NCBI RefSeq assembly: GCF_006345805.1
Contig: NC_043010.1
Span: 3,968,001-4,032,000 of the forward strand
DNA: 64,000 nucleotides
Reading direction: 5' to 3'
Source of the DNA: Octopus sinensis
Taxonomy: Eukaryota
Shown piece by piece: positions 1-64,000 of the stretch; the first letter of the stretch is position 1, and the number at the start of each line of letters is the position of its first letter. Made by a program: the position numbers and the translations under genes. The notes beneath the pieces were generated by a model. It was given only the letters and a program-made list of their open reading frames with translations. It did not search any database and was not told where the DNA came from.

Positions 1-9
1 AACACACAT

Positions 10-55
<46 letters not shown>

Positions 56-654
56 GCACGCACGCACGCACACAGAATGCTTCTTTTAATTTCTGACTAC
101 CAAATTCACTCATAAGCCTTTGGGTTGGCCCAAGGCTATAGAAGAAGACACCTACCCAAAGTACCTTGCAGTGGGACTGAACCTAATCTATGTGATTGAG
201 ATGTTTAGCTGTGTAGTTACTTCATTTAAACTGAATCTTAAGCACACATATATATATGGGTTTTTTGCCCCATAACACTCCTAAAAGGAAACTAATTTTG
301 TTGCATAACCACGGAAACCTTCAGTTTTTAATCCTTGATATAAATGTTAGACATTCAATGTCCTTTTTATATATCACTGCATACCTTTTCTGGTTTTTGG
401 TCTTTTAGATTTTCTGTTACACTGTGACAATATTCATTGTGTAACAGTATTGGATTGCCTTGAGCTCCACTGTTAGTTGGACGCTATCTTTTGACCATAA
501 TTGGGAGTAGCAGTCAAGGTGGCAGAGAACAAATTTTCTTTATCATACGACAAGGGTGGCAGTGTGGATGATAGAAGAGACCAATATAGAGTGGGTTAGG
601 GTTATATATATGTGTATATTTTGAATGTTTGCATAGAAGATATATATATATATA

Positions 655-990
655 CTCTTTTACATGTTTCAGTCATTTGACTGTGGCCATGCTGGAGCAC
701 CGCCTTTAGTCAAGCAAATCGACCCTGGGACTTATTCTTTGTAAGCCCAGTACTTATTCTATCGGTCTCTTTTGCCGAACCGCTAAGTGACGGGGATGTA
801 AACACACCAGCATCGGTTGTCAAGCAATGCTAGGGGGACAAACACAGACACACAAACACATACACACACATACATATATGTACATATATACGACGGGCTT
901 CTTTCAGTTTCCGTCTACCAAATCCACTCACAAGGCATTGGTCGGCCCGGGGCTATAGCAAAAGACACTTGCCCAAGATGCCACGCAGTT
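655..990 (-). mobile_element. tRNA-derived SINE family A (CORE-like ttgggcaagtg motif), head truncated
   Basis: Matches full copies at 54471-54830 and 17721-18133; tail (gtaaaagag)n. Confidence 0.85.
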
Positions 991-1959
991 GAAATTTACA
1001 GAAAAACGAATGTGAAGACAGGTGTAAAAACAACAAGCAGGTGTAAAGAGAATATATGTGTGTGTGTGTGTTTATAGTGAACATTACTGTATATAAAGAA
1101 ATTCTTAGATTTGTCTTTTGAGAAGTATTCTGTCAAAGTAACAGAACTAATGTCCTCTTTGAAGACTCACACACACACACGTACATGCATATTATTTGGG
1201 TTGAGTTTAGTCTGTTGCTACCCTGAGTTTCACCCATGGGTATACAGGATCTTTAAACAAGTTATCACTTGGCCTGTAACTCAAACTGACTAATCAAAAC
1301 AGAATATGTTATTATGGCATTGAGTATTCTTTTCTCAGATTGGTAACATAGAAAAGATTAATGCCATGAAGAACAACAATAATGGTTACAACAACAATAT
1401 ACAAACATAGAAAGATAGAAGCATACAAAAGAACAAACATGCAAACATAGAAGCATACCAAACTTAAGGACCAGAATAGCCATAGTATTAGCAGTGAAGA
1501 TAATGGAAGCAAACATAGGGTCAGCAGAATGGGAGATAATAGCCATAAATTTAATGGAGGGGGGACGGTAATAACAGTAACAACAACAACTATGAAAATA
1601 AGAATAATGGCAATAATAAGGCTGCGTACAACTACAACAACAACAACAGAGGAAACAACTGTATAAACATGCAAACTAATACAAACATTACTGACAACAA
1701 CAATATACCACCACCACCACCACCACCACCAATAACAACAGACACCACCAACGAGATGGTAACCAGAGAAATGATATGATAGTTAGTAGTACAATGGGTA
1801 TAAATGACACCAACCCTTTCTATTCCTTATTCTTCAATCCATGGGATAAATCATACAATATGAGCAGATATGAGCCGTATGTATTTATCCGACAACCCTA
1901 CCCTTCAACAAAAGAGTCTGCACTCCTCAACAGACAAATGGCAAAATAGAAGCTCGCTT

Positions 1960-3210
1960 CACCATAGCCAGTACTAAACTTTGACAAATTTTAGAACAAT
2001 ATACTAGTAGACAGAGTGGTAGAGAGACACAGCAAACTTGACAAGGAGTCTGCAAGTGGCCTGCACAAGCTCATACAGTGCACAAGAAATAGGGATGTTG
2101 TGTGCTTCCCCATAGACAAGTCCGGCAGAATGTTGGTAGACAACATACCAAACTACATCCAAGCGGTGCAACCCCACACCATCAATATGAGGGAAACAGC
2201 AATATGGGAGTGTGAGGAAAGAGAGATCCCCAATGCTCAATGATGTGGTCAAACTTTCTAGGGGCAAAGAAGCACACAGCCAATGACATCCAGGCTCGGT
2301 TTGGACTGCACAAGGACCATAAATAAGATGGCTACTGACCCAGTGACAGGACTTCCGACGACACCGGTCTGCGGCGCCAATGTTGCCAACAACTTTTGGA
2401 TCACCTACTTCTTCTAAATGATCATACGCCCTCTAATAAAAATGCCCCCAGGTGTGTGTGACAGAACAGAGGACCTCCTCAGCAGAATCAATGAGTGCAA
2501 CCATGCCTACGACCTGATGGGATGCCTAATAGGCAGTATGGACATAGTGTCCCTATACCCAACCATTGATGTCGATTTTGATGTGGAGAAATGTGTGGAG
2601 GGGATCAGCAAAAGTGATGTGGAGTTTCGTGGTGTTGACATTGCAGAACTAGTCACCTCCTGGGACTGACAAGTGACAATGATTACTTAAATAAATATGA
2701 CCTTAGTTTTTTTCTGCCCCACTAGATTGATAAGAGGTAGACCCCTTACTATAACTTCTATGGCCAAGAAGACCCCTAAAGAGAGATGGAATGGGTGGAC
2801 TAGAGCTATACAGACCCCCCAAAAACCATGATCAGGTTAAAAAGATGGTCACACATGTAGTGAGTGCAAGTACCAAGACGTAACTCAAGGGCCATGTATT
2901 CAAGTTTAATAGCAAGATATACGTCCAAGCGGAAGGTGCAGCCATCGGTGTCAGTATTGCTGGCGATGTGGCTAACCTATTTATGGTATGGTGGGATAGG
3001 AGACTTGAAGAAAAATTTGCAGTGAACTCTATAAACCTAACCATATACTCTTGTTATGTGGATGATAACATAGTAGCCAAAGCACCCCTACAAGATAATG
3101 TTGATGATCCAGAAGCTAACACTTTGGAGAGCATCGAGCAAATAGCTAACTCCATCCACCAGAGTATTGAAATAATAATAGGAAGCACCCAGACTATAGA
3201 TTACCTGTTT
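1960..3210 (+). mobile_element. Decayed Penelope-like element, reverse transcriptase region
   Basis: Frameshifted RT motifs in order: VVCFPIDKSG, IGSMDIVSLYPTID, FKFNSKIYVQAEGAAIGVSIAGDVANLFMVWWD, YSCYVDD. No GIY-YIG domain recognised. Confidence 0.85.
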
Positions 3211-3354
3211 TAGACATAGAACTCTAGCTAGAGGGGTAGGCCATACTGCTGCTAACAACAATGACAAACGCAAGCATACATACAAACACACACACATACA
3301 CGCACACATACACACACACACAGATGAAAATGCATGCGCACATAATGATGCACA

Positions 3355-3628
3355 TCTTAGAAGAACAGAATGAAGTAAGTGGAGCAAGAGCACACATGAA
3401 AACTAAAGTGTTGCTGAAGAGGTCACAGATGTGTGTGAAGAAAGATTTCTAAACAATGGAGACGAGTTTAAAAAAAAAAAAAGACCAGTAATATATGAGT
3501 AAAAAACAAATATATAGTGCATGTGTTTATTTGGCAAAAAAAAAAAACTGACCATTCCGAAATGTAACGATATCTGTTTCAACACATGATTTCACATCAG
3601 GACTCTTGCAACACAAATCAATAAACTG
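3355..3628 (+). mobile_element. Penelope-type terminal repeat (pLTR-like) with degenerate hammerhead motif
   Basis: Follows the Penelope RT in the same orientation; CTGAAGA-G-GTCACA...TGTGAA-GAAA at 3414-3443; homologous to 57005-57280, 60190-60435(-) and 41657-41780. Confidence 0.6.
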
Positions 3629-3650
3629 ATGTATAATATCAGCTGGCAAA

Positions 3651-3884
3651 GGCGGCAAGCTGGCAGAAACATTAGCACACCGGGCGAAATACATAGCTGT
3701 ATTTCGTCAGCCGTTACGTTCTGGGTTCAAATTCCGCCGAGGTCGACTTTGCCTTTCATCCTTTCGGGGTCGATAAATTAAGTACCAGTTACGCACTGGG
3801 GTTCGATGTAATTGACTTAATCCGTTTGTCTGTCCTCGTGTTTGTCCCCTCCGTGTTTAGCCCCTTGTGGGTAGTAAAGAAATA
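3651..3884 (+). mobile_element. tRNA-derived SINE family B (central domain resembling the MetaSINE domain)
   Basis: B box GTTCAAATTCC followed by gcctttcatcctttcggggtcgataaattaagtaccag; tail gtagtaaagaaata. Confidence 0.85.
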
Positions 3885-4124
3885 TATATATATATATGTT
3901 TATATATTTGTTTGTTTTTGTATATACATAATTTGACTTCTTCCATTCCTTGACCTGCAAGCATTTTTCAAGAGTTTAGTTCTTTATATTGACTCCAGTA
4001 CCTATTTTATCAACCTCTGTTTGTCAGATGGCTTGTTTACAGCATATTAAGGGACACAAAATAAATAACACTGGGCTTAAGGTTGATGTAATCATAAACA
4101 GAAAAGCATACATATGCATACAAG

Positions 4125-4845
4125 TGATCCAGACAAAAGCCCCTCAAACAAAACCCCCTAAGTTAAAGTGCAAAAGCAGACAAAACTCCCTTGGCTATAT
4201 TTTCGGTGGTGTACAATAAGAATCCCACCACTTTTCTTTTTTTTACTTTTTTCAGATTCCAATGTTTTTGTTATCAGAGATTCCGATTCTGAACCAAAAT
4301 TGGCATTTCAAAATTTAGATTCTACCCTACAAATTTTTTTATCCTTGTGAAAATTATTTTTGGATTCTACACAGAAAAATACAGTCATTATGATTCTGCA
4401 AAAGTTTTATTCTAAAATTTTAGTTTAAAAAAAACAAACAATTGACACCCCTCGTACCCCACTCAACACCAATATTCTGGATGTTTTTAAACTTGTTCAT
4501 TCATTTGCACAAGTACAGGCGATTTTCAGCCAGTGCATGCAGTTAAACCTAGAAGTTCTCTCCACATGCTAGAAATAACAATTATAAAATATAATTATAA
4601 CAATTTTTAAAATTATAGGTAAACAAAAACAGAAAATGCTGTTGCAAAAAACTTCTGTTTTCCAATATTCCAATATTTAAATCTACAAAAATATATTCAA
4701 CCGAAAATAAGTATGTAGAATAAAATAACAGAACACAAGAGACCTTACTGCCAAATGTACATATTTTCTGAATTCTAACATGTAATTAACTTCAAATGTC
4801 TTTTACAAGTCAAAAATATTCATCACCACCACGACCACCACCACG

Positions 4846-4879
<34 letters not shown>

Positions 4880-4889
4880 TCACCATCAC

Positions 4890-4949
<60 letters not shown>

Positions 4950-4962
4950 TCATCATCATCAC

Positions 4963-5046
<84 letters not shown>

Positions 5047-5209
5047 TCATCAATCATCATCATCATCATCACATCATCACCACCACCACCACCATTGCCA
5101 CAACCATCACCATCATCATCACATCATCATCATCATCATCACCACCACCATCATCACCACCACCACCACCATCATCACCATCATCATCATCATCATCATC
5201 ACCACCACC

Positions 5210-5271
<62 letters not shown>

Positions 5272-5690
5272 CATCATCACCACCACCACCACCACCACCA
5301 CTACCACCACCACAACCACCACCACCACCACCATCACCGCAACCATCACCATCATTACTGATATAATCATCATCATCATCATCATCACTATCTGTATCAC
5401 CAACACCACTTCCAAAACTGTGACTAGTAATAAGACTACCATTACTACTACCAACAGCAACAAACTCAATCTCATTTATCATGATCATGATTAAAACTGC
5501 GTTTTAGACAAAAAATGCTGACTTTTTGTTAGGGTCTGAAATCTCCCTTGCCGAAAACGTTGAGATCCGTAAAAAAGATGAAAAAAAAATTGGGTGGGTT
5601 GCTTTTTGTACACCTCTGCCAAAAATATAACCAAGGTGGGGTGGGAGGTCTGAGAGGGTTTTGCCCAAGGGGTGTTTTATCCTACACTCT
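4125..5690. mobile_element. Putative non-autonomous fold-back DNA element with long imperfect terminal inverted repeats
   Basis: 4189-4308 aligns by eye with the reverse complement of 5513-5636; outer repeated acaaaa(g/c)ccc / gggttttg motifs; central (CAT/CAC)n array. Confidence 0.5.
4817..5490. repeat. Compound (CAT)n/(CAC)n trinucleotide array
   Basis: About 670 bp of interleaved CAT and CAC runs. Confidence 0.95.
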
Positions 5691-5692
5691 GT

Positions 5693-5738
<46 letters not shown>

Positions 5739-6309
5739 AATTATTGTATACAGTGCTCAGGTGCACCACAACTTGCCAGAAAGTGCATATAAAGTACATG
5801 CAGTATGCACGTGCACACAAATACATACATGTGTGTGCATGCTCACACACAGACACACACACAAATACATTCAAGCCATCCGACAAACACACACATACAC
5901 ACACACACAAATGCATACACACACATGCACACGACAGGATTTTATTCCGTTTAGGTGATTCACATTCAGCACAAAAAACATTGGTCAGTACAAAAGCACA
6001 CCTAAGCTCCTCATCCAAGATGCCGCACAGTGAGATCAGAGCCATCTGGTTTTGAAGCAAACTTCTTAAGTACAAAGCCATATATAATATACTGTCATAT
6101 GTCATAAAACTCTTTTATAAATAAGAGTAGAAATGTGTATAAATATATATGCATATTTGTATGTATGTTATATTACTTATACATAAAAAAATGTGTGTAT
6201 ATATATATGTGTGTGAGTGTGTATATATATATATATATATATGTAGGTCCCGGGTTGATTCGGGGTTAACCACAGTAAATAAGGTACTCAATACATAGTA
6301 GAGTAAAAT

Positions 6310-6416
6310 TAATTTATTATATAGAAGGAGCTTCTACAGGACTAGAACTGTTTCATTCAAGAGTGAAGATTTCTCTTGAATGAAACAGTTCTAGTCCTGT
6401 AGAAGCTCCTTCTATA

Positions 6417-6426
<10 letters not shown>
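6310..6426. repeat. Perfect 54-bp inverted repeat with 9-nt loop
   Basis: 6310-6363 is the exact reverse complement of 6373-6426; loop tgaagattt. Confidence 0.95.
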
Positions 6427-6447
<21 letters not shown>

Positions 6448-7538
6448 GTGTATCAGAAGGTTTGGAGATGATGTACAGGTATTATATATTAGAAGAAATG
6501 AGGTACTCAGAAATTTGGATGGTTTTATATTTACAGATATTTATTAGTATGTTACATGTTTTTATAAATCATATATAGTAGCGCTTTCATCCACTCTAGT
6601 AGAGTCTTCAAATTGAACTGTATATATATATATTTATTTATTTATTTATTTATTTATACATACACACACATTTATGCACACACATATTTAATGTATGTGT
6701 GTGTAAACATTAACGCCATATATCTTCATTAATGCTGTTGCAAGAAAAAAATGGTAACAGTGTTAATTTCCTCCAATAAACAATAATTCCGGAGTTCAAA
6801 GAATTCCTCGGTTTAGATGTTTGGCAGTGATGAAAAATATCTCTCTTGAAAAACAGGAAAAAAAATGACATCTTCCCTCAACAAGTGTCATTTAAATTCA
6901 TCTAGCAATGCAAGAAATATATATAAAACTGATGAAGATGATGATGATGATGATGATGTTGATGAAGATATACATGCAGCAGCATGCACACACACACACA
7001 CACTAATTTTACCCATTAGTAAATGTAACCAGTCTAAATTTCAGTATTGCATCTAAATTTTGTATCACTATCTTGATATGAGTCACCTCCCTTGCACCAT
7101 GTTCTTGATGTTGTCAAGAAATAAATGAATTGATGAATTAATAAATAATAGATATTTCTACTTCTCAATGAAACTGTTTTGTCATTAAAAACCATCAGAC
7201 GGTTATTAGAAGCTGACAAAATAAGGAGAGATCTAGTTAGAGAAACAGTGTTTAACATTGCGACAACTACAAACATAAAAGTATTTAGCCTCTTAGATGT
7301 TGTCTTAGATCATAAACATGTGTATCGGGAACAATACAAGAAATGTAATGAAAATCTTGTTTCCTAAGTGTAGATTAGGCTGTGTGGTTTAGAAGCTTGC
7401 TTCACAACGATGTGCTCTTGGGTTCAGATCTACTGTGTGACACCTTGGGCAAGTGTCTTCTACTATAGCCTTGGGTTGACCAAAGTATTATGAATAGATT
7501 TAGTAAACAGAAAGTGAAAGTAGTCCATTATATAAATA

Positions 7539-7844
7539 TATCACGTGATCACGTGACCGACCAGATCATCAGATGTTGCTACACATCACTGGTCACAATG
7601 CGTTCGCTTTGTTTTAGCTTTCGAATGACGCCACCCCGCTGGCTAAGCGAGCAGGCCAACAGAAGAAAGATTGAGAGAAAGAGTGGTGAAAGAGTACAGC
7701 AGGGATCACCACCCCCTGCCGGAGCCTCGTGGAGCTTTAAGGTGTTTTCACTCAATAAACACACACAACACCCGGTCTGGGAATCGAAACCGCGATCCTA
7801 CGACCGCGAGTTCGCTGCCCTAACCACTAGGCCATTGCGCCTCC
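7539..7844 (-). mobile_element. tRNA-derived SINE family D (fragment also at about 56690-56850)
   Basis: Minus head ggaggcgcaaTGGCCTAGTGGttagggc (A box), GGTTTCGATTCCC (B box), tail (cacgtgat)2. Confidence 0.85.
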
Positions 7845-8554
7845 ATAAATATATATAAAATTATAAATTAGGGTATCAATATAAAATTATAAATTAGGGT
7901 ATCTATCTTTGTTTTCTCTCCGTGTTGATATATGAACAATTAAGGTAGTTTAGAGTCAGATCATGACTGCTATTTTCGGCATGGTGGTATCTCGTAGATA
8001 CCCTTATTTATAATTTTGATAATTATTACCTTTGAAAGTTATTTTTACCATGCTGACCACTTGATAAAATCGTTGTTTTATTTTTAAATTAACGATCTTA
8101 TCCTTATTTATATATATATTATTGGCCACTCATATTTTGTTAATTTGCTGGTTCACTGTGGGTGCCTGAAGGGTGACTCCCTCATTGCACTGGCTATTAA
8201 AACACCTGAAAGTCATAGATAGGTGAGACAATTTGTCCCAGATCCCTTCTGGTGTAATGGATACTGCTATTTTGCACTTTTTGTGGTTTATCAACGACAT
8301 GTACTTGAATTGGACTTGAGATGAACTGAATTGCTAGCTTATGACTATATATAAATGATGCAAAATCTTTTTGTGTTTATGCCATGATGATGTATACATA
8401 AGATTAAATTCAGTTAAGATATATATGCATGTATGTATGTAAACATCATGTAAACTCATCTCAACATCATGTAAATGGTTGTAAATGAGTATCATTGTTA
8501 TACAAGCAAGGTTGTTTTTTTTTTCCAGTTTTCTGTGAAATGCATGTATAGTTA

Positions 8555-8680
8555 TGGACAAATATTACCTTGCTTGGAAACATATGAGAGTGGGCAATAA
8601 GGGTATCAGACCACAGAAAATCTGCCTCAGCAATTCCGTCTGAATCATGCAAGCATGGAAAAGTGGATGTTAAATGAGGA
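8555..8680 (+). mobile_element. Variant RTE-type 3'-end fragment
   Basis: Ends gcatggaaaagtggatgttaaatgagga, resembling the family 3' terminus; a related antisense piece lies near 63160-63350. Confidence 0.45.
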
Positions 8681-9204
8681 TTAACAAAAACTTCAAAAAC
8701 CTCAACTTCCAGGTTTAAGAACCTTGTTAGCAACTTTCTTAAGTGTATTTCCAGTATTTCTTTAGACAGAACAACATTTGAGAGAGTTGCAAATACTATG
8801 GTAAATAATTGGAGAATAGAGAATTTTGAGAAAAGATTAACTCTCTTCCTAACGTGGACAACTCTCAAGAGGTATAAAATCTAAAGCCATAATCAAATTG
8901 GTTTCAGCTTATCCTGTAAGCTCAATGGAAAATTCCTTATTTCTAAGAAATACTTAAATTTGTTTCAGAAACACTACTTCACAAAACATAAATATACCAA
9001 GTTATTTGACTAACAAAAATGAAAACCTATCTACCATAGCATGATTAATAAAAATAGTCAGCACACAAAATTATCCAATAGGTATCCCAATGAACTTAAT
9101 AATGTTACAAAGCTCAAAGCCAAATATGTGGATACTTGTCTGAATATACATACATGTGTGCGTGTGTGTGTGTGTTTGTGTGTATATATATATATATATA
9201 CATA

Positions 9205-10299
9205 CAGGGTGCAGTGAATAAACTGTCATCTAAATTATGCAAAAATGAAAATAACATTGAAATCTCATTTTAACAGATATTTTTACCAAAATTACATAAA
9301 AATATCTTGAAATACTAAATTTATTCAGTAAAATCACCATTGGCTTCAACCTTGGCCTCCAGACGACTTTGGAATCTCCTGCAACACTTCTGTGTGGTCT
9401 CCTTGTTTAAGTTGGTGAATGCTGCCCTAATCCTTGCCTTCAGTTCAACTTTGGGGCTACTAGGAGTTTTTTTGGTCTCTCACTGAACTACATCCCACAC
9501 ATAATAATCAAGGGGGTTGCAGTCTGGGGAGTTAGGTGGCCAGATGTTAGGGGTGATGTGGTTGCAGAAATTGTCTGACAGCCATGACTGGGTTCTCCTG
9601 CTTGTGTGGCATGGTGCAGAGTCCTGTTGTCAGACATAGGGTCTTCCAGCAGTCACCCTCTTGACCCAGGGCAGCATTACCTCCTCCAAGCACTTGATGT
9701 AGGCCTTCTTGTTAGTGTGAGGCTATGTGGGAAGATGAATGGAGGCATAATGTTACCATCTCTAGCGATCACTTCAAACACCATGATGTTGACTGGATGT
9801 TTGATTTTTATCACTCGCGGTACATGTCCTCAGATTCTTTTCTACTCTAGGTACAAGGCCCAAATGTTTTGGGGAGGAAGCCAGTCAATCAGATCGACCC
9901 TAGTATGCGACTGGTGCTTAATTTATCGACCTCGAAAGGATGAAAGGCAAAGACAACCTTGGCGGAATTTGAACTCAGAATGTAAAGACAGAGGAAATAC
10001 CACTAAGCATTTTGCCTGGCATGCTAACGTTTCTGCCAGCTTGCTGCCTTAACATGCCCTCAGATTGACACCTAAACACTCTGAAATGTTCGTGCTGGAG
10101 CTTCTGGTGTAAATGTCAAGCAGTACAGCATTTTATTTCCAAACTTCTGGCAAAGTGAATTGCGTCATGGTGCTGTTTTTCTCACACATGGTGCCCAGCT
10201 GACCCTACTATACTGTGTAGTCAACACAATCAAAAACAAACTATATGCATGTGCGAAATTTAAAATATAAAATGGTGACAATTTACCCATGGCACCCTG
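9205..10299 (-). mobile_element. Defective maT-type (DD37D) Tc1/mariner-superfamily transposon with an inserted SINE
   Basis: Terminal inverted repeats cagggtgc...(9205) / ...gcaccctg (10299), TA before 9205; internal sequence is the reverse complement of the transposase at 57.8-58.6 kb; SINE at 9835-10050. Confidence 0.8.
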
Positions 10300-10307
10300 C
10301 AGGTGTT

Positions 10308-12803
10308 TTACCTTCGAACTTTAGGTCTCACTAAGGAAATGTCTAGAGACCGAGACCTATGGAAGTATGCTGTGCGTGAGAAGACCCGGCAAGACTAGTC
10401 AGGCCATAACCCGTGGCCCCTACCTGGGACATAGTCAGTCCTCCTGTGCATACCTTCCTTCTTGTGACACTTATGAAGACCTGTTGAGGCAAGTGAAAAT
10501 CAAATCAAAACAAATCAAAATAGATGAACATCAGTGGAATTGTATTCTTTGTGGTACCAGTGCCGGTGGCACACAAGAAAACCACCCAAACGTGGCGTAG
10601 CCAGTACCGCATCGACTGGCCTCCGTGCTGTGGGCACAACAAACACCATCCGATCGTGGCCGTTCGCCAGCCTCATCTGGCACCTGTGTCGGTGGCACAT
10701 AAAGACACCATCTGAAGACCCGGCGACGTAGTCAGTCCACCTGTGCATACCTTCCCTCTATGACACTTGTGAAGACCTGTTGAGGCAAGTGTGTGACACT
10801 TGTGAAGACCTGTTGAGGCAGAGGCAAGTGTGTGACACTTGTGGAGACCTGTTGAGGCAAGTGTGTGACACTTGTGAAGACCTGTTGAGGCAAGTGAAAA
10901 TCAAATCAAACCAAATCAAAATAGATGAACATCAATGGAATTTGTATCTTTGTGGTTCCAGTACCGGTGGCACACAAGAAAGCCATCCGAACGTGGCCGT
11001 AGCCAGTACCGCATCGACTGGCCTCCGTGCTGTGGGCACAACACACCATCCGATCGTGGCCGTTCGCCAGCCTCATCTGGCACCTGTGTCGGTGGCACAT
11101 AAAGACACCATCCGAAGACCCGGCGACGTAGTCGTCCACCTGTGCATACCTTCCCTCTTATGACACTTGTGAAGACCTGTTGAGGCAAGTGTGTGACACT
11201 TGTGAAGACCTGTTGAGGCAAGTGAAAATCAAATCAATCCAAATCAAAATAGATGAACATCAATGGAATTTGTATCTTTGTGGTTCCAGTACCGGTGGCA
11301 CACAAGAAAACCATCCGAACGTGGCCGTAGCCAGTACCGCATCGACTGGCCTCCGTGCTGTGGGCACAACAAACACCATCTGATCGTGGCCGTTCGCCAG
11401 CCTCATCTGGCACCTGTGTCGGTGGCACATAAAAACACCATCCGAAGACCCGGCGACGTAGTCAGTCCACCTATGCATACCTTCCTACTTATGACACTTG
11501 TGAAGACCTGTTGAGGCAAGTGTGTGACACCTACTTATGACACTTGTGAAGACCTGTTGAGGCAAGTGTGTGACACTTGTGTAGACCTGTTGAGGCAAGT
11601 GAAAATCAAATCAAATCAAATCAAACCAAATCAAAATAGATGAACATCAATGGAATTTGTATCTTTGTGGTACCAGTACCGTTGGCACACAAGAAAACCA
11701 TCCGAACGTGGCCGTAGCCAGTACCGCATCGACTGGCCTCTGTGACGTGGGCACATAACAAACACCATCCGATCGTGGCCGTTCGCCAGCCTCATCTGGC
11801 ACCTGTGTCGGTGGCACATAAAACCCAACCGAAGACCCGGCAAGACTAGTCAGGCCATAACCCGTGGCCCCTACTTGGGACGTAGTCAGTCCCCTGTGCA
11901 TACCTTCCTTCCTTCCTGTGACACTTGTGAAGACCTGTGAAGACCTGTTGAGGCAAGTGAAAATCAAATCAAATCAAATCAAAATGGATGAACATCAATG
12001 GAATTTGTATCTTTGTGGTACCAGTGCCGGTGGCACACAAGAAAACCATCCGAACGTGGCCGTAGCCAGTACCGCATCGACTGGCCTCCGTGCTGTGGGC
12101 ACGTAACAAACACCATCCGATCGTGGCCGTTCGCCAGCCTCATCTGGCACCTGTGTCGGTGGCACATAAAAACACCATCCGAAGACCCGGCAAGACTAGT
12201 CAGGCCATAACCCGTGGCCCCTACTGGGACGTAGTCAGTCCACCTGTGCATACCTTCCTTCTTGTGACACTTGTGAAGACCTGTTGAGGCAAGTGAAAAT
12301 CAAATCAAAACAAATCAAAATAGATGAACATCAATGGAATTTGTATCTTTGTGGTACCAGTGCCGGTGGACACACAGAAAATCATCCGAACGTGGCCGTA
12401 GCCAGTACCGCATAGACTGGCCTCCGTGCTTTGGGGACGTAACAAACACCATCCGATCGTGGCCGTCCGCCAGCCTCATCTGGCACCTGTGTCGGTGGCA
12501 CATAAAAACACCATCCGAGCGTGGCCGTCTGCCAGCCTCGTCTGGCACCTGTGTCGGTGGCACATAAAAACACCATCCGAGCGTGGCCGTTCGCCAGCCT
12601 CGTCTGGCACCGTGTCGGTGGCACATAAAATCACCCCTACACTCTCGGAGTGGTTGGCGTTAGGAAGGGCATCCAGCTGTAGAAACACTGCCAGATCTGA
12701 CTGGCCTGGTGCAGCCTTCGGGCTCCCCAGACCCCAGTTGAACCGTCCAACCCATGCTAGCATGGAAAACGGACGCTAAATGATGATGATGATGATGATG
12801 ATG
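10308..12803 (+). mobile_element. 5'-truncated RTE LINE whose 3' UTR is amplified into a six-unit tandem array
   Basis: ORF end LRTLGLTKEMSRDRDLWKYAVREKTRQD* matches the RTE C-terminus at 59.6 kb; units start at about 10380, 10714, 11114, 11444, 11831 and 12181; ends with the family 3' end cggacgctaaa(tga)n. Confidence 0.8.
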
Positions 12804-12804
12804 A

Positions 12805-14047
12805 ACTAAATGTCGGAGGGGGATGAGATAAACTACCTCCATCAAGTCGCTATAAAAGCAGGTAGTAATTTTACCTTGTGCTTATTCTTAGTACAAGTTT
12901 TCAAGAGTGCAGTTCGATTTTAACAGTTATTTTTTCAAAGCTATAATGGAAGTTACAAAGGAGCATATTCGGTATACTTTGCTATATGAGTTCAATAAAG
13001 GCAACAATGCAATGGAAAGTGTGAGGAATATTAATGCAATAAATGAGGATTGCACAATAAACATAAGCCAATGTCAATGGTGGTTCCAGGAATTCTGAGC
13101 CAGAAACCACAGCTTACAAGACAAGCCTCATCGTGGAAGATTTGTAGAGCTTGATGAAGATGTCCTGCAAACCCTGGTGAAACAAGATCCCATCATAACT
13201 GTTGAGGAACTAACTGAGAAGTTTGGATTTGGTCATTCAACCATTCATCGACACCTGCGTGCCATTGGAACGGTCAGTAAATTGGGTCAATGGGTTCCTG
13301 ACAAACTTTCCAAGTCTAATCACATGCAGAGAGTGAATGTGTGCTCTTCTTTGCTGTCATGTCTCATGAATGAACCTTTTTTGGACCGAATAGTGACTAG
13401 TGATGAGAAATGGGTTCTCTATAGAAATGTTAAGCACCAAAGGCAGTTGGTAGGGAAAGGAGAAACACTGATACCCCAGGTTAAAGAAGATCACCCATGT
13501 AAGGTATTATTATCTGTTTGGTGGGATATGAAAGATTTAATCCACTTTGAACATTTAAACCTATACCAAATGATAACAAAGGAGATCTACTGCGAGCAGC
13601 TTGAGTGGCTGCTGTCAGTGCTAGAAGAAAAATGACCATCATTGATTTCAAGACAAAAGGTGTTCTTTCATCAGGATAATGTTCAGCCACATACAGTGAG
13701 GATGACATCCCAAAGGCTGGAGCAGTTTGACTGAGAAATGATGCCCCATCCACCATATTCACCAGACATTGCCCCATCTGATTATCATTTATTCTGCAGT
13801 TTTCAAAATCATTTGGACGGAAAATATATGAATTCTACAGACGAGGTCAGAACAGTACTGGAGGTGTATTTTTGATCATGGACAAGTGAATTTTGGAAGA
13901 GGGGCCTTGCAAGTTTACCACATAGATGGAAGAACACTACAGAGAATGAAGGAGAGTATATTTCAGATTTAAAAAGAATTTTGTTTATTTAAATTTAAAA
14001 GATAAAAGCAGTATTAAAAAACCCACATTATTTATTGGATTACCCAA
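12805..14047 (+). mobile_element. Defective mariner (DD34D) transposon, 5' TIR missing
   Basis: KEHIRYTLLYEFNKG, WVPDKL (WVPHEL-like), IVTSDEKW, HQDNVQPH...HPPYSPDIAPSDY (34-residue spacing, internal stop); 3' end ttatttattggattacccaa-TA. Confidence 0.9.
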
Positions 14048-16197
14048 TATATATATATTCAGTTATGAATTTGAAGCAGTGCTAGTGTTGAAAAGTCACA
14101 AAAAATGGCAAAATATCGGTATCCATCACTCCTGAATGAGATTTGGAGTAAGTTGTATTCCCTGTCTTTGACATTCAGGTGTTTTAACACCCAGCACTTT
14201 GAGGGAGTCATCCCCACTGTGCTAAACAACAGTGCAGCAGCAAACAACCAAAACATATTCATTGAGAAATTAGTGGCCAAATTAAGTTATGCTCTTGAGC
14301 AATTTGTGCAAATTTGACTCAATGATCTGCCAAGACATACTACCGTTTTCAGGAGAGATATAAACATCTAGGTCATATATCAGAATGTACCAGCTTTAAG
14401 AGCTTGTATTAAAACCATAAATTACATTAGATATTCAGATGAAAGAAACAACACACTACTATCTGGGTGTACGCAGCACCTGAAAGATTACAATATTCCC
14501 ATTGTTTATGTCACATGTACCCCAGTGTTCAAATAACAACAGTCTCTTTAGTTATGAAAAATACTTCATCCTCACTAAAACAACAAATGCAATAAAAACA
14601 AGGCCAGAGTTACTAATTGTTGTAGCAGAAACAAATTTATCTTTCAAACCACAACAAAACAATAAATATAAGAACGAAAAAAAACTGTTTGACAATTATT
14701 CTGTACACAAGAACAAACTGGAAATAAATAAATCTGTCAAATTATGCTGATAAACTCAGAAGGAAATAGTTTTTTTAACAGCCATCCCATTCTGGGAAAT
14801 ATCTACGATAGAACACTCTAAACTGGAACTATGACTATGTTTGTATGTATATCCTGGCTATGACACTAAACTGCATCCATTAGTAAGACTCCAGTTCAGG
14901 AGATGCTGGAGCATGCATGCAGTCACCCCTTAATTACCATTACTTCCAAGTCTCTTCTGACCCAGTATGATAGAACTTGTCAGAGTTAAATATATTTCCC
15001 AGGGGTAGAGGAGGCTTTCATTATTTTTGACAAAGCCGTGGTGAAGGCAGCTCTTCTAGAATGAAGGTATTCTGACATAAAACTTACAGTCGACTTGGTA
15101 CCAGTCATCTTGCAGTGCTTGTCACTAGAGCTTACTGTGGCAACCAAGAAAGGGACAAAAGTATTGCACAGGCTTTTTGTCACTTGCATCTGTTCACTCT
15201 GTCTCATATACGTATATACATATATATATATATACATATATATATGAGACAAAGAAAATGATCATGTCGACCTATTATGCATTGATACCTTGCAGCTGAG
15301 ATGCTGTACCAACAATTATGGTGCATCACAGATGCAGATGTGTCTCGTCAGATGTCTTGTGAATCCCATTCCCTTGCTCTCATATTCTTATAAACTCTAT
15401 GGACGTAAAGGAATTCCCAAAGTAAATCCAGTAGCATATACAGCCATACTGTTGATGGACATAAGGTAGCGGAATACTGTCAACAGGCTTTAAACAGTAT
15501 ATCACAAGGTGTATAACCGAATATAAAATAATTTTTTTGATGTGACTCTCCTCTATACTGATTTGTCTCTCATCCTTTTCTCTAATTCCTTTTTTATCCC
15601 TTTCAACGTTTTCTATCTGTCTCTCTCTCTCTCCCTCTCTCTCTCTCTCTTCCCTTCTCTTTCTCGCTTTCTCTCTCTTGTTGCTTACATGTGACCATTG
15701 TCCATCTTTCTTTTCCTCACGTGATCATCTTTTCTTTTCTTTCAGGACTGTCCTAAGGACTGGACATATCCTATCTCTCTCTTCTATCTTTTCTTCTGTC
15801 AAACAAAATATTTCTTCAGTGTTCACTATCTTACACTCGTTCTGTTCTAACAACCCTCCATGTTTATTTTCAATCGCTTTCCTTTTATGTCTCCACTGTC
15901 CTGTTTTTGTTCCCAACTTTGACCCTCCATAAATCCCAGATTTTATTTTGGTACTTATGGGAGCAACTGTCTTCAAAGACTTGTATTGCCATTCAATGCC
16001 CGAAATGAGGAGCAGACAGACAGCCAACAATTGATGAAGGGTCGTTCTTTGTGTTACTTGTTCTGATTTCCATCTCTCGTTGTTTGCATATTGAACCATT
16101 TGTTTTTGTATTCATGTTGTTTACTGTTGGTGACGTCCTGCACCCATATATGCATATATATATATTTGTATGTGTGTGTATGTATGTATATATATAT

Positions 16198-16252
<55 letters not shown>

Positions 16253-16264
16253 GATATATAATAT

Positions 16265-16295
<31 letters not shown>

Positions 16296-16619
16296 TATAT
16301 ATACATATATATATATATGCATATATATATATACACCACATGTATACATATATAATATATTTGAATATATTTGGTGGGAAAGAGAGTGAAGGAGGACATG
16401 TATGACTTCATGACTACATAGCTTTGGGCTCAACCCTGCTTGTGGCACTTTGGGCAACCATTTCCTCAAGTAGCTAATAGCTGATGTATGCCTTGTTAGT
16501 GCAGAAGCTTGTTATATATATATATATTATATCTTATACACACAAGCACAAATACACACTTTACACTTACATTCATATATATGAATAACACATACAGTTA
16601 TTACATGTAGTTGCACACA

Positions 16620-16900
<281 letters not shown>

Positions 16901-17720
16901 AGAATAATCATCGCTACTATGTTTGTCATGAAGTCATGTTTTGTTAGTACTATCAAAAACTTGTTTGAAGGCAGAGAACTCACTGGTTTATTGAATGATG
17001 GAACTCTGTGTGCTAGTCTTCTGAGCACATAAATGTTTTGATTGCAGCTATCTTAGCATTACTGTCAGCTTAAATTCATATTTTTCATCATGAATACTCA
17101 TGATACTGATTGTGTTTTACAATAGAATGATTTTCAAGATTTTTAAGGTGACATAAATAGAAACTTTTTGATATTTTGTCTTTCCCAACAATATTAGCTG
17201 TTTAGAACATATAACTATTAAATAGACACATTCTAGTAGCGAGATTATGCTTCAGTGAAATATTGTTTGTACCATTCTTTATGGCTTCTGAAATGGTTAG
17301 CAAATCTTTTGCTCCCCTAAGTTGAGCAAATGTATATCAACTTATTCCATGCACAAAATAAAAGAACAAGACAATACTAATCAATATTATTACTCAACCA
17401 GTCCACTATAGTAAAGTTTGTTTTCCTCTGAACTCGACATTTTGCAGTAAACTGTGTAATGCATAGTTTAAGTCCTAATTATTTGGACACATTATACACA
17501 TTAAAGAGGAAATCACCATTTTGCTGCTTTATTCATTCGGCTAGCTCTATAGCATGGTGCTGTGGAGACAGAGATCATTTTGTAGGCACAATAGGAAGAG
17601 CAGACGAAAATGTAAAACATAAACTTTTGTATGAACTTTGATGTAAGTTTTATGCCATAAGTATTGCAGCCCACATTTCAAGGAACATGCCTAACTTTCA
17701 AAGTAGTTTAATTTTTTTAC

Positions 17721-18133
17721 CTCTTTTACCTCTTTTACTTGTTTCAGTCATTTGTCTGTGGCCATGCTGGAGCTCCGCCTTTAGTCGAGCAAATCGACCC
17801 CGGGACTAATTCTTTGTAAGCCCAGTACTTATTCTATCGGTCTCTTTTGCTGAACCGCTAAGTGACAGGGACGTAAACACACCAGCATCGGTTGTCAAGC
17901 AATGCTAGGGGGACAAACACAGACACACAAACACACACACATACATACATATATATATATACATATATATGACAGGCTTCTTTCAGTTTCCATCTACCAA
18001 ATCCACTCACAAGGCATCGGTCAGCCCAAGGCTATAGCAGAAGACACTTGCCCAAGATGCCACGCAGTGGGACTGAACCCGGAACCATGTGGCTGGTTAG
18101 CAAGCTACTTACCACACAGCCACTCCTGCGCCT
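17721..18133 (-). mobile_element. SINE family A, full length
   Basis: Head ggcgcaggagTGGCTGTGTGGtaag (A box), GGTTCAGTCCC (B box), internal TA/TG microsatellite, tandem tail. Confidence 0.9.
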
Positions 18134-20300
18134 ATCATATTTTTGCTTTAATATCTTACTTCTTTTTCAATTAAGTTCACAGATTTTCTTTGAAACAACA
18201 AAATAACACATTTGTATTCATTCCAAACGTCTGTGTATTGTATCAATGTTAGAAAACTTTATGAATTGACTAGATTTTTTTTTTTTCCACTGAAATTCCT
18301 GGCTAATTGCGGGAAGGCTGCAATATAGTTGATTCCTTGATTCCAATGTTGTATTAGCCCCTACCCCATGACTAAACCATCTAAAAAGTGTATTACTGGT
18401 AATAGCTTCATCAGCATTGCACAAATAATTGGTTAAGCTAACTGCAGTCGGATTTAGACTCAGAACACAAATGGGCAGAACTCCATCCTGCAATAACCCT
18501 TTTGGTGCTGCTGTGATCCAACCATATATGACACTTTGGTTGTGTAGATGTATTCCATCACATTCACAATTTCTTACACAAGTCTTCTTTATGGTTTAAA
18601 TCATTTTATTAAAATAAAAATTCTAACTACAATTGTAACCAAGATATAACAATGCAACTTTCAAATGAAACACAAGTGAATTGTCCATTTAATCTACTTC
18701 CTATTATTTTCACTTTACTTCCTATTCTATACAGATTACTTCATATATTTTCCAATTCATACTCAATAGTATTGAACACTTTTTTTTTCTAATTTGATTT
18801 CTTATTATATATTCTCAGTATATTATAAATAGAAATGTGTCCTTAAGGCTTCATTTCTTTTTAACATTGGAAATAATTTCAAGATTCTGTAGTGAAATAT
18901 CTGAACAGCGTGCTAACCACTATAATTATCCTGTTATTAGTTGTTAATCATGGCTTTAATTGTAGTATGGTGTAGAATTGGCAAAGTTATTACAGCGTTA
19001 GAGGGAATGTGTCAATAATATTTGTTCTGACTCTGCAGTCTCAATTCAAATCCTGCTGAGGTTAACTTTGCCTCTCATTCTTTTGGGGGTTGATAAAAAA
19101 TATACCTGTTTAAAGCAATGAATTGATAGAACTGATGGAAGGTCAGGCAAAATGCCTTGTGGTATCTGTTCTGGCTCTTTGTTTTCTGACAACAATGCCA
19201 GCAATAATACAAGTACCCAAAGTGTATTAAGTTTAAGCAATCACATTTCTCTTAGTACTACATTGATACGAAGAGGGAAGATTTGTATACTTGAGTAACT
19301 GTTAGTCTTCCTCAAGAAAAACTTTCATAAACCTGCACATACATATGCAGACACTTGGCCTGCCTTGTTTGACAGAGGTGTTATATTTTTAGTTTCACAA
19401 ATTTATTCATATATTTCAAGGTGATTGTACTTTCAGCGCTCCTTCTGTACTATGTCTGTTACTTCATAAGTTGAATAATAGAATGAGTGCTGAGTGGATA
19501 GGGTTTTAAGCTATCTGTTCATAGCTTGTGGGTGAGTGCACTTCAATTTTTTTGTTTGTTTTTACTTCTTGGGTGTAGAAGAAATAGCCATGGTGCTTTT
19601 GTAGCCAGACTAGTGAGACTCTGCCAAATGTTATACTTATTTATTAGCATCGTTTTCAATTAAGCATGCATTATTTCATAACTTTGAAATTTCAGTAATG
19701 TGATTGTTTATTTTTAAAATGATATTGTAGGGTAGGTGTGAGAGGCTAGATCTGGCTGGTTTGATCCTAAAATGAGGTAGAATATGGCCAACTTAAATGC
19801 CAAAGAGTTAATGTTCTGCTTGGAAGGAGGAAATAGAGGGTCAAAGATCTGATGAGAAAGGATTAGGTGGTTAGGAGTTAGGACCATGTTATTCAAAAAT
19901 ATTACTCATTACAAAACAGCATTCTGTCTAGTACCAGATTTTAAACTGTATGTTATGAAATCAAAGATAAGAAAGTATTTAACTTTTACATTTAATAAAA
20001 TTATCCAACTTGGTGTAATACCTGACAATTAAGAAAGACAAATTGCTCTAATTTTTCATCAAGGTGTAACTAAATTACATAGAACAAGTAGTGTGTAGAC
20101 TGAAAAATATCATCATTAGTGTGATGTAATTTCATGAAGATATTAATATCTAATTAGCATAAGACTGGACAGAAAGATGTGACTGCAGCAGAGTTGAGTA
20201 ATAAGTCATTTGTATGAGCTGTGATTTTTATGGTAGTGACATAGTAAAGGAGCTGGGTAAGACTGCATGTGTTACTGGACAAAACTAAACAATATAAAGA

Positions 20301-20700
20301 CTAGCAGTATCGCCCGGCGTTGCTCGGGTTTGTAAGGGAAATAACTATATAAGCATTTTTAGAGATGTAAAGTATAATAGCCATCACAATATGGCTAACC
20401 ACAAAGGGGGGGGGGGGCTACTGTAGCTTTTTACGTTCTGAGATTTAATAATAAATTTTTAGAGAGTTACTTCCCTTATATATGCCAAAAATGCATTAAA
20501 AATGGGAAAAATTGATGGTAAATTTTTTTTTTAAATCGTAGACTCATCGTAGACGTGCGCTAATACCCATAAGGGCTCGATATGAATCACGACTATAAGA
20601 TACCCGGTTTTGGTTAAACTGCACCGCAAAATGTAGGAGTAGTTAGGAATCTAAATCGTAGGAGACAGACAGCACACAACCTCACTTTTATATATAAAGA
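20301..20700 (-). mobile_element. Non-autonomous Helitron-like element
   Basis: Minus strand starts TC(tttatatataaaag), has a short (TGTC)n and ends with hairpin cccgagcaacgccggg followed by CTAG then T (20304-20300). Confidence 0.7.
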
Positions 20701-20974
20701 ATATCTAAGTATACTTTGTGAGAATTAAAAACAATGAAACTTCATAAAACTTATTTGAACAGCAACAATATTAATAGAATCAATACAGTTGCACATCATC
20801 TATAACATCATCTGTGGTACTAAGTCAAAACAGGAGAAAATGTTACCTAATGAATAGCAGCATTAAGAAATAGGAAGAAAGCATTGCTTACGAATAAAAT
20901 AGACATTCGGAAACAAATAAAACATTTAAAAAAGAATGAGGAATTAGATAATGACCAGGTATTGGAATGGCTGG

Positions 20975-21188
20975 GTACCAACCCGGCCAAAACTGCCTCT
21001 GGCTCTGTAGTACAAATGTCTTACTTTCATAAGTATTGAATTAAAATCTTCCACCAAACCTTAGTCACAATTTATGTTCCCAACACTAGCCTAATGATAA
21101 CTAAGTTCTTTTACTAAATTCCATGTTATAATTAAAATTAATTGAATGAAACACAGAGCATCTCAAAATAAATACGGTAACGAAAGGG
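20975..21188. mobile_element. Second copy of the piggyBac-type MITE in opposite orientation, one end eroded
   Basis: Reverse-complement match to 23245-23466; ends aaaggg-TTAA at 21188-21192. Confidence 0.75.
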
Positions 21189-21464
21189 TTAAGAAGGCAG
21201 TTTTTAATCTCATACCTTAACTCTTAAATCTAAATAAATGCCAGCTTCTTATCATTATGAAATATAGGTAAATATTATATTATGAAATATAATGCCAATA
21301 AAATAAATAACCCAATCATGTAAAGCGAGGAAATTTGTGCTTAAAGAACAAATATATACAGTTTTTGTATGTCCCACAAGGGGAATTGATGCTAGATGTG
21401 TCGAAACAATTGTTGTGATTGATAATATATTCTTGCATATTTCATTTTCTGTCTTTCATATATG

Positions 21465-21511
<47 letters not shown>

Positions 21512-21560
21512 ATATATATACCTATATATATATGTATATATATATATGTATATATATATA

Positions 21561-21604
<44 letters not shown>

Positions 21605-21677
21605 TATATATATATATATATAGATAGATAGATAGATATATACATAGATAGATATATATATATATATACATACATAC

Positions 21678-21729
<52 letters not shown>

Positions 21730-21744
21730 TAGATAGATCTTCAT

Positions 21745-21781
<37 letters not shown>

Positions 21782-22619
21782 GCTAACTAGGAGCAAATAT
21801 ATATTCTTTAAAATGACACCTATGATTATTAGGGCAAACGACTATGAAATGATACTGCCTTTAGTTAAAGAAATGTAACTACCAGAACTATGTTGTGTTC
21901 TTTAATACTAGCACTGCTAACAGATCCAAATAAGGAGAATGCATGTGACTACAAATGCAATGCCAAGATGATTCACCACCCTTACTATGTGGATAAGTTG
22001 AAACTATATGAAAAAGGGACAAAAACTAATTAGTGAGTTTTCTCCTGACAGTTAAAACATTCATTAAAGACTTATGAGGTGTACCGATTCCACCAAAAAT
22101 AAAAGAAGATTAACAAAAAAAAAAAAAACAACATTAAGAGTGATAAAGATCTAGAAATCAAAGAAGTTTTCTAGGAATACATACATAAATTAATTAAGAA
22201 TAAATGAGGCAGGCAATATCTAGCATATACAAATAAAGATAAGAATTATAAAAAACAAAAATTACTTGAGGTGCGTCAGATTAGTAATAGAAAGAATAAA
22301 TAAATAATTTTAAAAAATGGTGAAAGGTATATACATGCCAGCTATCCCAGTAATTAGCAACAATTTAAGTGTAATAAATTAGAAATTAAGCGATTCGAGA
22401 AACAGACATGAAAAACAAAGCAACTTCTAACAGAATTTTGAATATACCACTCTGAAACATACTGATGTTAAGTATTAACGATGCACACAAGGAAGGAAAG
22501 GACTTAGAGATTTGTGATAAAACAATTATGGTGAGACTAAGATAATATCTATTAGAAAATAAGGATTTTTCAGATTAATTAGAGAGCACAAAAAACATAA
22601 AGCAAAAGAAAAGAATTTC

Positions 22620-22665
<46 letters not shown>

Positions 22666-23244
22666 AGGAAATTCTTTTCATATATATATATGTATATATG
22701 AAGAAGCAATTAGGTACCACATAAAGGTTGGAAATGTACATGGAGCTGAGTATAAGAACAGCATACATGAGGGAAAAAATCAGAGAATATAAGAATATAG
22801 CATAGAATAGAGATGCAATAGAGGTGGCTGACTAAACCTCTATCTAATCAATATCTGGTAAATGACACATAAATGTGAAAAGAAGCTAAATCTGTTTTTC
22901 CATTGCTGGTGTAAATGTTTAGACTGAAGGTTTTATAATTGCAACACAACTTTAGAAACTACCTCCATAATACAACCAATGAAGTGAGTGAAAATAGATG
23001 TCTGATTGTGCTGTGAAGACTAGAAAACAATTGGACACGTTGTCTCAGGTTGTCCAGTTTTGACCAAGTAGGAAAATGTCCATAGATATGGGTAGTTATT
23101 CTCATTAGCAAAATACAAAGACAACACAATAAATGGTATGAAGAAATACTTATTAAAATATGACGATGTTCAAATCATACTTCTCTGGGATTTGCATGTG
23201 CAAAGGAGAAGAATGCTGAGATATTACTGTCAAAGACTGATTAA

Positions 23245-23466
23245 CCCTTTCATTACCATATTTCTGTTGAGATGCTCTGCGTTTCTTTCAATTAATTTTA
23301 AATATAACAAAGAATTTAGTAAAATAGCATAGTCATCATTAAGCTAGTGTTAGGAACATAAATTGTGACTAAGGTTTGGTGGAAGATTTTAATTCAGATC
23401 TTTTGAAAACAAGATATTTGTATTACAGAACCAGAGGCGGTTTCAGACGGGTTGGTATCAAAAGGG
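23245..23466. mobile_element. piggyBac-type MITE (222 bp)
   Basis: TTAA|CCCTTT ... AAAGGG|TTAA termini (TTAA at 23241-23244 and 23467-23470). Confidence 0.8.
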
Positions 23467-23694
23467 TTAAGGAAGAATAAATATGTTTTTATTGATATTT
23501 TAGCCCATTTTCATTAGAACATTAATTGGCAAGAGGTTGAAAAACATCATCAAAGTATAAGGACAGATTAGAAGAGTGACTAAATCATATACATAAGAGT
23601 AAAATATGGAGTATCCCATATGATAATTGTAATGTTAGGAGTAGTTAAAAAGAGTAAACCCCAACATTGGAATTCAGGAATTCTACAGCTTTTA

Positions 23695-23915
23695 TTCTTT
23701 TATTTGTTTCAGTCATTTGACTGCAGCTGTACCGGAATACTGCCTTAAAAGGTTCTTTTTAGTCAAAGAAATCAACCCCAGATCTTATTCTTTGTAAGCC
23801 TAGTACTTATTCTGTTGTTCTCTTTTGCTGAATCACTAAGTTACAATGACATAAACACACCAACACTGGTTGCCAAGCGATGGGGGTGGGGAGAGGCAAA
23901 CACATGCATAAAGAC

Positions 23916-24010
<95 letters not shown>

Positions 24011-24165
24011 CGAAGGGCTTCTTTCAGTTTATATCTACCAAACCCACTCACAAGGCTTTGGTTGCCCAAGGTAAAAGTAGAAGTCACCAAGGTGACATGC
24101 AGTGGGACTACACCCAGAGAGCCATATGGTTGAGTAGTAAGCTTCTTCCTATACAACCATACCTG
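23695..24165 (-). mobile_element. SINE family A, diverged, with expanded internal (CA)n
   Basis: Same module order as other copies. Confidence 0.8.
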
Positions 24166-25249
24166 TGCCTACTGGTAAATAGAAGACGAAAAAACTACAT
24201 GCAGTAGCCATTTTGCATGAAGTTCTCTTTGTAAATGTGTGTAAGCATTTATACATACACACACAACCTTGATTATAACTGGAGAATATAAGATTTAGCT
24301 AGTAGTGCATTAGAAACACAACAACTAATAATAATAATAATAATAATAATCCTTTCTACTATAGGCACAAGGCCTGAAATTTGGGGGAGGGGAATAGTTG
24401 ATAACATCAACCCCAGTACACAACTGTTACTTATTTTATTGACCCCGAAAGGATGAAAGGTTAAGTCAACCTCGGTGGAATTTGAACTCAAATCATAAGT
24501 TCAAATTCTGCCAAGATCAATTTTACCTTTCATCCTTTTGGGGTTGATAAAATAATAATAATAATAATAACAACAATAATAATAATAATAACAATAATAA
24601 TAATAATAATAACAATTGTTTCAAAATTTATCATGTGGCCAGCAGTTTTGAAGGAGAATGCTGGCTGGTGCCATTGATATCAATACTTCACTGGCATTAT
24701 ATTTTATTACCTCGTCCTTGAGGGTGAAAGGTGAAGTTGAATTCAGCAAGATTTGAACCCAGAATGTAAATAACCTGAGCAAGCACCACACGGTATTCTT
24801 CCAATGGTCTAAAACTTCTGCCAGCTTGCTGTCTTAATAATGATGATGACAAACTCTCTTGCTGACATATGAGTATTCACTTTTACTGAATGACCTGCAC
24901 AAAGGATTTGTTTATAGTAATCAAAAGCATGTGCTGTACATTAGCTTGCTCTCTTCGTCAAATCAGTGTTACCTGAACAGGTGCATGGTGTATCATGTGT
25001 CAGGTGCTGAGGTGATCGCAGAGCAATGAGGGAGAAAACGTTTTGCTCAAGAACATGGTGCACGGTCTAGGTACTGACCCTGAAAGGATGAAAGGCAAAG
25101 TTGACCTAGGCAGAATTTGAACTCAGAATGTAACTTCAGACGAAATACCGCTAAGCATTTCGCTCAGTGTGCTAACGATTCTGCCGAACTCTGAATATAA
25201 AGATGGAATGAATGTTACACAATAATTATTCTACCATCTTGTAACCTTA

Positions 25250-25464
25250 ATAATGATAATAATAATAATAATAATAATAAAAATAATAATAATAATGATA
25301 ATAAAAATAATAATATTAATAATAATAATAATAATAATAATAAAAATAATAATATTAAGAATAATAATAATAATAATGATAATAATAATAATAATGATAA
25401 TAATAATAATAATAACAATAATAATAATAATATTAATAATAATAATAATAATAAAAATAATAAT

Positions 25465-25505
<41 letters not shown>

Positions 25506-25583
25506 TAATAATAATAATAATAACAATAATAATAATAATATTAAGAATAATAATATAATAAAAATAATAATATTAATAATAAT

Positions 25584-25615
<32 letters not shown>

Positions 25616-26483
25616 TAAAAATAATAAAAATAATAATAATAATAATAATAAAAATAATAATATTAATAATAATAATAATAATAATAATAAAAATAATAAT
25701 ATTAAGAATAATAATAATAATAATGATAATATAATAATGATAATATAATAATAATAATAATAATAATAATATTAATAATAATAATAATAAAAATAATAAT
25801 ATTAATAATAATATAATAATAATATAATAATAAAAATAATAATAATATAATAATAATAACAATAATAATAATATATTAATAATAATAATAATAATAAAAA
25901 TAATAATATTAATAATAATATATAATAATAATAATAATAATAATATAATAATATTAATAATAATATAATGATAATAATAATAATAATAATGGCCCCGTGT
26001 CAGTGGCACGTAAAAGCACCATCCGTTCGTGTCCGTTGCCAGCATTGCCTGGCCCCGTGCTGGTGACACATAAAAACACCATCCGTTCGTGGCCGTTCGC
26101 CAGCTCTGTCTGGCACCTGTGCAGGTGGTACGTAAAAAAACACCACTACACTCGCGGAGTGGTTGGCGTTAGGAAGGGCATCCAGCCGTAGAAACACTGC
26201 CAAATCTGACTGGGCCTGATGAAGCCTTCCGGTTCACAGACCCCAGTTAAACCGTCCAACCCATGCTAGCATGGAAAGCGGACGCTAAATGATGATGATG
26301 ATGATGATGATGAATAATAATAATAATTATAATAATAATAATAATATTAATAATAATAATAATAATAATTATAATAATAATAATAATATTAATAATAATA
26401 ATAATAATAATAAAAATAATAAGAAGAATAAGAATAAGAATAAGAATAATAATAATAATAATAATATTAATAATAATAATAAT

Positions 26484-26518
<35 letters not shown>

Positions 26519-26540
26519 TAGCAACAACAATAATAATGAT
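25250..26540. repeat. Long interrupted (AAT)n array split by an RTE fragment
   Basis: (AAT)n with recurring AAA/ATT/GAT variants at 25250-25990 and 26312-26540. Confidence 0.95.
25991..26312 (+). mobile_element. RTE 3'-UTR fragment embedded in an (AAT)n array
   Basis: Same 62-bp module and 3' end as 12450-12803; (TGA)n tail. Confidence 0.8.
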
Positions 26541-26719
26541 AATTTCTTTTATTTGTTTCAGGAGAATCTGATGAGCAGGGAATATTATGAGGATAATTTA
26601 CAACTTGTGTAAGGATTAAGATGAAAATAAGAGGGGAAGAAAGGGATGGGAGGATAAGAGGAGTGATAAATGTATTTGTAGTGTACAAAGTATATGAAAT
26701 GAAGCTGTCCTCTTGATAC

Positions 26720-27780
26720 AAGACAGCCTCCTCTCACTAGAGTCACTCAATGAACCCCACAAATTTAGGATCACCCTGACCACCATGGGTACAAGCCCTA
26801 GCCCAACTGTTTTTATCCAGTTTAATAGGGCCTGCTTAGAGTAGTTCCATTCACCTAGAGCATTCTGCTAGTCACCTGCTTTTTGACTAATTCGCTGTGG
26901 AAGAGTTTGTTCTTATACACCCTCCCCAATAAAAGCTCAGCCAAAGAGGAAAGTGCCTGTCCTCAATACTTTCAACTTTACTGCACAACTTCTTATGCAA
27001 AAGCTGCTGGATGGAAGGACTGCTGCTTCACCTTGTTGAAGGGGAGTACTGATGTCATCCTCACAATAAACTTGACCAATAGCCAAATCTGTCTGAGACA
27101 TGACAATTGTTGTTCAACCTAACTCCATAAGTCAACAATCATTTAACATTGGACATTTGAATGCAGTAAGGTTTTGTTATTCTGCATGCATTCTGGATGG
27201 TCCTGCTTGGCAGCATTTCAGTGTCTGTAGTGTTGATGTCAGACTGGTAATGACCCTTTGTAGCACTGGCAGGCCAAGGATTTCTGAAAATTATCCATAT
27301 GTAGTCTGACCTGTGGAATGTGTCCCTTCCACAGGAAGCAGAACAGATGCCCTAATTTGACCAAACAGTAACTGGAACAAAGAACAAATAGTCAAGCAGT
27401 AAGGTAGGACAGATGTGATGTAAGCATTTGTCACCTCTGCTTGATCTTTCAGAGATGGCTTCCTCTCAGCTTATTTCTGTTCATAACCCAATCCTAGTTT
27501 CTCTCTATGTGGAGGTCTAGACCCTGAGTAGTTTAATGTGTCCATCTGTCCAGCAATCGACAAAACTGTTCGATACCATAAACTGCCTTCTCTTGGTACT
27601 GAGATGCAAGCCCACAGACTTATCTAGATTTATTTTTGCTCCTGCTATTGCCTTATATTCATTTAGAATAGAACTGGGTTCTTCCACTTATGTGGCATCT
27701 GACACAACTACAACTGTCCCAGCTTGAAAAAGATACTCCTCAGAAGTTCTAGATTCTACCATACTGGCACAAGAGCCAGC
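26720..27780 (-). mobile_element. Decayed L1/Tx1-type LINE fragment (post-RT region)
   Basis: Minus-strand translation with stops and shifts: ILNEYKAIAGAKINLDKSVGL, WTDGHIKLLRV, SLKDQAEVTNAYITSVLPYCLT, LFCFLWKG. The lower boundary is uncertain. Confidence 0.65.
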
Positions 27781-28099
27781 AGCAATAGAGCAGATGAGAG
27801 GGGACAATCCTAACAAGGGTATAATTTTGCTGAGAAGGATGGAATCAATTGGGTTGGCTTTGGTACATGTTTGGTGCTTATTTTAGTTACCCAGCTGGGA
27901 TGAAAAGTAAAGTTGATTCTAGTGAGATTTGAGCTCAGAATGTAGTAAAATATAACTAAATATTGGTAACCATTTTTTATGCTTTACTCTTTCTGTTATT
28001 CACTCATATCTCTGGAATATTGCAACAGTGTAACTCAAATAAAAGTATTTCTAAACAATAACAATGGTGAAAGTCAAAGAAAAGAAAATATATAAAATA

Positions 28100-28504
28100 G
28101 GTGCAGGAGTGGCTGTGTGGTAAGTAGCTTGCTACCCGACCACATGGTTCCGGGTTCAGTCCCACTGCGTGGCATCTTGGGCAAGTGTCTTCTGCTATAG
28201 CCTCGGGCTGACCAAAGCCTTGTGAGTGGATTTGGTAGACAGAAACTGAAAGAAGCCTGTCGTATATATTTATATATATATATATGTATGTGTGTGTATG
28301 TGTTTGTGTGTCTGTGTTTGTCCCCCTAGCATTGCTTTACAACTGATGCTGGTGTGTTTACGTCCCCGTCACTTAGCGGTTCGGCAAAAGAGACCGATAG
28401 AAAAAGTACTGGGCTTACAAAGAATAAGTCCTGGGGTCGATTTGCTCAACTAAAGGCGGTGCTCCAGCATGGCCGCAGTCAAATGACTGAAACAAGTAAA
28501 AGAG
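28100..28504 (+). mobile_element. SINE family A, full length
   Basis: A/B boxes, CORE-like motif, tail gaaacaagtaaaagag. Confidence 0.9.
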
Positions 28505-29929
28505 TATATGAGGAACATAAAATGGGTGCATATTCTGATATGGCAAAAAGAAACTGCTGTAACACTACACTAACCAATGGGCCTCTAGTTTAGCCCTATG
28601 TTAACCCTGCTTCTGCAGGTTTATGATGAACAGCATTTCATCCATGACCATCCTGAAATTTATCCATAGAGACAGTGTGTCTAAGAATAAATATACCATT
28701 TCAAAATGATGATAAGATGTGATTTTCAAGTGCTTTAGTTACTATTTCTGGTTGGCTGAGCGACCATGTAGAGGCTCCTTTATTCTCTGAAGCTGATGAG
28801 ATACACACTAATTTCATGCTGAGGTCAACTGAGTCAACAGAACCTATCCTAAAAAAATATTTACCTTTATGTCACAGTTAGTTTAGGAGGAGAGGAAGGG
28901 AGGGAGAGAGAAGAGAAAAGAACGAGAGAGACATAGAGAGCTCTGAATACAAGATTATATTTAGACAGTAATAAATGATTGACTTTAAGTGATATAAGAC
29001 ACATAGCTTTTGGAAAACAGAACTAAAAGAAATCAAACAAGTCATCGAATGACACTTAGCTTCAAAGAGATAAAAGAAAAACATTGCACTAAAACCAAAG
29101 CATTCCATACCTATAAATACATCTGGTCTAATAGAAATAAGAATGATATCTTTTACAAAGCCCAAAGTACAGGAACTATTCGGAAATTAATAAATCTGAA
29201 AAACGAACTCAATCATAGAAGTAAAAAAAAAAAAAAAGAAAATGAGATTAAAGAAAATATTAAATTCAAACTCAAAGAAGTAAGGATGACCACAATTAAT
29301 GATTGATAAGTTATTCCCCAGATCCCACTCAAGAATAGGAATAGATAGGCTATAAAACATTCAAACACAGCTCTTCAGTAAATTACTCTGTTCACTTTAA
29401 AAGCTATGAACATAAATCAAATCAGCATAATCCATTATATAACTACTTTGATATTAAGAGAATATGCAATCTCAGAATGTAAAATAAAAACAAAATAATG
29501 ACAGATGCAAAGAAACCAAAATGGAATATTAGAATACTAAATAGAATCAAGAGAGTGAGAAGAGACCTATTTTTATTGCAGAATTGAAAGATCAGAATTC
29601 ATGCATAGTTAACAGAGCAAAAAGGAAAAAGGCTCAGTGAAAGTATTAATAAAACATATAAAAATACCAGGAAATCTAAAACAATAGTTACGTGCTAAAG
29701 CCTAGAGGATAAGAATATATTGTGACAGGTAAAACAATAGGCATAAACAAGGCATTTAGAGGAGAACTAGCAGTAATCCTAGTGGCAAATAAACTAAGGT
29801 AATATAAATGTACCGTACCTTCCATCAGCAGATTATTTGAAAAATTTCTTTGATGTATATTAGAAAGAGAAAAAAATATAACAATCATGCTCAATGGATA
29901 GACTTTGTAGAGACTAAATAAGGTAAGAC

Positions 29930-30180
29930 ACAGGTTAACTTCTTGGATAACAACCTGCCTGAAAATGTCTCTGGCTCTATGGTATTAACTACCTATTTTA
30001 AATCTTCTTCCATTAAAATTTCCTACTAATTTATGTTCCAAACACCTGCTTAATAACAACAAAGTTATATTAAGTTCTTCCTTATTTTCAAACTAATTAA
30101 AACGAAAGTTGTAACAAAAGTACTAAAATATGAATTAAACTAGGTAGACTTCAACAAAGCATTGAAAGGCAGAGGGAAGA
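29930..30180 (+). mobile_element. Possible highly decayed Penelope-like RT C-terminal fragment
   Basis: Only short motifs VNFLD and FNKALKGRG in appropriate order. Confidence 0.25.
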
Positions 30181-30794
30181 GTCCCAAACTTGTAGAATAG
30201 AATTTAAATATCTGGTAGTGGAGTTCAACTAAATTATCGAAATCCTTACATCAGATCCAGAGTGACTTTCATTAATGTAGAAATCAGAAGATACTACAAC
30301 TCAAAGAATTTCAGACATATTACATTTCTATCTCATGCTTTAAAAATCATGTTCTCAAATAACCACAAACCAGATATACTCATACTTGGTGAACAATAGC
30401 CTCCAACCATTAGAAACAAAAAGGTTGCAGAAGGTCATATGGTTGTAAGGACCAGCTAAAGGTCAATAAAATGTTATTGAATGACTAAATGAAAAATAAA
30501 AAGAAAGATAAGCACACACAGCATGTGCATATTGCAAAAGAACATATGAGATTGTCTCTAATTACTTGCTTGTTTTAGAGCCATGGTTCTCTATAAGATT
30601 CTAGAAAATTAAAGTAAAAGAGAGCAAGAGGAACAAATGGATAACTACATTTGTTCTAAAGAACAAAAATATATGGGTTATCCTCAAACCAGATCAGATT
30701 TAGGGATGGAATATTCTAGGCACATTCTCTATTACTCATCCTTTTATGTATGGTCGTAGTCACCTTAAATGAATTGCTTAATTGTGTAGTTTTA

Positions 30795-31400
30795 TGAAAT
30801 CAACTGCCTCCTGTGCATGGATGAAAAAGTTTTGCAGCTAACTAGAGTCCTTGTACCGAACAATTAAAAAAATTCAATGATGGCATCTAGCCTAGATAAA
30901 TGTGTTAGAACCACATTCTAAAACGGAAATTTGGCAGAGTTACAGTAGGAAAGCAAGATGGACTGCATCTCTTGTATGTTATTCAACAACTTGAACTGCA
31001 AGGTGCATATAGGTATATAGAAGTTCAGGTGGAAAACCAAATCAAATATCAAGAAATGAAATCTATTATTAGAAAGGAACTCTGCCAAAGGATGCAATGA
31101 AATATGTGCAATAAGTTAAATGTAAAGAACAAGATTGAAGCCATGAATACAATTGCTATTCTTTCAGTATTGTCCTCTTCAATATTATTAGACAACCATG
31201 AGGTAAAATAATTTCATACAATATCTTGAATTCTGCTTATTATGCACAAAGCTTGTTACCCAAAAGATGTTTTGATGTACTGGATTTAGGTAAACCTACC
31301 AAATAAAAGTAAGGGTTTAGTTCAAACAAAAGTTAGTTTTAAGACAGCTACAGTTTGACAATACATTCATAGAAGCTTCTAAAATCAGCAAGCCATCAGT
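30795..31400 (+). mobile_element. Decayed Dong/R4-type LINE RT fragment
   Basis: INCLLCMDE (cf. HLLYMDD), SSLDKCVRTTF*NGNL (cf. FGLDKCAKATF), AYRYIEV, MKSIIRKELCQRM, KLNVKNKIEAMNTIAI, MHKACYPKD...KGLVQ. Confidence 0.65.
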
Positions 31401-32763
31401 TGGGCCTCTGGGGTTGCTTGATTTGCTATAAATATCAATCAAATTCTTTCAAGTTTCAAGTGTTGAAAATCAAAGAAAGCAGTAAACAATATAGTCTTCA
31501 ATGTACAAAAAGATAGGTTGGTCAAGACTGCAATGCTTTTAGCTATAAGTCTATGCAATCAGAGATCTGACACTAAGCTTCAATAACCAGTTCACAAACA
31601 TAAAGTGTTTGAGTTATATTTTTCCTATAAGATAACAACAAATATATTACGTCAGATGTGTTGTATAAAAGGAAAATAATAATAGTCCTTTCTACTATAG
31701 GTACAAGGCCTGAAATTTGGGGGGAGGGTGCTAATTGACTACATTCGCTCCAGTACTTAACTGATACATTTTTTTATCGATCTTAAAAGGATGAAGGGCA
31801 AAATCAACCCTCGGTGGAATTTGAACTTAGAACACAAAAATAAATTAAATACTGCTTGCTCAATTATCCTAGTAATTGTTTCTAACATAGAAAGAGGGAC
31901 AGTAATTTAAGTGGGAGAGCAGTTAGTGAATCAAATTGACTTCAATATTTCATGAGTACTTTATTGACCCCAAAGGGATGAATTGCAAAGTTGACTGTGG
32001 AGGGATTTGGACTCAGAACATAAAGAGCTGGAACAAAGAGGTGCAAGGTATTTTGAGCAATGCTCTAATGATTCTGTGAGTTCACCATCCTTTGTTTCTA
32101 ACTTGGGCACAAAGTCAGTAATTACACTGACAGTCCCACCTCTATTCCAGTAAATGAGTGGCACTTTATTTTATCAACCTCAAATGGATGAAAATCAAAG
32201 GTGACCTCTGTGGGATTTGAACTCAAAATGTAGAGAGTTGAGACAAATACCATGTGGTATTTGGTCTGATGCTCTGATGATTCTGTTAAGCATTAAAGTA
32301 ACAAGCAGATAAAAAGTTTTAAAATAGCTTATAAAATTATAGGATACTGAACAGAGAAATCTGTGAACACAGACTAATGGAGGTATCAAACTCTTTTGTC
32401 TTACAAGCCCAAGTTTAAAAAGGAAAAGAGAATTGACAATTTCAGAACAAGGCCAATGCATCAACTCCAAACACTACAAGATGACAATCCTAAAAATGAA
32501 AATTGATTTTATATGATGAGGAAACCTAAAATGCATCTTCTAGATATCAGCATTAATGGTTGAGCTAGAGAAGAGTGTTTTGTTGATATAACTACATTTT
32601 CTGGACTGTACAAGAGTGGAATGAATAACGAAATAAGGTTGTTTAATTTCAGTCTCTTCTGTTGTTAGACTAAAATATAACAAAATAGAAATTGATGCAA
32701 AACATGACTGAAGAATGAGTAGGAAATATATTTCTAATAACAGGAGCCTTAAGAGCTATATAT

Positions 32764-32832
<69 letters not shown>

Positions 32833-32833
<1 letters not shown>

Positions 32834-32943
32834 CATTCGACTCACTAGAAAGAGCAGCCAAACGTTTTTATTTCTCTTTCTATTTCAGAGTTACAACTAT
32901 TTAGCGGTTTGAGTTTAGCTGCTCTTTCTAGTGAGTCGAATGT
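32833..32943. repeat. 26-bp perfect inverted repeat (about 31 bp with one mismatch) around a 50-60 nt spacer
   Basis: acattcgactcactagaaagagcagc (32833-32858) / gctgctctttctagtgagtcgaatgt (32918-32943). Confidence 0.9.
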
Positions 32944-33190
32944 CCTATTATGGCCATTCCTTATATTGTTGAATGTATATTATATAGTCTTTGACTATCT
33001 TTTCTTTCTCACTAGACCGCTGGTGGCGGAGAATTTATTCTAGAATTTTCTGCTACCCTTATATTTATTAATATATACACATATATATATATATTTATAT
33101 AGATATGTTAAAAAATCAAAAGAATGCAGAGAAAAAGACAAAGCATTGCTAGGCACAACTGATGGTCTGCACAAGACTTTCTTCATGAAA

Positions 33191-33262
33191 TCAATACAGG
33201 AAGCACATTAATACAAACAACTTAGCAAGAAGCTCTGATAAATAGAGATGATCTGAAGTTAC
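33191..33262 (-). other. PCDH: Candidate short terminal coding exon (VTSDHLYLSELLAKLFVLMCFLY*) after a 72-nt intron (33334-33263)
   Basis: Strong pyrimidine tract and acceptor ttttttattttcAG|GTAACT; minus-strand AATAAA at 33069-33064 and 33039-33034. Confidence 0.45.
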
Positions 33263-35712
33263 CTGAAAATAAAAAATAAAAAATGTCCAGGTATACATAC
33301 AAGCATGTGCAAACAGGATGGTGAAATAACCTACCTGATGTGATCGTTGAGCCATGTTATATGACTGTTTTATAGAAGATGCTCCTTTCAGGCTATGAAC
33401 TGACTTGTATTCGGATTGTGGTTGAGATTTCTGTAATGTTGTTTGAGAATGTCTATGGCCACCATGGTCTGTAACCATTGCTACAGGAACATCATACGGA
33501 TTTCTTTCGTCAAAATATTTGTTTGGGTCATTTATAGCTTCATTGCATCTGATGTTCCTTTGGTTGTTTTTATGAATCATACATACTGCCATAGAAATCA
33601 CAATTGCAACTGATATAATCACAGCTGCTACAACAATGATAACTACTAGATTGATATGTATCTTGTGGTCAGACTTTTTATCAACAGATGTAAACATTTT
33701 GGCTGTGTTGTTGCTAACAGTCAATATCAAAGACAGTGTTGTTGTGGCAGATAGAATCGGACTACCACTGTCCTTTACGCTAAGCTTCAAGTTGTATGAT
33801 CCAGCATCGTTTTGGTAAACCGTGCGAGAGAACGACAATACTCCTGTGTAATGATTTACTGTGAATAATTCTTTGTTATTGCCACCAATTATTTCATATC
33901 TAAGGAAAGCATTGACATGACTGTCTCTGTCAGAAGCTCTCAATACTGTCACCTCGTTGTTACTTTGAGGTTGGTAGTGAACATCTAGACTGAATGGGTC
34001 AACACTTGGAAAGGTAAAATAGGGAGCATTGTCATTTTTATCCATTACCTCCACTATGACATTTGCTGTATTGTTGAGAGATGGTATTCCATTGTCTTTT
34101 ATTAAAACTTGAAATTTATAAATATCCATTTTTTCATGATCAAGTGGCTCTGAAGTTGAAATAAATCCAAAATTCGAAATAACAAAAGGAAGATCATGAA
34201 TTCCTTTACTTAAGAGAAAATATGAAAGTTGACCTCCAGCTCCTAAGTCTGGGTCTGAGGCATTAATAAAACCAACTGGAAAATTTGATTTCTCGTTTTC
34301 ATATGTGAGAAATTTGAATGTATCTTTTGTGAATTGTGGCTGTACATCATTGACATCAGTCACTTGAATATTGAACTTTCTTTCAGTTCTGAGAGGTGGC
34401 GATCCTTTGTCCTGACAACTAATCATAAAATCAATATAGCTCTCTGATTCCCTGTCTACAGGGTTTTTTAAAACAACTTTGTATTTTTTTCTTCCAAGCT
34501 TTTGAAGCTGTAGTTTATCATGGTTGAGATCACATACCACTTCTCCATTTTGATTGACATCATTGTCACTTACTTTCACATAAGCAATAAAACTATTGGT
34601 TTTGACACCTTCAGAAATTGTTGTTATATTGCCTATTGGCTCAGAGACAAACTTGACATCAAGACTTGGAGCATTATTTTGTCTGTTTATTATGTTCACA
34701 AGAACCATTGCAGTAGAGCTCAAGGGTATACTTCCTTTATCAATGGCTTCAATAAATAATTTGTATGTTTTTCTCTTGTGAATGGAAAATTTCTAGCTAA
34801 GAAAATCTTGCCTGATGTTTCATTTAAGTAAAATAATGTTTTTGCAAAATCGGAAGTTTTTGAACTGAAATAGTATGAAACTTTTCCATTTTCACCCGAA
34901 TCTAAATCTGTAGCATATACTGTAACAATTGGTGTGTATATGTCTTGTCTGTTGTTAATGGAGACATTATAAACGTTTTTGGAGAAAACTGGTTGATTGT
35001 CATTCTCATCAGTGACAGATACATGAATGGTTAAAATACCCTGGTGTGATGGAGTACCATCATCTTTAGCAATCACTTGAAGTGTATAAGTGGAATTTAT
35101 TTCTCGGTCAAGTTTCCTTTGTAAAATGATATCAAGTTTAGAGGTGCCATCAATTTTTTTCTTAACTAACAATATAAACGGATCATTGACATTATTTTCT
35201 AGATGATATGTAATTTGAGAATTTAGAAAACCAACATCTTTATCTGTAGCACTTGGAAGTGTTATCTTCGTACCTTTTCCATCTCTCTCCGAGAATTGCA
35301 TGTCAACTGTTTTAACTGGAAATTCTGGCTGGTGATCATTAACATCATCAATAATAACTTTTACTTCAATGACCTTCACAAAAGATTCTTTATGCCGAAC
35401 AGCTACTTCCACTATTTTGAAACATTCTGTGTGGTATTTACAAAGTGACTCAGCGTCAAGCATTTGAGAGGTATACATCATTCCATTTTTGCCAACCTTA
35501 AACATTGGAGCATTTCCACTGAGACTCTCATGGAGTCTGCTGAATGTAATCCTATTTAATTCTTCAGCATGAAAGCTGTTGTAGAGATGTGCATCAGAAG
35601 CTATGTTTCCTACCAGGGTATCAGGATTCTGACCCTCTTTCACATGGTAGGTAATGTCTATACATACTGATGTATTCAACATGATCACTAGTAAAAATAG
35701 TGTTATTGACAT
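33191..35712 (-). CDS. PCDH: Protocadherin (signal peptide, 6 cadherin repeats, TM, short cytoplasmic tail), split into two overlapping ORFs by one net -1 frameshift in EC3; intact gene with an assembly indel, or a pseudogene
   Basis: ORF 34720-35712 gives signal MSITLFLLVIMLNTSVC, EC1 with the protocadherin C-X5-C motif (LCKYHTECF), DVNDHQP, LDRE and DENDNQP. ORF 33191-34723 and its upstream in-frame extension (KTYKLFIEAIDKG) give EC3 end to EC6 (VDRE, DVNDVQP, LDHE, DKNDNAP), TM INLVVIIVVAAVIISVAIVISMAVCMI and a basic juxtamembrane segment. The CDS from 35712 to the donor at 33335 is 2378 nt, one base short of 793 codons. Confidence 0.95.
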
Positions 35713-35780
35713 GTCTTGAACGTCAAATCTTGCCTGTGCTGTTGTTCTGTCACTGAAGTTAACTCTGAATAATTTTCAAT
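33335..35780 (-). other. PCDH: Predicted large ectodomain+TM exon of the protocadherin, with splice sites
   Basis: Minus-strand acceptor ttttcaatttcAG|ATTG (AG at 35782-35781), 68-nt ATG-free leader, then gacATGt at 35712; phase-0 donor CAG|GTAGGT at 33335/33334. Confidence 0.75.
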
Positions 35781-36306
35781 CTGAAATTGAAAATAATTAG
35801 CTTTGAAATAAATGTAAATAAACAGTAAAAAATAAAAGACACAAAATATAACCAGCAAATAAATAAACACAAAAAAATATATGACGAAATATTTCCAATC
35901 TATCAAATTGAAATGTACTATCTTCTGGAAAATGAATTCTACTAACATTACTCTGTAATTATTAAAGGAATTTAAAACCTATTTCAGCTAACACTCCATA
36001 GGAAACAGAAGAAAAAAAGTAATTATCTTGGGGATGTCTTATAAACATCTCATTTAGTTTGTAAGCTGAAAACAGAAAGAAGCTTAAAGAGAAAGGAACC
36101 TCAAAGTTATTGAGAAGAGATAAAGATTGAATTCTATAAGAGAAGGAAAATGACTTGAATAGAATAATATATGTATCAGTGTATGCATAACTATAGAGTT
36201 ATATATATATACATATATATATATATATACTCACATACACATTTGTACATTTATATACATACATCTTCAATCATACACAGATATTGCATATATGTATATA
36301 TATATA

Positions 36307-36344
<38 letters not shown>

Positions 36345-37181
36345 GTATATACAAATACACATGCATATGTATATATAAAAGAGGATAAACAAAAGCACAC
36401 AAAGATATTTAAAAGAAGAGAAAAATAACAGAAATAAGGAAACACAGAGTAGTTAGATTAAGAGCAGACGTGATGCTTAAGTGGAGTGAAGAAGAAAAAG
36501 TCTCTGGTGAATTCACTTTGAAAGTATGTATTTGCCAAGATGGTTAATGGATTGCTGCCATAGAAATCCGCTGAGTGGCTTTGCTGTCAGTGGAAAATGG
36601 CAGTAGAAGGCATTATTAGCCACTGAGATATATGAGGAAGTAAGAAGTACATCCTAATCCTTCTGGGTCAAAGATGGCAAGGTTAGCATGAAAGAAGATA
36701 AATATTTTTTTGTATACAGCAAAAGAACCCTCACAGGGACAGTAGGTTGCCAAGGAAACATGTTAGGCTAACAAAGAAGCTGGAATGGTCTCAAAACATT
36801 CATGATAAAATTGCTTTTCCTTTCTTATATTCTTTGCCTTTTTTTTTCCTTATTTCCTTTTACTTTCTTTTTTTTTCTTTCTTATTTTGTTTTCTTTCTT
36901 TTTTTCCCCCATTTTTCCAGTTATTCTTTGTATTTGTGGTAGATATAGTCTTCCATAGATTCTCTCAGATCAAGTTTAATTATACCAGTTGGCAGGTTTT
37001 CTTCCTGACAATCATACATTTTTGATTAACATTTACAATAAAAGAATATTCTGCTTGAAAACAAAGACTTTTGTCAACTATCTAGTTGAGTTAATTAAAC
37101 CTACCATCTAGACTTTACTTCTTTCTAAGATAACATTTTTTGAATATGACACACACACACACTTATATATGTATATATCTT

Positions 37182-37251
<70 letters not shown>

Positions 37252-37559
37252 TGTAGATGTAGATATTGCACCATTGTTTTCTAAGATATCATGCTTAAAA
37301 TTCTCAAAATTAAAAAAATAAAACAATATCTTGCATTCTTTAGGTTTATGTTGTCACGTATAAGATTATTTTCTAATATCACTTTAAAAATTAACCTTCA
37401 TTAATCAAGAATTTTTGAAATAATCATTTACATGTAATGACATTACAAACAGATAACATGCTTCATCCAATTAAATTCTCACATTGTGTATGTGGGTGGG
37501 TGGGTGCATATTTGCGTGTGCTTGCAAAATGCTTAAAATAAATAAACAAAAGTAATTGA

Positions 37560-37607
<48 letters not shown>

Positions 37608-38732
37608 TAAATTTCAGCTTATATATTAATTTATTTTATACATAGCAATGAGCAAGTCATGCACATTAGCTTAATGCAGTATATATTATGCATTTTGAAA
37701 ACTGGCCAGTTTTAGAATGGCAAGCCTATATAATAAACTGAGATTAAGATAAAAAAAAACAATTAAATTAAAAGGAAGAGAAAGAAATTAACAATTCAAG
37801 AACTCATTAAAATAGCAACTTAGTGGGGGGGGGGGGGAATGTAAAGATTTTAGAATCTGGCAAAATACAAAAAAAAGTAAAGATAAGAATGTATGTTGTA
37901 TTTGTGTTTGTGTGTGTGTGTATACATATACATGCATGTGTGTGTATATTTATACATCAACACATACATACACACACATATATATATATATATACACATA
38001 TATGTATATATATATTTATATATATATACACACATATATATATATTCATAAATATAAACATGTATATGTATGTAAAGATATATATATATACACCTATATG
38101 TGTGTGCTTATATACATCAACACGCACACACATATATACACACATATATATATATATGTATATTTATATATACATACATGTATATCTATCTATATATATA
38201 TACTTGCATACATGTATATACATACACACACACACATATATATGTATATACATATATATGTACACACACATACATATATATAGATATGTATATATATACA
38301 CACATACACATATATGCATATGTATATGTGTATATATATATATATATCTATACACACAAGCACATACCCACACATACATATACATATATATATCTATATA
38401 TATATGTATGTATATTCATACGTATGTATAAGCATACACACATGCACATATATGTATTTATACATACATGGATAGACACTCACACACACACACACATATG
38501 GGCACACAAGGAATCATGTATATGAATAAATATATTTGAATTTGTCCATAGGTAAAACAAAACTGTTTAGATAATTGTATATTATACAGAGGAAAATGAC
38601 AGTGGGCTTCAATGCACACCAAAACATTAAAACAAATTGTGAAAAAAAAGCAACAAACAGACAAAAACTAAATAAGCAAAATAATATTTTAAAAAAAGTG
38701 TTTATCATTCTTTAAGTACAATTAATATAGTT

Positions 38733-38794
<62 letters not shown>

Positions 38795-38984
38795 CATATA
38801 TACATACATATATATGAGACAGATGTGTGTGTGTGTAAATGTATATACACAAACATATAAACATTCTCACAGACACATGTTTATATATATTTTAAATGAT
38901 AATGTACCTAAACTTGAAATATAATGCTATATATATATATATGTGTGTGTGTTAGTGAGCACTCACTTACTCTACACTAGCCTT

Positions 38985-39020
<36 letters not shown>

Positions 39021-39348
39021 TTCACATACATATGTTCATGTGTACGTATATCAAATATATATGTATTGAAAGCACCTATATATATTTGTACTCTCATACA
39101 CTAACACACATACACACATGCACGCACATATGTATTCATGTATTTATCTGTTCATATGGGCATATACATCTGTGTGTGTGTGTGTGGTTGCGTGTGTGTG
39201 TATGTGTGTGTGTGTGTGGCTATAACGTATTCATTAATCTATATACCTTTCTCAAATGTATTTTTCTGTCATTGTACATACAAACATGTGTGCACATACA
39301 TATGCTCAGAAATGCACATACTTTATATATATATACACACTCACCCAC

Positions 39349-39379
<31 letters not shown>

Positions 39380-39894
39380 CAGTTATGTGTATGTATATGA
39401 AGTTAGATAATAAACGTATGATAACCTATACATTGCATGTGTGTGAGTGTGTGTGTGTGTATATATATACATAGTTATAGCCATACACACTCAGAAAGAG
39501 AAAAACATATTAAATGAAGAAAGTTAAAGAGGAAAGGGTGTAGAATAGAGAGATACAGACTTGGAAAGTGAGAAATAGTCTGCAAAATATTCGTGTGGCA
39601 AAAGGAAAAAGTGTAGAAGTATCTGAGCCCATGTGCATGAGTAAAAGTGGTTGCATACATATATATAGACACATACACACACGCACACACGTGTGTATGT
39701 GTGTGTGCATATGTGCAAACATGGGTGAGTATACATATGTATGCGAATGTTGGGTGGTTGTGTATGCGATATATACACACATTCACACATGTATTGTTAA
39801 GACTTTACCATTTGCATGTAAACATACATATAGAGAAAAGCAGATATACAGGAAACATGAATGAATGGATGAGAGGCAGTTGATCAAGCAGGTA

Positions 39895-39968
<74 letters not shown>
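39895..39968. repeat. (GA)n microsatellite
   Basis: Direct reading. Confidence 0.95.
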
Positions 39969-39975
<7 letters not shown>

Positions 39976-40609
39976 AGGTTGACTGAGAGAAAGCAAGCAA
40001 AGAGACAGCTTGGGCAAAACAGAAGAAGAGAAAGAGAGAGTAGGGTCTTTGACAGAAACTATTTAACTATTTGAAAATGAAAGTATTCATGTCATTTTTT
40101 TAAAAATTTTGCCGAAAGAGATATTAATGTTTGTTTATGCTGCAGTATATGTTACCTTTCTAATACTTTCTAAGTAATATATAGAATATAATTTAGGAGA
40201 AAAGAATCTAGAAACTAACTGATTCTACACTTTCTGAAGTGAATAATTTCTTTCAAAACTATTTCATTCCAGACTTTAATCTTATTTTAGTTGCTTCTGT
40301 ATACCTCATGTATACAGTGAAAAATGATTTAAGTAGCATTTATGAAGTTGAAGTGTTATTAAATTCAGCTTTTGTATCAAAAATCATATTAAAAAAAAAC
40401 ATTCCTTCATTGGTCAAAAATGACTTTTTTTCAATTATTTTTTACAAGTAATTTCATAAGACTTCTTTAGAAGAGTTATAAGACAAATCAGTAAAAGAAA
40501 AAAAAAAGAAGAAAATAACAAACCAAAACTAAGTACTTCTACCATTTAAACTTTTAGGGTTATTAAATAAACCAAGAGTAGAAAATATAGAAAAGAACTG
40601 CATACTCAC

Positions 40610-40810
40610 CTATATGGGAAAAATTTCTGTAGCTTACGTTCAACTCAGATGTGTGTATCCTGCTGTAGATCTGTACAGTTACTGCTGCTGTTATGAGCAA
40701 GCAGTGTTATTTATATGTAGCTTAGTCTGTGTTATGTGAATTTGAAAGAGAGGTCTGCAGTCTTATCAAGAATGGTGTGTATGTAATATCTGCTGCAGCC
40801 AATGATTGGC
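40610..40810 (-). promoter_or_regulatory. Candidate protocadherin promoter and non-coding first exon
   Basis: On the minus strand: palindromic GCCAAT-N-ATTGGC (40798-40810), TATAAATA (40715-40708), Inr-like GCAGT with A at 40683 (32 nt after the TATA start), ATG-free about 74-nt exon ending in a perfect donor AG|GTGAGT at 40610/40609. Confidence 0.55.
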
Positions 40811-40979
40811 AGGTTATGGTTCCCGAGAAGGGGAAGCAGAAAACTTGCTTTCTGGTTTTACTGTAAAATAGAGAAGAGTTACTTTATATATATATGTGTA
40901 TGTGTTTGTGTTTGTGTGGTTACATCCATATATATATATATATGATGATGATGATATATCTATATATATGTGTATATAT

Positions 40980-41026
<47 letters not shown>

Positions 41027-41615
41027 GTGTGTGTATATTCACGTGTATGTGTGTGTGAATACATGCACACACACACACACACACATATTTATATATTTAT
41101 ATATAAATGTTTATATATTTCAATAATCTTTATATATTTGATCTAAAATGTTTACACATCTTTTGAACAATTTTTATTACATATTTCTTTCTTTAGAATT
41201 TTGAGTAATAATTTTAGGTGAAGTTTACAAAAATGGAAGAGCTCTCATGTAGTTTCCTAAAATCTCTAAGCATACATAATGTATATTAACTTTTTATTAA
41301 ATCAGAACTTTTTAACAGAAAGTGTACCCAATACATGTTGTTGAGTATATTTATTTGCACTGAAACAGGTAATTTGCTCAGAGTTTCTTAATCAGTGCAT
41401 TTATATGTGTGTACATGTACATGCGTCTGTGTATATGTGTACATGTGTTATTTTCTTTGTTGATCTGGCATTTCTACCTGAAGGACCTCTATGAGTTAAA
41501 AACTCTGAGTAACAATGGAGTGAATCACTACCAACTTTGAATATATATATATATATAATATATATATATAGTACGTTTAAATATTTGTTGTGCAAGATTT
41601 TTTTTTTTTTTTTTT

Positions 41616-41776
41616 CATTTTGCCAGTTTAGCCAATACAAACACATGCACTATATATTTGGCCGAAATAAGATTAAGATTAATGTAAAAAATAAATAACA
41701 CTGAAGCAAAATAACACCAATATATAGTGCGTGTGTTTTTATTGGCTAAACTGGCAAAATGACCATTCCGAAATAT

Positions 41777-41780
<4 letters not shown>
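41616..41780 (+). mobile_element. Fold-back (inverted plus direct) fragment of the Penelope-type terminal repeat
   Basis: Arms 41616-41661 and 41717-41761 (about 45 bp, near-identical reverse complements); the direct part matches the reverse complement of 60190-60312. Confidence 0.7.
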
Positions 41781-41871
<91 letters not shown>

Positions 41872-42237
41872 GTATGTATGTATATTGGTTTCTGTATACA
41901 TTATGAACAATTATATGTTATGTATATTTAAAATATATTTATATTGACCTTGCCTTTAGGATAAACAATAAATATAATACTAATGTTACACTCAATATGT
42001 ACATAATATGTAAAGTACTAATTTTAATCTAATTATACAGAATAGAATTAATTTACTATTACTATTATTATAACTTGTATGTGTTTATAAAATCACTTTG
42101 ATTGAATACTACATACACACTTTTGTGTAAGTATATATATATTTATGTGTGTATATATATGTGTGTGTGTGTGTGCATATATATATATATATAATATATA
42201 TATATAGATGTGTATCTGTGTATGTATATATGTGTGT

Positions 42238-42575
42238 TTCCCAACCACATGGTTCTGGGTTCAGTCCCACTGCATGGCACCTTGGGCAAGTGTCTTCTGT
42301 TATAGCTTCAGGCTGACAGAAACTGAAAGAAGCCCATTGTATATAAATACATATATATATATATGTGTTTATATTTGTGTGTCTGTGTACGCCACCATCG
42401 CTTGATAAGTGATGTTGGTGTGCTTACATCCCCATAACTTAGCAGTTCAGCAAAAGAGACCGATAGAATAAGTGCTAGGCTTACAAAGAACAAGTCCTAG
42501 GGTTGATTTGTTTGACTAACGGCAGTGCTCCCGCATGACCACAATCAAATGACTGAAACAAGTAAAAGAATAAAA
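42238..42575 (+). mobile_element. SINE family A, diverged
   Basis: ccaaccacatggttctgggttcagtccc ... gaaacaagtaaaagaataaaagaa. Confidence 0.8.
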
Positions 42576-42792
42576 GAATATATATATTCTTAAACAAGAA
42601 TGTTATTGACAGTAATTTTAAAGTTTTCAAGTGTGGGCTGATGATGGCTTAACTTGCTAAAACTTCGAAGTCACTATCAATAATATTTGTGTTTAAGAAT
42701 AATAAATTTGTACTGTGCAAAAGTACAGAGTAACCACTCGGATTAATGTAAATTATTTTTATTATAACTGAACTTAAAAACATACACACACA

Positions 42793-42854
<62 letters not shown>

Positions 42855-42870
42855 ATATATATTATATATA

Positions 42871-42920
<50 letters not shown>

Positions 42921-42934
42921 GTACATGTGTGTGT

Positions 42935-42992
<58 letters not shown>

Positions 42993-44883
42993 TATGTATG
43001 TATGTATGTATGTGTGTATGTGAGTATGTTTGTATACTTTTCTTTTTTTTTGTTATTTTTGTATGTTATGCAGTCATAACTTTTAAAATATTTTATACTT
43101 TAAGTAATAAACTGTGTTGTATTTATATCAAATTATCTATGTATAGATGGTATTTAGATTTTACATTATTTATTGCATGCATAACAGTAACAGGAATTTT
43201 AGATGTATACAATGAACGTTGGGTTAAAGTTTCATATAAGTGTACATCACATGTATAGATTTTTACACTTGGTTTGCATTGCAATATCATTAGCTTCTAT
43301 ATACACCGTATAAAAATACTATTTTCCTCTGAAAGTAATTTTCTTAATAAAAAAAAAAGAAAGAATTTAAACAATATAGCAGATAAATATTAAAAATTTA
43401 AATGAAAGATTATCTCTCAACCGAAGCATTCAATTTTTAATCATCTTTGTCTAAAATATGCAATTTATGTATTGATTGAGAAGTTATCAATATATCAATA
43501 GATTATTGTTATTTGGCTATTAAGGATTAATTTTCAATTATTTCTTCTGCATTTTTGATATCAGAAATAGTAATTATGTAAAAAAGAAAAATGAAAAATG
43601 GAAGAAATATTTTTAAAAAACACATAAAAGAATTTCCATATCTAAATTAATATTTTCTAGAGTAGAGTTTTTTTTTTTCCTTTCCTTATCTATAATAAAT
43701 ATGTAAAAAGAATTAAAGCTGCACAATAAATTATAGAAAAAAAAGTCTTTGGGATAATCATTTCTAATTAAAGAAATACTTCCACCTCTCTGCATAATTT
43801 TCTTTTGATTAAATGAACACTTCAAAAGAAAACTATTTGTATTATCTAAATATAATGAATAAGCATGATTATGCCTACGCACACACATGCACACACTCTC
43901 ATGCACTCACACACTGATACATACACACACTATTGCCTTGTACCAAGAGATTTTAGCCTCAACGCCAAAGACAAAGTAAACAAAAAACAAAAAAAGTGAA
44001 AATTGTTTGACAGAACTTAGTATTTACACAATTTTACATATTAGTATGTTTGTATAAACATATGCACACTAATTTATGCATGTGTATATGTGCATATATA
44101 TGTATGTATATGTATGTATAATGTGTTTATATATGTATGTTTACGTGTGTGCATATGTGTGTGTGCATATGTGTGTGTGCATATGTGTGTGTTCTGTAAT
44201 GAAAAAAAATAGTTAACTATTCCTAAACATAAATCAACCTGTTTTATGGAACTTTGTTGTTCTTGAAAATTCAGATCATGAGTATCATATAAAAATATGT
44301 AAATTGCATTAAAATACATAAAAAAAACCCAAAAACCATGTAAATATATTTGTGTCACAAAATACCATCAATTAAAACTGTGTAATTAAAAGTAGTAGCC
44401 TGTATGGAGAATGTAAACCTACATATATGAAGTATATTCCCATGGTGCATTGTCGGAAAAACATTGTTCTTGTTCTTCTCCAAGATAATTCTTAGAATTA
44501 TAAAATAAGATTTCAAAACAACCAAAAGAATAGAGAAACAATGAGTAAAAAAATTGGTTTCGAGAAGTAAACTTTATAGTCACAATTTCAATATTAGATC
44601 TTCTTTTACATTTTAAAACATGAATTAAAGTATTAAAAAGTTAGAAAAGGAATTTTTATTGTTTGTTAAAGATATATATTCGGTCAATTAACTCAGAGCT
44701 TCAGAGGATAGATTAGCAGGTTGTTTTTAATAACTAAGATAAACAGAAATAGGCATAGTCAGGTGATTAAGAAGTTCGCTTTGCAACCACGGGGCTTCAG
44801 TTTCATCCCATTGCACATGTGTGTGAGTGTGTGTGAGTGTGTGTGTGTATGCATGTGTGTATGAGATATATATGCATGTGTGT

Positions 44884-45111
44884 GGCGAGCTGGCAGAAAC
44901 GGTAGCACACCAGGCGAAATGCGTAGCCGTATTTCGTCTGCTGTTACGTTCCGAGTTCAAATTCCGCCGAGGTCGACTTTGCCTTTCATCCTTTCGGGGT
45001 CGATAAATTAAGTACCAGTTACGCACTAGGGTCGATGGAATCGACTTAATCGCTTTGTCTGTCCTTGTTTGTCCCCTCTGTGTTTAGCCCCTTGTGGGTA
45101 GTAAAGAAATA
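44884..45111 (+). mobile_element. SINE family B, full length
   Basis: Near-identical to 3651-3884 and 62542-62775. Confidence 0.9.
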
Positions 45112-45153
45112 TATATGCAAGTGTGTGTGTGAGAGAGAGAGAGTATATATGTA

Positions 45154-45187
<34 letters not shown>

Positions 45188-45625
45188 TATATACATGTGT
45201 GTGTGTGAGAGAGAGAAAGAGAGAGTATATATATATGTGAGTGTGTGAGACTATCAAAGAATGGATAATGAGTAAGAAGTGTTTTGAGAAGTGAGCATTA
45301 TAGTCACAGTTTCAATATTAAATCTTCTTTTGCGTTTTGAAACTTGAATTAAAGTATTAAAAACAGTATTATATAAATCATCATTTTTTTGACATCCACT
45401 TTGCCAAACTGATGGGTCAGATAGTTCGATGAGGCAGATTTTCCACAGCCAGATACCCTTTATGTGACCAACTCTCAGTTGTTTGCAAGTAAGCTGAAGC
45501 ATGGAACAAACTACCTGCATCAGTTGTTAGTTGTCAGAGCACTGCATCCTTCAAAACTTCCATGCTTCCTGAGATTCTCCAACACTACACCTGATTTTCC
45601 CCCCTCCATACACACACAAGCATGT

Positions 45626-45748
45626 ATCTGACTCATACATTGTTCGCTTTCCAGACATTTGTACATTACTGCATATGCTTTATATGCACTTTTGACAAGT
45701 TGTGGTGCACCTGAGCACTGTATACAATAATTTCATTATTATTATTAT
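45626..45748 (-). repeat. (AAT)n-anchored dispersed repeat; copies also at 47367-47490(-) and 5737-5808(+)
   Basis: Shared (aat)n-gaaattattgtatacagtgctcaggtgcaccacaacttg. Confidence 0.75.
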
Positions 45749-46328
45749 AAGCTAATATTTCCCAATGATCAGATGTTTTTTCATGAAAGATTGCATTGCT
45801 AATATCAGTGTGATGTTCATTTGCATCTATCACTTGGTATCGAGAGAAGGGACAAGAAACACACACATACATACACATACATATGTTTTCAGCAGGTTTT
45901 TATCAGTTTCAGTTTACCAAATCCATTGACGGTGTTTTGACCAGCCTAGGGCTATAGTAGATGTTTACCCAAAGTGTCACGCTGTTGAACTGAACTGAAA
46001 ACCATGTGTTTGAGAAAAAAACTGTTTAACAATGTATATTATTTATTTATTTACTGTTTTTTTATTTATAATTTTCTTCAATATTATTGGATTTTCCCAC
46101 CGATTTTGGCATCTAAATGCATTTTTGTTTGTTTTACTTTTTTCTTGTTTTGTTTTAGCTCTGATGTCTACGTCTCTAATGAGACATCTAGCAAATGAAT
46201 TTGCAGACAACACGGATTGGACATTTAAAGCGATTACTTTTATTTTTTTTAAATGGTGTGTGTGTATATACACACACACACATACATGTATACATAAGTT
46301 CATAGAAACACATGTATATATATCTCAC

Positions 46329-46510
46329 CATCATCATTTAATGTCCATTTTCAATGCTGGTGTGGGCTGGGCAGTTTGACAGGAGTTAGAAAACTAGAGG
46401 ACTGCACCAAGCTCTACTTTCAGCTTTGGCCTGGATTTTATGGCTGGATGCTCTTCCTAATGCCAACCACTTTACTGAGTCTACTGGATGCTTTTTATGT
46501 GGCACCATCG
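46329..46510 (-). mobile_element. Older diverged RTE 3'-end fragment
   Basis: catcatcatttaatgtcc...tggctggatgctcttcctaatgccaacc. Confidence 0.6.
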
Positions 46511-48929
46511 GGTTACTTGCAATCCAAAGACTGCTCAAGTGAGAGTAATGGCATATTGAGGAAGTGGCTTTGTACAGGTGATGAGAAGTTAAAGTATAAT
46601 AGAAGAGCAGAGACAGGTGTGTTGTTGTAGAAAAGTTACATGGTTACTCTAGTTGGAGAGATAGATAGATAGATAGAGAGGAAGGGAGGGAGAGAAAGAG
46701 AGAGGGGCAGAGAGAAATGGTGATGGTGAAGATATGCCAGGACATATCCTTAAGTACATGGAGGGGAATATAAGTGAAGATGTGTGAATGCTTGTGTATA
46801 AAGGTGTAAACTGATGCTTTAAGTCATGTCCCTTTAGATCAAAAGATAACTTAGCCTTTCAGTAAATAGATATCAATAAAATAATTTCCAAACTAATATA
46901 TAGTCAATATAACTGACCAAAAGTAATATATAGTCAATATAACTGACGCAAAAATCCTGAAGCATTGCTTCAGCATGGCTGGTGTCCAATGACTGAAACC
47001 AATAAAACTAAGTATTTAGAATATTATTAAACCAGCAGATTTTATGTCCGAATGGTTTAGTAATTCATATATAACTGAGAGTTAGACTGGAACCTCAGAT
47101 TTTGTATAAGCAACCTATAATTTAATAAGAAGTATCTATTTAATATATAAGCAGTTCATATTTTAGATGTATATCATGCAGTGATGGAAATGTACTTTAG
47201 CAACTAGGGATACACTAAGGTCTGAGATTGGAGAAAATGGGGAGGGCAAGATACTATAAGCTCACATGAGCTCAAAAACTGAGGAAAGCTAGCCTCCTGT
47301 ATATACCATCATTTCCATCACTAAAATTATGCTATAAACTGAAGTGTATTATTATAAAGTATTATTATCTGACTCATACACTATTCACTTTCCAGACATT
47401 TGTACATTACTGTATATGCTTTATATGCAATTTTGACAAGTTGTGGTGCACCTGAGCACTGTATACAATAATTTCATTATTATTATTATTATTGTATTAT
47501 TTTAAAGCTGCCAGTTATATATATATATATACAACACCCTTATAATAAAATTTTGTTTATAACATGATATTAGCACAAAACTGGCCCAATAAATAAGGCT
47601 ACCAGCCTATGTGTTCACATGTTACTATAGCCATTTGAAAGTCACATAGCTAAATATTTAATTGTATATGATTTAGTTTACCTAGATATCATTTACAGGA
47701 ATCTGAACTTAGGAGAATGTTACTTAGTTTAAGCTGATATCTTTCTTATGCAGGTGGCAATTCATTTTATATACATTTAATACTGCAAAGTTTGAGTCTA
47801 GGTACTGGTTGTATATGTCCCTGTGACTTTTGGAGACATTTAGCCTGATTTTCATGCATTATATAAGAAGTTATATTTCTATTAGAAGTATTGCTTAATA
47901 AAACAATTAGTACAAAAATGAAAAATAACTGATAAATCTACAAAATCATATTTATTCAGCATTTTATGTGCTTGTCTTTCTTTTTTTTTCCACATTGATT
48001 GCACAATGAGAACTTATTTACAATCGGTTACAGTTTCTGGGGAAAATATAGAGCTCTTGATTTACATTATAAAGATCTCAGTATTTGTGGTTTAAGACTA
48101 AAGAAGACAAAAAGCAAATTTTAATGTTAAATACTTTCTTGCATGCTATGAGGTATTCATTATTTCTCATAACGAAGGAGCCATTTATATGTATCTTCTA
48201 TTGTCATTACATACATAAATTATGACAAGCAGAACATGGTTTATTTCTCTTTTCAGGTTTATAAAGATTAATAGTTCGATGTCATACACTATAATGTCGT
48301 AATCGAAGTATTTTGTTCAGGTGCAAAATCAAACAGTTTAAAATCCATCTTGGTAATAGTTTACACCAATTCTATCATAATTTCTGTTATATTTAGTTGT
48401 CAAGCTGGCAGAATTGTTACTGTATTGGACAGAAAACTTAGCAGCATTTCTTTGAGCTTTACATTCTGAGTTCAAATGCCATCAAAGTTGACTATCCTCA
48501 TCCTTTTGAAGTTGATGAAATAAGTACCAGCTGAGTAACTCCCTTACCCAAAATTTTATGCCTTGTGCCTAGCAGGAAAGATTTATTTGGTGAGATATCT
48601 GATCTGAGATGGGGGTAATCAAACTTGTTTTTTGTTGTTTTTTTTTTGCTTGCTGATTGCTGAGTCTGGTGGAAATGGTAATGCCCATGACCTATTCAAG
48701 AGCCTGAGATCGATGTGGTTGATGTTGTTGATGCTCTTTTGAAAGTCTTTCAGATTAACATCTACAAGAAAGACACAAGTTGGGAAGAGATACCAGAAAA
48801 TTGATGTTCTGGGGAAGAAGGAATGGGAATAATGACATTTACAGAGTTCACTCTGTTGTCAATGAAGGTGATGAGAAGCAGGGGGATGAGTGAATTGGGG
48901 GTGAGTGGTGGAGTTATGTGACCAGACAA

Positions 48930-49130
48930 GTGGCCGTTTGCCAGCTCCGTCTGGCACCTGTGCGGGTGGCACGTAAAAAGCATCCACTACACTCACGGAG
49001 TGGTTGGCGTTAGGAAGGGCATCCAGCCGTAGAAACACTGCCAGATCAGACTGGGCCTGATGCAGCCTTCCGGCTTCACAGACCCCAGTTGAACCGTCCA
49101 ACCCATGCTAGCATGGAAAGCGGATGCTAA

Positions 49131-49161
<31 letters not shown>
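48930..49161 (+). mobile_element. RTE 3'-end fragment
   Basis: gagtggttggcgttaggaagggcatccagccgtagaaac...cggatgctaaa(tga)n. Confidence 0.8.
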
Positions 49162-49162
<1 letters not shown>

Positions 49163-49410
49163 ATGCCATTATAACAGCAGTAGAGAAAACAGAAAGAGGA
49201 AACATTATGCTCATGGACCAGGGTTGAAACATGCTTGTTAGTATTCAAATGCTAACCAATCAAATGTACTTATACAATTTTTGCAGTGACTTTTATAATT
49301 TCCTTATATTAAAATATCCTTTTTGCTTTTTCATTGTAGCTGTGTCATGAAGTTCACACCCATGAAAATATTTGGGTAGGTGCCAAATTCATTTTCTAAT
49401 AAATATATAC

Positions 49411-49618
49411 TCTTTTACTCTTTTACTTGTTTCAGTCATTTGACTGTGGCCATGCTGGAGCACTGCCTTTAGTCGAGCAAATCGACTCCGGGACTTATTC
49501 TTTGTAAGCCCAGTACTTATTCTATCGGTCTCTTTTGCCGAACCACTAAGTGATGGGGACATAAACACACCAGCATCGGTTGTCAAGCAATGCTAGAGGG
49601 ACAAACACAGACACACAA

Positions 49619-49630
<12 letters not shown>
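49411..49630 (-). mobile_element. SINE family A, 3' half (further fragment at 49903-49950)
   Basis: ctcttttacttgtttcagtcatttgactg...gggacaaacacagacac. Confidence 0.85.
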
Positions 49631-49673
<43 letters not shown>

Positions 49674-50874
49674 ATATAGAGGGCATTATACATACATGCC
49701 AGAAGGCATTATACATTCATGCCACACGCTAAGAGGGACAATTAGTCATTTCTACCAAAAATAATTATTTTCGAAATTTTTTCTCTTATGAGGTTTTCAC
49801 GCTATCTACCTGACAATTTCTTGTTAAGTTTTCCTTATTAAGTAGTTGTCCTTAATTGCTATATATATATATATATATTATATATATATATATACATATA
49901 TACGACAGGCTTCTTTCAGTTTCCGCCTACCAAATCCACTCACAAGGCCATTTTTTAAACCAGTGTTGTTCTTATCGTGTTTCCTTACTAATGTTGTTCT
50001 AAGCTGTATAGACTGTGTATTGCAAGAGTTCATTTAAAGCAGTATCTCATTCTTGCTGCTCTATGTTTCTTATATTATCATCTTTACATAATAGCATATG
50101 TTTCTCATTGTCAATGAGTACAGATATCCCCCAGTGTGCATGTAATATTTCTCTAAGCATGAACATTCTTTAGAAAGAGAAAAAGTCATAAATGCCTGAG
50201 ACAGTGAAACAGAACTGTCAAAACTTCAATATTCTGAAGTCTTCATGAAAAATTCATAACTAGAGAATAATTATTTGCTAGAGAGAATATTTTGATGCTT
50301 CAGTATGACAGATAAGAGATTAAAAACGAGCAAATCCTTGCTGATTAAAACAAACGAATTCCATATATGCAAATGAAAAAAAAAAGGGGGTAACTACTGA
50401 TTTACAGATGCTATTATAGCATAATAAGTGTTGACTCAAACATTCTGCAGAAGGAAAGCAAATGTTCTAGCAAGCTCTAACTGCAAGGACTTCACAATTA
50501 CATCTTCTTTCGTTTGTTAGTGACGGGAAACCAAAAAGGGAATCATTTTGGACCCCTCGATTTCAACCTACATTCGAAATGTAAATTATTCTCAGAAAGT
50601 AATTCAGTTCAGAGCATTTGATTGGCAGAATTATTTGGGTATTGGGTATGACTTTTTTTTCTTCATCCTTTGGACTTTTAAGGCCAGTTACCCTGATTCC
50701 ATGGTATATAAATAACTGAGATCACAATATTTCCCCTGAATGGAACATCGATCCATTGCAAGGTCTTAGGCCAGCCATTTTGAGGGAAGAGAACAAGCTG
50801 ATTACATTGACCCCAGTATTTGACTGGTACTTCATTTTATTGACTTCAAAGGGACGAAAGGCAAAGTTGATACC

Positions 50875-51106
50875 TATTTCTTTATTACCCACAAGGGGCT
50901 AAACATAGAGGGGACAAACAAGGACAGACATAGGTATTAATTCGATTACATCGACTCCAGTGCGTAACTGGTACTTATTTAATCGACCCCGAAAGGATGA
51001 AAGGTAAAGTCGACCTCGGTGGAATTTGAACGCACAACGTAATGCAGACGAAATACCGCTAAGCATTGCACCCGGCGTGCTAACATTTCTGCCAGCTCGC
51101 CACCAT
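50875..51106 (-). mobile_element. SINE family B with 17-bp target-site duplication, nested in an older related SINE
   Basis: TSD aaggcaaagttgatacc at 50858-50874 and 51107-51123. Confidence 0.9.
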
Positions 51107-51432
51107 AAGGCAAAGTTGATACCATCATGCTAATGATTCCGCCAACTCACTACCTCATTGGACCTGATGCCATGCAGTATTTCTTTTGTAGGCTGAGTTC
51201 TTTAATGGTAGACTTAGAGTCCATCTCTTAATTTAACACCATCGTGATGTCCTTGGATGCTTTTAGCAAAGTTCACTCTGTTGCAGACATCAGGATCAGG
51301 TTTCCATATTAAGGATATTTTTCTCCTTTTCCCACCAGTCTTGGAGGATCATGGATGTTGCCTTTCTATCTCAGACTAAATGGTTAAAAACTAAAATCAT
51401 GGAATCTCTGAATAATTAAAGTTGTTGCTTTA

Positions 51433-51513
51433 TTTGTCTAAATATCCTAGTTTTTCACACCTATTCAGGTTACACACCTGAATAGGTGTGAAAAACTAGG
51501 ATATTTAGACAAA
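51433..51513. repeat. Perfect 38-bp inverted repeat with 5-nt loop
   Basis: tttgtctaaatatcctagtttttcacacctattcaggt / acctgaataggtgtgaaaaactaggatatttagacaaa; loop tacac. Confidence 0.95.
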
Positions 51514-54470
51514 CTCTACTTACTGGTTTCCTTTAGCAAGTACTGTGAAATCTATGTTTCATGAAGGAAGTTAAATAATACCAACATATATCTCAAGTTT
51601 TTCCCCATACTTGCTGAAATAATTAGAATAGCATTAATCATTGAGCCAATATTGTCTGTTGTTCACTGCATTAAAAGTTTCACATCAAGCATGTTCACCC
51701 CTACATAATTGTCAGTTTTTATGCATATTGTATCACTCAACTACTGAATTCAGCCTTCTTTTTTTAGTCAGCTTGGTTCCTAATTTAAGTATAGATGTAA
51801 GAACATTTTAAAATATCTAGTCTCACAGTTGATTCAGTAGAAAATCATATCACATTTGCCACTAACCATACTTTTTACATGACAAAATATACTGATTTAA
51901 GCTTTCTCAGAATGTCGCTTTACTGCCATAATATGTTTTGTAACGTTTAATAGCCTGTTGGTGTATGTTATCTCCAGATATGTTCTTCTAACAGACACAC
52001 CCCTGACAGACACACTCTCTTTCTCAAATATAATACTTTAGAAACATTTAAAACAGAGTTTAGATGGTGTTTACACTTCTTATGCAGTATTTACATTTCT
52101 AATCCAAGTAAAGCAAATAACTTGGGGAAATTAAGATTTAGTTATAATTTAATGTAAGTATTAATTTAAATGTATAAAATGTATAAAAGAAATATTACTT
52201 ACCATTGAATATTTATTAGTCTAGCTAAGATATTTTGTGTTCAAGTGATGAGTATTTTGCTTTTCTATGGTTGCCAATGACATCAGTGTTAAGCAGGTGT
52301 AATTTGTATTGTTATATTGCTAACAAGATGCCATTCATTATATCATAGCTTTCAAATGTCTGAAAACTAGAGTCACATAGCAGCTTTGAATTGAATAATT
52401 AGTTTGTAACAAAATGAATGAAACAAATATCTAAGACATAGAAAAAGGTTTCATCAAGATCTAAATGTTTGTAAACAATTTTTATTAATTACTTTGTTGC
52501 TGTGATATTTCTGTCTACACTTCAGCAATTATTATATTTTACTAATGACAAACCAACATGGAAATCCTTGTTTCTTTTGAAATAATATGGAAGGTAATAA
52601 TTACTGTTACATTTGTAATATGTGTAAGCATGTTGATATTACAAATGAACTGCAATATTTGCACCTGTTGTTGAGAAGCAATCCTTAGGAAAGTTTAACA
52701 GGATTCCTATAAACGTTTTGGCTTGTTTTTTTTTTCATATATTTTGATTAAATTGTTTGCAAATTTGTTGTAGGAATGTTAAGCAAATATTACAATTGCA
52801 GATGATTTTAAGACCAATGTAGCAAAATAAAATAGATAGAATTGTTTATTTACAACTAAGGATTTATATACAATAAGACTTTGTGAATATAATATTTATA
52901 TCTTTATATAGCTTTTGGCCTTTGTACTCATGCCATTTTGCACTTAAACTTCACAGTACTTGTTTTAGATAAAAAAAACCAAAAAAAAAAACAATAATAA
53001 TAAAAAGATTATGGTATTGTCTTAATAGTACAAATCAATCAATTTGTAATAAACTTGAAAGAATTTTCATGGTTTGTGGTTTTTTTGCTTTTTGTTTCAT
53101 TTTATTTTTAATATTTCTTTCTTTTCTCAGTTTAAACTCAGATAAATACTGTTTGCAAAGATGAAGGGAATTACTGGAATATTTCTGTAATAATTAGCTG
53201 GCTTTGAAAATATATAGGGCATCATATTTGAAGATTTAGTAAACTATAGTGCTGTAGCTTATTAAAGACTCTATTTGTTTAAAAGACCTTTTTTTATTAT
53301 TATTAAACCAGAAAAACATCAACAACATGAAGCAAAATACAACTGTCAGTAATTACACAGAAGCTAAGTTAATGTTTTTCCTAGAAGAATTATGTAGAAA
53401 TAATTAGAACATTATATAAAATATATTCTGATTTGTGCAGTATCTTTCTGTAGCACAGCAGTCATGCTTATTTACAATAATTAGAATAATTATAGTGGGG
53501 TTTAAACATGTTTACTGTTAATTATATTGACATTTTATATTTGAAAAGAACCTATATGTAACATTGGTGTTTCTCGTTAGAAAAGACTTAATGAATGGAA
53601 TAAAGTTATTTTTATGGTTTTGGTACTTTAGGTACAGATGGCAGGGGTTTGGGGAAAGAAGAGAAACTATTTTTTATTGGTAAATTCCAAGGTTCTGGGA
53701 GATTAGCAGTTTTTATTCTTAAGGATTTAAGATCAATAACATCATTGCAGACAGTTTTTTTATCAACAATAGCTTGACTGGAATGTTTTGTAGAAATATC
53801 CTTGGGTTTGTGTGTTGTCCATGGTAAAGAACTCCTACTTTTGTGTTGCTGTTGATCCTCTTGACTGTGCTTGAAACCTCGTAAAAATAAACAAAGAAAA
53901 CAAAAATGTTCATCATGAGCTGAAATTACACAGTATGAACATTCTCTTCATTGAATTCTAATTATTGTTATGCTATATTTTTGTAACTAGTTATATTCTC
54001 CGTCTTTACATAAACATCATTATATTATATATCACATTGAATATTATTAATATCCATGGTGAAATTTTTTAAGAAATTAAACTTGTCTTAAGCATTAATT
54101 TTAGTTATGTTCCTCAATATATTAATCTATAGAAATATAAAAGGAAATATTTATTCATTTAATAGTAATTAAGAGAAATGTACTATTGATATCTATTGTT
54201 GAGAATAATATTACATCCAAAATATTGAATGCATAAAAAAAAATTTGTAAAAGCAGTGAAGAGCAAGCACTTCCTTCAGAGTTTTGTATAAGTAACAAAT
54301 TTTTGTTAATAAAACATTGAAATAGTGAAAATTATGAAAATAAGGTAAATTTTACCATTGTTTGATAAAATGAATAGTCTATTTTTCAATGAAACTATTC
54401 TCTAGTTAGTGCTCAAATAATTTTTGAAGTAATCCAAAATATATACACTCCAAGAACTATGTGTATAGTA

Positions 54471-54830
54471 GGCGCAGGAGTGGCTGTGTGGTAAGTAGCT
54501 TGCTAACCAACCACATGGTTCCGGGTTCAGTCCCACTGCGTGGCATCTTGGGCAAGTGTCTTCTACTATAGCCCCGGGCCGACCAATGCCTTGTGAGTGG
54601 ATTTGGTATATATATACATGTGTGTGTGTTTGTGTGTCTGTGTTTGTACACCTAGCATTGCTTGACAACCGATGCTGGTGTGTTTACGTCCCCGTCACTT
54701 AGCGGTTCCGCAAAAGAGACTGATAGGATAAGTACTGGGCTTACAAAGAATAAGTCCCGGGGTCGATTTGTTCGACTAAAGGCGGTGCTCCAGCATGGCC
54801 GCAGTCAAATGACTGAAACAAGTAAAAGAG
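54471..54830 (+). mobile_element. SINE family A, near full length
   Basis: A/B boxes, CORE-like motif, tail. Confidence 0.9.
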
Positions 54831-55056
54831 TATGTGTGTGTGTGTGATTCATTTCAATGTTGCAGCTTCGGATTTTATACTTGGTCTGAGAATTGATGAA
54901 TCCATGTCTTTTCAAGATTGTTTTAATCTTTCCTCAGTTAAGTTTTTCTGATAAAACCACTCATACAATCTACTTTATTAATATATAATTAATATTCTTA
55001 TGTTGTGAAAATTTAGATTGAACTTCATAAAATTGTGCATACTCTTTTTTTTTTAA

Positions 55057-55244
55057 CTCTTTTACCCTTTTACTTGTTTCAGTCATTTGACTGCAGCCAT
55101 GCTGGAGCACCGCTTTTAATCAAGCAACTCGACCCCGTAAGCCCAGTACTTATTCTATCGGTCTCTTTGCCGAACTGCTAAGTAACGGGGACATAAACAC
55201 ACCAGCATTGGTTGTCAAGCGATGTTGGGAGGGGACAAACACAG

Positions 55245-55277
<33 letters not shown>

Positions 55278-55448
55278 CATATATACGACGGGCTTCTTTC
55301 AGTTTCCGTCAACCAAATCCACTCACAAGGCTTTGGTCAGCCCGAGGCTATAGTAGAAGACACTTGCCCAAGGTGCCACACAGTGGGACTGAACCCGGAA
55401 CCATGTGGTTGGTAAACAAGCTACTTACCACACAGCCACTCCTGCGCC
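55057..55448 (-). mobile_element. SINE family A, full length, tail-to-tail with 54471-54830
   Basis: Reverse complement of the same consensus. Confidence 0.9.
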
Positions 55449-55686
55449 TGTTCACCATTCTTGTATTTTGCTTTTTCATATTGAGAATATATTAAAATAT
55501 TCTCAATTGCAACTCTGTCTGTAACTGAGCATTTATTATAGGCCTTTATTTAGTACTTTACAGATAATTATTAACATTTCCAAGTTTGAGCTTTGTTGAC
55601 AAAAATAAAACAGTGATAATGAAAATGCAAATTGCATTCTCAAGACAGAAAAAAAATAAAATAATAATAATAATAATAATAATAAT

Positions 55687-56240
55687 CTGATGCAGTACCA
55701 GGCAGTAGCTCTCATGCCTTCTGATCTTAACTGATTGGAAGTGTTATCATGTACATTGTTTTGTCTTGGTATAAAAGATGGGCTACAGCAAATATTCTGC
55801 TCAATACCAGTGATTTGCATGTCAGTTGTTTGACCTTAACCAGTTGAGCATGTTCCTTGCTGGCTGATGATATGTGCATCTCTGATCATGAGCAGAAATA
55901 GTGGGGGAGCATCATAGCCATGTGTTGAGGGGGATTCTTTGGAGTTTGAATAATTCACCTCTGGAAATATGGGTGTTTCATTCAACATCCTTAAACAACC
56001 TTTATTCAGGGACTTTTTGAGCAGGATGGGCTACTCGACCAGAAGAAAATTCTAACAGGGCCCCACCTGCAAGGTCGTGTGCTGTTTATCTTGATATGAG
56101 ATCACCATGTCGTGCACATATGGTTGTGATGCATGTGCCTAGTGTACCCTTATCAGGCGGGTAGTCATGATGGGTATACTGGGCTTCGTATATTTTACCC
56201 CAGTGTCACTTTGATGGCATGCACTGCTCTCTCACTCAAT
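55687..56240 (+). mobile_element. Retroposon 3' end with (AAT)n tail, flanked by (AAT)n on both sides (possibly Dong/R4-related)
   Basis: About 550-bp non-coding block of higher GC ending gcactgctctctcactc(aat)n; (aat)n also immediately upstream. Confidence 0.5.
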
Positions 56241-56283
56241 AATAATAATGATGATAATAATAATAATAATATAATAATAATAA

Positions 56284-56314
<31 letters not shown>

Positions 56315-57004
56315 CGCTGCTGATAACTTTCTTTTATTTCTGTTTTACAAGTTTAAGTCATTGGCTTGGTCACTGTCTTCAAAGGTTTTAGCCATTCATA
56401 TTAACTTCAGTTCATATTTCAATTTGGTACTATTTTATCAATCTATATTTTTAGAATGGTTAAATTGTCTTTTAGACAAAGCATCAGAATTCATTGTGGC
56501 ACTCTGCCAGTTATGATGATGAGGGTTCCAGCTAGTTCGATCAACAGAACAGCCTGCTTGTGAAATTAATGTGCAAGTGGCTGAGCATTCCACAGACATG
56601 TGTACCCTTAACGTACTTCTTATGAAGATTCAGTGTGACACAGAGTGTGACAAGGCTGGCCCTTTGAAATACAGGTACAACAGAAACAGGAAGAAAGAGT
56701 GAAATTTGTGGTGAAAGAGTACAGCAGAGTTCATCACCACCACCCCACTGCCAGAGCCTCGTGGAGCTTTAGGTGTTTTTGCTCAATAAACACTCACAAC
56801 GCCCAGTCGGGGAATCGAAACTACAATCCTACGACCATGAGTCCACTGCACCTCTACATCAGAATGCATAAAGAGTGACAGAATATATAGAGAAATACTT
56901 GCATATGTTTATGTCTATGTGTGTATGTGTGTTTGTATGTGTGTGTACATATATGTACACATTCATACACACATATTTGTGTGTGTGTGTGTGTGTATAT
57001 ATAT

Positions 57005-57280
57005 CTTAGAAGAACAGAATGCAGTAAGTGGAGCAAGAACACACACGGAAACAAAAAGTGTCGCTGAAGAGGTCACATATGTGTGAAAAAAGATTTTGGG
57101 TCAATGGACAGGTGTTAAAATTGTAAAATAACAGTAATAAATGAGTGAAGAAAAAAGAAAAATAGTGCATGTGCCTAAATAAAAAGTAAAAAATAAAATG
57201 ACCATCTCAAAATACAACAATATCTGTTTCAACACACAATTTCACACCAGGAATCTTCCAAAATGAATTGATAAACGAAA
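57005..57280 (+). mobile_element. Solo copy of the same Penelope-type terminal repeat
   Basis: Aligns by eye with 3355-3628 (gaagaacagaatg.agtaagtggagcaagag...ctgaagaggtcaca...atatctgtttcaacac). Confidence 0.6.
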
Positions 57281-57311
57281 TATATTTATATATATATATA
57301 GTATGTACATA

Positions 57312-57359
<48 letters not shown>

Positions 57360-57391
57360 CAGATACATGTATATATATGAATACATATATT

Positions 57392-57427
<36 letters not shown>

Positions 57428-57438
57428 CATTGTATATT

Positions 57439-58744
57439 CAGGGTGCGATGGGTAAATGGTCACCGTTTTATATCTTTAATTTCACACATGTGCATTGTTT
57501 GTTTTTTATTTGTTGACTACACAGTATAGTAGAGTCAGTTGGGCACCATCTGTGAGGAAAATAGCATCATGATACTATTCACTCTGCCAGAAATTTGGAA
57601 ACAAAATGCTGTACTGCTTGGCATTCATGCTGGAAATTCAAATATGAACATTTCAGAGTGTTTAGGTGTGAATCTGAGGACAGCGCAGAGGATTCAGAAA
57701 TATTGGATGAGACTAATTGTAATTACGAAGGTACAGCAGCTCAGATAACTCATGCTGACCATTCTGATTAGAAAAGAACTCATGAATTTGTTGGTGGGAT
57801 CCAGGCCATGATTGGCAACAATCCGTCCAGGTCAATGAGGTCCATTGCCAGGGACATTGGAGCCTCTGAGTTTCTTATCAGGCAGGTAGTGCATGAAGAC
57901 ATTTGGTATTCATCATACAAGATGAGAAAGGGGCCAGTCTTTATCCCAAGCCATCAAGAACAAGAGGTAAGGCTGCACTTTGAAGCTTTTGAACAAACTC
58001 AAGCATCCCTTCCAACTAAACATGCTTTGGTTTTTCTTTTAGGATCAGATAAGTTTCTGTCAGGATGAGATGCTGAACACACAGAACAACCATTGGCTTG
58101 CCATGTCCCCAAAACATGTACTGAGAGTGATAAAAATCAAACAGCCTGTCAACATCATGGTGTTTGGAGTGATCACTAGTGATAGCGATGTTATGCCTCC
58201 ATTCATCTTCTCCTGTAGCCTCACACTCAACATGGAGGCCTACATCAAGTGCTTGGAGGAGGTAATGCTGCTCTGAGTAAAGAGGGTGGCTACTGGAAGA
58301 CCCTATGTCTGGCAACAGGACTCTGCACCATGCCACACAAGCAGGACAACCCAGTCATGGATGTCAGACAATTTCTGTGGCCACATCACTCCTAACATAT
58401 GGCTCCCTAACTCCACAGACTGCAATCCCCTTGATTATTATGTGTGGGACGCAGTTGAACGAAAGACCAACAAAACTCCTTGTAACACCAAAGATGAACT
58501 GAAGCCAAGGATTATGGTAGCATTCACCAACTTAAACAAGGAGATCATACAGAAGAGTTGCATAAGATTCGAAAGTCGTCTGGTAGCCATGGTTGAAGCT
58601 AAAGGCACTTTTATTGAATAAATTTACTCTTTAGTATTTCAAGGTATTTTTATGTAATTTGGGGAAATGTATCTGTTAAAATGAGATGTCAATGTTATTT
58701 TTATAATTGCATATTTTAGATGGCAATATATTCACCAAACCCTA
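57439..58744 (+). mobile_element. Defective maT-type (DD37D) transposon
   Basis: HTH SMRSIARDIGASEFLIRQVVHEDI; MVFGVITSD; QQDSAPCH...WLPNSTDCNPLDYY with 37 residues between the last two Asp; ends cagggtgcgatggg / ttcaccaaaccctA-TA; internal stops and frameshifts. Confidence 0.85.
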
Positions 58745-58987
58745 TAACTCTCAACTCCATTGGTCACAAACGACCATGTTTGCACCTAAGAGCTTCCCCT
58801 CTGGAGTACAAGTCTGGGCAGAAAGTCACCTCACCAGCGAATGCACAGCCTCAGGTTGTTTTTATGGAAGACCAGCTGTCGCCCATGCATACCAGCCTCC
58901 CATCTCCACACCACTGATGCTATCCAAAGGAAAAGCAAGGGCTGATACAGCTTGGCACCACTGACATCGCAACATGAAATAAAGTGT

Positions 58988-60085
58988 ATCATCATTATCA
59001 TCATCATCATTTAACATCCATTCTCCATGCTGGCATGGGTTGGACAGTTTGACTGGGCTGGCACGCTGGAAGGCTGCACCCGACTCCAGTTTGATTTGGT
59101 ATGGTTTACTACGGATGGATGCCCTTCCTAATGCCAACCACTTAGAGAATGTAATGGGTGCTTTTACATGTCACCGACACAGGTGCCATTTGTATGACAC
59201 TGGAGTGTGTTTATGTGCCCCTGGTATGGGTGCCAATTTGTGTGACACCAGTATTTGTCGAGACTGCAATTTTGCTCAACTTGATGGGTCTTCTTCTCAA
59301 GCACTGCATAATACCAAAGGTCTTGGTCTTTGCCCAACACTCGAAAAGAACTCAGCTACTTTACCTCCATGAGGCCCAATGCTCAAAAGAAACTCAGCCA
59401 TGTCACCTATGTGGGGTCCAACATTCGAATGGAACTCAGCCACTTTGCCTCTCTCAGGCCCAACACTTGAGAGGAACTCAGCCATTTTGCCTCCATGAAG
59501 CCTATCACTCGAAAGGAACTCAGCCACTTTACCTCCATGAGGGTCAACATTCAAAAGATATTCTTTACGTGCCACCAGCATGGGTGAACTTGGCTTGAAG
59601 GGTCCTCTCTAGCACAGCAAATCACCAGAGGTTTCGATCACCAGTCATTGCTTCTGTGAGGCTCAAATTTCGAAAATCTTGCTTCACCACCTTGTCCCAC
59701 ATCTTCCTGAGTCTACCTCTTCCATAGGTTCCCTCCACAGTTAGAGATCGGCATTTCTTTACACAGATGTCCTCATCCATATGCATCACATAATCATACA
59801 GTGTAGTCGTCTCTCTCTTGCACACCACATCTGATTTGTCTTATGCTTAACCTTTCTCTCAAGATGCTTACACTCTGTTGAACATGCACACTGACAGTGT
59901 ACATCCAGTGAAGCATACTGGCTTCATTTCTCTGAAGCCTACACATGTCCTCAGCTGCCATAGCCCATGTTTCACTGCTGTGTAGCATAGCTGTTCACAC
60001 ACAGGCATCATACAATCTGCCTTACCCTCTGAGACAGAGGCCCTTTGTTGCCAGCAGGGGTAGGAGATCTCTGATCTTTGCTCAG
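58988..60085 (-). mobile_element. Decayed RTE-clade LINE (RT C-terminal region plus 3' UTR and (TGA)n tail)
   Basis: LYDACV..AMLHSSETW...EASMLHWM...VKKCRSLTVEGTYGRGRLRKMWDKVVKQDF...DRNLW; the 3' UTR carries the gttggcattaggaagggcatcc motif and ends gatgttaaa(tga)n. Confidence 0.85.
59333..59560. repeat. 42-bp minisatellite (about 5.3 diverged copies) inside the RTE 3' UTR
   Basis: Unit about cccaacactcgaaaggaactcagccactttacctccatgagg at 59333, 59375, 59417, 59459, 59501, 59543. Confidence 0.85.
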
Positions 60086-60142
60086 CCTATGTATTGTGTG
60101 AATGTGTGTGTGTGTGTGTATGTGTGAGTGTGTGTATGTGTG

Positions 60143-60189
<47 letters not shown>

Positions 60190-60191
<2 letters not shown>

Positions 60192-60435
60192 TGTATTTAG
60201 GAATGGTCATTTTGCCAGTTTAGCCAATAAAAACACACACACTATATATTTAGTGTTAATTTGCTTCAGCGTTATTTATTTTTTACATTAATCTTAGTCT
60301 TATTTCGGCCAAAGTTCTTTCGTCACACTTCTGTGACCTCATCAGTGGTCCTTTGCTTTCTTCTTTCTTATTTGTGTGTCTCTCCTTACTAACAGTCAGC
60401 CATTTTGTATTTTGTATACAACACATGGCCTATAA
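60190..60435 (-). mobile_element. Penelope-type terminal repeat carrying the best-preserved hammerhead motif
   Basis: Reverse complement shares the 3' part (tggctaaactggcaaaatgaccattcc) with 41720-41770 and the core with 3414-3450. Confidence 0.6.
60307..60351 (-). ncRNA. Minimal type I hammerhead ribozyme-like motif
   Basis: Minus strand reads GGACCA-CUGAUGA-G-GUCACA(GAAG)UGUGAC-GAAA-GAACU-U/UGGCC: conserved core, 6-bp stem II, vestigial stem III and pairable stem I. Confidence 0.55.
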
Positions 60436-60439
60436 TATC

Positions 60440-60660
60440 GGCAACAGTTAGGGAGTTGTGCACTCATGTTCACAAGGTTATGGTTTTGATTCCCAGACTG
60501 TCAGTGCCCTGTGTTCACTTCATTTCATTTCATGTTGGTCGAGTTCACTCAGCTGTAAATGTGTAACCCTGTGATGGACTGACATTCCTTCAGTGAGGAC
60601 ATTAGACCTAGTCAGCTGATAGCGTCATTTGAAAGTTAAAACAATGCGAAATACATAGTG
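60440..60660 (+). mobile_element. Old SINE remnant with V-domain-like motif
   Basis: ggttttgattcccagac (B-box-like) then gttcactcagctgtaaatg..aaccctgtgatggactg. Confidence 0.4.
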
Positions 60661-60713
60661 ATCTGTGGTGTACAATAATGCTTTATAATATGGTTGATAC
60701 TGTGACTATTATA

Positions 60714-60937
60714 TTCATCATCATGATCATCCTCATCATCATTTAGCGTCCGCTTTCCATGCTAGCATGGGTTGGACGGTTCAACTGGGGTCTGTGAAGC
60801 CAGAAGGCTGCATCAGGCCCAGTTTGATCTGGCAGTGTTTCTACGGCTGGATGCCCTTCCTAACGCCAACCACTCCGTGAGTGTAGTGGGGGGTGCTTTT
60901 TATGTGCCACCCACACAGGTGCCAGACGGAGCTGGCA
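60714..60937 (-). mobile_element. RTE 3'-end fragment
   Basis: Near-identical reverse complement of 48930-49161. Confidence 0.8.
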
Positions 60938-61836
60938 ATATTCATATATATATATATATATGCATCAATATGTATGAATGTATGTATAGATGAATGGATG
61001 TGTCAAGGTGGGGTGGGATTAGGTATTTGGGTTTCTGTGTAGTTTGTCGATCAAATTCCACTCACAAGGCATTGCCCATTCCATGACTTTAGTCAAAGGC
61101 ACTTACTCAAGGTTCTCTACATCTTAAATTCAACATACTTATGGAAGGAAAGACTCATTATTCCACCATTGCCAGGTATGAATATGAAACTAGCAGAAAA
61201 TTTGTCAGAGGGCTTGAAGTTCATATGGACTGAGTGTAAAATTATTTTTATTGATTTTGTATTGGATTTGGTCTCACAAGAGACATCAAAATGATATAGA
61301 AACATAATATGGAATCTCCTCTCTAAGACAGTGAAACAATCCAAAATTTGAGTTCATCAATTATTGTATACCCCTCGTTTGTTTGATGATTTGAAAAAAT
61401 ATCAGGAGGAGTGGACAAGGTTGTGGAATATGTTAGCAAAACTTGATACTAACACAAATAAGAATAAGTTAAAGAATCCCCAAAGATTATAAGTGGTATG
61501 ACTGACTTAGGGATTCTTGGAAATTACTAATAGAGTGAAATGGGATAATTATACTCTGAACCTTGTCAAATTACATTCTTAAAAGCTGAGAGAAATATCA
61601 TTTGAAATTTTGTTGTAAAGTTATATGTATTGTCTTTCACTTCTTTCAGTGATTGGACTGTGGATGCGCTGGTGCACCGTGTTTTAGAGTTTAGTCAAAC
61701 AAATCAACCCCAGTACTTATTTTTGAAGTCTGGTACACATTTTACCAATCGATTTTGTTGAATCATTAATAATGGAAATTTAAACAAGCTAATACCAGTT
61801 ATCAAGTGGCAGTGATGGACAACACAGGCACCTCAC

Positions 61837-61889
61837 GTATGTATGTATGTATATATATACATACATACATACATACATACATACATACA

Positions 61890-61921
<32 letters not shown>

Positions 61922-62002
61922 CATACATACATACATACACACACACACATACATACATACAACATACATACATACATACATACATATATACATATACATT
62001 TA

Positions 62003-62048
<46 letters not shown>

Positions 62049-62056
62049 GATATACA

Positions 62057-62092
<36 letters not shown>

Positions 62093-62140
62093 CATATACA
62101 TTTACATATATACACACACACACACGCACATATACTTAGA
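61837..62140. repeat. (TACA)n/(CA)n compound microsatellite
   Basis: Direct reading. Confidence 0.95.
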
Positions 62141-62541
62141 CACATGCATATGTGATAGGATTCCACACTGTATCTCTTTGTCAAATTTAGTTACAAGGTA
62201 TTGGTTGGTTCAGCCTATACTGAAAGACACAAAGACACTTGCCTAAGGTACTGTACAGCAGGACTTACATTTTAAAATTCTCAACTTCTAACAGCTAATT
62301 AGATAAAGTGTTAAATTTTAGAGTGAAAAAGTTTTTTTTTTTTTATCGTATTCCTAGTTATATTATCATAGGCAAGATACAAAAAATATATATTAGGGTT
62401 GATATAAAAAGCTACGCTTTTGGAGAAGGTGCCGCAACATGGTTATAGCCCTATTCCAGAAACCTGGAAAAGCACAAAAACGTGTATTGGTCCTCAGAAT
62501 TGTATTGAATCAGTATTGAATTCAGAAGGCAGTATTGAATT

Positions 62542-62775
62542 AAAGGTGGCGAGCTGGCAGAAACGTTAACATGCCGGGCGAAATGCTTAGCTGTATTTCG
62601 TCTGCCGTTATGTTCTGAGTTCAAATTCCGCCGAGGTCGACTTTGCCTTTCATCCTTTCGGGGTCGATAAATTAAGTACCAGTTACGCACTGGGGTCGAT
62701 GTAATCGACTTAATACCTATGTCTGTCCTTGTTTGTCCCCTCCGTGTTTAGCCCCTTGTGGGTAATAAAGAAATA
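62542..62775 (+). mobile_element. SINE family B with 11-bp target-site duplication
   Basis: agtattgaatt at 62531-62541 and 62776-62786. Confidence 0.9.
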
Positions 62776-64000
62776 AGTATTGAATTCAGAATAATAAGTA
62801 TATTTAAAAGTTAAAAGTGATCATAAGAAATTAAGAGACCTTTGCAATGGGAGTTGATATAATCTTACTTGCCAGTGGTGGTGGTGGTGGTGGTGGTGGT
62901 GGTGGCAGGGGGTGGGGGTTAGCAATCAAACCCATTGAGATAATTTACAACTCAGTTGACCCAATCGTTCACTATATGGCTTAACCACCTGACATATGTC
63001 TGCATCTATCACATAGATGCACACACTGAATTCACATGCTGGAAAGTAACAAAGCTGTACACAAACAAATTTCTCGATCTCAGATCATATTTGCAGATTT
63101 CCCACATCATGATGATACTTGTCTTTTTATGCAAGCATCGTCATAATGATCATCATTGAACATCCATGTTTGCTGAGCTCAATAGCCCAAACAGAATTTA
63201 GTGAGACAAATTTTTCTATGGCCAGATTTCCTTTTGGTTGCTAATTCTTCTCAGTTTCCAGGTGAGGTAATATCTCCCTTTGGCCAGACATGTTTTTGTA
63301 GGGTATTGGAAATGAATGGCACACATTTACAACAATCACATGATTTTAAGATAACGTGACACAAGTATATGTATACTCACACTTAAACACACACACACAC
63401 ACATACATACATAAATATCTACATACATACACACACATGCATGCATACATCATACATACATAAATACATACATACATACACACACACACAAACATACACT
63501 CACACACACATACATACATACATATATACAATAATACTCTGTTGTTGATGTTGAAATTCCAATGAAGGAATCTTGGATCTAGGTTAGAAACCAGTTCTTT
63601 CTCTATTGGCAAGAAATCTTGAAATAAACTGAATGATAACATACATATTTATATATGCATTTACGATGGGCTTGTTTTAGTTTTCCTCTACTGAATTCCC
63701 TGACAAGACTTTAGTTGGACTAGGGCTGTAGCAGAAGGTACTCGTTCAAGGTATTGTGCAGTGGGGTTGAACCCAAAAGCACATGGTTGGGAAGTAAGCT
63801 TCTTGCCCACAAAGCCATCTACTTGGTATATCATTTCAGGAGCACACTCATATTAAAATATCTACATGAAGTTGCATTCTGGAAATCATGTAAGAATGAA
63901 GCAAGCCTCATTTTGCTATGGGCATCCTACAGTAGTTTGTACTGTGAATGTAGGGTACATGAAAGAATTAATTGATAAATGAATAAATAAAATAATTCAT

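What the first reader, a model, noticed from the sequence alone, without database searches (positions are those of the whole stretch)
34720..34800. Single -1 frameshift in an otherwise intact protocadherin coincides with an in-frame A_AAU_UUU slippery heptamer
Seen: both halves (about 790 codons in total) are stop-free. The shift must lie between the -1-frame TAG at 34795-34793 and about 34768. That window holds AAATTTT (34792-34786, minus), with AAT TTT as zero-frame codons, and an A5 run (34772-34768). Established: X_XXY_YYZ heptamers support -1 ribosomal frameshifting, and homopolymer indels are the commonest long-read assembly error. Inference: most likely a missing A (restoring FPFTREKTYKLF) or a very recent null allele. 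The long shot is programmed -1 shifting, giving a 330-aa secreted EC1-EC3 decoy plus the full membrane protein. I see no obvious downstream stimulatory hairpin or pseudoknot.
Basis: partly seen in the sequence, partly recalled or inferred. Interest (0 to 1): 0.7.

Follow-up and report, generated by a model that had tools for sequence, protein, structure and literature searches.

The report
One-base gap in octopus protocadherin
An octopus cell-adhesion (protocadherin) gene is split by one missing A, most likely a sequencing-assembly error or else a very young broken copy, and the "slippery" ribosome site beside it is an ordinary sequence that intact copies carry too.

Summary
On the minus strand a 330-codon ORF (35712-34720) and a -1-frame ORF (34792-33335, then a GT donor) together encode a full protocadherin. 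The window is 100% identical to the Octopus sinensis reference assembly (GCA_006345805.1).

Against the O. vulgaris ortholog and the intact tandem paralog in both species, the only indel in this 2.4-kb exon is one missing A in ACAAAG (A3 to A2, 34777-34776). The A5 run is unchanged. The true reading is FPFTKRKTYKLF, not FPFTREKTYKLF.

The AAATTTT heptamer is present, in frame, in every intact copy examined, including a distant ortholog (dS 0.92). Such heptamers occur at chance frequency, and no significant downstream RNA structure exists. Recoding is not supported.

The gene is old and constrained: omega is 0.08 against the distant ortholog and 0.04 against O. vulgaris. The deletion lies in a 790-bp tract otherwise identical to the paralog about 30 kb away, homogenised by gene conversion, where short reads cannot polish a long-read consensus.

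The O. vulgaris ortholog has its own separate A6-to-A5 frameshift.

Verdict:
- assembly error, about 0.6
- real, very recent null allele, about 0.37
- programmed frameshifting, about 0.015

The feature is ordinary.

The parts
33335..35712 (-). Large first exon of protocadherin 'copy B' of Octopus sinensis: signal peptide, cadherin repeats, transmembrane helix and proximal cytoplasmic part. It is 793 codons once the frame is joined.
   Evidence: ORFs. Pfam Cadherin and Cadherin_2. 94% identity to O. vulgaris protocadherin beta-18. Nine-protein alignment.
34720..35712 (-). Upstream ORF, 330 codons plus TGA. The last 19 codons (REKHTNYLLKPLIKEVYP) are out of frame relative to homologs.
33335..34792 (-). 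Downstream reading frame (-1 relative to the upstream ORF), open from just after the TAG to the splice donor.
34776..34777 (-). The actual lesion: an AA run where the O. vulgaris ortholog, both intact paralog A copies and the distant ortholog have one more base (ACA AAG, codons T-K, in the Octopus copies).
   Evidence: DNA alignments. It is the only indel in the window's exon.
34786..34792 (-). In-frame A_AAT_TTT heptamer encoding the conserved R-N-F of the NFPF motif. It is incidental.
   Evidence: Identical in the intact O. vulgaris and O. sinensis copies and in the 'A. hians' ortholog. Heptamer density is at chance level.
34768..34772 (-). It is unchanged (A5) in ortholog and paralogs.
34793..34795 (-). 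TAG in the -1 frame, the upstream limit for any frame change.
34302..35091 (-). A 790-bp tract that, apart from the missing A, is identical to paralog A of the same genome, which lies about 30 kb away just beyond window end.
   Evidence: Four-way alignment. Positions of copy A.
34464..34469 (-). A6 run, intact here, where the O. vulgaris ortholog has A5. That is its own independent frameshift.
   Evidence: The O. vulgaris gene is annotated as two proteins of 418 and 417 aa.
33333..33334 (-). GT splice donor ending the large exon.
   Evidence: Homologs continue with a different exon after ...HQ.

Best explanation
The frameshift is most likely a single-base deletion error in the consensus of the long-read Octopus sinensis reference assembly, inside a functional protocadherin gene. 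This gene (copy B) and its tandem paralog (copy A, about 30 kb away) are kept nearly identical over about 1.7 kb by gene conversion. A raw-consensus error in one copy survives polishing because short reads from both copies align better to the error-free copy. The true gene would read ...NFPFTKRKTYKLF... and encode an ordinary full-length protocadherin. Shown: the position and nature of the lesion, its absence from all relatives, the long-term constraint on the gene, and the identical paralogous tract. Inferred: that the missing base is an artefact rather than a mutation.
For: (1) The window is 100% identical over 20,389 bp to GCA_006345805.1. From my own knowledge of its title (Li et al. 2020), which I did not read here, this is a PacBio plus Hi-C assembly. 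(2) The only indel in the 2,379-bp exon is one A missing from a short A run, absent from the ortholog and from both intact paralog A copies. (3) There are no other defects: no stops in the joined frame, and 13 synonymous against 2 non-synonymous differences from the O. vulgaris ortholog, omega 0.04. The copy-B-specific EC2 segment (second cadherin repeat) is conserved against the 'Argonauta hians' ortholog at omega 0.05, with dS above 1. (4) The B-specific segments (447 bp) differ from O. vulgaris at 2 sites, both synonymous, while non-coding flanks differ at 1.3-1.8%. The gene was therefore constrained for most of the roughly 2.5 My since the species split (date from PMC10700109). (5) The deletion lies in 790 bp otherwise identical to copy A. 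If it were real, it would have arisen before any substitution in either copy, which is improbable given usual indel-to-substitution ratios. (6) The density of 1-bp indels in the exon pair (2 in 2.4 kb) equals the non-coding density (about 0.8 per kb). Longer indels are 0 in the exon against 26 in the 8.3 kb of flanks. (7) The O. sinensis assembly is the shorter one at small indels more often than O. vulgaris: 30 to 10 one-base gaps by blastn, 15 to 7 by MAFFT, and 31 to 15 for all gaps of 5 bp or less by MAFFT.
Against: No reads could be examined, so the artefact is inferred and not seen. A3 is a short run, not the classic long homopolymer. The indel asymmetry depends on the aligner and is not significant for 1-bp gaps under MAFFT (15 to 7, p about 0.13). 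The O. vulgaris ortholog of the same copy is also frameshifted, at another site, while copy A is intact in both species. That modestly favours a biological loss of constraint on copy B. The low ortholog omega is partly produced by gene conversion from the intact copy A. No protein model for this locus from O. sinensis appears in the protein collection.
Confidence: 0.6

Rival explanations
1. The deletion is real: a very recent null allele or newly fixed pseudogene of copy B in O. sinensis. It arose after the last gene-conversion event with copy A. The mRNA would end at the TGA at 34722-34720, giving a signal peptide plus EC1-EC2 and a truncated EC3, and would probably be degraded. Loss would be tolerated because about 160 protocadherin genes, including a near-identical neighbour, remain.
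For: The O. vulgaris ortholog of the same copy carries its own independent 1-bp deletion (A6 to A5), and its annotators split it into 418-aa and 417-aa proteins. Copy A is intact in both species. Large tandem families turn over quickly: 161 protocadherin genes are reported in O. sinensis, with recent expansion bursts (PMC9795677). Truncated protocadherin models are common in both annotations. No intact O. sinensis protein model for this locus is on record.
Against: This is a single lesion with no sign of relaxed selection (omega 0.04, and 0 non-synonymous changes in the B-specific segments). There are zero substitutions between copies A and B across the surrounding 790 bp, so the mutation would have to be very young. 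Both frameshifts are one-base losses in A runs inside tracts that short reads cannot place, which is what long-read consensus errors look like. The O. vulgaris assembly is ONT R9.4.1 based (PMC10700109).
Confidence: 0.37
2. The deletion is real and is partly compensated by programmed -1 ribosomal frameshifting at A_AAU_UUU (34792-34786). This would yield a truncated secreted product plus a full-length protein in which SIH replaces PFT.
For: An in-frame X_XXY_YYZ heptamer lies 9 nt upstream of the lesion and directly after the last -1-frame stop. A -1 slip there restores the downstream frame. A long-range 9 + 7 bp pairing begins 3 nt after the heptamer.
Against: The heptamer is ancestral. It is identical and in frame in the intact ortholog, in both intact paralog A copies and in a distant ortholog at dS 0.92, where it simply encodes the conserved R-N-F. 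Heptamer density equals the codon-shuffle expectation, 7 against 7.2 +/- 2.7. Folding of the 60 and 80 nt downstream gives z about +0.2, and of the 100, 120 and 150 nt gives z of -1.74, -1.33 and -0.65, none of them significant. The one long-range stem has a 3-nt spacer and a loop of about 70 nt, unlike known stimulators. The two-frame arrangement is not conserved in any relative. The product would alter the near-invariant NFPF motif.
Confidence: 0.015

Closest known systems
Cephalopod expanded protocadherin family (about 160 tandem genes per octopus genome; Albertin et al. 2015 from my own knowledge; PMC9795677)
   Same: It has a single large exon encoding the signal peptide, cadherin repeats and transmembrane helix. 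It is 94% identical to the annotated O. vulgaris and O. sinensis 'protocadherin beta-18' and lies in a tandem array with close paralogs.
   Different: In this assembly the exon carries a one-base frame break, and no O. sinensis protein model for it appears in the collection searched.
Residual single-base deletion errors of long-read assemblies in duplicated sequence
   Same: It is a one-base loss in a mononucleotide run, unique to this assembly. It sits inside a 790-bp tract identical to a paralog, in a gene with no other defect.
   Different: The run is only three bases long, and no read-level proof was obtainable here.
Programmed -1 ribosomal frameshift sites of viruses and retroelement-derived genes such as PEG10 (own knowledge)
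   Same: There is an in-frame X_XXY_YYZ heptamer followed by an open -1 frame.
   Different: There is no stimulatory structure at a 5-9 nt spacing, no conservation of the overlap, and no enrichment of heptamers. The heptamer is also present in relatives that need no frameshift.
Gene conversion among vertebrate clustered protocadherin variable exons, with specificity-determining EC2/EC3 escaping homogenisation (Noonan et al. 2004, own knowledge)
   Same: Copies A and B are homogenised over codons 208-771 within each species. They stay distinct in the signal peptide, in EC2 (codons 132-207) and at the exon's 3' end.
   Different: This is a different animal lineage with an independent expansion. 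Here the pattern matters mainly because it explains why the lesion cannot be polished or dated easily.

Membership tests
Programmed -1 ribosomal frameshift signal | Slippery heptamer X_XXY_YYZ in the zero frame | tested here: met
   A_AAT_TTT at 34792-34786 with AAT TTT as zero-frame codons.
Programmed -1 ribosomal frameshift signal | Stable hairpin or pseudoknot starting about 5-9 nt downstream | tested here: not met
   Downstream folds give z +0.22 (60 nt), +0.27 (80 nt), -1.74 (100 nt), -1.33 (120 nt) and -0.65 (150 nt). The only stem is long-range, with a 3-nt spacer. Pseudoknots were not searched explicitly.
Programmed -1 ribosomal frameshift signal | The two-frame arrangement is conserved in orthologs | tested here: not met
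   The ortholog, the paralogs and a distant ortholog are all in one frame across this site.
Programmed -1 ribosomal frameshift signal | Heptamer presence exceeds chance or is specific to the shifted gene | tested here: not met
   7 observed against 7.2 +/- 2.7 in codon shuffles. The same heptamer is present in intact copies.
Programmed -1 ribosomal frameshift signal | Measured frameshifting, by reporter, ribosome profiling or peptides | not testable with these tools
   No expression or proteomic data were reachable.
Octopus protocadherin | Tandem cadherin repeats after an N-terminal Cadherin_2 domain, then a transmembrane helix | tested here: met
   Pfam PF00028 and PF08266 on both halves. Hydrophobic stretch INLVVIIVVAAVIISVAIVISMAVCMI. 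Alignment to annotated octopus protocadherins.
Octopus protocadherin | Orthology or close paralogy to annotated family members in a tandem array | tested here: met
   94% to P0001 and P0125. There is a collinear 10.9-kb match at 96.5% to the O. vulgaris locus, and a neighbouring paralog about 30 kb away.
Decaying pseudogene | Disabling lesion | tested here: met
   One 1-bp deletion in the assembled sequence.
Decaying pseudogene | Relaxed selection (omega near 1) or several lesions | tested here: not met
   Omega 0.04 against the ortholog and 0.08 against the distant ortholog, with a single lesion. The ortholog value is partly confounded by gene conversion.
Decaying pseudogene | Lesion confirmed in independent reads or individuals | not testable with these tools
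   The exact 330-aa product is not on record elsewhere. No independent contigs of this gene were found.
Long-read assembly indel error | Single-base length change in a mononucleotide run, private to one assembly | tested here: met
   A3 to A2, absent from four related copies.
Long-read assembly indel error | Located where short-read polishing is blind, in near-identical duplicated sequence | tested here: met
   790 bp otherwise identical to paralog A in the same genome.
Long-read assembly indel error | The assembly shows an excess of small deletions relative to a sister genome | tested here: inconclusive
   One-base gaps are 30 to 10 by blastn (p 0.002) but 15 to 7 by MAFFT (p about 0.13). Gaps of 5 bp or less are 31 to 15 by MAFFT.
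Long-read assembly indel error | Raw accurate reads contradict the consensus | not testable with these tools
   No read data were accessible.

The most novel reading that the evidence does not exclude
The one-base deletion is real, and ribosomes slip -1 at the pre-existing A_AAU_UUU heptamer nine bases upstream often enough to make some full-length protocadherin (with SIH in place of PFT) alongside a truncated secreted EC1-EC3 fragment. That would be an accidental rescue of a fresh frameshift by a chance slippery site in an animal cellular gene. A milder novel reading, at about 0.1, is that copy B is truly broken independently in both O. sinensis and O. vulgaris while gene conversion from copy A keeps the rest of it looking pristine.
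Probability: 0.01. Interest if true: 0.75.

Novelty: not a real feature. Interest (0 to 1): 0.1.

Why it matters
The practical value is for annotation. This locus in the O. sinensis reference, and its ortholog in the O. vulgaris reference (currently two protein records of 418 and 417 aa), probably each represent one intact protocadherin gene. Counts of octopus protocadherin genes and pseudogenes are sensitive to such one-base consensus errors in recently converted paralogs. If the deletions turn out to be real, they would give a small example of parallel, very recent loss of one member of a large neuronal-identity gene family. There is no support for recoding.

Tried and rejected
- **Exact look-up of the 330-aa truncated product in public assemblies.** It is not on record, so there is no independent confirmation of the deletion.
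- **Searches for read-derived or transcript contigs of this gene.** I ran the full restored protein, a 337-aa piece spanning EC2 and the junction, and cluster listings. Only NCBI and UniRef models came back.
- **QBA31110.1 (P0237).** It looked like a possible full-length transcript of copy B. It proved to have a third paralog's EC2 and junction, and a divergent second half, so it is a different gene or a chimeric transcript assembly.
- **Search for copy B's next exon in the window.** I found nothing. The reason is that in O. vulgaris it lies about 76 kb downstream, outside the window, so 'otherwise intact' cannot be extended beyond the large exon.
- **Ortholog dN/dS as a clean test of constraint.** The four-way alignment showed that gene conversion from copy A contributes to the low value. 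I therefore relied on the B-specific segments and on the distant ortholog.
- **Indel-direction asymmetry.** It was strong with blastn's cheap gaps (30 to 10) but weaker with MAFFT (15 to 7). I report it as suggestive only.
Rejected by the alignments.
- **Scan of metagenome contigs for the deletion-spanning pattern.** Not run, because octopus DNA is not expected there and the intact pattern is shared with copy A.

Full report
**What is in the sequence**

- On the minus strand an ATG-initiated ORF of 330 codons runs 35712-34720. A second ORF, one base out of register, is open from just after a TAG at 34795-34793 down to 33191.
- The second ORF passes a canonical donor (CAG|GTAGGT) at 33335/33334, where homologs switch to another exon.
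- Both halves are cadherin-repeat protein (Pfam PF00028, E 7.5e-24 and 4.8e-41, with an N-terminal PF08266). A transmembrane stretch follows.
- AAATTTT sits at 34792-34786 with AAT TTT in the zero frame, and an A5 run sits at 34772-34768.

**Where the window comes from**

- A search with the joined protein returned octopus protocadherins. The best hit, at 94%, was O. vulgaris 'putative protocadherin beta-18' (P0001).
- The cluster of P0001 includes O. sinensis XP_029644834.1 (P0125).
- The locus of P0125 in GCA_006345805.1 (CM016872.1) matches window 43612-64000 at 100% over 20,389 bases. The window is therefore a piece of the O. sinensis reference assembly.
- P0001 and P0125 are not this gene. 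They are a tandem paralog, here called copy A, whose large exon lies about 30 kb away just beyond window end.
- The true O. vulgaris ortholog of the window's gene (copy B) is collinear with window 30787-41570 at 96.5%. It is annotated there as two proteins of 418 and 417 aa.

**Where the frame breaks**

- I aligned the window's exon with the O. vulgaris ortholog and paralog, with both A copies, and with a distant ortholog.
- The window has exactly one indel in 2,379 bp. CACAAAG in all Octopus relatives reads CACAAG here, so one A of an A3 run is missing (window 34777-34776).
- The A5 run is A5 in all four O. sinensis and O. vulgaris copies.
- Homologous proteins read NFPFTKRKTYKLF. NFPFT matches the upstream frame and KRKTYKLF matches the downstream frame.

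**Is it a recoding site?**

- The heptamer is identical and in frame in the intact ortholog, in both intact A copies, and in the 'Argonauta hians' ortholog at dS 0.92. In all of them it simply encodes the conserved R-N-F.
- The restored ORF contains 7 in-frame X_XXY_YYZ heptamers. Codon shuffles give 7.2 +/- 2.7.
- At that density, a heptamer somewhere in the 23-codon rescue-competent stretch is expected about 18% of the time.
- RNA folding downstream of the heptamer gives z-scores of +0.22 (60 nt), +0.27 (80 nt), -1.74 (100 nt), -1.33 (120 nt) and -0.65 (150 nt).
- The only notable pairing is a long-range 9 + 7 bp stem. It starts 3 nt after the heptamer and encloses about 70 nt, which is unlike known stimulators.
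- A slip at the heptamer would replace PFT by SIH within the near-invariant NFPF motif.
- None of the defining features of a programmed site beyond the heptamer itself is met.

**Is the gene alive?**

- Against the O. vulgaris ortholog there are 13 synonymous and 2 non-synonymous differences (omega 0.04), and no stops in the joined frame.
- The four-way alignment complicates that figure.
  - 111 fixed A-versus-B differences cluster in codons 2-51, codons 132-207 (EC2) and codons 772-791.
  - Codons 208-771 are almost identical between A and B within each species.
  - That homogenised region carries six sites where both copies of one species differ from both copies of the other. This is concerted evolution by gene conversion after the species split.
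  - Part of the low omega could therefore be imported from the intact copy A.
- Two observations escape that objection.
  - The B-specific segments (447 bp) differ between the species at only 2 sites, both synonymous. Non-coding flanks differ at 1.3-1.8%.
  - The 'A. hians' gene P0002 is B-type in EC2: dN is 0.105 to copy B against 0.262 to copy A, with omega 0.05 in EC2 and 0.08 overall at dS about 0.9.
- Copy B is an old, constrained gene, and it remained constrained for most of the roughly 2.5 My since O. sinensis and O. vulgaris separated (date from PMC10700109).

**Error or mutation?** No reads were reachable, so this rests on inference.

For an artefact:
- The lesion is a private one-base loss in an A run.
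- It lies in 790 bp (35091-34302) that are otherwise identical to copy A of the same genome. Short reads from both copies would align preferentially to the error-free copy, so polishing fails there. This step follows from established knowledge of read mapping and was not tested here.
- If the deletion were real, it would have preceded any substitution in either copy across those 790 bp.
- One-base indels are as dense in the exon pair (2 in 2.4 kb) as in non-coding DNA (about 0.8 per kb). Longer indels are 0 in the exon against 26 in the 8.3 kb of flanks.
- O. sinensis tends to be the shorter sequence at small indels. One-base gaps are 30 to 10 by blastn (p 0.002) and 15 to 7 by MAFFT (not significant). 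Gaps of 5 bp or less are 31 to 15 by MAFFT.

For a real mutation:
- The O. vulgaris ortholog of the same copy B has its own one-base loss (A6 to A5, at the position equivalent to window 34469-34464).
- Copy A is intact in both species. That hints that copy B may be dispensable.
- However, the O. vulgaris lesion is a classic homopolymer error for an ONT R9.4.1 assembly (technology from PMC10700109). It also lies in about 1 kb identical to its paralog.
- The family is large (161 genes in O. sinensis, PMC9795677), and null alleles would be tolerable.

I put the assembly error at about 0.6, a real very recent null allele or pseudogene at about 0.37, and programmed frameshifting at about 0.015.

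**Comparison with what is known**

- The gene is an ordinary member of the cephalopod protocadherin expansion.
- The lesion fits the known class of residual long-read consensus errors in duplicated sequence or, failing that, a young pseudogene in a fast-turnover family.
- The mosaic of homogenised core and divergent EC2 parallels what is described for vertebrate clustered protocadherins (own knowledge). It is the most interesting by-product of this analysis.
- Nothing here is new in kind.

**What would settle it**

- Count the deletion-spanning k-mer in the raw short reads of the reference individual, or tally long reads or a Sanger amplicon anchored in the B-specific EC2 segment.
- Reporter assays are worth doing only if the deletion is confirmed.

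Noticed in passing
window 34464-34469 (equivalent to L001 ~43204): The O. vulgaris ortholog of this gene has its own independent one-base deletion (A6 to A5). It is annotated as two separate proteins, CAI9732406.1 (418 aa) and CAI9732405.1 (417 aa). The window is intact at that site.
   Followed up: yes
window 33335-35712 versus L001 and L002 10046-12390: There is concerted evolution between tandem paralogs A and B. Codons 208-771 are homogenised within each species, with six species-specific sites shared by both copies. The signal peptide, EC2 (codons 132-207; A-versus-B dS 0.73, dN 0.29) and the last 20 codons stay distinct.
   Followed up: yes
window 53615-53884 (-) and 40817-40861 (-): Terminal coding exons of the upstream paralog A lie inside the window. 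The O. sinensis model (P0125) ends in the exon at 53884-53615. The O. vulgaris model (P0001) instead ends in a 15-aa match at 40861-40817, only about 5 kb upstream of copy B's start. Copy B's own second exon is about 76 kb downstream in O. vulgaris, so the gene bodies may interleave.
   Followed up: partly
P0237 (QBA31110.1, O. vulgaris 'protocadherin', 810 aa): This GenBank protein has copy B's signal peptide, a third paralog's (P0003-type) EC2 and junction, and a much more divergent second half. It is either a further mosaic paralog or a chimeric transcript assembly.
   Followed up: partly
L003 (GCA_054771915.1, labelled Argonauta hians) 3014-5340: Proteins labelled Argonauta hians are 81-88% identical to this subfamily, and one is B-type in EC2. 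The best full-length O. bimaculoides protein is about 60-62% identical. Three short O. bimaculoides 'uncharacterized' fragments (125-259 aa) fall in the 90% cluster of P0001. This subfamily may be mis- or under-annotated in O. bimaculoides.
   Followed up: partly
window 34774-34782 and 34695-34703 (-): The deleted sequence UUCACAAGA is perfectly complementary to UCUUGUGAA 70 nt downstream. With the ancestral extra A, the complementarity would be interrupted after 7 bp. The fold is not significantly better than shuffles (z -1.3 to -1.7).
   Followed up: yes
window 13177-13635 (+): This ORF matches the Pfam Transposase_1 partial DDE domain (E 8.4e-15). It is a mariner-like transposase remnant.
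   Followed up: no
window 4824-5351, 25248-25990, 10463-12518: The other long ORFs of the window are made of simple repeats, (CAT/CAC)n and (TAA)n. There is also a block of 336-400-bp tandem repeats at 10.5-12.5 kb, where GC rises to 0.45-0.49.
   Followed up: no
window 653-989, 17721-18133, 28099-28512, 49403-49667, 54470-54832, 55056-55451: An interspersed repeat of about 400 bp is present in at least six copies in the window at 83-93% identity to copies in the O. vulgaris locus. A second family of about 230 bp occurs at 3648-3889, 44884-45116, 50870-51104 and 62543-62780. Both are presumably SINE-like elements.
   Followed up: no
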